Positions 1-64,000 of a DNA stretch of 64,000 bases are shown in pieces. Origin of the DNA: Microthyrium microscopicum (taxonomy: Eukaryota). How positions within the stretch are numbered: the first letter of the stretch is position 1; each line of letters opens with the position of its first letter. The notes below the pieces were generated by a model. The model was not told the origin of the DNA. It ran no database searches and saw only the letters and a program-made list of their open reading frames with translations. The position numbers and the translations under genes were made by a program. The stretch is from positions 186,001 through 250,000 of the forward strand of contig MU004236.1 in the NCBI GenBank assembly GCA_010405405.1, given 5' to 3'.

Positions 1-871
1 GGCGAAGAATATCTAAGCAGTGACCTGTTGCACCGCGGTTAATGGATTTGGTTGTATAAGCAGATTGAATTAGAACATGCCTGCGTGCTGAATGATAACA
101 GGTTCATCGTTCGCGAAAGGTCCAAGTCCTTGCTTTTGATAGTATCGATAGTTCCAGAACGATGTTTGGCGTAGTAAATTCTACACTTTTAGCAACCTTA
201 ACGTATAATGGCGAAGGGGTTCGCTCACCAGACAGTGCATATGATGCATTGCTTCAACATAACCGACAAACCCTCCTCCAGCCGATTGCTCCAACTTCAC
301 TTGACCTTTGTGGAGTCCAAACTTCGGTCCTTCTTTTGCAGGAATTGAAACGGGCCGTACTATTAAGTTGTAACTTAGTGCCTCAATACTAGGAAGTTGA
401 TCATAGCGATGGCTCACTTACAGTCAACTCCGAGTGCAATCCATGCTTTATCAACATCGTACCCACTGCCGGCCAGTTGTCGATATATCGTCGGTTTTGA
501 AAAACTGCCATTGAAAGGTACGGTATTGTAGCTAACACCAATGTCCTGAAAGATTGGTGAGTCTATACGACTGTCAGCATTGTCAACCCTGGGTTCACTA
601 TGTGGAGAAACGAACCATACTGTTCCGTATACCGGCTACAGACACGATCTAGATCATGATGAATGGTGAATCCGAAAATAAATATCACGTTTCCAATCAG
701 TGAGGCTGCAAATGTTGTGTATATGACTGCCAACAGTACTCTTTTTCTTTGCTCCGCCTTGCAAATGTTCTGACCTATATCAATGTCATCTTGAAGCAAA
801 TTGGCTTGAGACGAGCTTGCATGAAGTGTCTCTTCGCCATGGTAGCTGATATTCAATACATGATAGTCCAT
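1..871 (-). CDS. DUF3328 / UstYa-like oxidase (fungal RiPP/mycotoxin tailoring enzyme), 3' end runs off the window
   Basis: Manual splicing: exons 871-616, 562-422, 359-229, 180-81, 24-<1. The product has an N-terminal TM segment (VLLAVIYTTFAASLIGNVIFIFGF), then ...YRQLAGSGYDVDKAW..., and two HxxHC motifs, VEAMHHMHCLNLLRQ and IQHAGHCLDILR, which are diagnostic of DUF3328. The last intron (80-25) is GC-AG. Confidence 0.9.
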
Positions 872-1647
872 GATGCTTTCTACAGTGCGACAGAAGTTCC
901 AGCTCCAGGAGTATTGAAGGTGCAAAAAGCCCAGATAGAGCCGACTTAGACGACTATTTGAGAAATTTGTAAAACAGCTTCACTCGGAAACCAGAGTAGA
1001 ATGTTGGGGAGATCTGTAGGTAGGACGAGGTACAAACGCTTGTCGAAGCAGTCCTAGAGAGATTCCTAGCATTACAATCTGCTTTCTAAGACAATTGTTC
1101 AGGCATTGATACGCGACACTATCTGAGTAGATCCAGCTTGTCTATATTGAGCTGTTCCTACTAATCTGCCAGGTCTCGCCCCTTTACTTTTATCTGATCT
1201 GTGCCCATATCGCCGAGTGATATATGTGACATTCGGTTGCATTGAAATCCTTTCGCACCAATTTAGGTAGATAGAATATACTATTTTGGGATTGACTGAT
1301 TCATGCCAATAGCCGACGTGGGTAGCCTGTTGGTGAAACACTTCAACGTTGCGCTCCTGTGGAATCTAGGGAATATCATGGCTCCTTCTGACGCAAAAGA
1401 CTTGCCTGATCAAGAAGGAGTTAGTTCAAGAGCGGCGATGCATGAGCGGCGAAGGTTTGGGATCTGTCCGAGGCACCGAAACAGTGCAGTCCTTCATGGA
1501 GTCGATTTGTGAGTTGGCCTTGCGTCTCTGTCGTCTTTATAATGAGCTCATCAGGTCGTCAAGCCATTCAACAATCCAATTTTCTATCATTTTCAGCACC
1601 AAACCATAATTGTCATCCTTACCAAACAACCAGACCATTTCTTGATC

Positions 1648-1872
1648 ATGTTGAGCCTCGTATTCTTGGGCCTCTTTGCTGCCGGAGCTGTGTTTGGAGC
1701 TGCGATACCAAAGGAAGCCGGTGTAAGACTCCATTGCATATTTTTTTCCCTACCGGATCCAATAATCGTAGCAGAACTGACAAATTCTCTCGTACAGGTT
1801 GGTGAACCCATTCAATTTTATGGACAGTACAGTCAATACTCTGGCTATGTACCAACAGTGAAGGCAGAATAG
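1648..1872 (+). CDS. Small secreted Tyr-periodic peptide (49 aa spliced); candidate RiPP precursor A
   Basis: ATG at 1648 and a signal-like N-terminus (MLSLVFLGLFAAGAVFGAAIP). Intron 1723-1797 (GTAAGA...ACTGAC...TACAG). Spliced product: MLSLVFLGLFAAGAVFGAAIPKEAGVGEPIQFYGQYSQYSGYVPTVKAE*. Transcribed divergently from the DUF3328 gene. Confidence 0.7.
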   Translation: MLSLVFLGLFAAGAVFGAAIPKEAGVRLHCIFFSLPDPIIVAELTNSLVQVGEPIQFYGQYSQYSGYVPTVKAE

Positions 1873-2640
1873 CTAGAGGTGGAGGCGGCTGTCTTCAACT
1901 AAACCAGGCTGGACAGTACTAGATGTTCATAGCATAGCATAGCAGTTTATGATCCATGAGCCATTCAAATTCACTGTGTCGTGTGCTATTTAAATAAGTA
2001 TTTCGTGCTCATGGCGATATCTCTCCTCTACATACTCCCTGTCATCATGTCGATGTGTGCTTTTGACCCTTGTGGTGTTTTGCGCACATGGTAATGCAAA
2101 AGATGTTGTGTTCTCAGTATATAGGATTAGACCATTCTCGCGCGTTATTTGCCTTGCTGGTTTGCAGTGAAATTAGTTGGGAGGCAAAACGTACAGAACT
2201 TGGCCATCTTCCACCAAGATGTAAACACAAACTTGGCAGCATTATCCACATTTTTTTCTTTGAAAAAGGATACGAGAACCACTGGTCTTGTTCTTTCTGT
2301 CTATTTTAAAGCTCAGGCTCCAACGACACGGTCCTGGTCTTTCATAGTTTCGATGGGTTTACTCAAAGCGCAAGGAATGTCGAGTGAATGATTCAATATC
2401 CTGACGGGGAGTAGTGAGTACGAAACTGGAAAGGATCAATAGATTGTAGTGAAACCTGGCTGATATACTGGTTGCGATCTAGCTATTGCAAAAGGTAGAG
2501 ACAGACAAGGGCATGTGCTTAAAAAATCTGACAGGAGTAACGATAGAGACAGAGAAAATCAAGTGGTTGAACACTTGTAAAGGATTTCATCCTTCCCACA
2601 CTTCTCCATCAGTGATGGTTACCAGACTCGGCCATGTTAC

Positions 2641-3328
2641 TTAGGACTTATCAGCAGTCTTCTGTCGTTCCTCCTGCTCTTCTGCTTCCTGTCTGGCCTT
2701 GAACTCGGCGTCAAGCTGGGTATAATCATGCTGTTGGCCGTCTGAAAACCATTAGCACATGTTTGTGTGTCAGTAAGGGACGGGACTTGCTGTATTTTGG
2801 AAACTCTTTCTTGAGCTGTTCCCAATCGTCGGCCATGACAAGCTCGTTTGCTCTCTCCATTGTCCCGAGCGGCATGAATATCACATGCTCCTCTCCAGTC
2901 TCATCGCTAAAGGTCATCTTGTGAGGATATCGGACGCCCTTGCATTTAGTTTGCTCCCCATCACGATTTGTAAAGGTAAAGTTACCGCTGGGAAGCTGTT
3001 GTGATCCTGCACCTATCTCCATGATCAATGCACAAGTATTGCTATCGCCTAGAGAGATGCAACAGCCAGGTTCCCGACAGGCAGTTAAAGCGCCACCCCC
3101 GCAGGCAGCACGATTGAATCCGTAAATATCGTTTCCGTTTCGACAGCCTACGCAGTCCCCAGTACTACAAAACGGTTTCTCAGATGTGCAGCAAAAGCCG
3201 AAGTCTTCTCCAGGTTGGGAACACTCCTGTTTAGCGCCACCGCAGCTGTTGTTCTTCCAGAATCGAAGTGTAATGTCGGCCGATGCCAATTGAGTTAGAA
3301 CGAAGAGTGTAAAAACGATGGACTTCAT
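2641..3328 (-). CDS. Secreted cysteine-rich protein (effector-like), unknown family
   Basis: Signal peptide MKSIVFTLFVLTQLASA and about 12 Cys in the N-terminal half, including two CC pairs. A probable GC-AG intron at 2790-2742 (GCAAGT...GCTAAT...TTTCAG) gives the C-terminus NGQQHDYTQLDAEFKARQEAEEQEERQKTADKS*. Confidence 0.75.
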
Positions 3329-4251
3329 TGCGAGGTTAGAATTGTCAAGTGATACTGGTGCTGAATAGAGAATGCTATGGACAGAGGAGACTTACAATGC
3401 GTGTTGTTTGATTCTTATAGAAGAAGAGCTTGTCTACAGAACAATACAACCTTCACTGGTCATGAACACGTCTCTATCTCGCCGTGTTTATGGGATGGAT
3501 TACGTGCCAGTTACTGATTGCTGCGAGGAATCGCCGTCTTCAATATGCTCAGGTCGATATACAGTGTGTGCTTAGATATTGTCGATGCGATGCTACCTTG
3601 ACAAGGAGAACCAGCTTCCTTCGAGCTGCGGATCGTCGCCAGGCAGGAAGAGACTACGAGGTAATCAGGATGTATGTCAAATTAGTATTGCGGCAAAGAT
3701 GAGATATGTTCAACTGTGGCGGAGGAAGAAACGACGAATTCTAGACTTTTATAGGGGCGGCACAGTAAACAGGCAGCAGTAGGATGCCAAGAATGATGCC
3801 TACTATAGATAACCTATAGGAGTTCAGTCGCACGACTCAAACTCTTGCTGTTATGTGCTGTGCCGCCTATATTCTTATTGGTCGACCCCTGGCCTCGAGA
3901 TCGCTAGGATCCAACTTCATTGTTTATGTCTTCTCTTATCTACGTACTAGTACTTATCGGAATTGTAATGTCGAAATCCTTACAACTCCTAGCGGCTCAG
4001 TATTTGAGCTTTGAACTTCAGGAGCTAAATCTCACAGTGAAAGCAAAATAGTGGTTGTTTTCACCAAGTGGAGGTACCTCGCAAAAGAATCGTGAAGTGA
4101 CGTAAATCAAGGCAAATTACGCAGGTACCATGTAGGTAATCATGTAAATATAGTGTATCAAAATCTTGCTAAAGTCTTTCAGGTATGACATGCCAGCGAC
4201 ACAGACTACATGCCCCTTCCCAACAGTGAGTGTCAATAGACTGTGCGAACC

Positions 4252-4497
4252 TCAATGTGCCTTCAGAGAGAGCCCATGATACTGGCCATATGTACCATAC
4301 GATCCTGAACACACGGTTAAGCTCAAGTACCAATGCGTAGGAGGCCTGAGAGTCATACCGACACACCATGGCGTAAGTGGTATACACCAACAATCCTTTG
4401 CCAAACAGTTCCCGTCGGCATGGATGCTAGTTGGCATCCCGAAGATAGCTGCACTGAGCGCAAATAGGACACTCGAGATGGATATGATGTTCTGCAT
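4252..4497 (-). CDS. Small secreted Cys/Tyr-rich peptide (63 aa spliced); candidate RiPP precursor B
   Basis: ATG at 4497 and a signal-like N-terminus (MQNIISISSVLFALSAAIFG). Intron 4358-4305 (GTATGA...CTTAAC...TTCAG). Spliced product: MQNIISISSVLFALSAAIFGMPTSIHADGNCLAKDCWCIPLTPWCVGSYGTYGQYHGLSLKAH*. The tail aligns with precursor A. Confidence 0.65.
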   Translation of the reverse strand: MQNIISISSVLFALSAAIFGMPTSIHADGNCLAKDCWCIPLTPWCVGMTLRPPTHWYLSLTVCSGSYGTYGQYHGLSLKAH

Positions 4498-5350
4498 TGC
4501 TGGTACACGTGGCCAGTCACTCGTGGTACTTAGCGCGAAGGGAGTTGAATAGATGTGAAGTTTATGGTTACTCGGATGAGAATGCCCACCGTTACTCCAT
4601 TGATATATTATTAAAAGGGGAAATGACTCGTACTGACATCCCTGGTAGGAATGATAGGATTGTGGCACGAGTAAGTGTTTTTTTGCATCGCCGCTATGGG
4701 ATTTGGAGAAAGCGTATTGCTTATCAAGGAGGTAGGGAATGATACTATTAGATCCATGATAACATTGATCTTGGCCAGAAGGCTCCGCTGCTGCAACATG
4801 TCGAGACCTCTTTCGGCAGGTAGCATCAAAAATGCCAGCAATTCTAAGCTGCGAGCGCATGCAGGCCTTATCTCACATCGCCGCCATAGAAACGAGACGA
4901 CCGTGGCCATCTATCGTACCCGCCTGAGTAAGTAGTAGACGAGATCTATGTTGGAGCCGCGCTGATAGTAAGTCTCTTTCATCACGGTAGATCTGGGAAT
5001 CTAGAATAGAACGTTTCACCAACAAATGTCACCATTGAGAATCCTTTCTACTCATGATGAATCAATTACCAATCCTTACATCATCCTTGCGGCAGAGCGA
5101 CTGAAGATTCTCGCCTCTTTAACGATAATGGGTATAAATGAGATAAAAGACTCATAATGAATTACCGGATCACCAGCTCAGTACTCAAAAGCAAACACTC
5201 CCACGATCTTTTTGTATTAAACATCTTTAACAGCTCTTTCATTGGTATGATACACCTTACAGTTGCCATTGTCACATTTCCTCAGAAAGATTATGTCGCA
5301 AAGAAAACTGAGTCAAGCTAACTGATATCAAGATCTTGCCAATTCACAAA

Positions 5351-5896
5351 ATGTTTTTCTCGACTGTGACCACCGTGTCTGTCATTACCTTTTCACTACT
5401 TGGCCAAACTTATGGAGCAGTAGTCTTGCCAACAAGAGATATTGCAACACCCGCTCAATTCGAAGGATTTCACGTCCTGACATCGACACCAACCGATAAA
5501 GGTTTGATCACCTGGTATGGATCAAACAATCCGCCCTCCGCTGCCTACAACTGTGGCAATGACGCTCCAATTGATTGCGACAACAGCAATTTAGCTTCAA
5601 AGAACATCTGTCAAGACCTTGCCAATAATCTCAACTCCGATACTGGTGGTGGCCTTCCAGTTTCGCCTCGCTCAGTTTGCATCAATAATGCAGGCAACGT
5701 CTGCTGTATCAGCTGGGCAAACGATGTAGGGGGCATGCTCAAGGGTTATCTGCTCAGTGGCTTCAATAATGCGATGAACAGTTGCAATCCTGGGAACTCT
5801 CAAATCTCAGCTAGGGTCCATAATGCTAGATTGGGAGGTGTTTGTACCACTGAATGTGTTTCAAACAGACCATCTCAATGCACAAACGGTGGTTAA
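5351..5896 (+). CDS. Small secreted cysteine-rich protein (effector-like)
   Basis: Signal peptide MFFSTVTTVSVITFSLLGQTYG and 10 Cys in the pattern C..CDN..C..PRSVC..CCISW..C..CTTECVSNRPSQC. A probable 5'UTR intron lies near 5246-5331. Confidence 0.8.
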   Translation: MFFSTVTTVSVITFSLLGQTYGAVVLPTRDIATPAQFEGFHVLTSTPTDKGLITWYGSNNPPSAAYNCGNDAPIDCDNSNLASKNICQDLANNLNSDTGGGLPVSPRSVCINNAGNVCCISWANDVGGMLKGYLLSGFNNAMNSCNPGNSQISARVHNARLGGVCTTECVSNRPSQCTNGG

Positions 5897-6658
5897 AACT
5901 GTATGCTGAACGATCTGGAGCTTGTACTTGAGACTTGGATCTTTTGTGTTCTTGATGGGGCGACTGTTTCTCGAAGATGTGTTTCAAGGACTACCAGGTA
6001 CCTTGAGCTGGTAGAGGGAGTTTTGCTATTTTGTTGCCGATAGCTGTAGGGTGTTGAATTTTAACCTTCTCTTCTCATCATGTGCGAAAGCTGCTTTAGG
6101 ATGGGAGGTCATTTTGAAAACCCTTCTCATCCTGATTTGCGTCCAACATATAGATATAGTATCTTTCTTGCTCTTTTATTTGCCAGGCCGCGAAAAGCCT
6201 TGAATACTAGTTCAATGTTAACGAGACAGATCAGCCTTGTCTTCATACAATCGATGTCGGTAAGGTTTGCTTGCTGTGATCGTCCAGCCAGTCTTGACGG
6301 GCGTCAATTGATGGTTTCATTTCTCACGACTCGATGTCAGATCATTTACGCGATTTCTTAAGCCTTTCAAGAAGAAAGATTGAATGTGGGTGGTATGTCG
6401 ATTGACTTGCGCTCGGCTGTAAACATTGAAGAAGGGGTGAAGTTAGGTTGAAAACGTGGCGCTTGATATGGGTTCCATGGATGTTTCAGGAGCACAGGAG
6501 GCTCTTCAGAGGGGCTGGCAGCCCCACACCATCTATCGTCGACAAATTGGTTGAGCTTCATCTCATCTCCAAGAGTTTCATCAATTGAGCGAAAGCAAAT
6601 CAGACCTGAGAGACGAGTTCACGGTATCATTGGCCACATCTGAACAAGTTGGGAACTG

Positions 6659-7431
6659 ATGGCTGACCAAGCTGGAAAAGATGCTGCTATCAAGCAACGC
6701 ATCATTTCTCACATGAATAAAGATCACTATGAATCTGTAGGTTGCAGCCTCACCTCAATACTCAATAAACTTTTAACGAAGACTTAGATAGCTTTATATC
6801 TGGAAAACTATAAGGGTTTTTCGAGAATGGCAGCCAAGGGCGCTCAATTGTCCGACCTGACTCTCAATGACCTCACAATCCAAACAAGCAGTCAGCGTGT
6901 AGTGCTCTCGCTAGATCCTCCAATGAAGAGTCTATCAGACTCTCGCGGCCGTCTAGTTGACATGGACAAACAGTGTCGACAACAACTCAATCGTAGTTCC
7001 TTGACAGTTAGGACATTCACATACCCGACCATTGCAGGCTGGGCCGTATTCATCCTCTCGATCTGGACTATCTGGATGTTGTCTTCGGTTAAAAACATAT
7101 ACCCCGGTGGCTTCCACTATGAGTATTTTTTAAAACATATTCCACTGCTTCCCGCCATCGCGCAGAACTTACGATGGCCGATTCTTGCGTTCATAATAGT
7201 TGCGCATACGGGCGAAGCATATCTTATGACAGGACGGATGAAGCACCACAATGTACCGCCATTTTCAGGATTATGGCTGGCTTGGGTTGTTGATAATTGG
7301 TGTGAAGGCTTTGGTGCAATTCAAAGGTATAGATGACATTTTGAACATATATCATTGGTTTCTAATCTTGATCTAGATTCAATGCACTGATCAAGGAGAT
7401 GAGGGTGGCCGCTGAGAGCAAGAAGCATTGA
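6659..7431 (+). CDS. DUF2470-domain integral membrane protein
   Basis: Exon 1 reads MADQAGKDAAIKQRIISHMNKDH (DUF2470-type RIISHMNxDH motif). Introns at about 6737-6787 and 7327-7376. The C-terminal TM segments include IIVAHTGEAYLM...WLAWVVDNWCEGFGAIQRF. Confidence 0.8.
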
Positions 7432-7858
7432 TCTTTCTATGATTGATTTTGTACACAAAGTGCAGTCTTTGGCTATACTCTGATTGACTTTATCACCTTA
7501 CATAAAGGTTTGGAAATAAAACTAATCTCTGTATATAATACACAAGTCGCATCTTTCTCGTATATATGGGACTTCTCTTCTCGTCGCTATCATGAACTGC
7601 AAAAATCATAGACCACTTGTTCAAAATCAACAGCTAATAAAGGGAGCCTGCTTTGTTTTTGATCTTCTACCAAACCCTTCAAAACAATAACATAGAATAA
7701 TCTTGTGTACTGTTGTTGTTGAATTGGCTTGAAAGGTTCCCCACATTTGGAGTTGCTTACTGGTAGATCGGATGCCGACGCTTGCCGCGACAGCTACCTC
7801 ATCCACCACTAGGTATTGTTTCTCCACTTCTTCAACTCTAAGCTCCAATTTCATCACA

Positions 7859-8964
7859 ATGTCTCTTCCCAAAACCGTCCCTCGAATTGCACGAACCGCA
7901 CGCTTTGCTCGTTTCCACGCTGGTCGACAGGACACCTCCTGCCGTAGATTTGCCACCGCAGTTGGCGATCATGTCTCCATTGTCGAAGTCGGACCTCGCG
8001 ACGGCCTTCAGAACGAGAAGAACACCATCTCTTTGGAGACGAAAACAAGCCTGATTGAGCGATTAGCCAAGACAGGTCTGTCTACCATCGAGGCTGGCGC
8101 GTTCGTAAGCCCGAAATGGATACCGCAGGTTTGATGTATGCATACGCTTCCTTGGGCGAAACTCACCCTTAATAGATGGCAAACTCCGACCAAGTACTAC
8201 AGCATCTACTTGAACCCCACGATCTACCAAAACACATCAAATACCAATTCCTCGTCCCCAACAGCAAAGGCCTAGAAAGCTTTCTCGCTCTATACGAAAA
8301 ACAAGCGCCCAAAGACCACGAGCCTATGGAAGTATCAATCTTCACCGCCGCCACCGAATCATTCGCCCAAAAGAACACAAACTGCAGCATCGCCGAATCC
8401 CTCACCCGCTTCGAGCCTGTCTTCTCCACCGCCAAAGCACACAATATCCGCGTGCGCGCTTACATTTCCGTCGCCCTTGGTTGCCCCTATGAAGGGCCTG
8501 ACGTCGATCCTAAAGTCGTCGCTGACCTCGCCGTAGACCTTCTACAGCTTGGCGCAGAACAAATTAGCATTGGCGATACTACTGGTATGGGCACGGCGCC
8601 CAAGACGCGTATATTACTGAAGACGTTGGCGGCAGCGGGGGTGGAGATGCAGGATGTTGCGCTGCATCTGCACGACACGTATGGGCAGGCGCTGGTGAAT
8701 GCCGTGGTGGGCGCTGAGGCTGGAGTGCGTGTGTTTGACGCGAGTGTCGCTGGACTAGGCGGGTGTCCATATAGTCCTGGCGCGACAGGGAATGTGCCGA
8801 CGGAGGATATGGTATACTTGTTTGAAACTCTGGGACTCAGCACTGGGGTAGATTTGCCAGCGTTGGCGGAAGTGGGGGAGTGGATTTCGCGAGAGACGGG
8901 CCGGAGTAATGAGAGTCGGGTTGGCAAAGGGACGTTGGCGCGAGCACGTCGGAAGCAGAACTGA
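7859..8964 (+). CDS. HMGCL: Hydroxymethylglutaryl-CoA lyase (mitochondrial)
   Basis: Motifs [23 protein letters not shown] and [12 protein letters not shown]...TGNVPTED, plus an Arg-rich mitochondrial presequence. Intron 8129-8175. Confidence 0.95.
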
Positions 8965-10324
8965 ATGATCTGTACGGCCCGAATTGTTTGTTGTCTTGAT
9001 AACTGGCTTAAAGGGGCTCTAAATACGTGGGATTACATGCATGCCGATGATCCCATCTAAGATCGTGCTGTATGCTGGATTAGGACCAAAAAGTGGTCAA
9101 GAAGACAAGATTTGGGGTTTATTTGCTATTTGGGCGTTTGATATCCCTGTATGGAGCGGGACTCGTATCTGATCAAGGCTTAATATGATGTGTTCCCAAC
9201 GCGTGTGATACGACGATAACGCGGTTGTTGATTGTGTGAGCACATGATTGAAAAGCACCCGATGTTATGTTACCGATCATATAGATTTATTGGAGAATCA
9301 TAGAAGAGGGTGGTGTCTGGAATTTAATAGGTCGGAGCAATAGGTATTTACATTATACCCTGACAGTAGGCATATTTTCAGCCTTGCGGTACATGATTGG
9401 CTCAATGGGACTGGACAGGGAATTGCCAATCGGCTACTGGAACCAACATATAAGCTAGTGTATCAAGTGGTCAAGAACAAGAACTTTTGGTGGATAGATA
9501 CGTTTACAATACCAAGTCGTCCAAAAACAAGACGGATGTTTACGCTTACAGCGCTATGTAAATTTGTAAAATCTGAAATGGTAAAGAAAAATGAATTAAT
9601 CGGGCCTTTACATACAAGACTTTCTTATAGTTCGGGCTGGTGTATGTTCTGTGGCTCAACGCACCTGCCACTCAACGGCTTGTTGCGGGAACTAGCGATT
9701 GTGCCTGCCAATAGAAGCAGCCAAATGTTGCAAGAGGGGTCGCGGCAAGAGGAAGGAGCGTTGGGAGTCCAATGGAATTTAGAGAAGACAGGCGCGACTC
9801 GTGGACGGGAAAGAGCAGATCCCTGTCAGTGGATTGTGGCTTCCTAACGTTCAGTTGTTCCTTCCCCCTAAATCTCAAGATTCTATGAATCCATGCCCAG
9901 AGTATCACGGGCAGGTACGCTGCATCTCTACCACGTCTGCTAAACATCGCGACTGCACCTACAAGTCAAAAGTCTACATAGACGATCGGGCCTTGAGACA
10001 GCAGATCCGCTCACTCTTCTCTTCTTTCACTTGTTGCGAATTTGTATTTCTCTTTTCCCTCAATTGATATCTTTCAGACTGTAAACTTTATCCTGCATCC
10101 TCCACGTCTCAGCGCATCTCCTAATCCTATTGCGCAGATCCCGAAATCCGCCTCGCTTGTCCGCCCTATCTTCCTTTCGCCATCATTTGGTAATAACATT
10201 TGCAATCGGTCGCCTAGACGTACATCTACTCCGTAATACTGTCTCCTTCACCTCCTTCGTCGCCTCCTCCCGATATTCATACTACACGTAATGATCCGCA
10301 ATATCCAATAATATCACATCCAAA

Positions 10325-13300
10325 ATGCCCTGGCAACCCCTACCAGGCATCGCATTCGGCGTCTGCGTCTACCCTTTCCAACCCGCCGGATCTGCCGAAC
10401 TACCTCTACACATTGGCGATGAACTCTACGTTGTCGAACAAGGCGGAAAAGATGGTTCCTGGTACCGCGGATACCTAGTCGCTCCGCCATCCGTATTGGC
10501 GGGTTTAACAAGCGTCAAAGGACAGACTCTCGAGGCGCGCATATTTTCTGGCATATTTCCAAGATGTTGTGTCGAAATTCGCGAACTTTTGGTCGATGGA
10601 GAGCGTAGTGCGCCTGGTGCATTGAATGGCAATGAAAGTTTGGATGCCAATGAAGAGATCCCACCCGTTCCGGCGAATGGCGTCTTGACTCCATCGAACA
10701 GCGCTTCACCCGATGCAAGAGCAAGCTATGGTGCGAACAAGTCGCTAGCGAGATTGGATGCTCCTGGCGAGGGGACTAGCATCCCAGTGTCGCGTTTGCA
10801 CAAAGCTAAGAGCTTACGGCTCACCCAGCGCGTGTCAAGCCAAACCGTTCGATCGGACGCTCTGGCGCAGAATTTACCAATGTCGCCAATGTCAGTGATA
10901 TCCCGCGATCCGAACGCTCCCAGACCACCTGCGCCCTTGCCGGCACTCAAAGTTGGCGATGAAACGCAAACGTCTGCGCAGGAACCACTGGTAGATGAAA
11001 TCGCATCATGTCTAAGGGAGTGGTACACTGCGAAATTACACGAACTTTTACTGGCTAGGCGGTACACAACTTTGGATCGAATGGCTGTCTTGGTCAAGAG
11101 ATTGGACACTGTTCGACGACAACTTTTACATCGCGTACTCACGGATCAGGAATTAAGAGCACTACGAGAGAAGACTGTCTGGGATTTGGTGACCGGTAAC
11201 AAAATGCTATGTGGAGAAGTAATTGTGCGGGATCCTCTTCAAAATGGCAGGATACTTACTGCGGATGATTCTCCCATCGAGGTTACAAAGCTTCAGTCAA
11301 TGATGAGCTTACTGCACGAGAAGCCGGTCCACCACACGGATGAGCATATGCCGCATCATCTTCTGGTGCAGTTCCCGGGCTCATTTGGGGAACTCTCCAC
11401 GCCCAAAACTATTGCAGTTCATCTCTGCATCAAAACTCCAGGAGGCCAAATTTTACCCGTTTCCGAGGTTCACGCTATTAATATCTCCGCTACCACTGGC
11501 AGCGGATCAGAAAACACCATGAAGACCTTGTTCATTAATATTGGTTCGACAGATATCGGCGAAGGAGCAGGAGCAGGCTCAGTTCTTTTCGTCGCATTTA
11601 AAGTCATTGTCAATGAGCCACTCCGGGCTGCTCAGACACAAGCATTCCCTCGCGAAAGCACCTCGAGTAATGGAACCAACGACTCAAGGGCAGGACATGG
11701 AACTCTGAAAGGCCGAAGAAGTTTGATGTGGAGCAGAAGCGGAGATCGCGGCGTCACTAGTCCAAAGTCACCAGAAATGCGGACGATCGCCGAAGAGTCG
11801 AGGCCGAACACGAAGAGTGACAAGATGGTCAAGAGGACAGTTGCGGCCGCTGTGATTCGAGTTGATCATCTACTGCGCGAAGATGTGGAAAAGGAAGAAC
11901 AACTCACATTCTGGTCCTCGTCAACTTTCCCGGTGGAAGAAGGTGTTGAGGGCGAAGCTAAGTGGGATAATGTGCTAAAGGAAGTGCTTCCAAGTAATTC
12001 TGGCGAATACCGAAAATACCCATTCCCAAAAGCAGTCAAGGTTTTTGTCAAGCCATTCATGGATCTGGATGCGGATGCTCTAGTCAAGAAAACACCTACT
12101 CTACTACAACATATCAGTCAAACCCGGAAAATCGGCTTCATTGGCGCTCCAAGCAAGCAAAGAAGTGACATCTATTTGTCTCTTTCTGAGATTGTTATTC
12201 CACGGCACGCTTTTCTGGCACACCCAAAGAATGGAGCTGTACCCATGGGCGCACTTTCTGGGCAGGCAAATTTACAACTAACGCTCGAAGTACGGAGATC
12301 CAATGGCCACCGCATAGAAAACTGCATTTTCCCGTCCTGTAATAGCCAAGGACATACTGCGTGGCGTACAACAGCTTGCGAAAAGGGCGAGCCATGGAAT
12401 CTAACCATCCGACTGGCCATCAGTCCTGAAGATGTTCCTGGATCCCATATCGTCATGAGCGTAGCTGATCTACCCGGCTTCCCATTTGCGCTCTGCTGGA
12501 TGCCTCTGTGGAACGAAGGTGCTTTCATCGAAGATGGAGAGCATTCATTGTCGCTATATCAATATGACGAATACACATCAAGCATAATATCCGGGCGTGG
12601 CGCATATCTTGCGCTGCCCTGGCAAGCGATGAAGAACGATGACCACAACGGCGCAACCATGACGAGGCTGCAAGTTCGAACTTTTCTCTGCAGCACCAAG
12701 TATTCTCAAAATCCGACACTGTTAGGTGTTTTGAAATGGAAAGTTCAGCCTCCTGGAACTCTGCCAGGGCTGCTTAAGAAGTTCAGCTTTGTGCCAGAGA
12801 TTGAGATTGTAAAATTGCTGAATGAGGTTTTTGACGCTCTTTTCGAAATACTGGTGGATACTCAAGGCAGTGAAGAGTATGAAAGATTGGTCTTTACTGA
12901 TCTCGTCTTCGTTTTGGGTATTGTCCATGATCGAAGATTCAAGTTGGCTCCTCTTGTTGACAAGTACGCCGAGGAAAAGTTCCGATATCCAGTTGCTGGC
13001 TTGTGCTTAGTAAAAGCATTCATCCGGCTGCTTTCTACTCCGACTGATGCCGAATTCTCACAAACTCTTCGAGCAGCTTTCAAGGTCGCTAGACATCTGT
13101 TCAAGTTCATTGGCGCTGCCTGGAGCCATCAAGAGAGATCCGATCGCGAGAACAATCGAGGAAACCGGAAAAAGTTGGCTTTCTTGAAAGATGTGAGCGC
13201 TATTTTCGAAAGTCTGGAATCACTGATGAAGAACCCAAACCCGGTATTGATAGGCACCAAAACCTTGGTTGTTCAACATCTACACACATGGCTTCCAGAG

Positions 13301-16300
13301 CTTGTACCAATCATGCCAGCAGCAGACATCCTTCAAGTTGCCATCAGTTTTATAGACTCCTGCAATAACGTCAAAGGAAAACTAATCCTGTACAAGCTGA
13401 TCTTGATCATCAATCTTAGCAATATCGATGCCATCGATTATCCAGAACACAGACGCAATCTCCGAGTCAAGACTGTAAGATGGCTCTCAGACTACTGGGG
13501 CAAGACGGAAGACTACAGCGAACAGTGGAAAGAACAAGTTCGGTTATGTTGTTCAGTCATCGCCTCCCAGCTTAACGAGCTGGGGGATGAGGGCTATGAA
13601 TATATTCCTAAGCTCATCGATTCGTATCGGGTCATTCAGATATCTGATCGACCTGCGAAGAAACAACTCTCCCTCCTCTTTCCAACGGCTTATCCATTTC
13701 CCTCTCGGCCAATTCAAGAGACGACGGAATTTGACGAAGCATTGGCAGAAATTGCAGCTGTTCTAGCTGGAATCACTAGTCTTCCAACTGGCATTCATCT
13801 TGACATGCCGCTCACGGACAAGGCAGAATTCCTATTCAGTGCGCTACAGATGTATATCTCTGTTCTCGACGGCGAAGCTTATCCACAATCATGGCTCAGT
13901 GTCCACATCTATCATCATAAATCGACCATGCGTAGCTTGGAGAAATTGTCGAGTATTTTGATCGACTCATTCCTTCCCCATCCCGATGACGCTGAGATGT
14001 TCGACACCAATCTGTGGAGAACCTTCTTTGATGCCCTTCTTAAATTGGTTGGCAGCGAGTCCCTCGCGCTGGAGACATTCCCTGAGCAAAAACGCAGAGC
14101 AGTCTGGAAAATCGCTGGGGATGTTCGAGAGCAAGGCGCTGATTTACTCCGCCGGACTTGGGAAGCCATTGGCTGGGAGACCAGCCCTGAAGACAAGGAA
14201 AAGTACGGTCTTGAAAAGCTGGGTGGATATCAAGTACAATACGTACCTGGATTGGTTGGTCCCATTGTGGAGTTGTGTCTCAGTGTTCACGATAGCTTGA
14301 GACGAGTCGCCATCCAAGTTCTCCAGACAATGATCATTAGTGAGTGGACGTTGAACCGCGATTTGACATTACCGGAAGCCGAAATTATCGAATGCCTCGA
14401 CAAGCTTTTTAAGAGGAAGACAATCAACGAAAATGTCATGCAGAAGCAATTTCTCGCAGAACTTCTTGAGCTTTTCAGACCTCTGGCCGAGCGAACGCAG
14501 GATGATGAGCTGCTGGATGCTGTGAAGAACCTTATTGCGACTATTGATGAGCTTCTTGATCATCTCATTGCTGTGCACGCCTCGGATGGAACAAGTGAAG
14601 CAGTTAAGCTTATGGAGACATTGCATCTCATGGAATTCCTCAAGAATATGCAAAAGGTCGACATCTTCATCGGGTATGTTCATAAGCTGGCCGATATTCA
14701 AGCAATCGCAGGCAATTGTACTGAAGCTGGTCTCGCATTACGCCTTCACGCCGACTTGTACGAGTGGGATCCTTCATCAGTTGTGGAACCATTAGAAGAT
14801 CCACATTTCCCATCACAGACGTCTTTCGAGCGGAAAGAGCAGCTCTACTTCCAAATGATTAAGCTCTATGAGGATGGACAGTCCTGGGACAATGCTTTGG
14901 GTAGCTACATGGAACTCGCCGATCAATATGAGCACAACATCTTCGACTTTGCCAAATTAGCTAGAGCACAACGAGCCATGGCAACAATTTACGAGGGTAT
15001 CAGTCGTGGTCAGCGAGACAATCCAAGATACTTCAGGGTCGTATTCCACGGTCTTGGTTTCCCTGTCACTCTTCGGGACAAGGAATTCATCTACCAAGGT
15101 CTTGCTACGGACCGCATGGCATCATTCCTTGATCGTATGCAGCGCTCATATCCTAATGCTTCTGTTCAAAGCGGTGGTGCCGGTGGAGTCTCGGGATATG
15201 ACGAGGGACAATCTGTGCATGTCTACCCAGTCACTGCGCAAAAAGACATCAATCATCCCATCTATCGTCGGGCAAAGGTTCAGCAATCGGTTCGAGACTA
15301 CTATCTTTTGTCGAGACCGCATCAGTTTGCTTCATCATCCAGGCGGAAGCCAAGTGATGGTGCAGTCAAGGATCAATCCGTTGAAAAGACGATATTTACC
15401 ACGGCTGAGGCGTTCCCGACAATACTCAAGAAAACGGAGATTGTTGAAATGACCACCATCTCCCTCTCTCCTCTTCAAAGCGCTATTGAACGCACCACTC
15501 GCAAGACAGCAGAATTGGCTGCTTTCGAGAAGCGTCTCACTGCTGGCGAAGACACCGCTGCTCGTGAAGCCTTGACCACAGCTCTGGAGTTTGCAGTCGA
15601 TCCATCTAGCCCATCGAGCGTCGCAAACTACAGACCCATGCTCGAGGACGAATCTGAACAAGACAAGAAGCACAAACAGCGTGATTCTCACACCGATAAC
15701 GAGGACTCGGAAGACAGCGATGAAGAAGATGAAGATGAAGAGGACGATGAACCAAAACCACTCTCTCCCCTCCAACACGCCCTCAAGATTGCCCTTTTAG
15801 ACCATGCTCTCACCATCAAGCGCTGTCTCGCCCATTTCCAACGGACCGCACACCAAGCCACCCGTGCCGATCTATCACAACGTAAGTCCCTCCCAATATC
15901 TCCAATCCTCCCCACTGCTAACTCACATCTAGGCTTCGAAACAACCTTCGCCCCAGAACTCGCCAGTCTCTCCGGCCCACCCGGAACCTCCGACCCCGTC
16001 GAATCAACCTCCTGGGCCGCCGCCAACCACGGCCCCACCCCACCACGCAGCGGCACCATCTCACCCGCCTTCCAAAATCCCCGCCACGCAAACCCCCTCC
16101 ACAAATCAAAAAGCAGCGGCAAAAAGTCTCCCGCCCGCACGCGCAGTGAGAATAAACACCGTCTTAGCTACATCTTTACGAAACGTGCTTCTACTGCTGG
16201 TGCTGATGATGCCCCTGAAGCTGTCAATGGTGGTGGTGATTATAGACAGCACCTTGACAGTGGGGAGGGCGAGGCTAGTCATGCGGGCGCGGCGGATGAT

Positions 16301-16456
16301 CGTCCGTCCACGAGACAGAGTACGGAGAGTACGAGTGAGAGTGTGAGATCGAGGGTGGGGAGTGTTAAGAAGAGGTTGAGTTTATTGGGGATGGGCATGC
16401 AGAAGAAGCCGAGTAAGGCTAGTGTTATGGGGAATGATGTTGTTAGGGAGGAGTGA
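10325..16456 (+). CDS. DCK1: DOCK180-family Rac/Rho guanine nucleotide exchange factor (SH3, C2-DOCK, DHR-2)
   Basis: 2043 aa ORF with an N-terminal SH3 (ELPLHIGDELYV..WYRGY..GIFP) and a DHR-2 region (YFRVVFHGLGFP..LRDKEFIY). There is a probable in-frame 51 nt intron at 15882-15932. Confidence 0.93.
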   Translation: MPWQPLPGIAFGVCVYPFQPAGSAELPLHIGDELYVVEQGGKDGSWYRGYLVAPPSVLAGLTSVKGQTLEARIFSGIFPRCCVEIRELLVDGERSAPGALNGNESLDANEEIPPVPANGVLTPSNSASPDARASYGANKSLARLDAPGEGTSIPVSRLHKAKSLRLTQRVSSQTVRSDALAQNLPMSPMSVISRDPNAPRPPAPLPALKVGDETQTSAQEPLVDEIASCLREWYTAKLHELLLARRYTTLDRMAVLVKRLDTVRRQLLHRVLTDQELRALREKTVWDLVTGNKMLCGEVIVRDPLQNGRILTADDSPIEVTKLQSMMSLLHEKPVHHTDEHMPHHLLVQFPGSFGELSTPKTIAVHLCIKTPGGQILPVSEVHAINISATTGSGSENTMKTLFINIGSTDIGEGAGAGSVLFVAFKVIVNEPLRAAQTQAFPRESTSSNGTNDSRAGHGTLKGRRSLMWSRSGDRGVTSPKSPEMRTIAEESRPNTKSDKMVKRTVAAAVIRVDHLLREDVEKEEQLTFWSSSTFPVEEGVEGEAKWDNVLKEVLPSNSGEYRKYPFPKAVKVFVKPFMDLDADALVKKTPTLLQHISQTRKIGFIGAPSKQRSDIYLSLSEIVIPRHAFLAHPKNGAVPMGALSGQANLQLTLEVRRSNGHRIENCIFPSCNSQGHTAWRTTACEKGEPWNLTIRLAISPEDVPGSHIVMSVADLPGFPFALCWMPLWNEGAFIEDGEHSLSLYQYDEYTSSIISGRGAYLALPWQAMKNDDHNGATMTRLQVRTFLCSTKYSQNPTLLGVLKWKVQPPGTLPGLLKKFSFVPEIEIVKLLNEVFDALFEILVDTQGSEEYERLVFTDLVFVLGIVHDRRFKLAPLVDKYAEEKFRYPVAGLCLVKAFIRLLSTPTDAEFSQTLRAAFKVARHLFKFIGAAWSHQERSDRENNRGNRKKLAFLKDVSAIFESLESLMKNPNPVLIGTKTLVVQHLHTWLPELVPIMPAADILQVAISFIDSCNNVKGKLILYKLILIINLSNIDAIDYPEHRRNLRVKTVRWLSDYWGKTEDYSEQWKEQVRLCCSVIASQLNELGDEGYEYIPKLIDSYRVIQISDRPAKKQLSLLFPTAYPFPSRPIQETTEFDEALAEIAAVLAGITSLPTGIHLDMPLTDKAEFLFSALQMYISVLDGEAYPQSWLSVHIYHHKSTMRSLEKLSSILIDSFLPHPDDAEMFDTNLWRTFFDALLKLVGSESLALETFPEQKRRAVWKIAGDVREQGADLLRRTWEAIGWETSPEDKEKYGLEKLGGYQVQYVPGLVGPIVELCLSVHDSLRRVAIQVLQTMIISEWTLNRDLTLPEAEIIECLDKLFKRKTINENVMQKQFLAELLELFRPLAERTQDDELLDAVKNLIATIDELLDHLIAVHASDGTSEAVKLMETLHLMEFLKNMQKVDIFIGYVHKLADIQAIAGNCTEAGLALRLHADLYEWDPSSVVEPLEDPHFPSQTSFERKEQLYFQMIKLYEDGQSWDNALGSYMELADQYEHNIFDFAKLARAQRAMATIYEGISRGQRDNPRYFRVVFHGLGFPVTLRDKEFIYQGLATDRMASFLDRMQRSYPNASVQSGGAGGVSGYDEGQSVHVYPVTAQKDINHPIYRRAKVQQSVRDYYLLSRPHQFASSSRRKPSDGAVKDQSVEKTIFTTAEAFPTILKKTEIVEMTTISLSPLQSAIERTTRKTAELAAFEKRLTAGEDTAAREALTTALEFAVDPSSPSSVANYRPMLEDESEQDKKHKQRDSHTDNEDSEDSDEEDEDEEDDEPKPLSPLQHALKIALLDHALTIKRCLAHFQRTAHQATRADLSQRKSLPISPILPTANSHLGFETTFAPELASLSGPPGTSDPVESTSWAAANHGPTPPRSGTISPAFQNPRHANPLHKSKSSGKKSPARTRSENKHRLSYIFTKRASTAGADDAPEAVNGGGDYRQHLDSGEGEASHAGAADDRPSTRQSTESTSESVRSRVGSVKKRLSLLGMGMQKKPSKASVMGNDVVREE

Positions 16457-16846
16457 ACAGAGTCATGGTAGCGAACAGTGAACGAAGAGAACAGATTCGG
16501 GGTAGAGAACAGTCTCCAAGGGGAATAGAGTCAATGGAGACTATAGGAGTGTGGGAAGGACGCTTTTTTGGATTGTGTGGGCTCGTATTTGTTCTTATTT
16601 TGCATATTATTCAGCCAGCGACCAAAATGCTGTGTTTTCTTTATATGGGATGAGAGTTAGTTTTTGGGATCGGAGGAGGACATAGCGATCTTTTATACTG
16701 TAATGCTGTGTGAGGCAAGGCAGAGTGGAGTTTGTTCATTCTTATATATCCCGGTATATCTTAGTCTCTCTTGTTGTTATAGTGTTTGGTTGTAATTACA
16801 TAGTAGCTAGCCATGGATGTTTTCAACTCACGGCTTTGTCTGCGTA

Positions 16847-18706
16847 CTAAGCTTCCCAGCTAATCCGTATGGGTCTTCCAGGGTCAAGATACGTATCTTC
16901 GAAGGTGATTTTGCAGTCCACAACCTTTGGGTCTCTTCTCTGTCCGGGCTTCCATTCAGCAGCTGGCGGATTTGGCTTAGGTTTGTCCTTGAGAGCATCG
17001 TATTCACGACCTAGTTCCTTGATGCATTCGCAGTGTTCTCCGGGTTGTTTACCTTGACCATCAGTAGCACTAAGCTTTCCACCGGATAGTATGGTCTCCC
17101 ACATTATCAGCAATTGTGCAGATTTCCGCTGTTTATAGTGGCTCTTTTTGATCCGCTGTGTATGAACACATGTCTCACAATCCATTGCCAAGATATGCAA
17201 AGCTGTCCGACCTCTCTCGTCCACCAAAGTTGGATCCGCACCGTGGCAGAGAATCAATCTCATGAGATTATACCCAGAACGCCAAAGTCTGCTTTTTGAA
17301 GCCATGCCAAGCAATGCACTGCCAAAGGCTGTTTCCTCGCTGGGCCCGATGTCAAAGAATGGCATTGTTAGATTCGGATTGCTGCCAAAGTTGAGGAGTA
17401 CGTGCGCTGAACTAATGTTGATAAAGTTCCAATAAGCGAGAGCGAAGTATAGAGGAGTTGTATATGTCTGAGAGAAACTTGCACCAAGCATAGAACTCGC
17501 GGCCGCTCGAGAGCCACTGTACATTTCAAAAGCTTGTTCGTCGAGAATTGCCAATAACGCTTCCTCGCCATGATCCGACCGTGCCGTGTGTAATACATGC
17601 TTTAATGCATCTCCATCTCTGTCTTTTAGCGCGCGGGCAACTTTGCCTTCGATCGTTTCCGAGTCAACGACGGGATAATATTGAATTCCTGCAGGGTCGC
17701 GTCCACATAAAAGGATATTTTGAGCCTGAAGGAATAAGTCCTTGTCAGCAGGCTTCATTTTCTTGGGTTCTCGCACATCATCTTCCAATACTTCCCCTGC
17801 CTCATCGTCAGACTCTTTTCTCTTGGCCGCTCGGATATTACCCTGCGATGATTGCTTTGACTCTTGTTTGGGCCGGGAACTGGATCGTGGATGGCGAGTT
17901 CTTCGGTCTTTTACTTCTTGGAGAGCGGCTTTCAATCTATCCGTCTTATTCTTCGCCGCCTTGGTCGCTTTTTCTGCCGCTTGCTTTGCCTTTTCTGCGT
18001 CCTGGTTGGCCTGTTTGGCGGCTAGGAGCAGTTCTTTGATGCCAGGCTCGTCCAGTATGCTCTCATCGAGTTCATCAAGCTCGCCCAAAGCCTTCATCAA
18101 GAGTTTCTGTATCTCTTCTTCAGACTCCACGAATCCAGGGCCAACATCAAGGAAACTTTCCGGTTGAAAGCGCTGCATCGACGCGGTTGGATCCCAGTAC
18201 ATCTCAAATTCACTCGTAAACTGGGACACCATTAAACGCCCATCCTCGGTATCGCAGTCGAGGCGAATGTTCCACTCGACGCCTTGCGTGATCGCTGACT
18301 TGGAGATGTTCGATGAGCCCACGTAAGCGACATGGCAATTGTTATTCATCCGAAATATCCATGCTTTAGCATGGAACGTGGGCCAATTTGGCTTGAAAAC
18401 TTTGATTTGCACATTCTCCAGCAGCGAAAGGCTCCAAATTGCTGCAGCGTCAGAAATGCCGAGTTGCATTGTGGTGAGTATTCGAACATGAACACCGCGG
18501 GCGACTGCTCCTTTGAGGTTCTCAATGAGGATATCGACACCTGTCTGCTTGATATAGGAGCATATGATATCGAGACTTTGGAGGCCGTGAGACCCCAGAT
18601 CTGGTTTTAGGTAATCTTCGTACAAGTTCTTGGTGATGAGAACACGCCGGGTCTCAATCGGCGTTCCCTGCGTTGCAAGTGGTGAGGGTTTTGCTATAGA
18701 CACCAT
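16847..18706 (-). CDS. PLD/HKD-superfamily nuclease-like domain + coiled coil + ankyrin repeats (intronless)
   Basis: Single HKD-type motif FHAKAWIF...AYVGSSNISKSAITQGVEWN, preceded by VHVRILTT. A Lys/Ala/Glu coiled coil follows, then ankyrin-like segments (TTPLYFAL, LLNFGSNPN, LILCHGADPTLVDERGRTALHILA). The first ATG is at 18706 and the frame is open to 18778; the true start is uncertain. Confidence 0.8.
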   Translation of the reverse strand: MVSIAKPSPLATQGTPIETRRVLITKNLYEDYLKPDLGSHGLQSLDIICSYIKQTGVDILIENLKGAVARGVHVRILTTMQLGISDAAAIWSLSLLENVQIKVFKPNWPTFHAKAWIFRMNNNCHVAYVGSSNISKSAITQGVEWNIRLDCDTEDGRLMVSQFTSEFEMYWDPTASMQRFQPESFLDVGPGFVESEEEIQKLLMKALGELDELDESILDEPGIKELLLAAKQANQDAEKAKQAAEKATKAAKNKTDRLKAALQEVKDRRTRHPRSSSRPKQESKQSSQGNIRAAKRKESDDEAGEVLEDDVREPKKMKPADKDLFLQAQNILLCGRDPAGIQYYPVVDSETIEGKVARALKDRDGDALKHVLHTARSDHGEEALLAILDEQAFEMYSGSRAAASSMLGASFSQTYTTPLYFALAYWNFINISSAHVLLNFGSNPNLTMPFFDIGPSEETAFGSALLGMASKSRLWRSGYNLMRLILCHGADPTLVDERGRTALHILAMDCETCVHTQRIKKSHYKQRKSAQLLIMWETILSGGKLSATDGQGKQPGEHCECIKELGREYDALKDKPKPNPPAAEWKPGQRRDPKVVDCKITFEDTYLDPGRPIRISWEA

Positions 18707-19683
18707 CTCCACGGAATCGTTGCTAATGGGTACTATTGCGTATTGGGGATTTTCGAAAGAATTTTTAGTATCAAGCAATGCACGTTGTGGACTTTGGAGC
18801 TGATTCTGTAGACCTTGATTTCGGCCTCAAGATATCGGAGATGATGCGGTAAGATTGAATAGATTCTTGCGAGGAAGATACAGTAAAGCATTAAGTACCA
18901 TGGATAATGCCGAATCTACCTGTGTTGGGCTTCACCTATAAACTATAACTGTGACGGTAGAACAGAGAGTCTTAGCGCTCAGAGTTTGATATCAATTTGA
19001 GCGCTCAGTACTTGAGATCAGTCCAGCGATCGGTGTTGGGTCAAAATAAGGAAGCACCGTCCCATGATACTTCGAAAAAGGAGAAGTAAGTTGAATTTAG
19101 TAGCTACGAACAACGTTCACAAACTCTCAGGGGTAGAGAAGACTCGCTCAAGTGGTTCTCACCATTGTTCAACTCACCTGGTCATGCTTTCAATCATACA
19201 CTGGACTACTTCATACCATCAGTGGAAATGGAAGGCGACTGTACCTGCTACAATTGTCTTGAAGTGTTATCGCTAGTTTGTCTCCATGGCGAAGAGAACA
19301 GAAAGAACCCGAAGGATTTGTAGCGCAACGGTACTGCATTTTGGGTACGTATGGCTGTGTGGCAATATAAAACCGCTATGATGAACTGGGGGCTCAAGGA
19401 GGTACAAAACATCAAATACTTGAGATGAGAACCGTAGTATGCTACCAGGCCATGTATTACAAGCCAATTTCCTACACACCGTATTCTAGTAAGGTGAATA
19501 ATTTCCAATCCATATACCGCCTCATGTCTTGAAGTACAGTTCATATTATGACACCTAGATAAGCACGCCATGAAAAGATATGTCAATATGAACATGTCCT
19601 TGAACAAGTCAGTTTTCTACCAAAGCTCTTTCCTACCAAGGCTCCTTCCTCTTCTAGTCATCACCAATCCCTCAATACCTAAC

Positions 19684-20109
19684 CTATCCCTCCAAACTAG
19701 TCAACCGATACTCATTCCCACCCCTCAACGGCTTCCCCTGACCCCCCGGAATCCCAACAAACTGACACTGACCCACACTATCCCTCGTCGCCACACTAAA
19801 CTTGATCGCCGAGCCAAAATCACACGCATCGCCATCCGCCGCACTGCCCACCTGGAGCGCAGTGTTCGTGCCAATGAATTGGTCGTCAATCTCGTCAATC
19901 AACAGAGATGAGTAGCTGTCGCTAGGGAAGCTGTAGCATCCGTGGTCCCCGTAGACGGTGCGGGTGTAGATGGTGGGTGGCACGGTGGTGGTGCAGTTGT
20001 TGTCGGAGAAGAATATCACGTTGATGGATGGGCCGGAGTCCCGTTTGGTTATGGGGGTTGCGAGGGCGGTTGTTGCTAGGAGGGCGGATAGGAGGGCTGG
20101 GGTATACAT
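19684..20109 (-). CDS. Small secreted protein with a Kex2 (KR) propeptide and 4 Cys
   Basis: MYTPALLSALLATTALA signal followed by TPITKR. The 141 aa ORF has GC-rich coding-like codon usage, and a TATA-like element lies near 20217-20224. Confidence 0.8.
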   Translation of the reverse strand: MYTPALLSALLATTALATPITKRDSGPSINVIFFSDNNCTTTVPPTIYTRTVYGDHGCYSFPSDSYSSLLIDEIDDQFIGTNTALQVGSAADGDACDFGSAIKFSVATRDSVGQCQFVGIPGGQGKPLRGGNEYRLTSLEG

Positions 20110-21851
20110 TTTGAGTTGGCTTTGGTGGTGGCGTATGGTGGTGGTGTTGATGAAGTGATTTTGCTGGAATTTGATATTTGATACTGATATCGATCTTAGG
20201 AGGGAGGCATGCTGCTTTTATATCCCTCTCGTCTCTCATGACAAACGGTTATATCAGCATTGCCTCACCTCGAAGTCATTCTGTTAGTCAGTGGCAACCA
20301 CGATGGCAGACATGTCTCAATACGGTAGCCACATCGCCTTCACTCAGGCGACACATCGCAGTGGCATATCGTATTCAAGAGTAGTAATATTGCTACACTA
20401 CATCTCGAAATCCGATGGAATGTAACTGTCGTACTTTTTCGTTGACTTTCAGGCCTACCATGTAGTTAGCTCGAGCCAATAGAAACGCTCGCGCATTCAA
20501 TAGAGTTTGTATGTGATGGCGATCAAATCTGATGGCGGTGGAACAGGAGGCGCAGTTTATTTTTAGGTCTGTCAGAACCAGTAAGCATGTACCTGCATGT
20601 CGATCTCCCATATATTTCCGAGGGTTGGCTGTGGTTGTTTAGAGCCGCGTCATTTCGAGAGCTTGTCAAGATCAGTAATCGGTCAAGTGTATGGTAAATG
20701 GGTGATTCGTTGCTTTGTGAGAGAGTTGCTCTTTGGTGTATATATTAAAGTATTTGCAATAGTCGCTTCGTGTCACTACTTTGTTTTCAGGTTCATATCC
20801 AATCAGCCTGAGATATGGAAACACAAATTATGTGAAGTATCAATATCTACTTCGGGCAATTCTCATTGCACCAGTCCCTGTGATCTATTGAACAAGGCTG
20901 TGCATTCTTGACTTGCCTCCAATAATCACAAGAAATACCGGTAAACCTATCTCCTGCAATGTCAGGAGTGGGAACAGTCGTTCCAAGATGGCAAAACCAT
21001 CAAGTCATGATTACAAATCGTTGACGACCGGGCTCCTATTGGAGAACACCTTTTCTTCAGTAATGAGAAGTAAAATGGTAGGCAAGGAGCAGCGGAACAA
21101 ATCCAATGAGATCACTTAACAGCAAGTTAAGGTTAAGAAGTAAGATGACGGGCATTGAACTGACTATTCATTAACGTTATAAATTAAGAACACAATGATT
21201 GGATGTGGATCCATAATAACCACCAAATAGAGACTGACAGCTTCTCCAAACTCCTTGGACTGATCAAGGACATGCGATCGCCCCCTACTTCTCACGCCGG
21301 AGCGTCAGCTTGTTTCCGGACTGCACGACTTGTAGTCTTAGAATCCGAGTGTCAAAGTGGGTTCCGAGCAAAGTTATGTTGCTGGCAGTTGAGATCTAAG
21401 ATTAGCCGGTCCAAGGCATGCAAGGGAGATATTTTTGATGCCCTGTTGCTTGAGGCATGGGCCTATCTTGTAAAGCGAGTGTATAGTTGCTAGGTAGCGG
21501 AACTCGACGAATATAAAAATCCATGTTTACACATATTGCGAACATCCTCCAAAGATTTGAGTATTGCCCTGCATCTTCATTGGCAGGCAACACTTTTCAC
21601 CCGAGTTCGAAGAATGACTTGATTATGTTGTATGTCGGGAACAAAACTTTTGGTAAACACAAAGAGCCAGTAAATAAATCCCTGATGTATTCCAATAGCC
21701 TCGCTGCGCATTATTGATCCGCACTGTCATTTGGGTGATTCATTTCCCATCAAGTTTCTAAAGATTGAGAGACCTTTTTATTTGCGGTGAATGCGAGCAA
21801 ACACAATGGAAACACATTCAGCGAAGTTATTCACAGGCAGACCAATGTGTT

Positions 21852-24800
21852 TCAGCCTTCCATGCCGTACATTATACCATCTGGCTGGGCGCTGATACCA
21901 TTGCCATTGGTAGGTTGCATGACTGGGCCTGGTTGCCACATAGAATAGAATGAATCGAGGTCGATGTGTTCATCTGCGGCATTGGATCCGTCATCTTGTA
22001 TGCTCATGTTATCGCCAGTATTGAAAGAATCAGCAAACTCCAATAGTGGTGGAAATGCCACGCCATTATTGATGTTATAGTTCATAGAATTGAGCGCCGC
22101 AGCCGGCAGAGGTGTTCTGTTGGGTATAGGTGAGAGTGGATTATTAGGTCCTGATGGCGCAAGTGGCTCCAGTGGTGTCGGTGTCGATGAGGTAGACTTT
22201 CCAACAGGACGATAGTTTGGCGGAATCGATGCGGTGGTAGTGTAATTCGTTGTGGCAGCTTGGGAGAAAGGACTGGATGGTTGTTGAAATGGAGTGTGAA
22301 AGGGTGTCCCTGTTCCTGGGCCATATGGACCTGGTGCTCCGAAAGTCTGCGCCGATGGCAGTGGAGTAATATCTCCATTAGAAGCCCCAGAAGGCATCAT
22401 AGGTGGCAATTGATTGTCATCATCTTGCTTCCCTCTGAAAATGTCTACTGCATCGCTCAGAGTTTTCATGATGTAAACAAGTCGATCTGCTTGTTCGTCT
22501 CCATCGTGATCCCTATTCCCGCAATAGTCCATTATTTCAAAGGCATCGCGAATACATTTTGCGGCCGCTCCGTGCTTGTGGAGTTTGCAAAAGTCATTGG
22601 ACAAAAGGATGAACGCGGCAGATGACAGGAAATACACAACGAGGGGATTGCGCCTTGGAAGTATCTTTGCGTCATACGCTCCACGGACTATAGCCACTGT
22701 ATGAGTTGCAGCACTAACGCAGGCCTCGCTGTAAGCCATCATATTGTTGAATCCCCTTCTTTTTGCTGGCAAAGGTTGACCGGCCACCGTAGTCAGTCTT
22801 GACAATTCATGGTTGAGTACATATAGGAAGAAGGGTCGCGTCAATAGAATGACGGAATGTGTCAGAAACAGGTTGACATGCATAGTTGCAGTGGCGTTGG
22901 GTGATTTGGGGTAGTGAGGATCCTGCCAGCGCAAGCTAAGCGGCATTCTAGTGTCCAATTGTCTTAGCAATGAAGCGATATCCTGAGCAATAGCCGTAGA
23001 AACTCTCTTTTGTTGGTATGTTTTCTTGAGCACAATCCCAATGGCAGAGCACACTCTACTTGCCACATCTATGGGATCAACGGCAGGGATGAAGTTGGGA
23101 CTGGGGACTTGCTCATCACTTATTCCACTAGAGATGGATGCGCGTGGAGATGCGTGGCCATAAATCTCGTCCTCAAATATTGCGGTCGGCCTGCCCATAG
23201 ATAGTGAAAGAAACCTGTCCATGTTGAACAACGATTTCCAACAATTTCGTCTGAGCAATTGATCCGGATGATCAAATATTCTCAAGCACTCTTCACGATG
23301 AAGTCCTAATGCATAGGCAGAGCGAATGGCCATTCCCAAGAGCACAAACGCTGTATTTCTCTTGCCTTTAGTCATCATGAAGATAGTCATGAGAAGCAAT
23401 GCTTGACAAGACCAAAAGTCGGCATCTTCAAGTCCGGTTTGAGGATCGCACTGCGACTTGGCGTTGATGTAAAATATCTCACCACGATCAGGATTGGAAT
23501 TTTTTAGTCCCTCGATGACTTCGGCTTCCTCAGATCCTGGCTCGGGTGTGGCCAACATGAAGCCGATGGCAAAGACGAGATTGATCAGGCATAGGTTCTC
23601 CGATTCTGCGGCCAAAGGATCCGAATATGTCCGCTCCAAGAGATTGTAAAACTGTTCCTGATCAAAGACTGTGACCATTCCAGCAGTGTGGAGGAAAAAG
23701 TACCGAGTCAGTAACTTGGCAGTGCTTTGAGTGGGAAACATGTTGTTAAGTGGTGTTTTCCCAATCACAGTGAGTTGTGGTTCAGTTATCATGTGTCGTC
23801 TAGGGTCGGACACAAAATCGCAGCCAGGGACGAGTGGTTCGATTGAGTTTCTTAGCAAGCCAATAAACGCTAGAGTAGCAGAATCTCCGATGTACACTAA
23901 TTCCATCTTAGCTTGGACACCCAGAGCCAAGGAGAAACTTACAAAGTCGGTTGTTGCTGTCTTCAAGCATACGAGATTGGCTATAGACCAAGGCCTCACC
24001 TATATCAAATTAGTTAAAAGTCAATGAGCGAAAATTGTGCAAGACGATGCGAGCTATTTGTTGTTCTAGTTGAATACCAATAAGCAACGCATTGCCATAA
24101 TAGCATGCTCTTTTGAGATAGGTGATATTATGCGTTCATGATGTATCTGGATGGGAAAGCTTTACCTTCTTGACCACTCAAGTTGCTAACTATTGAAAGA
24201 AATGATTTGGTGCGATCCTCGTTGCTAGCCCGAAATTGAGAAAACTGTTGTAGAGATCGTGCGGCTCGTGTCATGCTTTCGTCTGCAGTAGCAGTACCTG
24301 CAGCCGTAGCTGTGGGCGGAGGTGGTCCAACAGGTGCCGGGATCGCGAAGGAATTCGAATGTGAGGTTGGCATGTTATTTAAAACTGCTGCTATGGATGA
24401 ATTGTAGGGAGCCGGCGCCATTGCTCCTATATGAGGAGGTGACATCTGCGCCCTCGGCGGCTGATTAGCAGCGGATTCGAGATGACGCTGCTCAATCCGC
24501 TGCTTTTTCCGCGCCATTTTCTCAGCTGCTGTAGCATGATGATTGCTCGATGTGATGTAATCACAATAGAAGCTACGCTTCTCGCATGTCTCGCATGGTT
24601 TTTTGCCGTTGCACTGTTTGGATCGTTAGTAAGTATCCCCGAAAAGGGGGCGGGGAAATCGGGACCAGGCTGGGTCATGATGATATATCAAGTTCCCATC
24701 CGTCCACGAGAATGACTGCCATCGCACTTTGAATCGGGAAGTTTACAATTACACCCATCGCATCCTGTCAATGACCAGAAAAGTTCTTGACAAATGGGAC

Positions 24801-24976
24801 GGGTATTGAGCACTCGATACAAAGCTCTGTCAATGGCACACATCATACAGAATAAAACCATTCCTTCTCCCATCAATTGAAGCATGTTGACGTACCTTTT
24901 GTTTCCGTTTCTTGCAGCTATCGCAGGCCTGAGCTATCCTCTGTCGCAGATCTGGGGCGACCTTCTGTCGGGTCAT
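21852..24976 (-). CDS. Zn(II)2Cys6 fungal transcription factor with fungal-specific middle homology domain
   Basis: Exon 1 (ATG 24976) MTRQKVAPDLRQRIAQACDSCKKRKQK splices to CNGKKPCETCEKRSFYCDY. Later exons give RMLEDSNNRLLYIGDSATL and the MHR motif AIRSAYALGLHRE..RRNCWKSLFNMDRFLSLSMGRP. Confidence 0.92.
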
Positions 24977-25673
24977 GTTATTTTGTGAAGCTATCAATAC
25001 AAGATGGAGCAGCTTCCGTATTTCTCAAGGTTCTGGGTGATTATCGCCACCGAAGGCTCTTTCCGAGGGCAGGTCAGAAGCTTGACCACATGGAATAGAC
25101 GCTTGGAACCAAAGGAAATGAATTGGTAGCTAAGCGTATATGTGGTACTGGTAGTAATAATGTCAATACTGCGGCTGACAGCGTACCGCGAAGTTTCAAG
25201 ATGGTGTTGATGGAGGGCAAACAGCGCAAGCGAGTAGAAACCAGATCCCGGAAAGCGCTACTGCAGGAAGCGATGTGATTGGATAGCAATTGCCAAGCTG
25301 GGGAAGGATCAATGGGGAGTTGAAAGGCACAAAAGACGAGATGAAGTTGACAGTAGCCGCAGTACTGTATGCAATGGTACAGCTGTATCTGTACTAAGAG
25401 ATGAGTACAAGTCAATGTAGAGCTGCCGCTTTGACATTCAATGGGCAAGCTGGTTGGGCGTTCCGAGTAGCATCTGGATGTGGGCGAGGCCGCAAAAGCT
25501 GGGAGTCGGATGTGGGCTGACACGGCGCGCGCTGATGCTCGTGGATTGCCGGGAGAGGTCTTGATAAGTGCTCAGTTATGGAACCAAAACAGCAATAGAG
25601 AAGCAATATGATAGAGCGCAAAATCAGGAGGCTGAGAGGGCGGAATGATGAGAGATGAGTCGGATGATGGATG

Positions 25674-25703
25674 ATAGAGTAGAGTAGAGCAGAGCAGAGC
25701 AGA
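25674..25703. repeat. Short (AGAGT/AGAGC)n pentanucleotide repeat upstream of the Zn2Cys6 TF
   Basis: gatagagtagagtagagcagagcagagcagaac, visible directly in the sequence. Confidence 0.6.
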
Positions 25704-26186
25704 ACAAAAGACGATTGAAGCACAACAACGGGAGCGGATGGGGGATGGGATGATGGGATGATGGGGGGAAAGCGCGGATGATGGATGGATAACGGGTTGG
25801 GATTGCACATGCAGCAGCAGCAGCACACAGCGGAGCTCAGCCCTGTTGCCTGCCTCCTCTAAGCTCTTAATAATTCCTCGAATCCTACTCCATACCTCCA
25901 AACCTTCTCACATCAATCTGCGCCAATTCCGCTTGATTTCCCTGCTATTCAAGTACATATCATCCCGATGGGACATTGAATAACACCACCGAAAGACGAA
26001 TGAGGTCCTTTACGGAGTTGAGATTGATTTCGCCCAATTTTCAAGCACATCGGTGCAGTTTAGCTGTGGCTCAGAATAGCAATAGCTCTCCTTCACGACA
26101 GTACCTACCGCACAGAACCCCTACCAAAGGCTAGTAAAATTCGTTGAGTCTTTTATCGGATGCATCCACAAGTAAGTCTTTAACTA

Positions 26187-29100
26187 TCTCTGCTGCGCGT
26201 TCTGTGCTACACAGGGCAAAAATCTGGCCTATTGATTTAGCTACAGATCTAGGAATCTGATTGGATCGCATAATAGGATTGAGGAGTGCGTTAGTATGTA
26301 GATTTATATGTAATTAGACTATTAGTAGCTATAAAGTAATACTAGTTTTATAGTGCTTCCTAGTGATCTAAAGATAGGCTAAAATATATAGATTTTAGAG
26401 TAGGAATTCCTTGCTAAGGATATATTATAATTAATTAATCTTTATACCGTTCGAAAGCTTAAAAGAGCTAGATTCTTATTAAATTATTAGCAAATAGCCT
26501 TATCGTCATTATTCTTAATAATTATGTTAAGTAAATGCCCTATATTAGTAGATTTAGATCCTATCGCTACTTAATGCTCTACTCGTAGAAAGAAGATTAA
26601 TAAATTAATACCTAAGACGCTAGTAGATATACCTACTTAGATTATAGGTAAAATAAGCTAAAATAACGCTCTAGTTCTAGGAATAGCTCTTATAGTATCT
26701 TAAGATATTTATACCTTTTAGACACTCGCTAGAAGTCTAATATAGAGCTAAAATTAAAGCTCTTTAATAGTAATTCCTAGCTCTTTAATTAGCCATATAG
26801 AAGAGATAGATAATAGGGCAAACGCTAGCTAGAGATCTTAATAGCCTAGATTTAACGAGTTAACTATATCTTAAGTTCTAGAGCTACTATTATAACTAGA
26901 AGGTAGTTTAATTACGCTAATTTAAATTAATAGTAAGCTAATACTAATTATCTCTACTAAGATTAGTAAATATAATATTAAAAAGGGAGGGAATAAGCCT
27001 TAACTAAATAAGATAACTATAGAAGTATTTATAATACTTTCTAATAGTTAGAAAGAAGCTCTAAAGTAGAAGAATTAGCGTGCTAAAGAATAATATTATT
27101 CTCTAGGCTTAATAACGTCTATATAGACATATTTTTAACTTCCTATTAAAGAAATAGGCAAGAATCTATTTATGCTATTCTTTTTTAAGGAGGATAGACT
27201 AGATATTAAATAGGAACTAGTAAAGGTTAAGAAACGCTTCTTTAATTATTTTAAAATAGGTACTATACTACCTAAGCTAGTTATACCTAAATAGAAGATA
27301 ATGTAGATAGTAAATAAAGCTAATAATACCTTTAAAGAGTTTAGGATGCTAAAAGAACTAGAGGCTTAAAATAATTCCTAAAAAGATGCTAATAATACTA
27401 AAATTAATATTATTATTACTAAGAATTAACTCTATAATAATGCTAATACCTATAGTATATTATTTAGTACTTATAGTTACTATGAATTACTTTACTCTAT
27501 AGTAAAGCTTAAGGGATATTGCTACGTTATTAGAAGTACTAACTAGTACCTAGTTATTAATTTAGGAACCTTCTACTGTTAGGCTAATATCGTTAGTCCT
27601 ATAAAGCCTTAAGAAAGCTTTAATAAACGCCCTCTAGATAAGATTTTAATAAAGATCTTTGTTCTTAGTACTAGTAAATAGTTTAATAAGAATTCCTATT
27701 CTAGGAGTAAGCATAGTAGTAAAGATAAGAATAATTTAGAGTACTTTAATAGTAATAATCTATATTTTAGCTTTATGCTAGTAGATATTTAGGCCATAGT
27801 AGTTATAGGCATAGAGGAGCTAGTAGTTAATACTATAACCCTAAATATTAATATTCTACGTACTAGTAGTCTATTACTACGTACGCTATTAGATTTAATT
27901 ATTTTTAATCTTAATAAAGAGTTAAAGATGTTTAAGGAGTAGTTATCTTATTATATAGGCATTAAGACGTCTTAGTTTAAATAGGTAAAGTTAATTCTAA
28001 GTGTTTGTTAAAGTAAGTGTATAAGAATTAGTTAAGTAGTAGTAGAAAAAAATGTTAGGGTCTTTACTATTGTTAACTCTAATATTAAGAAGAACGCTAT
28101 AAGCTATTTTATTGTTTAAGTTAAGGAATAGTATAATTAGGCTTAAAAGGAAGCTAAATAACTTATAGAAGAGAGTTAGATAGAATAAGATAGTTATAAG
28201 CTATTGCTAAATATTAAATTTACTATGTCTAAAGTGCTTTATTACTTACTAGTTAGTATTGAGTTCCTTTAATCCTAACTTAAGATATTCTTTAAAGAGC
28301 TAACTTTCCTATCTTTTTTCTTAATAAAGCCTATTATTTAATTAAAGCTACTTTTTTAAATTACTAAATAATTGCTTAATAGGATTGAAATTAGGGCTAT
28401 AGGGAGGTAAGAATACTAGTTATATACTAAAATAATTAAAAAGAGCCCTTAGATCTTTAGCTTAGTAAAAGCGCGCGTTATCTATTATAATGACTAAATT
28501 CCTAGGCGTAGGGAAGAGAGAATACTTTAGAATTAGATTATATTTATACTAGTAGGTAAATCCCTTATTGTTAGTATTGTATTAATATAGATCTACTGCT
28601 AAAATTCCTTATGTAGTATATGCTAGTAGTATATTCTATTTCTTAGAGCTTTAAAGTAGTAAGAATATAGCGCATTCTATATTTTTTAGGCTCTATCCTA
28701 TCCTATAGGCTAAATAGCTAGTTCCTGCGCTGTATTTATCTATATAAATAATTTAATCTAGATAATAATTATTTATTTCGTTATAGAATTCTTATTAGAG
28801 GTGTAAAGATTGTTAAATAGCTATATTATAGCACTATTTTAGTATAAATACGATAAGAATTAATTAAATAAAGCTATAGTAACGACTTACCCTCTTTTTG
28901 GTCTATTTTATATACTTTAGCGCTTAGTATACTATATTATGGCTTACTTTAACGTTAAAGACATTCATTAGGTATTCTACTATCTTGAATTAAGTAGAAT
29001 TAGGCTTTAATATTAGATATTCTACTAATATGATTATTTTTAAAGAATTAATTAAGGGTCGTCATTAAATAACTCTAATAGTGTTAAAGGAATTAGTTAT

Positions 29101-29500
29101 TTTAAGCTTTCTATGCTAATAACTAATAATCTTCTAAGAATATTCTAGGGCGCTAGTAATCTTGCGATAAGAGTACTCTATAAGAATTATATCTTATACC
29201 TAATAGCGTTTAAATTTATTAAGGTGCCTACCTAAATTTATTATAGGAAGAGATGCTATAATAAGATTAGTTAAAACGAGTAAGATTTAAGGATTTGAAT
29301 AATACTAAGAATGTTATAAAGTTAGATATTAAGATATATTATTTATAATAATATATAGAATTGCTAAGTACGCTATTATATAAATTTGTACTGTAGCATA
29401 CTCCTCTAGTCTAGGGTCTCCCCTAATTAGGATCCTAGATCTGTAGCTGAATCAATAGGCCAGATTTTTGCCCTGTGTAGCATAGAACGCGCAGTAGAGA
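26187..29500. mobile_element. RIP-degenerated DNA transposon (~3.3 kb) with ~65-75 bp terminal inverted repeats, flanked by TA
   Basis: Left end TA|TCTCTGCTGCGCGTTCTGTGCTACACAGGGCAAAAATCTGGCCTATTGATTTAGCTACAGATCTAGGA matches the reverse complement of the right end (...CTAGATCTGTAGCTGAATCAATAGGCCAGATTTTTGCCCTGTGTAGCATAGAACGCGCAGTAGAGA|TA). The interior is extremely AT/TpA-rich and has no ORF in the track. TIR mismatches are TG->TA and CA->TA. Confidence 0.9.
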
Positions 29501-30107
29501 TACTAGTAACCTGCAGAGATGAGAGTCTTTATGGAGGTAGTTGTCGAAGATCGCAATGAAGTGCTCCCAAGTGCTCCCTTAAATGCATCATTCTGGCTTG
29601 TACATTAGAGTACAACAGGTATCTCTTTACGATATTCAACCATCTATTCTACACTACTTTGAGACAATGTTGCAATAAATGTTGATGAACGGATTACAGC
29701 AAACTCAGAGCATACTACGATACGGTCTTTGAAGCAGGCGATGGCACTACGATGGCACTATACGACCTCTGCACATGTCAAGCTATTTCCCCGCTTATGG
29801 AACCAATCCATCACATATTTGAGCCCCATCGGGCTGAAGTATGATTCAGAACTACATCATACATGGACTTATGGAGAGCATCAGCGGATCGCCAACATGC
29901 CTTTCACTGCTAAAACAAGACACACTACTCACCCTACACCTTTTCGCTGGTATCTGCGCTCAAATTTTGCTGAGCTATTGCTTCAAGACAACATGCTACC
30001 ACGATCTCGCTCTTTTGAAAGAGATCATGTTCGAGTTGTTCGATGTTGACTGGGCAAAAGCGACAACACCCATCATGGTCCCAAGAGAGAAGACAGCAGC
30101 AGCACGA

Positions 30108-30948
30108 TGTTGCCGTTCGATGAAACAGACAGAGGAAAGCTGGTTTTGATAACGTTGTTATTGGTAAAAGATGTTGCAGAAACTATGGTGTTTCTGCAAA
30201 CGCTGAGATGCTAAATACCCCTCTGCTGACATAATCCTGAGTTCCTGCCATCAACCATCCCAAAAACAACCAAGATCAAGATGGAATCTTGATCTTCATA
30301 GTAAGAAAGGTCGTTGTCGTCCGTCAGTTAAAGCACATTCAAATCCGTATCTCTTCGTTGTCTCAAATCCACAGATCTACAAGTTCTCTCTTATGCCTTT
30401 TCACATACAAAATACCAAGGCCATGTTCGTCCTTCGTTGTCAATCCCAGTCGTTCAAAATCTCTCTCATCTTGTTCTGCCGCGGCACGCCTAAACTCATG
30501 TCGTCCGTCGGTTCAGCAACATCTCAAATCGTCTCTCAGGAACTAGCTGTTGTGGGCTTAAAGCCCCATCTCGTCCGGTGTTTGTATGTGTTCTAGGTGA
30601 GGAAGTTGGTTCTCGTTGGGAAAAGCTGGTTAGGCTGCCCGGAATGTAAAGGAATATTTTCGTCGTTAATGGCTTTTGATGGTAATCGATGATAGAACTT
30701 GATAGTGAGGGATGCCCTTCGTTGACGTAGAGTCGGTTGAGGCCATGGCTATTTAGAATATGTAAACCCAATCTTATCTGTGTCACGGCAAGACCCCTAG
30801 ATTGTTGCCGTTCGATGAAACAGACAGAGGAAAGCTGGTTTTGATAACGTTGTTATTGGTAAAAGATGTTGCAGAAACTATGGTGTTTCTGCAAACGCTG
30901 AGATGCTAAATACCCCTCTGCTGACATAATCCTGAGTTCCTGCCATCA
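30108..30948. mobile_element. TRIM-like non-autonomous LTR element (841 bp)
   Basis: Identical 146 bp direct repeats at 30108-30253 and 30803-30948 begin TG and end CA. A 4 bp duplication ACGA flanks them at 30104-30107 and 30949-30952. The ~550 bp interior has no recognisable gag/pol. Confidence 0.8.
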
Positions 30949-31363
30949 ACGAGAACCGGTCTGTATGATGCACGATACCAACTCGAACACACCGGATTAT
31001 CAATCCTAAATCCTTTGATTTCTAGCGCTCTTCTAGAGTACCACCTTCTTCCATCACCTACACAATCTCAACTACGACCTCTAGCGTCATCTCCAAAATA
31101 ACAGAATCAAATGCAGCACAGGTACTGAGTCCACTGAATGTGCCCACAACCATACTCCGCTCATGATATTCCACACTCGTCAAAAAAGCCGTCCAAGCCG
31201 TGTCTGCCACACCACATAACGAGCGCCTGCAAAAATGCATGTACAAAAGGAACCATCTCATTCTTTTCCAGCCAAAGGCTGACTTTCATCACCAAGAAAC
31301 AACAGCTGCAAGTACGCCATGAACCAAAAATGCTGAATATGAATGCATAGTAATATGAAGACA

Positions 31364-32130
31364 TCAACCGGCTTTGCGAAGCTCCAATAGGCCGCTAATC
31401 GCGTTATTCTTGACCACACTACTCGTCACGTCGTCCATCCGCTGTAAAGATCGCGTATCCAGCGCTCTTGGTGTCTTGTTGGGATCAGGCAAGTCATGGT
31501 CTATTGACATATTGCCGCCGCGGACGCGTCGAGGCGGTGTCATGGGTGGGCCAGACGATGCCCACGTTGACGACGATTGTGATGCGGAGAGGGGAGGAGG
31601 AGTGCGTATTATGAGTTGGTCTAATGGTGTTTGCATCTGTTCAGTGTTGACGCGAAACATGGCCATTTGCAGGCGTGTTTTGAGGATGTGGGCACGCTAC
31701 AAATTGGTCATGTTAGCAGTTGATAAGCCGGTCATGTATTTGGATATCTTACCATCTTGACGGAGGAGTCGTCTGGAAGTGTCGTCGCGGCTGAAGAGGC
31801 TGGTTCCATATTATCGGAACTCTGATCAAAGTTGATGAGCGAAAATGATACACGCGTCGGATCCCTCTCGTCGCCAATAACTTCGTCAATCGTCCGCTTC
31901 TTTGCTGGATTTAGCAGTGGCACAGGCGCCGGACGTGGCTCTGTTTTCTTCGTGCTAAGTAGTAATGCTGGAGTGAGTGGAGTGCCTGGTTTGACTGGAC
32001 TGCTATTTACAGCCTTGCTTGAAGACGCGAGTTTGTGTGGTGTTATGTGTAAGTTTGTCGTGAGGTTTTGTAGTGGGCGCCGTGAAGGAGAAGCTGGAGG
32101 AGGTGGAGAAACGTAGGACTCGGAAGGCAT
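31364..32130 (-). CDS. Whi5/Nrm1-like G1/S transcriptional repressor
   Basis: S/T-P rich (CDK-site-like) protein with an intron at about 31751-31698. It carries the conserved block AHILKTRLQMAMFRVNTEQ and a C-terminal AISGLLEL motif. Confidence 0.75.
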
Positions 32131-32629
32131 GGTTGTTTGGACAAATATATAAAGTTGTTTACAGATTGGTTAAGTGTACAGGCAAAGGTCGCGTCTGGTG
32201 TTTTCATGGATAAATATTGATGATCCAAAGCCTTGTCCGAGCTTTGATCCAGAAGTCGCGACCCTGATGCGCAGGGATGCAGGCGCGGCTAGTCCCGGGT
32301 CTTATCCTAAAGTAGCCTAATTAGCCGCAGCACTCAGATTAGTGCGTTGGCCATCAGGCTGAGAACAACTATTTGCTGTCTGAGTTGATAGATTTATCTG
32401 CTCTTCACGCTATACGTGGTGAATTGAGCCTGGAAAATTTCAACTCTTGATAACTCGCGTAAATTCATTGGCTAGATATCGAAAGAATTGTTTAGTCTAA
32501 AATAGCACAAAATCCAATGCTGGGTACAAAAATATGAAAATGACATATTTATCCAGGTATGGAAAGCATGCAAACAAATGAGGCAAGAAACATGAGTAGA
32601 ACCATCACAGCCCTGAGTCCATTCATCCC

Positions 32630-34128
32630 CTACTTCAACATTGCCCTCTTGACATCTGGTACTGGAGTTGCAAATCCGCCAGCTTCGGTAAATGTTCTCT
32701 CTGAAAGTGGAGGAGCGTTATTGCATTGATCAAAATTAAGAGAAGCCGGAAAACCAGAAGGTCCACCAAAAGGACCATTTGGCCCTCCGCAAATGTCGGT
32801 TGGCTGGGACACGAAGATGAGACCAAAGGCACAAGGTGGTAGATCACCATTGAACCCCAAGACAGCAATACCGGGCTCAATTGGCGCAAGGTTGTTATTG
32901 CAAGCCTGAGCATTGCGGAACACTGTCTCTTGATCAACACTATGGCTAGCCAGCTTATTGACAATGTCCATAGAAAGGGGCGAGCTGGGATTCTTCTGGC
33001 CTGGGATGTTGACTACTTCAAACGTGAAACAAGTATTGTCCAGAAACTTTGAACCCGCAATGCTTCCACAGACGTTGGCGTCAGTCAGAGCGGTGTTCTG
33101 ATAGACGACAATTCCCTGGGCGGAGAGGACTGCGCCAACAAGCTGCTGATTGACCTGATTGAAGCCATCAGTCAGGCCGGAGTTGAGAGAGGCCCCATCG
33201 AAAGGGTCGCGGAGAAAAGTACCGGTTCGGAAGATATTGCTAATAGGAGACAGGGAAGCGTTGACTGGTCCGGCGTTGCCCATGGCTATAGCCATATCCA
33301 GGACTGGCAGTATATCAACAGAGGCGCCGTCTTTTACAATACCTCCCATGATTTGGAATAGAGAAGTGGCAAGATTGGTTGCAGTAGTGTTGAACACATT
33401 GCTAAGCTGCGCGTTCAAAATGCTAGTCAAATCATTAACCGTGTTGGCGGGCATACCCATAGTTGGGTCATTAGCGGTCACAACTGCTCCAGCCAAGCTA
33501 ACAGCAGCCCCTACGAGTCCAAATTGGTCACCAAACTGACCTCCGGTAAGTTTGAGGAGCTTATCGGCGATTGAAAAGATGGGTGAAACCTGTTTCAAGA
33601 TGTTCGAGATGAGGTCTCCTTTGCCAGTGGTATCCGGCGGGGCGATCATAAAGTCGTTGACAATTGAACTGATTGCAAGAATATTGAGTAGAGTACTGTC
33701 GACTAAAGCTGAGTGAGCTTGAGCGTAAAAGTCGTGAATCTTGAAAGCCGCCAGTCTAATCCAGAAGACAGGAGGAGGCGTAAAGTTGGTACAATCGACA
33801 GTTGGATTGTCACAACCACTGGTCACGATTTCTCGACAATCGAGAGTTGACGAGAAACCCCCTCCAAACGATGTCTGCGAATCCAGTTGTTGTATCCAAT
33901 TGTCGGCTAGAAACGTAAGTTCAATGCAACGTTGAGTAGCACCAGTGTACACTAACTATCACCCAGTCCTTTGAGGAAATTATCAAGGAAATCCTGAGCC
34001 CCACTCTTCTGCCAGCTTGCGGGATCTGTCTCGCTTAATGTAGGAGGACATATCAATCTGGGGTCTGGATCTGCAGCCAAGGTAGCTACGGGGAAAGCAA
34101 CAAGTGCCATCAAAAGTAACTGAACCAT
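32630..34128 (-). CDS. Uncharacterised secreted protein (~480 aa)
   Basis: Exon 1 starts at ATG 34128 (MVQLLLMALVAFPVATLA..., a signal peptide). An intron at about 33956-33907 (GTTAGT...TTTCTAG) joins it to the 440 aa ORF (TDNWIQQLD...). Confidence 0.75.
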
Positions 34129-35385
34129 TGCGAGTAGGTGCTAGAGCGCTAGTATGCTGATTGCTGATGATACCAAACAGAAATTGCGAGTAGAATAGTG
34201 AGCAAGTGTAGCGATAAGGAGATTTTGAAAGCGACAAACAGGTAATCTGGTTGGGACTGGATGACTCTATTTTGAATCCCAGAACAGCGGACACGTCTTG
34301 AATATAAGTATTCCTCCACAAAGACATTATCGCCTGTGGGCCTTCTCACGATGGCCATCTACAATCCAAATTACGAGATTTCAACTGAACTATGTTGCAG
34401 CAGCATGCCGTAAAATCATAAGACTGCACCCGCGTGGAGGAGATTTTACCCAGTATCGTTAGATTCAAGGTCCTACCGTTTAAAATCTTATGGCATTGGT
34501 AAAAAATACCCCGTCGTTGTCGGCCTCAAAAATAATTCCCCGGTTACAATATGCACTCAGCAACCCTCCTAGGTGCGGATTTAACAATATTTGAGGTCAC
34601 TGCGGCTTTGGCTGTTAGGGTTTACCGGTACTTAAGTGAACAATCATTCAGTTCAATAGGACAATAGGCTGGAGGCTGTGAAAAGAATAGTTCAGCACGG
34701 AAGGAGATCCAAAAACATTTGGCCCATCAGACGTCAGCATTGGTTTTCATGGAACCAATCCTCTCGCTTTATACTAAAACGTGGAATAGCGAGGGAGCTG
34801 CGTGTTTGGGGGTCAAGAGGATTCAAATGTCAGACAGCATGTTCCTAGGATTATGATCACGAATAGTAATCAAACTTAAAGACTCCGTTCCGAAAGGCTA
34901 TATTTCGCCCAACAAGAGACTCAATGGCCGGATCAAGTTGGCATTTTACTAGATGAGATTGGAACTGAACATTGCTTGAGTACTAACATTGCGAAACTCT
35001 GTAGCCTCAAACTGTGACTCTGTACTTGCCGTTCTGCTATAAGGCTGAGTTCTGTTAAATCGCCCATAAGCCCATTTTGTACAGCCCCAGCTGCCTTGCT
35101 TCTTGTGTAACTTCACCTCGATGATGATGTCCTGATGTAAACCCTTTCTCAGACTGTTAAGAAGTCTTAACATTTTGACAAACTCCCCTTCTTTTTTTCA
35201 CGTTCTGTAGTGCACTTTTATCTCTGCATCCTTTATCTGAAAGTTCATACGAGCCGAAACCTTCTAGTAAGCGACGCATTAGTACATTCTTAGCATAAAA
35301 GAGTAAGTCCTCAATCAGCGAAACATTATACTCAAGTAGACCGGTAGCTTGAAACTGACCAAGATTATAGACAGCTGTCCACTTC

Positions 35386-36195
35386 ATGTCCTCTATTTAC
35401 CATCAGACTCCCATCACCATGCCATCGTCTCCACAACCCACCAACCAACCCGAGCCCGTCTCTCACAATCAACCCGAGCCCATCCCCGACCGAACCTCGC
35501 CACCTTCCACGGACCAACACATCAAACCCGCACGCAAACCCCTCCTCCGCCTCGAAGCCCGCGATCTCTCCACCCTCGGCGTCCAATCCTTCCTCTCACT
35601 CGTCAACGCCGCCGCTGTCCTCGAAGATGCCGTCCACCACACACTCGACTTACTCTACACTGCACACACTCCTATCCCACCAACGCGCAGTATAACGCTT
35701 GTTTTGCGATCTATGGATGGTGTCGCATATACGACGGGCTCAGATCTCGATAATGACCACAAGGAAATCCATCTATCGACGGACTACGTGGCCGCCATTC
35801 CAAGCGCGCACCGAGCGAATGAGATACGCGGTGTACTAGTGCATGAGATGGTGCATTGCTGGCAATGGAATGCGGGCGGTACTGCGCCGGGTGGATTGAT
35901 TGAAGGGATAGCGGACTGGGTGCGGTTAAAGGCCGGATATGCGCCTGGGCACTGGAAGAGGGTGTGGAAAGATTGTAAATGGGATGATGGGTATGAGAAG
36001 ACGGGATATTTTCTCGATTTCTTGGAGAGTGAGGTGGGAGAGGGGACGGTGAGGAAAATTAACGGGAGTTTGCAAGAAGGCAGGTATCACGAGGAGCGCT
36101 TTTGGAAGGATTGCTGTGGCCATTCGGTAGGAAAGCTGTGGGAGAAGTATGGGGAGTGTATGAAGAAGGAATCAAAGTTGGCTGACGAGGCTTGA
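35386..36195 (+). CDS. BSP (basic secretory protein)-family zinc metallopeptidase-like protein
   Basis: Motifs GVAYT, GVLVHEMVHCWQW (HExxH), GLIEGIADWVRL and WDDGYEKTGYFLDFLE. The start could be 35386 or 35419. Confidence 0.88.
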   Translation: MSSIYHQTPITMPSSPQPTNQPEPVSHNQPEPIPDRTSPPSTDQHIKPARKPLLRLEARDLSTLGVQSFLSLVNAAAVLEDAVHHTLDLLYTAHTPIPPTRSITLVLRSMDGVAYTTGSDLDNDHKEIHLSTDYVAAIPSAHRANEIRGVLVHEMVHCWQWNAGGTAPGGLIEGIADWVRLKAGYAPGHWKRVWKDCKWDDGYEKTGYFLDFLESEVGEGTVRKINGSLQEGRYHEERFWKDCCGHSVGKLWEKYGECMKKESKLADEA

Positions 36196-36298
36196 GATTC
36201 TTGGTAATATGTCTATGCTCTGGATTATACATATGATTAGAGTACACCTACAATACGAACCCTGATGACATTGACAAGACCCTGTGAGTCTAATGCTG

Positions 36299-37202
36299 CT
36301 AGGATGTCTTGAAGAAATCCGGGAAAATGGTGCGTAGCTCTTCCAGACTTCGTATTTGGTGAGCTGAGGCTGGAGTCCGGGGAAGTTTCTTCTCGCTTGG
36401 TTCTATCAGATGAGCCGTTGTCCAGCCATATCGCTGTGAGGCTGCTGCATTTAAGTATGAATCATCTACGGTGCTGTCAGTTTGGTCTTTAGAAGAAGGC
36501 TCGAAAACATACCGACGAAATAGCAGTCTTCTTTCGACTCAACTTGAGCCTCTTTCATCGCTTTCACCCACATCTCTTCTTGGGGCTTGGCTAAGAACAC
36601 TTCTGCTCCATAATCACAGTACGTGATTCCCTCAAAAAGATCATCAATACCAAGTAGCTTCACAACTCGCATACCATGAGTTTTGTAAGCATTTGTGAGA
36701 AGCCACAGTTTGACTTTGGCGGTGTCGATATCCTCCAGAAGTTTGCGAAGTTGCGGGTTTGGTTCCAGAATATCTTCCAAGGGGAGTGCATCGTCCACTT
36801 TGGCGTTGAAGTCGAGAGCATCAACATGATGGTTCAATACAAGTCCTTTGATTGCAAGTCCATATTCCTGGTAGTACTTTTTGTGCAAGTCAAAAGCGTC
36901 TTGGCGTGTCAGTTCTAGATGAGTCTGGAAATAGTCATCTACGCTTGTTAGATCCATTCGAAGAAATGTTTTCAAACATGTATTTGTGAGGCTGACCTAT
37001 CAGATCACCCATGAGGATTTGGATATCGAGACCTGGCAGCTATTAGATTTGATGATTTGCGTTGAAGATATTGACTAACTCTTAGAATATAACTAGGATC
37101 AGACGTTAGTACAGTTATCAATAGGTACTGGCGGATGAAAAGACGTACGCAGTTATCTATATCCATGAATAAGACCTTTCGACCTGCTGTTGGCTTTGGC
37201 AT
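36299..37202 (-). CDS. SDT1: Pyrimidine 5'-nucleotidase, HAD superfamily (SDT1/SSM1-like)
   Basis: Motifs LFMDIDNC(LY), LHKKYYQEYGLAIKGLV, VDDALPLEDIL, LLTNAY, KP and YFV(DDS). Several short GT-AG introns; ends LRTIFPDFFKTS*. Confidence 0.9.
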
Positions 37203-38121
37203 ATTGTCCAAGAGCAATCAGGATTATTGTTTAGTTATCTTGACAAGAAAGTGTTTCAACTCGATGAGAAGCTACGATCAGAAGTTCAGAACGATCGAGT
37301 CAGCCGATACCTTCCGCAGACGCTGGGAAATATGGAATGTGGTGGTAGAGAATAATTTTAATGAAGCGGAGATTGTTGAAATGTTTCGAAGTAGACTGTT
37401 TACTGAATGAGTCACGACATGATTTGAAGCTGATACTTGTGAGGAAATAACCACTGAAATCTCCCCACGTTTTTGTAGATTTGAACTGCCCCACTACTCT
37501 CTCCTTATTTACACGCGCAAATGTGGGGTCTATGACAATTTGATACGGCTCCATTCTCGTGCAGAAATCTTTACCATGAATTGAATAGCCCTGGTGCTGA
37601 CGAGTATACAACGACTAGAAGCATTCTCCTCTCTAAGTACAAGAGTAAAACACAATTGAGGACAGTTTGTAAACAAAGCTATTGTTGGTCACCGCGAATA
37701 TTCTCATGATTTTCTGGATGAATGCACTACAAAGGATCGCAACACTTTGCATACTAAACTCAGATGTCCACCCTTTTAGTATTTTTCTGGTCATCTTAAG
37801 GATGGTTGGAGGTTGAAACTCGCGATGGATAGGAAGGGGCGACATAGTGAAGGTGAGCAGGGATAATCGCAATCGTTGGCGCTAATACGGATGGGTGAAC
37901 GCGAAGGACCGTGCCACTCCTGCATCTCGAGTTTGTTGAGTCCCAAACTTTTTGACCTTCAACTTCAACTTCGACTACAACCTCCCTCCCTCCATCGCAC
38001 TGTCGCCTACATGCTTGGTCATTACTCTATGTAACGCTCACCGCCCGATTTTCAACACTCATTCCGCTGCTGGGACAAGTAGATTGTACAATTAGAGCTA
38101 GCTGTTTCCCAGGTTGTTGCT

Positions 38122-40539
38122 ATGGCCGCTGCACCCTTTGCGCCAACATCCAACGGTGTTCAGCGCAAAGCTCAAACTCCATACTACACGGAATATACAG
38201 GTGGGCTACGGGATGACCTGGATGCAGATCTATATCGCCGTATTGTTCAGCTGAAGGAGACGCTCCTCCCTGAGAATGAGTCTCAACTCCCAAAACCTGT
38301 GGTACATGCCGTAAAAGCTTCATGGCCAGCCTCTGCGGATCCTGTTTTGCAAGCCGCTGCTCAAATACAGATCGCGGCCATATCTCAATTGCGGGCTAGG
38401 CGCCAACAAATTGAAGATGGTCTACGTTATGATGAGGCGGCGCAACCACGACCATCTCCCGAGATTGATGCTGCGGACATCTTGCGCCGAGCTCAAATAC
38501 TACAGCCACCAGTCTCTGGCTTTCCTGACCCAGATGCTGCCAGCGAGTCTTTTGATGAGAATGATTACTACTCTAGTAACGTAGACTCACCGTCGCAGTC
38601 CTCAAAAGAATCAAAGGAGGTAAATGAGCTTATGGACGATGCAGAAAATGAATCGGATGCAATGGCGATATCTTCGCCAGAAGAGGATGAAGTGTCTGAA
38701 GACGAGTTTGAGCCTGCTGTTGAGGCTCCTCAGGTGTCCGTGTTTCAAGCAGTCCCTTCAACTCCGCCCGAGTGGCGTATGCGAGATAATTACCCTGACA
38801 CAATGGTAGAGACCGCCGAGGAAGATGATTATGAGCCACCTTCCGCCGATTCTCCCCAATACGAACCTGATCCTGCTCAGTTGTCTCTGCAGCTAACCCA
38901 ACAGTCCAACGCTTTTGCCGTGCCTCATGCCATTTCTTTGAATCAAATCGAATCCCCTGCAGCTCCACAGCCATCTTATATCTCTCCGCTCACCAATACC
39001 AATATTTCTCATCAGCTTGATTTTTCAAACGATCACTCGTCTAAATCTGGCGACGAAACAGGACAGCCACCAAAGCAAGGGAAGAAAAAGGGCAAGCGTG
39101 CGAAGCAAAGAGCCCTGGCTTATTCTCAGAACCAGACCCAAGCGCAATTATCTCAACCTCAAATGCAAAGTCGTGGTCTGAAGCGAGGACGAATGCATGA
39201 GCCATCTGTTCCAAGCAGTAATATCAACCAGAAGACTACGCGGAAGAGTGAAGCCACAGCAAAGAGATTGGAGAAAAGACAAAAAAGAAGATCGCAAGGA
39301 CAGTCACAACCGAATCCTGCAATGTCAGGTTCTCAATTCATCAAGGAAGAATCTAGTCCGCCTGCTCCATTCGCGCAATCTCAATTGCCGCTACAACGAA
39401 GTGAACGAGAAACCGAGTACTATGGCGAGGACGATCAAGGATATATTCGTCGCATGGCTGAACCACCACCGAAATTCCAGCCACCACCAGGTTACAAGCT
39501 CGTTCCTATTGATGACGAACCAGACTATGAACCGGAACATCTTGTTACAACGCCACATGCGCCTAGACAAGCTCGGCAACATCAACAGCAGACACCAACT
39601 CAATCGTCGCAGCATGTGTTTACGCCGCAACGAAGTCAGCCTCAGCCTGTACAACGACCACAACTGCCGCAGCCGCCTCAGTCCGTTCAAAATGAGCCGC
39701 CTCGACCTTTCCATCGAGCACTTTTACGAGATGAATTTGGCAACGAGTACTACGCTGACCAACCAACCTACAGCCAACCGCCGCCAGCTCGTCAACCGCC
39801 GTCAACGAGCTATGAGGCTCCATATTCTGAGCCTCGACAGCCACAAGGTCAATGGCAACCGCAACCGTATCAACAAACTTATGAGCCTGAGCAATACCAA
39901 CCAAATATCATGGCACCGCCACCTGTAGCCCAACGTTATCCGGAGCGTCCCAGCACGGCAGTACCCGATGCTCGTCCCTATAACTCGATGTATCAGCGTC
40001 CGCAAGAGCAGTTCACTCGCGACAATTCTGGTTACGCACCACATACGCCTCAAGTAGAACCACGCCCGCAAGGACAGCAGCCAGTCTACGACGAGCCATA
40101 TGTTCCTCGCACACCGCAGGCGCGTCATCCTTCACAAATGCCGCAACAACACATGGCCCAACATCCTGCCCCACCGCAGGCCCACGCTGAGAGCTACGCT
40201 CAGGTACCTTTCCAGCGCCCGCAGCCTCCGTATCGCGCGCAGAGCGTCCACCCACAAAGCATGCAGCAGCCACCAATATACAGCGACTCGCCATACCGCC
40301 AACAAGTAAATATTCCTCCTCCCATGCGCCAAGCAAGCGTTGCACCATCGCCGTTGAATCCGGGACCGCCCATGTTTAGTCGAGCTGCGAGTGCGTATCC
40401 CATGCCAGCTCAGCAGCAGCAACAACAACACGGTGCAGCGCCGCAATATAACGGGCCGCCTCAGCATTCATCTGGGTATGGGAATGGTCAGGGTCATGCT
40501 GAAGGAGGCCAAGAAGGCTGGCCGCGTCCTCGTTACTAG
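38122..40539 (+). CDS. Pro/Gln-rich, largely disordered hypothetical protein
   Basis: 805 aa uninterrupted ORF with acidic and basic (NLS-like) patches and a P/Q/Y-rich C-terminal half. No recognisable enzyme motif. Confidence 0.8.
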   Translation: MAAAPFAPTSNGVQRKAQTPYYTEYTGGLRDDLDADLYRRIVQLKETLLPENESQLPKPVVHAVKASWPASADPVLQAAAQIQIAAISQLRARRQQIEDGLRYDEAAQPRPSPEIDAADILRRAQILQPPVSGFPDPDAASESFDENDYYSSNVDSPSQSSKESKEVNELMDDAENESDAMAISSPEEDEVSEDEFEPAVEAPQVSVFQAVPSTPPEWRMRDNYPDTMVETAEEDDYEPPSADSPQYEPDPAQLSLQLTQQSNAFAVPHAISLNQIESPAAPQPSYISPLTNTNISHQLDFSNDHSSKSGDETGQPPKQGKKKGKRAKQRALAYSQNQTQAQLSQPQMQSRGLKRGRMHEPSVPSSNINQKTTRKSEATAKRLEKRQKRRSQGQSQPNPAMSGSQFIKEESSPPAPFAQSQLPLQRSERETEYYGEDDQGYIRRMAEPPPKFQPPPGYKLVPIDDEPDYEPEHLVTTPHAPRQARQHQQQTPTQSSQHVFTPQRSQPQPVQRPQLPQPPQSVQNEPPRPFHRALLRDEFGNEYYADQPTYSQPPPARQPPSTSYEAPYSEPRQPQGQWQPQPYQQTYEPEQYQPNIMAPPPVAQRYPERPSTAVPDARPYNSMYQRPQEQFTRDNSGYAPHTPQVEPRPQGQQPVYDEPYVPRTPQARHPSQMPQQHMAQHPAPPQAHAESYAQVPFQRPQPPYRAQSVHPQSMQQPPIYSDSPYRQQVNIPPPMRQASVAPSPLNPGPPMFSRAASAYPMPAQQQQQQHGAAPQYNGPPQHSSGYGNGQGHAEGGQEGWPRPRY

Positions 40540-40915
40540 CCGTGTAAAGTGAGATGACGGTTAGTTACAGTATTCAAAGTAATGTACTGATATTGGCCTG
40601 GTCAAAAAAAGATTTGTGGTTCCATGAGACATGAATTGTACAACAACGAGCGATTGAAGAGCATTTTTGTATTGTTATGACTCTTTTTAGCATAGCTGTT
40701 CGGGTCGGAATGAAGTTTATAGTAGAAAAAATTAGGTTCTTGCTTATCATCAATACTAATATTTATTCATTACAACAGGCTCTTATTGTGGTCAAGTTAG
40801 ATTTATTCACGAGCCGGATCTGTCGAGATCACTGGATTTCGTTTCCTGGAAGCCGGGTTAAGCGACCAATACTGCAATATATCGAATGAGAGGCTTGTTA
40901 TCTCGCATCCAATTA

Positions 40916-41147
40916 CCGTAGAGCTGCGTTCAATCCCCCCCCAACGCTAAACCCAAACCGCCAGTAGCGTCACTTAATTCCGTGGGCTCTGCCCCAAATG
41001 TACGCCTTACCCGTAAGATATGGTTTCCATCTCCTAGGTAATATGTCCCTTTTGCGAATGTTTTTGCGCCTCCAAAAATCTAAGCAGCCCCATTTGCCCC
41101 TTTGCCAAGTCACTAGCGTTGGGGGGGGATTGAACGCAGCTCTACGG
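40916..41147. mobile_element. MITE (232 bp), Tc1/mariner-type TA target duplication
   Basis: Perfect 34 bp TIRs: CCGTAGAGCTGCGTTCAATCCCCCCCCAACGCTA at 40916-40949 and its reverse complement at 41114-41147. TA flanks both ends (40914-15 and 41148-49). Non-coding interior. Confidence 0.9.
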
Positions 41148-42414
41148 TATACGCATTGGATCTATTGTATATTGGGCGCTTTATAGAGTGGGCATGGAAC
41201 AGCTGTTTTTCCGAATCTGACTGACAGGGAAGCGATAAGTTGGCCTCATGGACTACTCTACAACAGGGCACTGCCTGGCACAGCTTCCAGTGAACATGAA
41301 GGGAGTTAGTTGTCTCTAGTACTTGAAGATCTGTTATCTCGGCTTGGATACTAGCTATTATTATTTACAGGTCGTACCTACCAGTTTGTCTAACGCCTTT
41401 GATACAAAATCACAGTGAAAGCTGATTTGGTCTCTTTACTAGCGGTTCTCTAGTGTATCAACAGGCAAGGAATAGTTACGACGGGCAATTGGTAGAGGAT
41501 CCATGTTCGTTCAGCAGGGTTCTCTTGGCTTTGCTTACAGAAAGATAGCTTTTGATACCTGGCTTGCTTGCCCGTGCTGGTCCATGATCTAGTTGTTGCT
41601 GGGAATCGGGAGTCTGGGGCGCGGTTGGCTAACTAAATTGATTGAGGGGAGCTGTGAGCGCGAGAAATGGCTTTTTTGTACCACTGCCGAGTAACTTGAC
41701 AGTTTCCTGTCAGTTTTGGGGCGAAGGTGTTGGCATGAGTACCAGTAGGTGTTACAACGCCGAGCCTTTCGCTTGTAGCCTGTCTATACATCAATATACA
41801 TTTGCCCAGAGGTGATGGATTGAGTGTCATGAACCTATCGAACCAGAAATTATGTATATCTGTCTCGAACAGAAGAATGTTTGCTCTGCTGATGAACGTC
41901 CAGGAAGCGTAAAATGGACATGCACTTTAGAATCACATAGCGCGTTCGGGCACTAGACTCAAGTTGGCTTAGTAACTGGAGGGAGTGGATAACCCTAGCC
42001 TCAAAGACAGAGAACTGGGGAGGAAGGTGCCAAGGACTCGAGACACCCAGCTCTGAGTTGCTCCGCCCCAATTTGGCGTGTGCATTTGGTCTATCATCCA
42101 TCACTGCTAAATCGCCAAATCCACCACCACTACCTCCACCTCCCATTCTCCTCTATACTGTCCACCACCACCCCATACACTGTCCTCTCCTCTGTCGCCA
42201 CAATAGAGGAATCGGTGGTAATTCCACGCTTTCTCTTCTTCCTTTCATTTAGCCCCCCAACACCATCTTTCCTTCTCCGCTTCTTCCCAGGTTGCCCAGC
42301 TGACCTCCACTACAGCTGGTCTGACCTCCAGCTGCTTTTGCTCTTCATACATCTCTGCCCTTCGTTCCAAAGTCTCTTCGAGCCGTTCACTCGGTCAATT
42401 TCCCATCGTTCAGA

Positions 42415-45400
42415 ATGCAGAACCTCAAAACTCTTGCCGGAGGCATGCGCCACGGCTGGGACATGCAATTTGGCGTAAGACATCAACAACCCCAGAGCCA
42501 GCATCCACATCAACAACATCATGAAATGCCTCGGACACAATCCTACCAACGCCAGCAAACGCCTTCCATAACCCAATTACCTCCGGGAGTACCTATGAGC
42601 TGGTGCTTCAAAGTTCCTTTCAACAACAACCTAGCCGGCCCCGAAATTGAAAAGGTCATATATGCTAGCAATGGAGCCAAGGAACGTTGGTCTCATCCAG
42701 CAGGCTCGCCCGAAGACACTCCCACGCATCGTCTGCCCGTACACGTTCAGCACATTGAGGATCTTCAAAAGCTATGCTCAACCATGAAAGAGCAGGCCAA
42801 TGTGGAGGCTAGTGTCACGGTTGGAAGGGCGACGTCATTAGGCATGGTTCCGGGTCTACCAGCTTCTCAAACAAATAACGTGGTAGCAAATGTCTGTTTA
42901 CATGGTCCGCAATTCGATCAGGTCAGGAGAGCACGACAGCATATTTTGAATAGCTCGCCCATTACTATGGTTTGTCCTCTTTGGCTTCTTTCGAGTACTT
43001 CTCAGGCTAACATATCTAGCAATCTGCAACTGTACCTGTTGATCGTGGTATGCTTTTCAAAGATGAGCAGGGAGATCTTCCGGAACGAATTATCAATGTA
43101 CTTGATCAGATCGCCAAAAACACAAAAGCCGATATCTTCCTACTCGACCCAGAAGAGCGCAATGAGGACGGCTCATCCAAGACAGCTTCTAAAGAGCCAA
43201 TCAAGCTTGTGATATATGGCGACATGCTCACCAAAGAGAATGCAAAGGTCCATTTCCTCATCATGATTGATCAATTGGTATGTCCCCACATGATATTATG
43301 GTATGCAGCGCTGATCTTCAAATTATAGCTTGGCATGCATGTTGATTCCATGACACTTGATCTGAACCTTCACTCCCTTATTTGCGGTCGTGCTCGCAAA
43401 AAGATCAAGGCTATCGAATCTGCCACAGATACTGCTATTTATTTCCCTCCCATCTTTCCAGCTATTCATCGCTATTGCCCGCCGGGTGCCGAACGTCGTT
43501 CATTCGATGAGATCGTCATCACTGGGCCCAGTCAAGAACACATATTTCAAGCCAAATCTCAGCTCAAGGACCTGACGTTCAATGCCAAGTCTTTTGTCAA
43601 GGAAGTTCGAATCACACCGACAAAGATGGATCACTTGTTACTCGAGAGGCTCGACAAGATTCAATCCATTATGGAAGCTCATGCTTCGTATCTACTACTG
43701 CCATCCATTGGAGAGTACAGCGGGGTCATCCGAGTTCAAGGGCTCGATGTCTTGAATGTCGAACGCACGGTTCGCGATGTGATGGGTTTGGTGAGCAAAA
43801 CATTCTGCTGTATTTGGACATGACTAACTTGCTCAGACTACTCAATTCTACAGCGCGGAGTGGCAATGTGCGCCATTGAATCAACTTCCACCAATAGCAC
43901 AAATTCAGAGTGTACTTTCGGATATCTGTGCGAGCTCCGGTGCCGATATTGTCTTTGCCAACATGACCTTCTACGCCTTTGGTTCTGATGAAGCCTGCCG
44001 AACTGCTTTGAGTGTCATCAGCCATATTCCTTTCGTAAAGCATGCACCATCAAGCATTCATGTCAAACTGGAGCTTGCAGTTGAGCACAAGGAATTTGTT
44101 AGTGGCAAGAAGAACGGCAAAATCAACAAGATCATGAACACGGCCAACGTTCAAATCGTCTTCGATGGATTCAACGAGTACAACTTTTACATCGACGTCC
44201 GTGGTAGCGACTACGGCCCTACACTTTTTGGACTAGAGTTGGTCGAAATGGAGCTTCCTGCATCATTGTCATTTCACGTGCCAGACCAATATCACAAGCG
44301 CATCATTGGTATTGGTGGTCAACACATTCAACAGCTCATGAAGAAGTATAGTGTCTTTGTCAAGTTCAGCAATGCTCACGATCGGGGTCCTGTGATCGGC
44401 AAAGAAGATGACACCCTTAAATTGGACAATGTTATTTGTCGCACGCCATCACGTAACGCTCAGAATTTGGAGATGGTGAAACAAGAGATCATGGACATGG
44501 TCAATCGACCAGACGCGGAACAGGTCACCGAAAATGTGAGTAATGACTACTTGTTCCCATGTTCAATACTAATCAATGTTAGGTCACTATCGATCGGCTT
44601 TTACACCGCGAACTCCTCAGTCTGAGAATGCAAGAGATTGATGATCTTGAAAAGAAATGGAACTGCAAGATTACTTTCCCAAGTACTGAGCAAGCCAGTG
44701 ACGTGGTTTTGGTGTCGGGACCAGAGTTCCAAGTGCCGAATGCGATCTATGATCTTTTAGTGAGTGATATATTGCAATCCATGGACAACCTACTGACATT
44801 TGTAGGCCATGGTTCCAGAGACCCATGATGTCACCTTTCCACTCAAACCTGAGCTCAAGGAGTTTGTCAAATCGACCGAATTCGAAGAGATAGTTGAGAA
44901 GCTCAAGTCGCAGTACGTTGTCGATTTGACAATGAAGGAGACCGCAAGCACGGTTCCAGATCAGGAAGAAACGGAAACTTTGACCCTTGGATACACTCGG
45001 AATGACGCTGGCGGACTAAAGGATGCCATCGACTTTCTCATTTCTAGCCTAGTCCTCAAAGGTCTGGACGCCGAAACGGTAAAAGGATCCATTCCCCGAC
45101 CCAAGTCAGATTCATTCGAGGACTCGCTTCCTTATTTCGAGTCCAAGTTACTTCACCGAAAGGATCCCGCATCTGGAACAGACTCTCCAACTCGCTCCCT
45201 CTTTGAAAATGCCGAGGGACATGAGTCGTCCGGCTCTAGCTCATTCTTCTCACTTTCCAAGTTCCGTAAGCCTACGAGTATGTCTTCGTTTTCTTCTTTC
45301 ATAGATCGTCGCAAAAATGGCGCCAACTCTCCAGGAGGACCCTTTTTCAAACATGCGTCTAGTAATGCATCCAAGGCTTCCCTTGCTAGTCTTGAGTCTC

Positions 45401-45789
45401 AAGGAAGCGGATATCGCAATATCTGGAATGACAGTGGAATCAATCTTCCGGAGGAAGAAATCACCGTTTCCACCCCGTTACCTCACCCCAATGGACATGG
45501 ATGGCCAATCACCACGCCAGTCTCGGGACCATCACACTTTCCTACTCCTACCACCCATCCTGGGCCCATTCATACCGGGCTCAACGCCTCCACGCACCCC
45601 GGATTCATGTTCAACAACAACAGTTCTAGCAGTCTTCTTTTGAATTTTCCCACGGGACTAACGCCAATTCCTGGCGACACCACCCCGACGTCTCGTTACG
45701 ACCCCCGGGCGTCCGTAGATAGTGGACGACCCAGCACTAGCCATTCGATTTCAGGATACCCCGGCCATATGAACGGCCATACTCGTTAA
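42415..45789 (+). CDS. Multi-KH-domain RNA-binding protein (Mug60/YLL032C-like)
   Basis: KH GxxG loops HKEFVSGKKNGKINKIM and HKRIIGIGGQHIQQLMKKYSVFVKFSN, plus NVICRTPSRNAQNL. About 5 introns link the consecutive ORFs, and the tail is Ser/Pro-rich. Confidence 0.9.
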
Positions 45790-46913
45790 AACTGCTTATT
45801 TTTCTGCTTTTCTCGTTTTCACGCTTTATTGCTTTGCTACGCTTGCTGCAAAAAGTTATTCTTTCATACTGTCTTCCTTACTCAACTGGAAAGCCACCTA
45901 TCCCAACTTTGATACCCCCTTCTTGGGCTTGGGTAAGTGTTGCTACTCATTGTTGCTTTTCGCGCTACAAACAGAAAGATATCCTCTAGACTTTTTGCTG
46001 TTATTTGTTTTCATTGTGGTCTTATTTCAGTTCGCTTGTTCTCATCTCGTTCGTGGGCTTTAGTTATCTCATGGTTCATTGAGCTTATGATCGGAAATAC
46101 CCCCTAGGAAAGTTGTCGATTTTTATTGTTAAAAAAGCGTCGAGAGTCGCCATTGTTCATTTTTGCTTGTTGGTGGAGTGGTTTTAACGGAGGGAAGCAA
46201 AGTTTGAGTTTTTCGCTTTAGTTGATGGATTGAATATTCTATCTTGATACCCATTTCTGCTTGGCTTTTGTACCTTGAGTTTGATTGTAGTTGTGTCCTG
46301 TTCCTGGTCACGGTTGTTGACACCATCACTTCTCGGGCGTTCCTCGAGCATCAATGGCTCATCTACGTCTTCAAGCATCGCAATGTTGTTGAGCCCAATC
46401 GACTTCAATCAACAATCATACCCTTGTCTCGCAACCACTCTGCTGTTTCCAAAAACAAAAAGCTTATGTCTTTGGCTACTCTTCGCTGCGTGCTTTTTCG
46501 TCTTTTCTGCTTGATACCATGATATCTCGGCCTATGGGCGTTATTGGTTTGATTTTGTCCTGATCTATACGAATACACGAAGGGAAGGTGGGAGAGGCGC
46601 TGGTTGAGATGATGGTGCTTGGTGGCTGCGGACATGTGCTATGAAATTGATGTGGAGCATTTAGTGTCAACTGCAATAGACTGATATCATCTCGATGCTG
46701 CTGAATTGCTACATGTGTGAAAGTGAATTCATACTGAGACAAGGTTCTTTAAACTGGAGTGATGGATGTAGAGGTCTATTCATTCCTCCAATGTTCCTAG
46801 GCGATGGTTGTTCACGCCATACCTATGGAATTGAACCAATTGGAATATCATCAAGGAGTGACAACTCTATGAAATTGTTTCCAACTCCTGACAATACCAA
46901 CATCCAGCCAACA

Positions 46914-49186
46914 TCACTCCCACCCACCACCACTCTTCCTATCCCCCGGTCTCTCCTGTCCCAACAACTCCCTATTCTTCTCCAACCGCTCATAATGCAC
47001 CTTCGTAACCCCCCAATTCAAATAATCCAACTTATGCCCACACCGATTATGCAGTATATAATCCGCAAATTCCGGCGGTTCACAACACCCGCCCCAACAG
47101 TCCAAAAACCGTAACAACCCAAAACTCGAATGCTTCGTGTACGTATTCTCCAATATCCGCCATATGATCGGCAGCGCTATCTCATGGAAGAGCGGTATAC
47201 TCGCATACACGCGTCCCAAATTCACAAAATCATCAAAATATGCACTGGGCACCCAGTAGAGATCGCTCCAGCCTCGGCAGAATTCGTGGGTGTTTATGAT
47301 GTATTGTGGGAGTAGGTGGGCGGCGACGCGGTTGGCGCGTCTGACGTCTTCGAGACCGGTGTTTTGCCACCATATCCAGTTGGCGGTTGGGGGCGTGTTG
47401 GTGTGGCATTCGTAGGGTATGGAGGCTTCGTTGGAGAGGATCCAGATGCGGTTTTGGGGCATGTCGTGGAAGCTGAGGGGTTCGACCCAGGCGTCGAAGT
47501 GGAAGTAGAAGAGGCCGTCGATTGTTGTGTTGAGAGCACTGTTGGGGTTGGAGGTTGCGTTGGGGTTGGAGAATGCGTTGGAGTTGGAGTTGATGAGGGA
47601 GAGGAGGCTGATGACGGGTTGGTAGGGGAGGAATCGATCGTTCCAGTAGTCACGCTCGAGGGTCGTCTCGTTGGGTGGATGGGTTGTGGGGTCTTTGGCG
47701 GGCATGGAGACGTGGACGGTGTTGAAATAGGGAGAGTAGGCTTTGCGGACGAGGGCTTCGCGTTGGGGTAGATAGTTATTGATGCGGATGAAGGCGATGC
47801 TGTTCGCGAATGGTGATGTGACGGCGTTAATTGGTCCTAGGTTGACGACGGGAGAATTGGAGGTGGAGAGACGAGTAGAGGTTTGATAGCTTGTCAGCGC
47901 GGTGGAGAGGAAAACTGTCATGGTGGTTGTGACGATGAGACCGATTCCAGATATGAATGTTCTGCTGATTATAGAAGGCCGTGTCGTGTGCTCGACTTTA
48001 GCTGATTTCATAGGCTCGCTAGGTTTGGTGAGAGTTCCATTGACGTATTGATAGGCTGCTAGGACTACCACGCCTGTTCCAGGAATAACTAGAACAGACA
48101 TACTCGCTCCTAAGACAGATTCTACACTGAAGAGAATGGCAGCAGCGATTCCAAGAACCAGACAGTTGACCAAGGCATCATTGTATTTGAGTACAGCTGC
48201 TGTTGACAATCCTACGGCAACACTGCTCAAGACAGCTGAAGCAATACCACCAAACTCGAGGCTGTCGAGCGAGACGTTTTCGGAGGACTGTATAGACAGA
48301 GCGCCATAGACGATCAGGTTAATGATCGCAGTATATCCGAACAGGACTATGTTCATAGCATGGAATGATATCTCCGAGATTTGGTAGAGCTTCTGATTAT
48401 AAACTGATGAGATTGCAAATGCTATGCATTGAAGGAGGACCGTCAAAGGATCGAATACAGAGGTCTTTGTAATGTTGGGTCTGCTGAATTGAATGACTGC
48501 TGAACCACACATCTACTTTCATTAGCATAGTCTCAACAAGCGAATGTTGCTCTTACCATGAGAATCAGAGCTGCCCATTGTTGTCCAGATATCCCCTTTC
48601 CAAGTACACGGACCATTGCAATGGCAGTTACAATCACTAAGCTTGATCTAATCAACTCTGACGCGCCAGACTGTTCGCTTGCGATCGGTAGCGCCTTGTG
48701 AGAATTAGCATATTGATCTTTTTGGTAGCACATTGTATGACTGGATACTTACAACTCCACCGGATAATGTATACCCAAGAGCAATTTGGGCAAAACCGAT
48801 CATGACAGTCGATGGCATGCCTTTATGAAAGGAAAGCAAGGATCCAACGCCGCTCGATTGACCAGAGATAACAATGGGGCCATCTTCAAGGTCAATCTCA
48901 TCCTTTTCCAAATCACTTTCCAAAGCGCGTTCTCGAACATATAGCACTGCCGAGATGATAACTTTAACAATCTCACAAATAGCCACTATCAAAGGCGAAG
49001 CCAGTAGCCGCCGTTGACTGTTATCATCATATCAGTACCATCATATAGAAGGATATCAGTCAGTACATACTCTACATGTTTCGATACGAGCTGGAAGAGT
49101 AGTCCCGTACTCAATTGCGAGACTATCACAGCGAGCACTGATGCTACAGCAGGACTTTGCCATGAATCTGACCATGAAGGAAGCAT
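46914..49186 (-). CDS. Nucleotide-sugar transporter (SLC35A-like) fused to a C-terminal glycosyltransferase-like domain
   Basis: N-terminal exons read VAICEIVKVIISAVL and IVTAIAM..LGKGISGQQWAALILM, followed by many TM helices. The soluble C-terminal domain contains FYFHFDAWVEP, GWSDLYWVP, FHEIALPII and DCWGGCC. Three introns. Confidence 0.75.
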
Positions 49187-50240
49187 GATGGTAAACGAGC
49201 ACCAGGAATGCTAGAACTCAATTGGGGCCCATTTGCTTATATGGAGCGCGGTAGCGCGTGGTATGCTTGAACTGAATTCCTGGGCGACATCTCCAGCCTT
49301 GCCATACCTTGAGCGCATAATCCTGCTCCTTGCATGAAAATTTATGAACTTGGCGATTGGAGGATTGATCAAAGCTGCTATACTTATCGCATTGAATTGA
49401 TCTCTGACTGTTGACAGTGTTGATTCAACTTCTTTGGTATTCGCCCTCTGATTTCGATTGACCGCCAATGACATGTGAATGAATTTGTCTGCTGCTTGAA
49501 ACGCCTTCAAGTTGCGTTGTTCTTGGGGGAAGTAGTCGACGGTGGCGAAAAGGCAAGGCCTACATCAATCATGCTAACCACCCTGTATCCATAGTACTCA
49601 CTGATTACGATGTTGTCGAGAGGAAGGACGTAATAAAATCGAAGCCCTCACAACGCGAATTGTAGTAAATTCAAATTAAGCAGTAGGACATCTTTAGTCA
49701 ATGCCCAGTAAAATAAAAGTTCTCTACTCATTGATGATCATGATGAGTATATAATTACAAGTGCAATATAGTAACATACAAGAAAAGTACAGATTCATGA
49801 GCTGATCTTTCGTGTTTAAATGGCGCCAAATCTATTTGCATCCATGGCTAAAAAGGAGCCATGTCCGATTAACATTTTTCAAATGCGCCATCGAAGACAT
49901 GAACACCGGAAAAGAATATGCTTGTTGTGTCGTAAAGGCATCCATAGATGGCAGGTCGTGTCTTGTGCTGGATGGCAACGAGGTTTGATGATTTGACGCC
50001 ACATCGCGCCTGTTTCTAATAATGCCAGTGGTGTGCAGGTGTGAATAAATGAGTAGCGTGCTAATGCAGTAGCGGGTATCTAGCAGTCTATGCAGTCGGA
50101 AACGGTCAAAGGTATGTAACGTCGTGAGTTTGATGCGAGTTCTTTATTTCGTTGAAGAGGAAGCGCGGTGACTAGGTAGTCGCTGATGCCGTTCGAAGGG
50201 TGGTGATAGTGGAGGGACTACTGTGAGCCCGACTTAGTTG

Positions 50241-50871
50241 TCACTTTGATTTTCCTTTGCCTTTATTTTTACTCGAGGCGGTGAGTTTACTGGTTTGCAT
50301 CAATTCGCCAATGTAACTGCAAGAAGGATTAGTCTCGGTCACGACGAGCTCAAAGGCATCAAGACGTACGATTGCAAGAAGCGATTGCCTCCTTCTAGTT
50401 TCTCATGTTCGGATTTGACGCTTTCAACTCGTTCTACTATTTGTAGAAGGCTTTCTTGGAGTTCTTTGGCTTGTCTGAAAAGTACGTCAGCAAGGATTGG
50501 GACGCGAACTGGAGCAACACATACTCCATGAGCGCTTGACGAGCATTCTCCCCAAGTCTATCTACCTCCTCGCTCGTCCGTCTTGGGCTCATGGTTCGAG
50601 CATCTTCAGGTCCATATTCTTCTTCGATCATTTCGATGTTGGGATCATCCCGAGGAACGATGATGGTGCCACTGGACTTCCTGCTCGGTAGCTTTGGACG
50701 TTGAAGTTTGTTTGGTTCGGAAGGTTCGTCAGTCTCGCTGGAAGAATTTGACACTGGGCTTCGGGATACGAGGCCATCATCTCCCGTGTCCACTCTGAAA
50801 AGGGTGTGGTTGTCGTCCATTGGCCTTGGATCCGATGAAACAGGTTCAGAGATGTTTTGCATGCTTGCCAT
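50241..50871 (-). CDS. Short coiled-coil protein, DUF2205 (SLO1/SCOC-like)
   Basis: The spliced C-terminus reads QAKELQESLLQIVERVESVKSEHEKLEGGNRFLQSYIGELMQTSK...KGKSK*. Two introns. Confidence 0.8.
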
Positions 50872-53800
50872 TATGGGATATGAATTTGTATGGTTGATTC
50901 AGATGCGTCAGCTCCAGGATTCAACAGTCAATTAGATGTATTATTCTTCTTATTCTGTGTCACTTCACAAAACCCAGTGGAATGGTGAAGTATGACACCC
51001 ATGAACCAGCAAAGAGAAATGGATGAGAAGAATGGAACCACGAATCTTTATGAGCTAGAGGTGTGGACCCTGAGGCGAAAGTAGTCAGCTGCTTCGGTGG
51101 ACCAAGGCGAATAGCGTCGGTGAGAAATGATAACGAGCTAGGAGTTTGGCAGGGCGAAATGTCGGTTCTCCGCAATTCAGATAATCCCAAACACGATCCA
51201 GAAAGCCAGGAATTAAATTCGCAATCGAAGAGTAATCCAGTAACTCCAAACTTTGGTACTGATGGCGAGTCTGAAGCTCGTGGGAACTGGTGCGGCTGAG
51301 ACGGTGTATGGAGCCGAGTGGGAGGAGCGCGGCAGCGGAATGCAGGATATAAAGAAGGGCTGAGGTGGGATCAGGCTCTCGAGACGTCAGGACAGTTTAG
51401 GTTCCCGAGTGGCTCGCAATTGGCAAGTGGACAAAACAGGCACAGATGGACAGCGTTAGGATGGACATATGTCGATCTTAGGCTGGAATTGTGTATGTTT
51501 GACGGGATGGGTGCCGTGGGAGTCTTTTAGGGGCAAGACACGGGAGGTTCTTTGGTGGATGACTGAGATGGGATTGGATTGACAGCGCTAGGGCCTTGTA
51601 AATATGACGATGGCCGGCAGCCGCAGGTCCGCAATGTTTCTCTTCCTGTGCGGGTGCCCTCCCTACCGTATGGGTCTGTGGTGTTCTTCTCAGCCTGTGT
51701 TGAAAATTGATTTTTATGTCAACGGCCTCGAGGTTGACGCTTGCCTGCACCGTTGGGATTTGCGCGCGGGGATAGGTCAACGTCCACTGAACTGATATCG
51801 TTGACTTGCCTCCCCTTGATGCAAAGACCCTGAACACGATGGAGCCTTGCGTTGATTTCCAACCTTGCTTACCGTAATCTGTTAGCTGTATCCAGTATGG
51901 TGTCTCGTACAACCGATGCCACGGTTTAAGTTCTGCAGTCGGTACAATGCTTCAAAGACTTTAGACTAGTCTTGATCGTGAAAATGTAATGACCAGTGGA
52001 CCACGATAAGTCGGAGAGTCCCGCCGGCAAAGACTGTTGTGACAGATGGCAAACAGCGGCAAAAGCATCACGATTCACGATTATTAAACGTCGAAGAGTT
52101 GAAGAGGTTCAAGCCATCTGCCGCAGCCCAACAAGGTGCATCCCTGTCTGACTGACAGCTATCCCTGCATACATCCAACCTTCCCTCTCCGCCAGAAAAT
52201 GACGTCGAAAGATCTTCACAACTTCATCCTCGTCCAACCATTGCTTCTCCATTCTTACAACACCCTCCAATTAATAAACAGCCCACTGTATGCCTTGACA
52301 CTCGATTCATTCACGAACAGTTAAGATCAACATCCACCGCCCTTTGACTGACAACTCCCCAACCCTTCAACTCCGCTGCCCTGCTGACCATCCACTATAG
52401 CACATCGTCACAATTCTCTGTCCTACAAAGCCCACGAAACATATTATACCTGTGTCTTTCCTCTTCATCCGCCTGGTGCGTTGGACCCTGAGATTACCCT
52501 TCGTGTCACCTCTATACCCAGCCTTTGCAACCTGTCCTGGCAAACAGATGTCGCACAAGTCAGCATTCTGGATCGTCGCATGTCGATCGAAATAACAGAC
52601 GGCATTTGACTGGGATATCACTCAATTCTGAACCCTGAGACAGCTGAACAATCCTCCAGCTTGGCAAATTCCACCAGCCTTAGCACAGAGACAATTACCG
52701 TACCGCGTCCAGTTCACCCAAATAATAATACCTCACAAATGCACCCCGCATATTGAGATGATGTGATGCGTTTCCACAGTTAGCAAAAAACTTTAAACCT
52801 TCAAGAGTCGAATCAAACGTGCTGGCATATGCATATTTTAATTCCCGAGGCCGGACTTTTCACCGGTATATGCTTAGCGGATTCACTACCAGGTAGTAGT
52901 AGGGAGGTAAATTGTGACTTGATAGAGCACTGCTAATAATATCAACTACTACAATACCCAGGAGGAGTGTACGTAAGCTATTTAGGTTGAAGAGCAGCAA
53001 GCAATAATATCATCTTTACAATTAATTGTGGCATCGACTTTTTCAGAAAGCTGCCATTTGTGTCTGACACGCGAAATATGATGTCTATGTCAATCGTTGC
53101 TCTTCTCAAATATTGAGCTAGTCAGACGATACCGGAAGCTTCCTTGAGAAACTTGAAACCAGTCTGCCATTCGACATGAAAAAGTACCCTCTGACATCCT
53201 AGCTTGAAGCCCTTGTTTCTCGAAGCTTGCCTTTCTGTTCGTCCACTTCCTGTTCAAGTCACTGAAGGATTCAGGGTCCAGCAAACGGGAAGTCGTTCCG
53301 GGGACTCCAGTGTCTTTATTCTTCTTCTTGGTCACGCTATGCTACACCTGAGACGCCTATTGCCAGCATGGCTAAAGGAAAACTACTTGGACACTAAAAT
53401 GACTGAAACAAAGCATTGGCATAACGTAACTATTCGTTGTATCTATATAGGTATGTTTCTTCACATTTGCGTATTCTGCCTTGTATGTCTTATGGTTCTG
53501 GAAACAATATGAAGAGCACCGCCTGGGTTTATCAACCATCCTAGATTTCAGACGTCACTTGGACGATTGTTCGTCATCAGGCTGACTAGGTTGCAAACCT
53601 CCCCACGACTCAAGTTTTGGTGCGCTGGGATCGAGGTGAGAGTTGTCGATCTCTTCTCGTCCTAGCAATGTCTTGCGCTGTTGAGACCAGCATGTTCAGC
53701 CGAGGGATTTAGACACGTTTGTTGAGTTTGTTGGTAGTCATCAGCAGAAATCTGCCCCGGGTTATGAGGAGTATGCGTCTAATTCGCTGGCTCACTATAG

Positions 53801-53909
53801 GAGGTAGCTTATTGGCTGGTAAGTACTAGATAGATACATGTCGATGGGAAAATAGTTTCACGCATTTACAGATTTAATTCATGAGGATATTGTCTTGTTG
53901 TTAGCCTCG

Positions 53910-55586
53910 TCACACGAGAACGAACTCTTCTGTCTCGAAAGGAAGAGGCTCTTTATGCAACCGGTCCAACCATGAGATATCTTCATGATCATAGTCCGGC
54001 TGAGCTTGTCGGCGCAATTCTACAAAGCCTTCTCCGTGCATTAGTTCCTTGACAAAGCACTCCCCAAGAAACGTGTACGAGTCTCCGAATGGACGTAACA
54101 GCAGTGGCACTCTACCTCCGAGCAGTAGGCAGATCATGTCTCCGCCTCTGACAGAATGAGGTGCCATTCCAAAACTTCCCTTCGCCGATATGAAGAATTT
54201 TCGGTCCTTCATACCTCTTGCAACCAGTGTTGGCCTAAGCAATTTATTGTCAAGATTTTTGGGCAAGGCGTGCTTTAGGAGAAAGAAGCCATCGATTACG
54301 TCGTCAACAGCTGTTTTTAATGACTGCTCTGTCACCCTGTGTATATCGCCGGGCTTCCTGCCAGCGCATTCATTGATTCTTTCAAGGACAGATTGATTGT
54401 TTCGGTAGAATTCGTCGGGTTTGAAAGTATACCTGAATGTATCGATGTGTACCCCACTCAGGTGGAGCGTCCTTATACTATCGGTAGGCTGAATGATAGC
54501 CTTTGAGGACCCTGTAGCCGAGTGCTTTCCACCATGCGGCCAGGGAAGGAACGTACCCGTAGCTTTTTCTGATTCTCGCCAGTCAGGTACCCATGATGGA
54601 AGATTTCCTGTCGGCCTGGATCCCTCCACCGTGGAATGACTGGCCTCGAGGCAATGGAGTGAGCCAGTCGAGATGATGCGATGCTTAGCTACTGACGCAA
54701 ATACCTCTTCGAAAGGCTTCTCATAGTCGGGTAAGACTTGCAAACCATCCGTGGATATCTCACGAAGTGCATACACAAGATCGCGAGGATCTGTGGCTCC
54801 TACTCCACGCCGCCATGGAAGCATTTGTGAGAGCGACTGATTTTGGCTGGCGAGGTGTGAGAGCGACTGATTTTGGAGCGGAAACCCATCCTTAGCCATG
54901 CGCAATATCTCTATAGCTTGCAACGCAGAGCCTAAAAGTTCAGGCCTCTGGTCAAGGAGATCGTTAACAATATCGCGCATCTCTGTGGCAGGCAGACACC
55001 TAGAGCCACAATGTATTTTGACTTCGTCAGCTAAGAGGAATTCTTGGAATGTCCAGGCCCTGGTGAACCAGGACCGTCCAAGCAAGCTTTTGATCGCCAA
55101 GTACTCCAGATCCGTGGTTTGTTGGCTTTCGATATCGTCACCGGCCTCAAGCTCGTCTGTATGCCTTTGAAAGACCGAAACGGCCAATCTGGACTGCGCA
55201 TCTTCTTCTCCAAGCCAGACCAGCACGCATGTTGCGCGTTTATATATACGGGCCATCAATTTGACCTGCGCGCTGCGTTCTGCAAGATCTTTTTGGTTGA
55301 CGCTTATGCTATCGGCCCATAGATATCGAGGCTGCGTTTCGTCACGAAAGCGCAGTAGTGCATCACTGAGGTTTGCAGGTATCCCGAGCTCTTTTTCATC
55401 ACATACAATGGGCACTAGATTTGTCGTGTCTCCCCAGACATAAGAAATCGCTTCAAAGGACCAAGAACTGTTGAAGGGAACTTCTTCGAGAGTACATTGT
55501 ATTGCTTCGCCATCGGTGAGAGGGAGTAACTTCAACAGGCGAAAAGATGTTTCCGCAGACAGTGGCCGGTATACATATTTGTCCAT
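53910..55586 (-). CDS. HET-domain protein (HET-6-like heterokaryon incompatibility family)
   Basis: Motifs FRLLKLLP, FEAISYVWGD, YLWADSISVNQKDLAERSAQVKLMARIYKRA, WFTRAWTFQE, ATDPRDLVYAL, LPSWVPDW and GDMICLLLGGRVPLLLRP..GECFV..LMHGE. Intronless. Confidence 0.93.
   Translation of the reverse strand: MDKYVYRPLSAETSFRLLKLLPLTDGEAIQCTLEEVPFNSSWSFEAISYVWGDTTNLVPIVCDEKELGIPANLSDALLRFRDETQPRYLWADSISVNQKDLAERSAQVKLMARIYKRATCVLVWLGEEDAQSRLAVSVFQRHTDELEAGDDIESQQTTDLEYLAIKSLLGRSWFTRAWTFQEFLLADEVKIHCGSRCLPATEMRDIVNDLLDQRPELLGSALQAIEILRMAKDGFPLQNQSLSHLASQNQSLSQMLPWRRGVGATDPRDLVYALREISTDGLQVLPDYEKPFEEVFASVAKHRIISTGSLHCLEASHSTVEGSRPTGNLPSWVPDWRESEKATGTFLPWPHGGKHSATGSSKAIIQPTDSIRTLHLSGVHIDTFRYTFKPDEFYRNNQSVLERINECAGRKPGDIHRVTEQSLKTAVDDVIDGFFLLKHALPKNLDNKLLRPTLVARGMKDRKFFISAKGSFGMAPHSVRGGDMICLLLGGRVPLLLRPFGDSYTFLGECFVKELMHGEGFVELRRQAQPDYDHEDISWLDRLHKEPLPFETEEFVLV
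54826..54876. repeat. 30 bp-period tandem duplication inside the HET gene
   Basis: TGTGAGAGCGACTGATTTTGG occurs at 54826-54846 and 54856-54876; the protein reads QNQSLSH-LAS-QNQSLSQ. Confidence 0.8.
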
Positions 55587-55872
55587 TTGATAGTAAAAGT
55601 TTGAGGTAAGCATAGAGGAGCAAGTTTGGTACCCAAACATAGGGGGGAGAAGCTAGAGGCCGCTAGATTGATTACACGAGAGGATCTAGTAGCGCGGCCG
55701 AAAAGTAACAGACCTTAGCCGCGTGGACTAACGGCTTCTGGACATGACATAAGCCGGCTGTCAGTGCAATCAATCTTGCAACCTACATCATGAAACCTAC
55801 CAATCCAATACATGTTTTCTACGTGCACATAGTATAGATAGTATGTGAATCTCCAAGTCAAGACTTTCTTGT

Positions 55873-56247
55873 CTAAAACACAGCTTGTCGCAGCCCACAA
55901 CCCAGCAGAACCGGCAAGAACACATAATGATCCCACAGTCCCCTTCCAAGAGCCTCATGCAACGCATACCCATCAACCACCACAACGCAAGCACCCGCCA
56001 ACAGAACCCATCCGATGACTCTTCTACTTCGATGATAGATAGCAGCCCATGTCGTAATACCCATGTATATGTCGCGGATTGCGAAGCCTTTGCGCAAAAT
56101 GTCCACCAACTCGGCATTGGCGGTAGACACTGGAGGATTCTTGAACATGAGTGGGATGATAAAGTCGGGTGCTAGTAGGAGGAGAAGGCCCACTAGGATT
56201 GGCATTGTCGCAAAGTATGCGTTTATGAATGTAAGGAAGCGTGGCAT
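55873..56247 (-). CDS. Small membrane protein, DUF4267-like
   Basis: 124 aa with about 4 hydrophobic helices and the motifs FAIRDIYMG, VVVVDGY and WDHYVF. Confidence 0.7.
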   Translation of the reverse strand: MPRFLTFINAYFATMPILVGLLLLLAPDFIIPLMFKNPPVSTANAELVDILRKGFAIRDIYMGITTWAAIYHRSRRVIGWVLLAGACVVVVDGYALHEALGRGLWDHYVFLPVLLGCGLRQAVF

Positions 56248-57153
56248 GGCGGGTGGTTTCTGGCTGGGTTTGCTGTGGGTTGGATTCTGAGTGTTTTTTG
56301 TGATTAGGCTTTGCTAAAAGGTTGACGGTTTAGTCGTATGTCTCCAGGGACGAGAAACCAAAGAGGAGAGGTTCTTCTAGCATGGCAAAGCTGGGGTAAC
56401 AGGTATAGAGTCCTAGAGTAAGCGTAGGTAGCTGACGTGAGCACTATACCCTAAGTTAGGCCCAAAGTTTTCGTGCCAGTTAGGAGGCTGTCGACCTCAT
56501 TTGGAGTACATGATCTTGTCCGGCAGAATCTGCCACACTGAATTATGTGCAGGAAGTGACCTGTATGACTTACAGAAATGACCTTCAAGTCCTAAGAGAT
56601 CGGCCTCTACTTCTAACATTTCGAGCTTTGAGAAAGCCTGCTTAGATCGTAAATCATTAGATATGGACTGTCAAAACGGCTAGTAACGGCGCCATTGAAT
56701 ACAATAGGCTATAAAGCAGTTGTATTTACCCACTAGACATGAGAAATTGCGTCGAAGTCCAGCGCCTCGCTGAATTCGACCTCCTCAAGAGCACTCCGTC
56801 CAGAGCTTCATCATTGGTACGTAGAAGCAGAGTCACCAGGCGGAGTAATATCAGGCAGTAGCCGGTAAATACTATTGTCCATTTGATTGTGTAGTGACGT
56901 GAGTATGAAGTAGCAGGAGTTGAGGTCAGTTTGATGATCGCCTTTAAAGGCGATGGCAGGAATTCGCGGCGGCTAACCCCTGCGCTAAGGTCTGGTAATG
57001 GAAAGCGGGCCGAAAAGTAACAAGATTTAAACGCATGCACTAGCTATTTGTAGCCATGACATAAGCGGGCGTTTGGCGCTGTCAGTACAACCTCAACGAC
57101 GTCTTGCATTCGCCTGTTGCCTTCTACACCTCTCGTCATATCATACAACAGCT

Positions 57154-58657
57154 ATGGGTGCTCTGCTTTCTCTACCGCTACTGGCGATTCCTAGCCTCGG
57201 AACTGTATGTTCTCTCAACTCACCTAGCTCCTATATACTGACCACATTTCTAGGTCCTCTCCGTTGGTGCGTCATGTTGCGGAGCAGCAACCTGCTCTGC
57301 CTTGTGCAGCGCATGCGGCAAATGCCAGAACAGTGTCATGACTAGAATCGGATACGCCATCCTCCTTCTCGTAAACTCGATCGTCTCCTGGCTGATGCTT
57401 ACCGACTGGGCAATCAAGAAACTGGAACATCTTACAATGGACTACATGAAGCTATCGTGTGTTGGCAAGGAGTGCTACGGATTCGTTGCGGTCCATCGCA
57501 TGAACTTTGCGTTGGGTACCTTCCATTTCCTGATGGCTGTACTGCTAGTTGGTGTCAACTCATCGAGAGATAAACGGGCACCTATCCAAAACAGCTTCTG
57601 GGGCCCCAAGATCATCGCCTGGCTCGGCCTTATCGTGGTCTCTTTCTTCATCCCCGACTCCTTCTTCGTCGCTTGGGGGAACTACGTCGCGCTCGTGGGC
57701 GCCATGCTCTTCCTCCTCCTCGGTCTCGTCCTACTCGTCGATCTAGCCCACACCTGGGCGGAACACTGCCTCGAGCGCATCGATACCACCGAGTCCAAAA
57801 CCTGGCAAGCCATGCTCATCGGCTCCACTCTATCCATGTATCTCGGCACCCTCGCCATGACCATCGTCATGTACATCTTCTTCGCCGGCGCCGGCTGTTC
57901 CATGAACCAAGCCGCCATCACCGTCAACCTCCTCCTCGCCATCGCCATCACCGCCCTGAGCATCCACCCCACCATTCAAGCCTACAACCCCCGCGCAGGT
58001 CTCTGTCAAGCCAGCATGGTGGCGGTATACTGCACATACCTAACCATGAGTGCCGTCGGCATGGAACCCGACAACACATGCAACCCCCTCCAACGCGCCA
58101 ACGGCACCCGCACCGCCTCCATCGTTCTCGGCGCCTTCGTCACCTTTCTCACCATGGCCTGGACCACCACCCGCGCCGCGACCATGGGTCTCGCAGGCTC
58201 CAGCGTCCGCAACGGCGGCTACGGAGCCGTACCATCTGGCGACGAAGAATACACGCACAGCCTCGTTTCCACCCAACCATCCAGCCGCCGCGAACTCCGC
58301 GACGCTGCACTCCGCGCCGCCGTCAACAGCGGCAGTCTACCCGCATCCGCACTAGACGACGCAGACGACGATTACTACAGTGACAGCGAAGATGGTAACG
58401 GAAAGAAGCGTGATGATGAGCGCGGCGGAACACAATATAACTACTCACTCTTCCACGTGGTGTTTTTACTGTCAACTGCATGGGTAGCCACACTGTTGAC
58501 GCAGAATATTACGGCTGACAAGGACTTGCACTTTGCGCCGGTGGGCCGATCATATTGGGCGAGTTGGGTCAAGATTGTGAGCAGCTGGGTGTGTTATACG
58601 ATATATTCATGGAGCTTGGCGGCTCCGGCGGTACTGCCGGATCGCTTTGATTATTAA
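57154..58657 (+). CDS. TMS1: Serinc/TMS1 membrane protein
   Basis: MGALLSLPLLAIP, intron at about 57205-57253, then SCCGAATCSALCSACGKCQNSVMTRIGYA. Later motifs include YNYSLFHVVF and WVKIVSSWVCY..WSLAAP..PDRF. Confidence 0.95.
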
Positions 58658-59746
58658 AGATTGGAAATAAGGACATATGGTGCATATTTGGCTGGTCGAA
58701 GATGGATGGGTGGGCGGCGCTTGATTGATTTTCTCACTCCCTATAGCATAAACATAAACTTATTCTTTGACTGCTCCTACACTTCTGACGGTTGTTCCAT
58801 TGTTGTGAGAGTTGATAATCGCATGGCTGTAGTCGGTCCGTCCGGGCAATAGTGCAAAAGATAACATGTGGAAAATATCACGTTTACAATCACAAGAAAA
58901 CCAGTAGAATCACTGTCATGAGAATTTGCACTACAAAGCACTATGACAAGCAGCGTCAGCTTCCGCCGCGCTGAACGCTTCCGCTGCGTATGAATCTCTC
59001 CATATTCCGACTTCCTCGGAGAAGATGTCTAAACCTAGACTTTTTGTAATGCGCAAGATCCTTCGCATATCATTAAACAGCGCATATCCCTCTTAGTAGA
59101 GGCAGTTACAGCGAACACCGTACGGAAAAAGAAAAGCCATGTCGGACCACAGTTTGTGAAAAAACGTGGGAGGTGCAGATGACGCCAGAATAAACGCCGT
59201 AAGATAGAACGCCAGGCCAATTTGCTTCGCTCTTGAAATATGCGAGTAGCTCGAAGAAGACCCGTTTTCCGCAAGATCAGCCAGGTCAAGGGGAAAAGAA
59301 AACCGTTACGTTATGTGGGCCTTCGTATGGGGCACGCCGAGCCCAATCCTGAGTTTCCTGACAAGTAGTGCAACATATGGTTCGTTATGCGTCGTTATGT
59401 GGTTTGTTTAGTCGTCAGTGTGATGGGAGGTTGTTGGTGAAGAAAGCTCTGGGAAGCTTGTTGATGTTGGTTCTCCAGGTATTTGGAAACGCGATATGGT
59501 CGTCGGGGGAGATGTCGATGGCCAGATATTAGTTGTGATTTTATGAATATATGATACATGGACGCGGCTTATTGGCGTTGGGCGGCATCAGGATTGGAGG
59601 CATAACGTATGTAACCAGTGGTATGGTGATATTGCATTGCTGAGAATGGATTTCTTTAAGCATGCGCCATTTGGTTGTGAGAGCCGAGATCCAACTGTGC
59701 AAAGTGTGTGATTGTTGTTGAGTATTAGCGAGCCAGAGAGAAATCA

Positions 59747-61063
59747 TTATAATATACCCGAGTCCTTAAGGGCATTATGCAGTATCGTCTCTTTGACAGC
59801 TGCAAAAACAAGCCTGATGTTGGAAGTATCCGTTGCTTGGGTTAGGCTAGATATTTAGTTAGGAAAAGCGAGCTCTATGTTTGGTGTTTGCCTTACTGAG
59901 GATATAGATTCAAATGTGCTCGGTTCACTTGATTAAACCTCCAAAGCAGATACTTCGCGGCCCGGTTGACATCATTACCACCAGAATAATCTGGAAAGTA
60001 ACTGCTTAAAGGCGATCGCGCGAGCTTTTGCTTGAAGAGATCGACTTTGTTGAGAAAAAGGATGATACTGGTTCTCATGAACCATCTCGAGTTTACGACC
60101 GAGTCAAAGAGAACGAGAGACTCCATCATTCGATTCTGGATCGAGTTAGTGTGACTTTATTTGTTCTAATTTTCCGAATTACCTGGCTGCTTTCTTCCAA
60201 AAGTACTTGGTCGTACTCGCTCAAGGCTACACAGAAGATGATGGATGTGACATTTTCAAAACAATGTATCCACTTCTTGCGTTCACTTCGCTGACCACCG
60301 ACGTCAAACATGCTGGTCAACATTAGCTTTGATTAGTGAGGTAGACAAAAGACTCACTGTATGCTCAATTGACCCATAGAAAACCGAGTCTCATAGATAC
60401 CGGTAGTTTTGGTTCTTGCTCTTAAAACATCGGCTTCTGTTGGGGTGTATTCTGGATTCGCGATTCGATTCACCTCGTCGAAAAAGCTAAAAGCGTCAGC
60501 ATATCGCAAAACGGCTCGAAACGGAACCATACTATGGAGCGGAGTCCATCATGTAGAAAGCGGTTTGATGTTCCAGGACCTTTGCCACACATGGATCATG
60601 CCATAACGAGCTAACAGCAGTGCCAACCCTCGTCTCTATGGGCTTCTCTGGATCAGGATCAACCGAGTATTCCATCAGGTAGTCGATGAACTGCTTGTTG
60701 GCATCAATCTCCGGTTCTATCTCAAATTGCCTCATTGCTGATATCAATGATTTGGCGCAGTCGAGTACATTCTTGTATATTGTCAACCGGTACATGGAAA
60801 GTTCGTCGGGGCTGTAACCATTTTGGTGTATGATTTTCATCTGCTTCACAATTGTCGACTTGCCACTCTCACCCGACCCTATACGTCTGATTAGCTTCTC
60901 ATTGTATGACTACTAAAGTCGGTCGAGATTGGCACTGACCAAGCAGTAGTATTTTGCATTCCCGCCGTAACTTCCTTGAATCCTCCTCTAACTTTCGGTC
61001 AATGGCCTGACTTCTCTTCTTTTGCTCCAGATCCTCGGCATTTGTACTCATACATGCACCCAT
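59747..61063 (-). CDS. gna-3: Heterotrimeric G-protein alpha subunit, class III (GNA-3/GanB/Gpa2-like)
   Basis: MGACMS myristoylation start, [44 protein letters not shown], ending LKDSGIL*. Five introns. Confidence 0.95.
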
Positions 61064-64000
61064 GATTGCGGTACCGATATGAAAAGACGGCTCTTATCAG
61101 CGGTAGGAATGGAATCGCCAATAGCCCAAATAAGATCAAGATGGACAAAGAGCTGAATAAACCAGCGCAAGCCGAAGTGAACAATGGGAGGATCGAAGGG
61201 CGCAACGGCCCGTCGACGTGGGAAGCCGAGGGGATAGTTGCAGGTGGGTGTGATGAGTTGGTGATCGGGCGACGGAGATGGGGAGAAGCCGTGGACTCGG
61301 GATTGTTGATGTCGATGGTAGCTGGTGGTTTGGCGGGGAGAGGCGGACAGGTGGAGGAGATGGCAGGCGCCTAGTCAGGACGGGGTGGGTAGGGCGATGA
61401 CACGGACGATGGTTAGCAATGGGGGAGTGCAAGGAGTTGGTTGCAAGATGGCCCTGGTCGTTGAGAGAGTCGCGATGGATGGTGGAGCTTAAAAGGAGGG
61501 CTTGGACACCGTGCACAAGCTGAAGCAGGCAAAGGCGGGAGCGTTGAGCGTCGCTAGATGGGGTGAGGTATGCTAAAAGATGGAACAGCAACAAGGGCAG
61601 TAGATGGCGGGAGGTTGAAAGATGTTGTTGAAGGGAGAGAGTATGATTGAGATGAGAGATGAGGATTGGGAGAGGATGGCGACGGGATCAAACAAGGTGA
61701 TTACGAGAGGCAAGACTCAAGTGGAGTACAGAGGAGAGTTGGAACTTTGGGAGAGTGGAGGTGTGCAGTGTGCTTTGTGGACTGATTGAGAGATGGTCTG
61801 GGGGCTCAGACCTCGCAGACCTTTGAAAGGGAATTGGCGGCAGGTGCTGTGGGTGAAAAGCGTGGCTCGCTCCTGCCAAATGCAAGCGTGCCGTGGTTTT
61901 GGAGCCTTTTTAGCGATCGCCCTTGCCTAACTCAGCAACTCTTCAACCTGCTTCATTTCATCCCATCATTGATCCATCCCTACCTATCATTCTGACATTT
62001 ATTTGAATACACAAATGCTTACATGCCTCAAGTCAAAAGAATCATCAGATTCCGCCTTGCGGTCAAGTTCATCTTCCCCTCTCATCTCAAGACGATGGGC
62101 CGCCATTGCAGATCATAAAGCCGATCCAGTTGGCCAGTTACTTGGTATTCAACATGCATACTGCATATAATTTACAAAGTCAGATCCTTTCTCGACACGT
62201 TTATATTCGTACCGAGTTCCTACCATCAAACTGTTGGATCCATCTGTAAATACATTGAACCATATGCGATGCGATCAGACACTACTAATGTGTCTTCAAT
62301 CGCTCTATACTTTCCAAGCCCAGAAACGGTGGTGTAGCGACTATCAATTACAATGTAGAGCTGTTTCTTGTAAGTTGTAATCCAAGACATACATTCATAC
62401 GATTACCAGTCTACTTGACTGGCCAGCCATAAGCCCCATTTCGCTGGCAAGTACAAGATCAATCAACCGACCTATCTCGAAGCCCAGTGTGGCAGTCTCC
62501 ACTCTCCACCCAAAAGAGCACTTTGCGTTTGCCGATCATTAAGACCACGAGGTCGCGCACGCGGTCAGACAGCCGACAAGAACAAGCGAACACAACGGGA
62601 CAGGCGAGAAACGATTTTACCCAAAAGAAAAAGCAATTGTTTACTCCAGATCTTTTTTCTCAATTCCGGCCAATCGCTACTGCCGTCAAAACTTGTCTCA
62701 GACTTCTTCTCTTAGCAACCAGCATTTTTCCATTCCATACCAAGACGATCCGAACAAATATTTGCCCAGCTGTGAAACCATACAAAGCGGTACTTGCGTG
62801 ACTGCGTTTCTAGACACTTTTCTTTCACATCCAGAATGCTTTCTCGACAACAACAAACACGCGATAGGCATGCGCAACTCCTTACTGCATGTCTGCAACC
62901 ATCCATCCATTTTTTACCCGTCCAGACGCTGCTAACCGCGAAAGATACTCGAGATCAATAACATACCGCACGAACCCAATGCCTTTGATCACTGTCAGAT
63001 TCCACGTGCTTAACGAGGCTAGTGAGCCATGCAGCATGCCCTGAATATTCCCGCCAAACATTCCACACAACAGCATCTAATTAGGTGCTTCCTCCAAGGA
63101 TGGCCTGGATTTCTTGCAACAACAAAGTCTCCTCATGCATTTGCCCTGAAGGAACGCATCCTGCTCACAGACCAGAGAAGGAATTTGAATTGTTCGAGAA
63201 TTCCGACGTATGCTCGGCCGGCTTGGTGGGATATTTATTCTTGGTGTGTAACCATGTTGCACATCAACTGCTGTTGAGCGGACAGAGACCGGGCGAGCGG
63301 TTGTGACCACTTCTCAAACACATCTCTCAGCATGGCCGTTCAATTTCCATGAATTTCTTCACGATTTCAATTGCTTGGCTTCGTCTGTCATTGACCACGC
63401 TACAAGAACCGCTTTGGTAATCCAGCCTGGCCTTGAAAGAGTGCTTCAGTAGTCCAGATTGAGTTTTGTTTTTGATCTTTCATATATCTTCAGCGACGTA
63501 ATTTTTGGTTTGGTATGCTCCATGGTAAACAAGCGTGCAAGATCTCGTGGCAAGTTTGAAACGGATATTATCGCACATGGCTTCTCCACTGTATTTGGTG
63601 TCGCTACCGGTACATCCGCGTTCCTCCTAACTGCAGCGGAAAGATGAGGGCTCTCTCGTTGAGCCCAGCACCGAGAACTAAATCTTGCGAAAATATCGAA
63701 TCGCTACGTGGAAGGATATGGCGAATAAGGATAAAATCTAAATGGAGCAGTTTAGCAATCTCAGCAAAACCATCATTTTCTATACTCCAAATAGAAAAAC
63801 TGTTCTGGTTTTCAATGGCCACCATGGCTCGCAACGTTGGTCGTTCTCATCAATCTGTCATGAGATATTTCAGTACTGCGAAATCGCAAGGAACCTCGGC
63901 ACCCGCTATGCGCATTGGTTGCTTTTTAGGTGGTTCCGCTGAACACTTCAGGCTTTAAATGTGCAGTGTTTCCTTGATTTGTGGTCCGAACATTTTCGGA

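Follow-up and report, generated by a model that had tools for sequence, protein, structure and literature searches.

A candidate minimal dikaritin-like RiPP cassette pairing a DUF3328 oxidase with short tyrosine-repeat peptides in Microthyrium microscopicum

At the left end of a 64,000-nucleotide (64 kb) stretch of the Microthyrium microscopicum genome, hereafter the window, a DUF3328/UstYa oxidase gene lies head-to-head with a gene for a short, predicted secreted peptide that has Tyr at every third position, and a second peptide gene with a similar core lies nearby. We read this locus, with a probability of about 0.6, as a minimal two-gene, dikaritin-like RiPP cassette in which co-expression, secretion, Tyr ether-ring formation and trimming would follow one another. 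Because many other fungi keep the head-to-head pair, the enzyme probably crosslinks the tyrosines to form connected rings, by analogy with characterized members of its family. The anatomy given in a preliminary description of this DNA, a 49-aa secreted peptide head-to-head with a DUF3328 gene and a 63-aa one 2.4 kb further on, held up, and the features are as follows.

1..871 (-), DUF3328/UstYa oxidase gene, 5' part; ATG at 871, C terminus beyond the window's left end
871-616, 562-422, 359-229, 180-81, 24-<1 (-), oxidase exons
615-563, 421-360, 228-181, 80-25 (-), oxidase introns; 80-25 is GC-AG
232..246 (-), first HxxHC of the oxidase, residues 171-175
17..87 (-), second HxxHC, residue 208, interrupted by the GC-AG intron 80-25
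294..560 (-), oxidase segment matched by a near-identical truncated copy elsewhere in the genome; the copy has no HxxHC
872..1647 (no strand), divergent intergenic region between oxidase and peptide 1, 776 bp, head-to-head
1648..1872 (+), peptide 1 gene: signal peptide, short leader, Tyr core, short tail; 49 aa spliced
1723-1797 (+), peptide 1 intron, phase 0; GTAAGA donor, CTGAC branch, TACAG acceptor
1819..1848 (+), peptide 1 core YGQYSQYSGY, Tyr at i, i+3, i+6 and i+9
1959..3681 (-), Cys-rich secreted-protein gene between the peptides, introns 3395-3323 and 2790-2742; no Pfam match
3933..5896 (+), spliced RNA antisense to peptide 2, five GT-AG joints, run X5
4252..4497 (-), peptide 2 gene, 4497-4252; 63 aa spliced
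4358-4305 (-), peptide 2 intron, phase 1 within a Gly codon, as is frequent in the YGx-repeat family
4279..4299 (-), peptide 2 core YGTYGQY
4363..4407 (-), Cys/Trp-rich linker of peptide 2 (C31, C36, C38, C45)

The oxidase is a predicted member of the DUF3328/UstYa family (PF11807), with a Pfam match, two HxxHC motifs and an N-terminal membrane anchor. PF11807 matched exon 3 alone at E=1.7e-4 and 22 bits, which for this fragment is under the 25-bit cut-off, and the same family is annotated on the public model of the gene. That annotation, together with HxxHC motifs at residues 171 and 208, bears out the DUF3328 gene with two such motifs proposed earlier. The public model omits exon 180-81, so that the second HxxHC is absent from it; this exon is identical to the Tothia homologue at 20 of 33 residues, and an intron matching 80-25 in position and phase was found in 12 of 13 relatives, which were chosen for alignments breaking there. 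A GC-AG intron can cost public models of such oxidases their second motif. Over 201 aligned residues, the protein is 50% identical to Tothia fuscella KAF2424211.1. The anchor is a hydrophobic helix near residues 45-63 (best 19-aa hydropathy 2.0), and a structure model of the Tothia homologue has a long helix at 33-64. PDB sequence and fold searches for a solved relative, the latter with the Tothia homologue as query, returned nothing significant.

Both peptides have hydrophobic N termini (hydropathy 2.5, the sole measure used), predicted to act as the ER signal peptides expected of dikaritin precursors, and about 30 residues of peptide 1 follow its signal. Its core has four Tyr in register and not three, as had been counted before. 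Neither peptide contains a dibasic pair (KR, KK, RK or RR), and neither has the three or more repeated cores between Kex2 sites that define dikaritin/KEP precursors. Both introns are in frame and stop-free, and therefore unspliced products of 74 and 81 aa are also possible. Alternative donors for peptide 2 were rejected, 4387 and 4366 for the wrong frame and 4472 for destroying the signal peptide. The mature parts of the two peptides are alike (p=0.001), and we infer that they are paralogous; the similarity of their signal ends, noted previously, is not significant (p=0.078). Their introns differ in phase, no DNA repeat joining the two genes was found, and synonymous codons differ at five of the eight residues common to both cores.

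The shared core stands out within the window. Across six frames of the 64 kb, YG.Y.QY, a motif defined post hoc, occurs only in the two peptide cores, where 0.015 sites would be expected, and none of 200 shuffles yielded two sites. The bare pattern YxxYxxY is not significantly enriched (8 seen against 5.8 expected). A weight matrix built solely from 24 relatives and scored on 83,216 windows ranked peptide 2 first at 20.8 bits and peptide 1 second at 12.2, with the next unrelated site at 8.1; the fit of peptide 1 to the family is moderate only.

We then looked for linkage in other fungi, with a motif set before the relatives' loci were fetched. Metagenome loci of related oxidases gave 27 groups in which 2 kb or more of upstream sequence was available, and 25 of these have a Y[GAS]xY[GAS]xY peptide gene head-to-head with the oxidase; the controls, quadrants among them, gave 0/27, 0/25, 0/25 and 0/26. 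The preliminary description had made linkage of such peptides to DUF3328 genes elsewhere a test of its proposal, and the proposal withstood it. On the tree, the 25 linked groups represent about 18 lineages; of the two exceptions, L022 shows no precursor and L047 has a different Tyr repeat. In addition, in a Cudoniella gene model (P0069), a peptide exon of this type and a related oxidase are joined as one gene. Among 116 ORFs from the flanks of 20 related loci, we found no recurring tailoring gene, no recurring transporter or peptidase, and no tyrosinase, methyltransferase or several DUF3328 genes. Because of the 25/27 linkage and this lack of a recurring tailoring gene, the head-to-head oxidase and YGx-repeat peptide pair is, on genomic evidence, a widespread two-gene cassette. 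Peptide 1, predicted to be secreted and encoded head-to-head with the oxidase, has the Y[GAS]xY[GAS]xY core of the YGx-repeat precursor family.

The position of the window oxidase in the family tempers this reading. A quick tree, made without bootstrap, places it with proteins from Tothia, Emydomyces (WEW58382.1), Hypoxylon (KAI6089820.1) and Aaosphaeria (KAF2010635.1) at support 91. The 26 labelled loci all fall in a clade that excludes it (95), and one larger clade takes in both (99). Within its own branch, linkage is seen in this window alone; the sole fetched locus of that branch (L012) has less than 300 bases upstream of its start. The sister-branch placement, an unseen flank to the left of the window and two unrelated secreted genes within 6 kb would fit an oxidase serving a different precursor, encoded beyond the window's left end or elsewhere, with the peptides as mere neighbours in a patch of secreted genes. 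We regard this as very improbable, given that peptide 1 holds the exact head-to-head position and motif of 25/27 relatives.

The precursors of these relatives are diverse. Many are ordinary KR-flanked repeat precursors that satisfy the KEP repeat rule; among the 25 linked relatives, about ten are short and fail it, and five have no KR. Because automated splice models of the relatives are unreliable at the N terminus, only cores and KR counts were used, with the short ones cross-checked. Cores reach 7 Tyr in strict i,i+3 register, longer than the window cores in most relatives, and small residues follow the Tyr, with Gly in 121 and 126 of 167 windows. The Cys linker of peptide 2 is absent from the modelled relatives. 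A precursor profile search gave 30 matches out of 8000 scored. The window peptides were not among these, and one match (P0182), which resembles a bacterial tyrosine-kinase tail, was dropped. Peptide 1 (unspliced frame) had 0 matches among 1 candidate in a 5.8-billion sequence set and no usable match in the ESM Atlas, where a relative's peptide (L066) met two weak ascomycete clusters only (0.79 and 0.78). Since the window peptides sit at the short extreme of a family whose common form is the KR-flanked repeat, they are, as judged by sequence, its minimal form and a variant of a dikaritin-like RiPP, not a separate system. The preliminary description's new RiPP locus survives in its conserved DUF3328 linkage but not as a stand-alone system, and its non-repetitive, KR-free precursors describe the window peptides correctly but not the relatives' common form, KR-flanked repeats.

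The same diversity raises the question of what the pair makes. Many relatives have poly-Pro and Thr/Ser-rich spacers and up to about 50 Tyr, which may liken them to plant extensins, and with neither a transporter nor a peptidase recurring nearby, the Tyr links might instead join separate chains into structural or adhesive wall material rather than a diffusible ring compound. We consider this unlikely, though deserving of some weight: many relatives have KR sites with EA/EP dipeptide runs after them, as would suit the release of short peptides, peptide 1 offers few residues after its signal, and in the available parts of PMC6514808 and PMC9233826 the DUF3328 ring closures lie within one chain.

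We also looked at the neighbouring genes and at RNA. The Cys-rich secreted gene between the peptides and the plus-strand RNA over peptide 2 went unmentioned in the preliminary description; the former is probably outside the cassette, and the latter apparently leads into a secreted 'WD-like_fungi' gene (5351-5896). Runs X5 and X6 were taken as RNA on their behaviour, as spliced joints are present. They show no joint at either peptide intron and no cover of the unique parts of the oxidase, and because contigs show presence only, this absence is no evidence on expression. A high apparent oxidase signal in X5 was discarded as expression of the window gene because its letters are those of the truncated duplicate, which is transcribed and spliced (joint 359/422), differs at 331, 362, 389, 394 and 526, has loose ends at 294 and 560, and corresponds to P0011.

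Antisense RNA over peptide 2, cores shorter than most relatives' and the rearrangement of the oxidase gene seen in the truncated copy are what one might expect if the family were real but the window copy decaying, its peptides shrunken remnants and peptide 2 especially silent. That seems improbable to us: reading frames, signal peptides and splice signals are intact, as is each HxxHC motif, the cores have diverged synonymously, and two relatives (L037 and L052, about 64 aa) are equally short.

Under the cassette reading, a common promoter, which we infer to be bidirectional and to lie in 872..1647, would drive the oxidase and peptide 1 together, and peptide 2 would be an additional substrate. 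The peptides would enter the secretory pathway and meet a membrane-anchored luminal Cu enzyme. Cu-dependent oxidation would then, as in asperipin-2a, join the phenol oxygen of one Tyr to the beta-carbon of another, here three residues off, and would do so repeatedly to give fused rings, up to three from peptide 1 and two from peptide 2, at -2 Da each. The computed monoisotopic masses for such steps run from 1214.488 to 1212.472, 1210.457 and 1208.441 for the four-Tyr core, and from 850.350 to 848.334 and 846.318 for the three-Tyr core. Without KR sites, the product would either be shortened by general peptidases or leave the cell as a crosslinked mini-peptide, in the case of peptide 2 perhaps with two disulfides. 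More tentatively, and with doubts that outweigh our confidence, we suggest that one Cu oxidase zips a Tyr-every-third peptide into at least three fused ether cyclophanes, a widespread, chemically undescribed poly-macrocyclic RiPP class that would need two genes, be Kex2-independent in its short members and, in peptide 2, combine disulfides with Tyr rings. The sister-branch oxidase, the moderate family fit of peptide 1, the antisense RNA over peptide 2 and the atypical Cys linker of that peptide count against the cassette reading.

The oxidase might alternatively act on the peptides by beta-hydroxylation, desaturation or a C-N or biaryl link. CctR is a hydroxylase (PMC12435403), phomopsin homologues desaturate (PMC10512285), and the part of PMC10540207 available to us reports the epichloecyclin link as a meta-position C-N bond. 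The strict i,i+3 Tyr register with small residues after Tyr suits repeated Tyr-Tyr ring closure, and we hold such other chemistry to be unlikely.

DUF3328 enzymes as a group also hydroxylate, halogenate and desaturate, some of them on non-ribosomal peptides (PMC12435403, PMC10512285). CctR, a cyclochlorotine hydroxylase, is a binuclear Cu enzyme of the lumen that relies on HxxHC(x)nHxxHC; the window oxidase likewise has a TM helix and twin HxxHC motifs and is predicted to have a luminal domain with a Cu site, but CctR, unlike the role proposed here, hydroxylates a non-ribosomal peptide (PMC12435403). Many DUF3328 clusters have no recognised precursor, and single cores have merely been guessed (PMC12048977). 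For one large oxidase group, our results offer a concrete answer, which is to seek a short head-to-head YGx-repeat gene of a kind that escapes gene callers and repeat mining. To ask whether a DUF3328 enzyme can fuse three or more rings and whether Kex2 is needed, one could hardly find a simpler substrate than this 49-aa precursor, with its single four-Tyr core and one enzyme.

A 2022 review counted no more than five reported dikaritins (PMC10512285). The ustiloxin/phomopsin type has a tyrosinase, a methyltransferase and several DUF3328 genes, none of which combination appears in the window's right flank or the 20 related loci; the DUF3328 gene does sit beside a precursor gene, 776 bp apart, as in dikaritins. 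DUF3328 genes peak next to KEP precursors, several DUF3328-linked KEP types are Tyr-rich, and the KEP rule asks for at least three repeats between dibasic sites (Umemura 2020, PMC7329392); the window peptides do not satisfy this rule, nor do about ten of the 25 linked relatives. Long YGx-family members are probably already in that catalogue, because a listed KEP of Zymoseptoria brevis (KJX93192.1) has an accession two away from that of a window-oxidase homologue; matching was by accession neighbourhood, the tables giving accessions and the motif logos being images. A motif search of the supplements of PMC7329392 and PMC6339444, files that hold accessions or little text, found nothing, a weak negative. 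The GigB system, in the available part of PMC10540207, likewise has one DUF3328 gene and is a precedent for paired single-repeat precursors beside it; GigB is truncated in A. take, and unlike the window, the system has cores with one Tyr each and kexin sites, and its cluster contains genes for a methyltransferase and a protease. Closest is the asperipin-2a cluster of Aspergillus flavus (aprA, aprY, aprT, aprR), which, in the portions of its description at hand, likewise has one DUF3328 gene and a Tyr-rich core, FYYTGY, that contains YxxY. The larger ring of asperipin joins Tyr3 and Tyr6. AprY alone makes two Tyr-to-beta-carbon ethers in FYYTGY, sequentially, according to the accessible sections of PMC6514808 and PMC9233826. 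AprA is a precursor of the repeat type, and a transporter and a reductase belong to its cluster; no tailoring gene recurs in the relatives of the window, and the window precursors are single-core and KR-free, with three to four Tyr in strict i,i+3 register.

The DUF3328/UstYa oxidase gene at the left edge of the window lies head-to-head with the first of two small secreted-peptide genes, and a third secreted-protein gene stands between the two:

871 to window edge, minus strand: 5' part of the oxidase gene, introns 615-563, 421-360, 228-181 and 80-25
1648-1872, plus strand: peptide 1 gene, intron 1723-1797; 49 aa, core YGQYSQYSGY
1959-3681, minus strand: Cys-rich secreted-protein gene, no Pfam match
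4497-4252, minus strand: peptide 2 gene, intron 4358-4305; 63 aa, core YGTYGQY, four-Cys linker

After splicing, the oxidase frame runs without a stop up to the window edge, exon 3 matches Pfam UstYa (E=1.7e-4), and both HxxHC motifs announced in the preliminary description were found, at residues 171 and 208, the second through the spliced frame. The public protein KAF2668186.1 (source name Microthyrium microscopicum) is identical across exons 1-3 and skips exon 180-81, so that the second motif is absent from the public model. This exon is real: it is identical to its Tothia homologue at 20 of 33 positions. The GC-AG intron 80-25 is supported by 12 of 13 related loci, chosen because alignments broke in this region, which have an intron at the same place within the second HxxHC motif. 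Public databases often label members of this oxidase group (P0002, P0005, P0012, P0025, P0117 and others) 'Tat pathway signal sequence', a name that obscures what they are.

Neither peptide contains a dibasic site, in keeping with their description as 'KR-free'. The likeness proposed between them held for the mature parts (p=0.001) and was not significant for the signal peptides (p=0.078). YG.Y.QY occurs at exactly two places in the window, peptides 1 and 2 (0.015 expected), and the simpler pattern YxxYxxY is about as frequent as chance predicts (8 observed versus 5.8 expected). No DNA repeat joining the two genes was found, and five of the eight core and tail residues that they share use different codons.

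To follow the oxidase into other fungi, we searched metagenome contigs with a six-sequence oxidase alignment, which gave 379 pattern matches, 168 of them confirmed. The best 80 of these 168 loci formed 63 groups; 36 with less than 2 kb upstream were left out, and 27 were tested with a peptide motif fixed before the scan. Within this set, 25 of 27 groups carry Y[GAS]xY[GAS]xY on the opposite strand no more than 3.5 kb upstream of the oxidase, with 0/27 upstream on the same strand, 0/25 and 0/25 downstream and 0/26 in distant blocks; a looser motif gave 24/27 against 3, 0 and 1. The motif is thus linked to DUF3328 genes elsewhere, as had been anticipated. Merging close pairs on the tree reduces the 25 groups to approximately 18 lineages. 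The head-to-head linkage agrees with a Cudoniella gene model (P0069), in which a signal-linker-YxxYxxY exon is fused to a related oxidase. One of the two misses, L022, showed no such gene; the other has a head-to-head secreted repeat with a different Tyr unit:

L047 precursor, 8104-8379, minus strand: GGYKTY-type repeats split by Pro, single KR near the end

Within the same oxidase clade, L047 represents a second type of core. A Pfam scan of 116 ORFs, each 150 aa or longer, in the flanks of 20 loci (7 of 123, at precursor genes, were left out) found no recurring tyrosinase, methyltransferase, second DUF3328 gene, transporter or peptidase. Neighbours in these loci are mostly unrelated, and near relatives alone have flanks in common. 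The conserved unit is two genes, oxidase and precursor.

In a quick 88-row oxidase tree with SH-aLRT support only, for which locus proteins were assembled from tblastn matches, the window oxidase and Tothia pair (support 97) falls inside a nine-row branch (91). This branch lies outside the clade (95) that holds all 26 labelled loci, and a larger clade (99) contains both. Because an oxidase from the other branch served to rank the scan, linkage in the oxidase's own branch comes from this window only. This placement would allow the oxidase to be the wrong partner for the window peptides, but a head-to-head YxxY gene in 25 of 27 related groups makes that very improbable. Membership of peptide 2 depends on its motif, since the Cys-rich gene separates it from peptide 1.

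Many linked precursors are KR-flanked repeats (including L009, L013, L015, L019, L027, L031, L042 and L057), and about 10 of 25 are shorter than 100 aa in predicted, unverified gene models. Predicted short precursors have either one unit with a dibasic site (L014, L034, L039, L049, L078) or no KR (L037, L044, L052, L060, L066), and a profile search added further short members (P0168, P0178, P0179, P0181, P0188). The L002 precursor (6771-7214, minus) has a long internal Tyr-repeat expansion with three- and four-residue spacing, undivided by KR. A matrix derived solely from 24 relatives places the two window cores at the top of 83,216 windows, and peptide 2 shares with L039 a phase-1 intron before Ser-Tyr; its four-Cys linker was not found in any modelled relative. 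Given the short and KR-free relatives, the matrix ranking and the shared intron, the window peptides are therefore the minimal end of the Y-G-x-repeat (YGx) precursor family.

At the window locus the cluster view covers the right flank, from the oxidase rightwards. X5, a sequencing run that behaves as RNA, contains five plus-strand GT-AG joints (4131-5332), an antisense RNA across peptide 2. A near-identical copy of 267 bp of the oxidase gene (window 294-560) is found on another scaffold; this duplicate (P0011) is part of a spliced transcript and encodes a truncated protein without HxxHC. Both the antisense RNA and this duplicate would fit decay of the window copy, which we regard as distinctly unlikely. 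DUF3328-like RNA in X5 was rejected as expression of the window gene, as it belongs to P0011. The plus-strand RNA at 3933-5896, antisense to peptide 2, has multiple introns and many short upstream ORFs, and apparently forms an extended leader for a PF20493 ('WD-like_fungi') gene whose product is secreted. In the Cys-rich gene, whose second intron is GC-AG, an intron seen in two RNA-like runs (3395-3323) removes the obvious ATG at 3328. The signal-like stretch then has no AUG in frame ahead of it; translation may begin at a non-AUG codon, or a different isoform may exist. Elsewhere, the protein encoded at 16847-18826 (minus) combines ankyrin repeats and a coiled region with a nuclease domain of the PLD-like/restriction-endonuclease type, which is unusual for a fungus; the AT-rich block 26001-30000 (GC down to 0.25) is possibly a RIP-degraded repeat; and 32630-33955 and 46914-48512 (minus) are long ORFs without a convincing Pfam family.

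The proposed i,i+3 Tyr-Tyr register is taken from asperipin-2a. We propose that the oxidase and peptide 1 would be co-expressed from their common intergenic region, that oxidase and peptides would meet in the secretory pathway, and that repeated i,i+3 Tyr-Tyr ether closure would be followed by Kex2-independent trimming; we put this mechanism as a whole at about 0.6. Published work describes DUF3328 proteins as luminal Cu enzymes that are anchored in the membrane and use twin HxxHC motifs (PMC12435403), and AprY forms two sequential Tyr-to-beta-carbon ethers in FYYTGY (PMC6514808). Crosslinking between peptide chains instead is unlikely, and some other chemistry by the oxidase slightly more so.

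The two precursor genes in the window are real and unannotated, and they belong to a two-gene cassette that is widespread. According to PMC7329392, KEPs, precursors with repeated cores between dibasic sites, require at least three dibasic-flanked repeats, and DUF3328 genes peak adjacent to KEP genes, several linked types being Tyr-rich. Long YGx members are probably already catalogued as KEPs, because the accession of a Z. brevis KEP listed there is only two away from that of a window-oxidase homologue. The accessible text of PMC12048977 merely conjectures single cores. No YGx motif is listed in the sections consulted of PMC6339444, whose Table S2 may bear on the question, and the family is not described in the available parts of PMC10512285, PMC9233826, PMC9632046, PMC5006380, PMC6941272 or bioRxiv 10.1101/2020.07.23.217166. 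Among the papers listed by our literature searches, none is on a YGx-repeat product; Nagano 2016, Ye 2019 and recent AprY enzymology may show long members. The cassette would work like a dikaritin system, whereas the window peptides fall outside its repeat/Kex2 definition.

Follow-up and report, generated by a model that had tools for sequence, protein, structure and literature searches.

A UstYa/DUF3328 oxidase gene and adjacent candidate genes for small secreted peptides in Microthyrium microscopicum

Does a UstYa/DUF3328 oxidase gene lying next to small tyrosine-rich ORFs mark a minimal dikaritin-like RiPP locus, or is the oxidase an orphan neighbor of ordinary secreted peptides? The question is raised by a 64,000-nucleotide stretch of the Microthyrium microscopicum genome (contig MU004236.1 of assembly GCA_010405405.1, positions 186,001 to 250,000), here called the window, at the left end of which a first-pass annotation had placed a DUF3328 gene and two paralogous secreted peptides as a candidate RiPP locus. 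We examined the oxidase, the small ORFs and their surroundings, and compared the arrangement with known systems.

The oxidase gene and its surroundings

The proposed DUF3328 gene, which runs on the minus strand from position 871 to the left window edge, was borne out by a PF11807 match and by identity to P0001, a public protein from the oxidase locus that itself matches PF11807 with an E-value of 1.8e-29 (103.7 bits; gathering cut-off 25). Exon 1 (616..871, minus strand) equals residues 1-85 of P0001, is aligned by the ortholog P0005 in tblastn, and codes for an N-terminus, predicted to be cytosolic, in which a basic cluster precedes a putative hydrophobic membrane anchor. Exon 2 (422..562, minus strand) is 69% identical to P0008 and 42% identical to P0005. 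Exon 3 (229..359, minus strand) ends in the first HxxHC motif (HHMHC) and on its own matches the Pfam UstYa family PF11807 in a Pfam scan (E 1.7e-4, 22 bits). P0001 is identical to the window over exons 1-3. Exon 4 (NLLRQ...QHAG; 81..180, minus strand), through which tblastn alignments with P0005, P0007 and P0010 read, is skipped in the public gene model, and P0001 lacks family HMM positions 150-192. A predicted GC-AG intron of 56 nt (GCATGT...CAACAG; 25..80, minus strand) joins HAG to HC at the start of exon 5 (HCLDILR...; 1..24, minus strand), after which the gene continues past the left window edge; P0001 is the sole source for the final 64 residues. This splice, which is needed for the second HxxHC motif, is predicted by homology. 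The resulting motif, HAGHC, spans the exon 4/5 junction and occurs at the same alignment position in the ortholog P0005 (Tothia fuscella, 42% identity), whose layout is the same.

The five-exon model gives one unbroken match to family HMM positions 5-190 of 260, with both HxxHC motifs inside, in keeping with the original claim of two such motifs. Both align in four of five homologs (P0005, P0006, P0007 and P0009), while in the alignment with P0010 the oxidase model is gapped at the second motif. On the basis of this homology in structure and motifs, the oxidase is a genuine and intact UstYa/DUF3328 member, the one solid element of the locus, and the public gene model is, by the same sequence comparison, mis-spliced. 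The basic cluster and hydrophobic stretch of exon 1 suggest, by the positive-inside rule, that the catalytic domain would face the lumen. An oxidase anchored in this way would be in the same compartment as peptides on their way out of the cell.

As had been proposed, the oxidase and the first small ORF (ORF A) share a divergent promoter region, with ATGs at 871 and 1648 that lie 776 bp apart. In the intergenic region (872..1647), a TATAA precedes the ATG of ORF A by about 110 nt, and there is no k-mer in common beyond chance with the other two local promoter regions. Beside the oxidase lies a 4-kb stretch of secreted-protein genes, within which fall a Cys-rich protein gene, a WD-like protein gene and ORFs A, B and perhaps C. 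The Cys-rich protein (2729..3328, minus strand), encoded by an ORF between ORFs A and C, has no tie to peptide maturation and no Pfam match in the local Pfam copy; its look-alikes in the ESM Atlas are clusters of the ARB_05566 N-terminal domain (0.93, with 192-194 of 256 features in common), a likeness that we treat as a lead only. The second gene (5351..5896, plus strand), divergent from ORF B, encodes a secreted protein in which the Pfam scan recognized a fungal WD-like domain (PF20493, E 3.9e-17).

A Pfam scan of all 143 stop-to-stop ORFs of at least 90 aa in the window found no transporter, tyrosinase, methyltransferase, peptidase or regulator gene within 20 kb, and the first fungal transcription-factor domain is reached at 21,855-23,999. 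Over the 63 kb that extend rightward from the oxidase no conventional KR-repeat precursor was found, no tandem repeats occur in 1-15,724, and the window holds no repeat-bearing ORFs with dibasic sites except low-complexity runs.

Structure and coding potential of the small ORFs

Both small ORFs of the first-pass annotation could be reproduced exactly, at 49 aa (A) and 63 aa (B) after splicing. ORF A (1648-1722 + 1798-1872, plus strand, stop included; 74 aa unspliced) has an intron of 75 nt (1723-1797, GTAAGA...CTGAC...CAG), a signal-like N-terminus, tyrosines at residues 33, 36, 39 and 42 and a C-terminal TVKAE-stop. ORF B (4497-4359 + 4304-4252, minus strand, stop included; 81 aa unspliced) lies 3.4 kb from the oxidase and has an intron of 54 nt (4358-4305, GTATGA...TTCAG), a signal-like N-terminus, a four-Cys middle, tyrosines at 49, 52 and 55 and a C-terminal SLKAH-stop. 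The peptides had been described as non-repetitive and KR-free with a tyrosine at every third residue, and they are: spliced A and B contain no KR, RR, KK or internal repeat, and the four tyrosines of A and three of B are at exact three-residue spacing. A further ORF that was absent from the earlier list, ORF C (3926..4051, plus strand, 41 aa), opens with a signal-like N-terminus, contains a single QY and closes with TVKAK-stop; it shows no Tyr periodicity and no internal repeat, and is possibly a degenerate third member of the family. ORFs A and C have no cysteines.

By a home-made hydrophobicity rule, which is not a trained predictor, a signal-like N-terminus was called in 8 of 470 ATG-ORFs of 40-120 aa in the window. 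Seven of these are distinct, and three of them are A, B and C, all within 2.9 kb (1648-4497) of the 64 kb. Codon usage separates the three: when 264 small ORFs are ranked, spliced ORF A (0.258 bits per codon) stands at the 99.6th percentile (87th when unspliced), and ORFs B and C at the 54th and 49th. The in-frame intron of ORF B is non-coding-like (-1.14 bits per codon), and the coding score rises when either proposed intron is removed. Both introns are stop-free multiples of three, so that splicing is unnecessary to keep the frames open. The intron-like pattern occurs 114 times in the real sequence against 116-140 times in shuffles, and in 41 of the 470 small ORFs; since it is no commoner than in shuffles, it adds little support. 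Taken as genes, the ORFs would be transcribed, spliced, translated and secreted.

Database searches with ORF A returned no homolog. A word-based search of 5.8 billion protein clusters gave one candidate and none scored, and an exhaustive search of 1.84 billion representatives gave two matches, both of them repeat proteins that hit the signal end and the intron-coded part rather than the Tyr tail. An exact look-up in a 15-billion-sequence set found 0 of 5, and it says little because two neighboring control ORFs were absent too. The suggestion that normal gene callers would miss such peptides agrees with the absence of ORF A, if it is a gene, from the 5.8-billion-cluster set, which does hold the model of the neighboring oxidase.

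Possible relatedness of ORFs A, B and C

The alignment of the A and B tails was reproduced as first written, and the likeness claimed for the two peptides was upheld in part. The tails score 36, which 4 of 2000 composition shuffles reach, whereas the score of the signal ends, which had also been called similar, was reached by 124 of 2000 and is not significant. Among the 21 tail pairs of the seven signal-like ORFs, the best three were A-B (0.0015), A-C (0.0385) and C-B (0.151). The pattern YG.Y.QY occurs twice in the window compared to a mean of 0.01 in 100 shuffles, and [TS][VLI]KAx-stop has three occurrences in a six-frame translation of the window, all of them the ends of A, C and B; both patterns are post hoc, as they were drawn up after the sequences had been seen.

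Window-wide comparisons were less favorable. A six-frame segment matching the tail of ORF A at a score of at least 36 is present in 29 of 60 shuffled windows, and leave-one-out profiles recovered no left-out member of A, B and C: of the roughly 2,500 segments compared, A came 8th (E 7.2), B came 69th (E 60) and C came 186th (E 120). At the DNA level the A and B loci have no similarity, and ORF C has a 16/18-nt match to the end of ORF A at a score that 10 of 300 shuffles reach. The lack of DNA similarity together with common protein-level motifs is the look expected of old paralogs under selection, and paralogy of A, B and C would account for it. The Tyr-periodic DNA of ORF B is nearly palindromic, with Y..Y..Y also on the opposite strand at 4280. 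Should ORF C be a family member, its lack of Tyr periodicity means that the periodicity is not the conserved feature. The plan common to the three would be a signal peptide, then a middle part that varies, a tail with QY in it and a [TS][VL]KAx-stop end.

Known DUF3328 systems and competing explanations

For 31.8% of the 9,399 DUF3328 genes counted by Umemura 2020 (PMC7329392), a Kex2-repeat precursor is no more than 15 genes away, with a mean separation of 3.09 genes; an oxidase with no recognizable precursor nearby is thus the common case and no signal in itself. The same source reports that DUF3328 gene counts are highest at the position adjoining the precursor gene and that Tyr is enriched in precursors with a DUF3328 neighbor (65.6% versus 38.2%). 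A close parallel is the asperipin-2a cluster of Aspergillus flavus (aprA, aprY, aprT and aprR), which is likewise very small and sets one UstYa-family oxidase beside a secreted Tyr-rich precursor. PMC6514808 describes a four-gene cluster and a core, FYYTGY, with ethers from the Tyr side chain to the beta-carbon, and the Tyr-Tyr spacing of three in this core is that of ORFs A and B. However, AprA is a Kex2-processed repeat protein and A and B are single-copy with no dibasic site, and the asperipin-2a cluster has transporter and reductase genes that have no counterpart beside A and B.

The two HxxHC motifs are those of the class-defining DUF3328 enzymes of the ustiloxin and phomopsin clusters (PMC12048977), but those clusters are described as having 2-5 DUF3328 genes and a repeat precursor, together with a tyrosinase, a methyltransferase and either a peptidase or a transporter; apart from the single oxidase, none of these was found in the window. 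The lichen DUF3328 clans R1 and R2 of PMC12048977 resemble this locus in having conserved HxxHC pairs with no repeat precursor nearby, for which the authors propose a precursor elsewhere or a single-core one; these clans are kept across species and have accessory genes, whereas no such genes were seen here. The lichen study raises a 'single core peptide' among its explanations for such clusters, and also places DUF3328 enzymes in the astin, atpenin and cyclochlorotine pathways, and the family in non-ribosomal and polyketide biosynthesis too. AcaA, an 81 aa single-core fungal RiPP precursor (acalitide; PMC10840396), and the MSDIN precursors of Amanita are short and non-repetitive, of tens of residues, as are A, B and C, but their maturation depends on peptidases (AcaB; prolyl oligopeptidase) and not on DUF3328 enzymes, and no search made found sequence similarity between them and A, B or C. 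Kex2-processed repeat proteins (KEPs) are defined by a signal peptide and dibasic-separated repeats, and A, B and C fall outside this definition. Orphan small secreted proteins of Dothideomycetes (effector candidates) are small, homolog-less, signal-bearing and clustered with secreted-protein genes, a profile that the signal-like ORFs A, B and C would fit; most annotated candidates are longer than these three, of which A and C are cysteine-free. According to PMC9632046, a dikaritin precursor can easily be confused with an ordinary secreted protein, and the reverse.

Four readings of the locus were weighed. The initial proposal, that A and B are single-core, Kex2-independent precursors whose tyrosines the oxidase cross-links in a minimal dikaritin-like RiPP locus, appears improbable to us. 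The cross-links, for instance Tyr-O to beta-carbon ethers as in asperipin-2a, would form in the secretory pathway, and modification of A and B by the oxidase would be physically possible, a candidate reading of low probability; what speaks for such modification is adjacency, Tyr content and the compartment that oxidase and peptides would have in common. It draws on the intact oxidase with both motifs, the 776-bp divergent region, the exact Tyr spacing, the asperipin-2a ethers, the peak of DUF3328 counts beside Tyr-enriched precursors, the lichen suggestion and the single-core precedent of AcaA outside the class. Against it, A and B show neither of two hallmarks of dikaritin precursors, tandem repeated cores and flanking dibasic (KR/RR) sites; the accessory-gene scan of ORFs of at least 90 aa was empty; ORF C, if in the family, lacks the periodicity; a repeat precursor is near 31.8% of the DUF3328 genes in PMC7329392, and the family also serves non-ribosomal and polyketide pathways. 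The doubts as to whether the ORFs are genes at all (the 29 of 60 shuffled windows and the leave-one-out ranks) carry over to this reading. The reading that the oxidase is part of a conventional cluster, with its precursor or core enzyme to the left of the window, is compatible with any of the others and we consider it unlikely on balance. The gene is cut by the window edge, with half of its neighborhood outside, and the right side is devoid of cluster-type genes; the partner, improbable though we hold it to be, would be a Kex2-repeat precursor, for which the distances of PMC7329392 leave room, or a non-ribosomal or polyketide pathway like those listed in PMC12048977.

That the frames of A, B and C are open merely by chance, in DNA between genes, with a coincidental Tyr-rich likeness spotted by eye, is a distinct though doubtful possibility, under which the real genes would perhaps be only the oxidase, the Cys-rich secreted protein and the WD-like protein. 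The tail match of A is not significant window-wide, the leave-one-out profiles fail, there are 470 small ATG-ORFs to choose from, A has no homolog, the frames stay open unspliced as scanned chance frames should, B and C have average codon scores and the periodic DNA of B is near-palindromic. What argues the other way is that three of the seven distinct signal-like ORFs in 64 kb fall within 2.9 kb, that their tails form the three most similar of 21 pairs, that the codon score of A is at the 99.6th percentile and that the [TS][VL]KAx-stop ending, common to all three, is confined to them within the window. Our tentative best explanation is that A, B and perhaps C are real, lineage-restricted genes for small secreted peptides, absent from the annotation and forming one loose family, with the oxidase as an orphan neighbor. 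The peptides A, B and perhaps C would enter the ER, lose their signal peptides and be exported from the cell as peptides of about 25-43 residues, and the three may thus be ordinary secreted peptides beside an orphan oxidase.

A corrected gene model for the UstYa-type oxidase

The left edge of the window truncates a UstYa/DUF3328 (PF11807) oxidase gene of Microthyrium microscopicum, a Dothideomycete of the order Microthyriales, which lies on the minus strand at 871..1. A word-based protein search with exon 2 of this gene returned two proteins from the same species, one of which, P0001 (BT63DRAFT_471365, 240 aa, PF11807), is letter-for-letter identical to exons 1-3 of the window oxidase. A five-exon model was built from tblastn with the homologs P0005 (the Tothia fuscella ortholog), P0007, P0010, and P0008, and a family profile was prepared from five homologs (P0005, P0006, P0007, P0009, and P0010). 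The exons on the minus strand were placed by tblastn and the profile at 871-616, 562-422, 359-229, 180-81, and 24-1 onward, separated by introns of 53, 62, 48, and 56 nt. The resulting protein gave a single unbroken match to the family profile (positions 5-190 of 260). P0001 matched the profile in two stretches, with positions 150-192 missing and the second HxxHC motif among them, and was likewise broken into two stretches in Pfam, compared to one for P0005. The public model passes directly from HHMHCL to LMCTADTS, so that exon 4 and the first part of exon 5, and with them the second motif, are missing.

The last intron (80..25, minus strand) runs from GCATGT to CAACAG and is a predicted GC-AG intron, which is likely the reason that the public model breaks at this point and lacks the second HxxHC. 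Homology predicts that the GC-AG splice joins the second motif, so that the oxidase would carry both HHMHC and HAGHC. The Tothia fuscella ortholog (42% identity) shows HHVHC and HAGHC at exactly matching places, and the first-pass annotation, which had described a DUF3328 enzyme with two HxxHC motifs, was therefore right on the enzyme. A sequence search of solved structures with P0005 identified no relative, the two rows returned (E 0.45-0.49) being chance matches.

Two further proteins resemble the oxidase. P0002 (BT63DRAFT_451851, 163 aa), from another contig of the Microthyrium microscopicum genome, is 91-95% identical to oxidase exons 2-3 in its C-terminal part, has an unrelated N-terminal sequence and no Pfam match, and looks like a recent partial duplicate of the oxidase. 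P0008, a 257-aa environmental JGI protein encoded on an 8.3-kb fungal contig, is 59-69% identical to the same exons and runs uninterrupted across the intron positions, from which we take it to be an unspliced gene call.

Small tyrosine-rich ORFs beside the oxidase

The models proposed for two small ORFs with signal-like N-termini near the oxidase were reproduced exactly. ORF A (1648-1872, plus strand) encodes 49 aa once a 75-nt intron (GTAAGA, CTGAC branch, CAG) is removed, with tyrosines at positions 33, 36, 39, and 42, and ORF B (4497-4252, minus strand) encodes 63 aa once a 54-nt intron (GTATGA, TTCAG) is removed, with tyrosines at positions 49, 52, and 55. Neither contains a dibasic site or a repeat, in agreement with the earlier description of both as non-repetitive and KR-free. 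Each intron is divisible by three in length and lacks a stop; the reading frames stay open whether or not it is removed, and the ORFs alone are therefore no evidence for splicing. The intron-like pattern was not enriched in the window (114 occurrences against 116-140 in shuffles) and was present in 41 of 470 small ORFs. In both ORFs the in-frame intron segments showed a lower codon score than the exons. Spliced ORF A reached the 99.6th percentile among 264 small ORFs, and ORF A is clearly better supported than ORF B; the codon scores of ORFs B and C were average.

ORF C (3926-4051, plus strand), a weakly supported possible third member absent from the first-pass list, encodes 41 aa with a signal-like N-terminus, one QY, and the ending TVKAK-stop, and is arranged tail-to-tail with ORF B at a distance of 200 bp. 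The DNA of the ORF B tyrosine ladder (4280-4330) is nearly palindromic, and its opposite strand also reads Y..Y..Y followed by TVK. This plus-strand reading at 4280 was rejected as coding on the basis of a stop codon immediately before it, no AG acceptor, and a first in-frame ATG only at 4424.

Searches for homologs returned little. A word-based search of 5.8 billion clusters with unspliced ORF A gave one candidate and no scored match, and an exhaustive search of 1.84 billion representatives yielded two matches, both repeat proteins (7 and 5 stretches); these cover the signal-peptide end and the intron-coded part rather than the tyrosine tail and were judged spurious. Since spliced ORF A would share words with the query, the word-based search indicates that ORF A is missing from the public annotation to which P0001 belongs, and the suggestion that gene callers miss such peptides holds in this case if ORF A is a gene. 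An exact look-up of unspliced ORFs A, B, and C and two neighboring control ORFs found none of the five and is uninformative, as the controls were absent too. The best ESM Atlas score for ORF B (0.78) lay at a recognition below the useful level and represents noise. No match was found in Pfam for ORFs A and B, or in Rfam for window positions 1-6000, at E values up to 1.

The relatedness of the ORFs was assessed against shuffled sequence. The motif YG.Y.QY, a pattern chosen post hoc, occurs twice in the window compared to 0.01 times per shuffle, and the ending [TS][VL]KAx-stop, also defined post hoc, closes ORFs A, B, and C and nothing else in the six-frame translation. The alignment of ORFs A and B scored 36, which was equaled by 4 of 2000 composition-preserving shuffles. 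Of 470 ATG-ORFs of 40-120 aa, only 8 (7 distinct) passed a simple signal-peptide rule. ORFs A, B, and C account for three of these, and among the 21 tail pairs of the seven the best three were A-B (0.0015), A-C (0.0385), and C-B (0.151). When the ORF A tail was compared with all six-frame segments, ORF B ranked top in the real window; 29 of 60 shuffled windows matched equally well or better. In leave-one-out profiles built from two members each, the third member ranked only 8th, 69th, and 186th of some 2,500 segments, and a profile of all three found no fourth member in the six-frame window (next segment, E 3.3).

At the DNA level, alignment of the ORF A and ORF B loci showed no similarity between the two genes. 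The sole match among the loci joins the ends of ORFs A and C (16 of 18 nt), at a score reached in 10 of 300 shuffles. The three local intergenic regions had no promoter 8-mer in common, against a shuffle mean of 0.46. The proposed similarity of the signal-peptide ends of ORFs A and B was not significant (124 of 2000 shuffles). The claim that the two are paralogs is thus favored by their tails, the best of all pairs, whereas the shuffled windows, the leave-one-out ranks, and the DNA comparison speak against it. The original observation is real at the coordinates given, with a moderate statistical weight that varies with the choice of search space. On balance, we consider it somewhat more likely than not that ORFs A and B are real, related genes.

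Gene neighborhood of the locus

The first 6 kb of the window contain, in order from the left edge, the oxidase, ORF A, a Cys-rich gene, ORF C, ORF B, and a WD-like gene. The secreted Cys-rich protein is encoded between ORFs A and C (3328-2729, minus strand); its gene probably contains a short intron and continues to about 2640 as a charged C-terminal extension. The local Pfam copy gave no match for this protein, the ESM Atlas likened it to ARB_05566 N-terminal domain clusters from Ascomycota (0.93), and no link to peptide maturation was seen. Divergent from ORF B, the WD-like gene (5351-5896, plus strand) encodes a secreted protein that matches the fungal WD-like domain PF20493 (E 3.9e-17). 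The interval 1.6-5.9 kb thus forms a run of secretory-type genes, comprising the Cys-rich gene, the WD-like gene, and the small ORFs.

Pfam analysis of 143 stop-to-stop ORFs of at least 90 aa identified ordinary genes to the right, among them DUF2470, HMGL-like enzyme, DOCK, PLD-like, HET, and Serinc genes as well as those for a fungal transcription factor (21.9-24.0 kb) and a BSP peptidase (35.4-36.2 kb); no tyrosinase, methyltransferase, S41 peptidase, or transporter was found near the oxidase among these ORFs. Tandem repeats were absent from 1-15,724, and repeat ORFs with dibasic sites from the whole window; a conventional precursor therefore does not lie to the right of the oxidase. An AT-rich block at about 26,250-29,500 has a GC content of 0.22-0.31 compared to about 0.47 around it, a TpA/ApT ratio of 1.5, and a (CpA+TpG)/(ApC+GpT) ratio of 0.53, and no ORF of at least 90 aa occurs between 25,908 and 29,662. 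This combination bears the hallmark of repeat-induced point mutation acting on a presumed dead repeat.

Candidate single-core precursors

Dikaritins are fungal RiPPs whose precursors usually carry repeated Kex2-flanked cores. A survey of 1,461 fungal strains located a Kex2-repeat precursor within 15 genes of 31.8% of 9,399 DUF3328 genes; the mean distance between the two was 3.09 genes, direct adjacency was the commonest arrangement, and tyrosine was commoner in repeats with a DUF3328 neighbor (Umemura 2020, PMC7329392). DUF3328 enzymes have also been described from non-ribosomal and polyketide biosynthesis, a pair of HxxHC motifs has been suggested to mark the RiPP-related members, and precursors with a single core have been put forward as an explanation for clusters without repeats (PMC12048977). 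Single-core precursors are reported from other fungal RiPP classes (PMC10840396), and among minimal clusters the closest precedent is asperipin-2a, with the core FYYTGY and four genes (PMC6514808). In the literature covered, which includes little from subscription journals, no DUF3328 enzyme was reported to act on a single-core, non-repeat precursor.

Our tentative first choice is that ORFs A and B encode ordinary secreted peptides and, like the neighboring oxidase, are orphans. That ORFs A, B, and C are chance ORFs is a possibility we rank second. It is unlikely, and ranked third, that ORFs A and B are true substrates of the oxidase, as the first-pass annotation had proposed; this is chemically sensible but draws its support only from position and composition, and two hallmarks of the established class, repeats and dibasic sites, were looked for and not found. 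Independently of these readings, we consider it less likely than not that the real partners of the oxidase lie to the left of the window.

If they were substrates, ORFs A and B, with ORF C as a decayed relative, would be the first single-core, Kex2-independent UstYa-type precursors and would yield dikaritin-like RiPPs, an unlikely outcome in our estimate. The signal peptide alone would bring both peptides to the lumen, where the neighboring oxidase would build a ladder of tyrosine cross-links along the Y-x-x-Y-x-x-Y tail, and the conserved [TS][VL]KAx C-terminus would act in recognition or as a follower.

The solid gains are modest, namely the corrected oxidase gene model, with its predicted GC-AG intron and restored second HxxHC, and a concrete, falsifiable candidate. 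The locus is small enough for a direct test in which a heterologous host receives two or three genes, and the substrate reading is cheap to test. If true, the substrate reading would reveal a RiPP class invisible to repeat-based mining and standard gene callers, and might account for part of the many DUF3328 genes without a known precursor. The mining rule would then be an oxidase with an adjoining signal-bearing, tyrosine-rich small ORF, which, if single-copy secreted peptides such as these are substrates, would open a large hidden body of fungal ribosomal peptides to mining.

Follow-up and report, generated by a model that had tools for sequence, protein, structure and literature searches.

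A putative restriction-type PLD nuclease head joined to a divergent ankyrin-like tail in a fungal protein

Described PLD nucleases and repeat-tailed fungal proteins

Bacterial restriction enzymes have a nuclease head that is already well studied, and for enzymes of the PLD fold lipids and other phosphodiesters are possible substrates as well. Among the type II enzymes, BfiI, NgoFVII and the NgoAVII R-protein are dimeric single-HxK proteins, and those of the BfiI/NgoFVII type carry a B3-like DNA-binding domain. The same fold and HxK chemistry are found in eukaryotes in Zucchini/PLD6, a single-HKD dimer that works in piRNA processing, and in PLD3/PLD4, where each chain contains two HKD halves. 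In fungal NLR-type proteins an enzymatic N-terminal head, the effector domain, is followed by NACHT/NB-ARC and by C-terminal ANK, WD40 or TPR repeats, the class of repeat varying from protein to protein.

The closest counterparts of the protein described here are the SauUSI-type enzymes (mREase_IV, 7CLG), in which an N-terminal single-HxK PLD domain is combined with an SF2 helicase/ATPase and a DUF3427/SRA-like reader. The SauUSI paper (PMC7913695) describes a dimer held together by the PLD domains, with a catalytic site built from the HxK motifs of the two protomers; it gives E as the residue at the K+5 position, uses H119A as the nuclease-dead mutant and treats acidic linkers as possible regulators. 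With these systems we compared an open reading frame (ORF) from a 64,000-nt stretch of the Microthyrium microscopicum genome, referred to below as the window. Its predicted product shares with SauUSI-type enzymes a homologous PLD domain and an acidic stretch behind it, and differs from them in its eukaryotic host, in being without helicase/ATPase and reader, in its ankyrin-like tail and in having R instead of E at K+5. The PLD fold and the single HxK are also common to the BfiI/NgoFVII group, and a dimer like theirs is predicted; the B3-like domain is absent. Neither Zucchini/PLD6 nor PLD3/PLD4 has an ankyrin tail. The fungal NLR-type proteins are similar in general layout, with an enzymatic head and a repeat tail of varying class; instead of their NACHT/NB-ARC, for which Pfam gave no match at E <=1, the PLD protein has a helix and a disordered linker.

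The open reading frame and its PLD domain

The ORF runs from ATG to stop at 16847..18706 on the minus strand of the window and comprises 619 uninterrupted codons plus the stop, with no intron required. It lies within a stop-to-stop frame of 16847..18826 (minus strand), and upstream of M1 no further ATG occurs before the in-frame stop is reached. The original prediction, which gave no strand, had placed the feature at 16847..18778; its upper end is 72 nt upstream of the ATG at 18706. All peptides quoted there are present in the 619-aa translation (DIICSYIKQTGV, VRILTT, LGISD, FHAKAWIF, YVGSSNISKSAITQGVEWN, AAKRKE and PKKMK). Computed from the stop frequency of the window in six frames (0.045), the probability of 619 open codons by chance is about 4e-13, so the ORF is far outside chance expectation; taken alone, the 168 codons that precede M169 give about 4e-4. 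The gene model of the source, P0001 (451 aa), starts at M169 (ATG at 18200..18202, minus strand; residues 1–47 of P0001 are 100% identical to residues 169–215 of the ORF) and does not include the PLD domain. Around M1, a purine at -3 and a G at +4 were read from the sequence directly. Two distant homologues, P0009 (668 aa, aligned with aa 23–591, 27% identity, E 3e-42) and P0067 (634 aa, aligned with aa 29–586, 27% identity, E 9e-39), align in one piece and are co-linear with the ORF across head and tail, in agreement with the intronless frame that had been predicted. We take the ORF to be a genuine fungal gene with a predicted product of 619 aa. As P0001 is without the PLD domain, surveys of annotated proteomes would miss such heads, and six-frame searches are required to size the family.

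The PLD domain, of the single-HxK nuclease type, covers aa 21–190 (18137..18646, minus strand) and was recognised by Pfam, PADLOC, AlphaFold2 and Foldseek. The Pfam model PLDc_2 (PF13091) matched aa 44–171 with an E-value of 2.3e-13 and 50.6 bits (cut-off 27), and RE_NgoFVII (PF09565) was just under its cut-off (22.6 bits, cut-off 23.8). The top PADLOC model was mREase_IV (PDLC03659, E 3.9e-23), with aa 44–175 aligned to model positions 49–179, the match being confined to the first 179 of 945 positions. SauUSI (7clg, E 1.6e-7) was the sole nuclease matched in a PDB sequence search, and Zucchini/PLD6 and PLD3/PLD4 were undetected by sequence. The domain was modelled by AlphaFold2 with high confidence (about aa 21–210, pLDDT about 85–98), and in the Foldseek search with it SauUSI again ranked first (7clg, E 8.8e-10, rmsd about 3 A). 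The entries 2c1l (E 1.2e-6) and 4rct (E 1.9e-5) of the BfiI/NgoFVII/NgoAVII group were also found, and PLD3, Zucchini and Nuc came behind SauUSI at E 1e-6 to 1e-5; PLD-fold proteins make up the listed matches (E 8.8e-10 to 3.8e-5), with SauUSI, BfiI, PLD3, NucT, Nuc and Zucchini in front. PADLOC, PDB sequence and Foldseek results are thus in line with the restriction- or helicase-associated PLD type that had been proposed, as opposed to a two-HKD phospholipase D, Tdp1 or Zucchini.

The HxK catalytic motif is H112-A-K114 (18365..18373, minus strand). In 35 of 35 aligned sequences, fungal-type and bacterial, neither H112 nor K114 varies, and the same holds for 14 of 14 in another alignment. In the GSSN...G.EWN motif (aa 130–146, 18269..18319, minus strand) residues G130, S131, N133 and E144 are invariant throughout the 35 sequences, and S132, S135, A138, G142, W145 and N146 are conserved in at least 90% of them. 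The single HKD-variant motif expected at the N-terminus is therefore present, together with its GSSN..EWN residues. At the K+5 position of the classical HxK(x)4D pattern the acidic residue is absent and replaced by R119. This position differs among the relatives, bacterial ones included (E, Y, L, H, K or V); it is thus not defining for the subfamily, and R119 weakens the case for a nuclease only little. Searches for the helicase, ResIII, DEAD, Helicase_C and DUF3427 (PF11907) models gave no match in Pfam, nor did those for helicase, ResIII and DUF3427 in NCBIfam, which bears out the absence of the helicase noted in the original prediction. Judged from these comparisons, the head is a predicted single-HxK PLD phosphodiesterase, belonging to the same lineage as the nuclease heads found in type IV and type II restriction enzymes of bacteria.

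A homodimer model of the PLD domain scored 0.91 in all three runs, compared to 0.57 for the best control, a score that may reflect PLD nuclease dimers of solved structure which the model had already learnt. The runs agreed in 100% of contacts, with a partner pLDDT of >=93. In the calibration of this score, 21 of 30 proteins with structures solved as same-chain pairs came up to the mark, against 0 of 23 solved as single chains. The predicted interface is made up of residues 109–115, 129–132 and 141–147 and thereby includes the HxK, GSSN and EWN surfaces; it is of the same kind as that described for SauUSI (PMC7913695). Most likely, the modelled domain would work as a homodimer, as in the SauUSI, BfiI and NgoFVII enzymes, and the prediction supports the dimeric nature that had been suggested.

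Middle region, tail, relatives and origin

Directly behind the PLD domain we found an acidic stretch at aa 191–222 (18041..18136, minus strand) with 11 D/E among 32 residues and a net charge of -9, whose position appears to match that of the acidic linkers of BfiI and SauUSI. It is followed by a long A/K/E/Q-rich helix at aa 221–269 (17900..18046, minus strand), which is coiled-coil-like and was modelled by AlphaFold2 as a single long helix with a pLDDT of 81–94. Of the coiled coil originally proposed for this region, the long helix holds, while matches of coiled-coil type are weak or at chance level: Pfam gave alanine-zipper and helical hairpin models below their cut-offs, and a scan of the ORF with NCBIfam gave chance-level coiled-coil matches and nothing more. 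Next comes a disordered basic linker at aa 270–325 (17732..17899, minus strand, pLDDT <50) containing KRK (295–297) and KKMK (315–318). The stretches AAKRKE and PKKMK, earlier described as NLS-like, are indeed present. Basic motifs occur in the linkers of 10 of 17 family members, but when these linkers were shuffled 500 times, 59 to 396 of the shuffled versions contained them too, and they are thus no commoner than in shuffled sequence. This makes the reading of the linker as a putative NLS a weak one.

The C-terminal part, about aa 350–590 (16937..17659, minus strand), appears to be a divergent helical repeat domain of ankyrin-like character, as judged with Pfam, PDB, Atlas and Foldseek. Its clearest repeat is located at aa 473–513 (17168..17290, minus strand), and aa 473–508 match DARPins of the PDB by sequence. 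All Pfam ankyrin models remained below threshold (Ank_4 21.2 vs 22.7, Ank 18.7 vs 21.1, Ank_2 17.6 vs 27.3). The language-model look-alikes of the tail in Atlas (0.96–0.97) all belong to ankyrin clusters; the search with the whole protein reached 0.81, which is a lead at best. In the full-length AlphaFold2 model the tail has a pLDDT of <50 and no confident C-terminal fold. When modelled separately, the tail reached moderate confidence (mean pLDDT 59.7, pTM 0.63), and Foldseek with this model yielded 17 matches at E <=0.001, mostly ankyrin or designed repeat proteins, with a TM of 0.3–0.6. The tail is conserved among the query, P0009 and P0067; in their 3-row alignment, 37 columns are invariant. 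The C-terminal sequence search matched, beyond the truncated model of the gene itself, P0008 alone, a multi-ankyrin protein that was rejected as a relative because the similarity is of the generic ankyrin kind. Taken together, the DARPin matches, the look-alikes, the Foldseek matches and the strong ankyrin matches in two relatives (P0010 and P0021, see below) support a divergent ankyrin-like domain and speak for the ankyrin repeats that had been claimed, which no Pfam model matched above its cut-off.

Among the best 150 of 1902 matches from an exhaustive search we identified 19 helicase-less relatives with an N-terminal PLD domain, two of which carry fungal names (Letrouitia transgressa and Hyaloscypha bicolor). 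With these relatives and the two full-length counterparts P0009 and P0067, the architecture is not peculiar to this genome. A second copy within the 64-kb window was not found by tblastn. Strong canonical ankyrin matches are present in the tails of P0010 and P0021, the tail of P0054 is a WD40-type propeller, and between the tails of the query group and the P0011 group no similarity was detectable (hhalign E 0.22). On sequence grounds the family appears to be small, highly divergent and of filamentous ascomycetes, with a constant PLD head and a variable tail (ankyrin, WD40 or an unassigned type). In the literature searched, in which subscription journals are thinly covered, we found no description of this fungal family and no earlier description of a restriction-type PLD head in a eukaryote-specific architecture.

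Regarding the origin of the head, the 19 relatives and the query fall together on one side of a branch with support 95 in the FastTree tree (158 rows) and are grouped with an SH-aLRT of 89 in the IQ-TREE quick tree (77 rows). In both trees the 20 helicase-less sequences are separate from two bacterial helicase-fused groups, and the fungal sequences form a deep branch of their own that is nested in no bacterial clade or phylum. The three main groups join at a support of 13 (IQ-TREE quick), for which reason naming a bacterial donor was rejected. Bacterial relatives are very numerous, accounting for at least 566 of at least 603 matches to a pattern derived from a 5-row alignment. In GC, GC3 and codon use, each of the three ORF parts lies inside the range spanned by six further ORFs from the window, and a recent transfer was rejected on this host-like composition, which is a weak test as the codon score barely separates frames. 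Horizontal acquisition was thus not demonstrated: the phylogeny showed no nesting among bacterial sequences, and the composition matches that of the neighbours. From the host-like composition and the separate deep branch it follows that any transfer would be old, and its direction can be read solely from the distribution of the relatives. An old bacterial origin seems plausible from these sequence data.

Proposed function and alternatives

We consider it fairly probable that the protein is a dimeric phosphodiesterase or nuclease, probably nuclear, that is gated or targeted by its tail. Two HxK/GSxN half-sites would join into one metal-independent active site, which would cut phosphodiester bonds of nucleic acids. 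Neither the ATPase motor nor the modified-DNA reader of the bacterial enzymes is present; acidic stretch, helix, basic linker and ankyrin-like domain stand where they would be. The ankyrin-like tail would then bring the nuclease to a protein partner, or hold it inactive until the partner is met. It is nuclease activity, substrate, nuclear location and the role of the tail that we infer here. If an active nuclease does lie under the control of a protein-binding tail, the protein would be one more example in a growing list of defence modules that eukaryotes have taken over from bacteria for new use, and would be a fungal candidate factor for foreign-DNA restriction, genome defence or programmed cell death.

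A special case of this tail-gated nuclease, possible though unlikely in our view, is an executor of immunity, allorecognition or cell death: the tail would sense a non-self or altered-self protein and free the nuclease against nuclear or invading DNA. The protein would be a NOD-less analogue of the effector-sensor proteins of the fungal NLR type, with a restriction nuclease of bacteria as its ancestor. Such an effector-sensor role in non-self recognition, defence or drive had been put forward in the original prediction, and the differing tails of the relatives are a hint at it. The homology of the head to anti-phage type IV restriction enzymes is consistent with such a role, as are the different repeat classes found on one conserved head, ankyrin and WD40 both being among the repeat classes of fungal NLRs, and the small size and high divergence of the family. 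Against it, the protein has no NACHT or NB-ARC domain, and the gene is outside any incompatibility-gene cluster, being located between a DOCK gene and ordinary genes with the nearest HET ORF 35 kb away; the literature searched ties no such proteins to fungal immunity. Rather doubtful is the wider claim that fungi have a whole, so far undescribed class of NOD-less nucleases for immunity or allorecognition, with a PLD head captured early in filamentous ascomycetes from bacterial methyl-directed restriction enzymes and with interchangeable protein-sensing tails (ankyrin, WD40 or others). If true, contact with a protein recognised as foreign or altered would set free a dimeric DNase of the nucleus acting as cell-death executor or as a barrier to DNA, viruses and transposons.

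Single-HKD PLD nucleases with cellular roles exist in eukaryotes and come near the head in structure (Zucchini 4gel/4gem and PLD3/4, E about 1e-6 to 1e-5); together with the fully host-like composition, they would also fit a housekeeping function, for instance in repair, recombination or small-RNA processing, with the ankyrin tail docking on a conserved complex. We regard this as improbable: the head is nearer to SauUSI than to Zucchini or PLD3, and 19 helicase-less relatives (best 150 of 1902 matches) that diverge deeply and differ in their tails are not the pattern expected of a conserved housekeeping gene.

The start of P0001 at M169 could mean that only the 451-aa C-terminal protein is made and that the PLD part is a relic, the 168 upstream codons being an untranslated remnant or a recent pseudogene. 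This is very unlikely, given that these codons are open and keep all catalytic and structural invariants, that P0009 and P0067 hold head and tail in one protein, and that the context of M1 has the purine and G described above. A lipid phosphodiesterase of the phospholipase D or cardiolipin hydrolase type would share the chemistry common to the PLD superfamily and is represented by a phospholipase D (7e0m) as third Foldseek match (E 4.4e-7) and weak sequence match (E 0.0036), but is to be considered very unlikely, as no lipid-binding domain was seen in the Pfam and NCBIfam scans and restriction nucleases come nearest in sequence, in profile and in structure.

The genes neighbouring the ORF carry DOCK domains, Fungal_trans, WD-like_fungi and HET, which fits a fungal genome and the fungal host named in the original prediction.

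An intact reading frame with a nuclease-like PLD head

The gene is an open frame on the minus strand (window 16847..18706) that runs for 619 codons from its ATG to the stop; given 0.045 stops per codon in the six reading frames of the window taken together, a frame this long would stay open by chance with a probability of ~4e-13. All peptides quoted in the original prediction were found in its translation. The frame is open from 18826, and because there is no ATG between the in-frame upstream stop and M1, the upper coordinate first assigned to the gene, 18778, lies 72 nt beyond the start.

In Pfam, residues 44-171 match PLDc_2 (E 2.3e-13, 50.6 bits, cut-off 27), while RE_NgoFVII stayed just below its cut-off on this ORF (22.6 versus 23.8 bits). 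In the anti-phage library mREase_IV, the model for type IV methyl-directed restriction enzymes, scored best (E 3.9e-23), with the match limited to model positions 49-179 of 945, which represent the nuclease head. Among solved structures matched by sequence, SauUSI (7clg) was the only nuclease (E 1.6e-7, aa 49-186). The AlphaFold2 model of aa 21-210, built on a 35-row alignment, has a pLDDT of ~85-98, and its top Foldseek match was again SauUSI (E 8.8e-10, rmsd ~3 Å), followed by phospholipase D (7e0m), BfiI, PLD3, NucT, Nuc and Zucchini (E 4e-7 to 1e-5). H112, K114, G130, S131, N133 and E144 are conserved without exception across the 35 aligned sequences. In contrast, the classical acidic residue after HxK, a glutamate in SauUSI according to PMC7913695, is R119 here, at a position that is variable among relatives.

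When aa 20-190 was modelled as a pair of identical chains in three runs, the predicted homodimer scored 0.91 in each, compared to 0.57 for the best control (agreement in at least 100% of contacts, partner pLDDT at least 93). In calibration the mark was reached by 21 of 30 solved homodimers and by none of 23 solved monomers, although in a family with solved dimers such a pass may reflect model memory and speaks for likeness, not binding. The predicted interface (residues 109-115, 129-132 and 141-147) coincides with the conserved motifs. In single-HxK PLD nucleases one active site takes two chains. For SauUSI, PMC7913695 describes dimerisation through the nuclease domains and a catalytic site made of the HxK motifs of both protomers.

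Regions following the head

As originally stated, the helicase is absent: neither Pfam nor NCBIfam gave a helicase, ResIII or DUF3427 match in the ORF. The head is followed by an acidic stretch (aa 191-222, net charge -9), one long helix (aa 221-269, pLDDT 81-94), a disordered basic region with KRK and KKMK (aa 270-325, located by model and motif) and a divergent ankyrin-like domain (aa ~350-590). The acidic stretch recalls the linkers of BfiI and SauUSI, which PMC7913695 discusses as possible regulators; by analogy only, it might act likewise here. The basic stretches noted earlier as NLS-like are indeed present, and 10 of 17 members of the family have such motifs. These also turn up in 59 to 396 of 500 shuffles of the same linkers, and the NLS reading is weak.

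Regarding the predicted ankyrin repeats, every Pfam ankyrin model remained below its cut-off and the full-length model has a pLDDT below 50 in this part, whereas other comparisons point to an ankyrin-like fold. DARPin sequences matched aa 473-508, Atlas feature scores for the tail were 0.96-0.97 with all ten best family-bearing matches being ankyrin, and a separate tail model from a 3-row alignment, of moderate confidence (mean pLDDT 59.7, pTM 0.63), had 17 Foldseek matches at E ≤ 0.001, most of them to ankyrin proteins or to designed repeat proteins.

Fungal and bacterial relatives

With aa 1-215 as query, exhaustive HMMER searching of 1.84 billion representatives returned 1902 matches at E ≤ 1e-3, of which 742 reached E ≤ 1e-10 and none reached E ≤ 1e-30. 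Among the 40 best, 19 carry ResIII/helicase domains, mostly with DUF3427 (the SauUSI architecture), two combine PLD with canonical ankyrin repeats (P0010, P0021) and 19 show PLD only. In the best 150 of the 1902, helicase-type fragments excluded, we found at least 19 relatives with an N-terminal PLD domain and no helicase, so that the size and taxonomic spread given here for the fungal family are minimum estimates. Two of these 19 are named, P0158 (hypothetical protein, Letrouitia transgressa) and P0013 (K444DRAFT_300450, Hyaloscypha bicolor E; 'Phospholipase D-like do...' in UniRef).

P0009 (668 aa, E 3e-42) and P0067 (634 aa, E 9e-39) align with the ORF over nearly the full length at 27% identity each, and helix, basic patch and tail are common to all three. 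P0054 (569 aa) carries a WD40-type beta-propeller (aa ~415-565) instead of ankyrin behind the same fungal-type head. The canonical-ankyrin pair matches the query tail over one repeat (hhalign E 1e-4, 31 columns), and the tail of the eight-member P0011 subgroup has no detectable similarity to it (hhalign E 0.22). Directly after the PLD domain, P0011, P0018, P0019, P0022, P0027, P0030, P0043 and P0158 share a Cys/His cluster, C..D....C.H.EC (columns ~385-410 of the PLD alignment), possibly a metal-binding knuckle; a similar C..C..C pattern occurs in P0021, P0054 and P0056, and the cluster is absent from the query in this alignment.

On the bacterial side, a relative is encoded at 566 of 603 pattern matches among those listed from 185,579 bacterial and archaeal species genomes. 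The 80 best bacterial matches share 32-41% identity and come from Streptomyces and other Actinomycetota, Clostridium, Flavobacteriia, Acidobacteriota, Chloroflexota and Myxococcota. One Balneolaceae MAG locus (4001-4381) has an in-frame stop early in its PLD domain, which may point to a pseudogene or to an error in sequencing.

In a FastTree analysis of 158 PLD domains, a branch with support 95 separated the 20 fungal-type rows from all 138 others. A quick IQ-TREE run on 77 selected rows (20 fungal-type, 35 of 93 helicase-labelled, 22 of 80 named loci) again united the fungal-type rows in one group (SH-aLRT 89) and recovered 46 rows as a DUF3427-type group (support 94) and ten helicase-fused proteins of the ~820-aa type as another (support 97), with a support of only 13 for the branching order of the three groups. 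The single fungal group is therefore compatible with a single origin of the family. Both trees are unrooted; on them no donor lineage was identified and nesting of the fungal group inside bacteria was not seen.

Proposed function and genomic setting

The data are consistent with a PLD-type phosphodiesterase that acts as a dimer and is most likely a nuclease. It would have lost the motor and DNA reader of its bacterial cousins and acquired a tail that binds protein; from the constancy of the head and the variety of tails within the family, we infer a targeting or gating role for the tail. Defence, allorecognition, drive, repair and RNA processing are all candidate functions; the immune role first proposed seems rather improbable to us. 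The domain kinds are already known, and at least one relative is auto-named a PLD-like protein in databases. The architecture and the fungal family appear to be undescribed, with no description found in the literature searched, a search that left most subscription journals uncovered.

The source's own gene model (P0001, 451 aa) starts at M169 (window 18200-18202, minus strand) and omits the whole PLD domain, a head that domain surveys built on proteomes would thus overlook. That the upstream part is a relic, as this headless model might imply, is unlikely because the 168 codons before M169 are open (chance P ~4e-4), the invariants of the head are intact and two full-length homologues exist.

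The gene lies in a fungal chromosomal setting, on a contig of 2.4 Mb. An intronless DOCK-family ORF of 2043 aa (window 10325-16456, plus strand; DOCK_N, DOCK-C2, TPR_DOCK) is convergent with it, tail to tail, with 390 nt between the stop codons, and domains found in further ORFs of the window include Fungal_trans, WD-like_fungi and HET. Divided into three parts, the ORF keeps within the range of six other window ORFs in GC, GC3 and codon-use score, the last being a weak test since the score barely separates reading frames. The upstream neighbour, a 141-aa ORF (19684-20109, minus strand), has no Pfam match; its N-terminus is hydrophobic and resembles a signal peptide, and the ORF is a candidate for a small secreted protein. 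A block of ~4 kb (26001-30000) has a G+C content of 0.29-0.31, compared to 0.44-0.51 elsewhere, contains no ORF of ≥150 codons and could be a RIP-degraded repeat. The HET (heterokaryon incompatibility) domain (E 1.2e-33) is located 35 kb away from the PLD gene in an open frame of 580 codons (53910-55652, minus strand). An ORF at 35371-36195 on the plus strand matches Pfam BSP ('Peptidase of plants and bacteria', E 2.6e-71), a family name that suggests an unusual taxonomic distribution.
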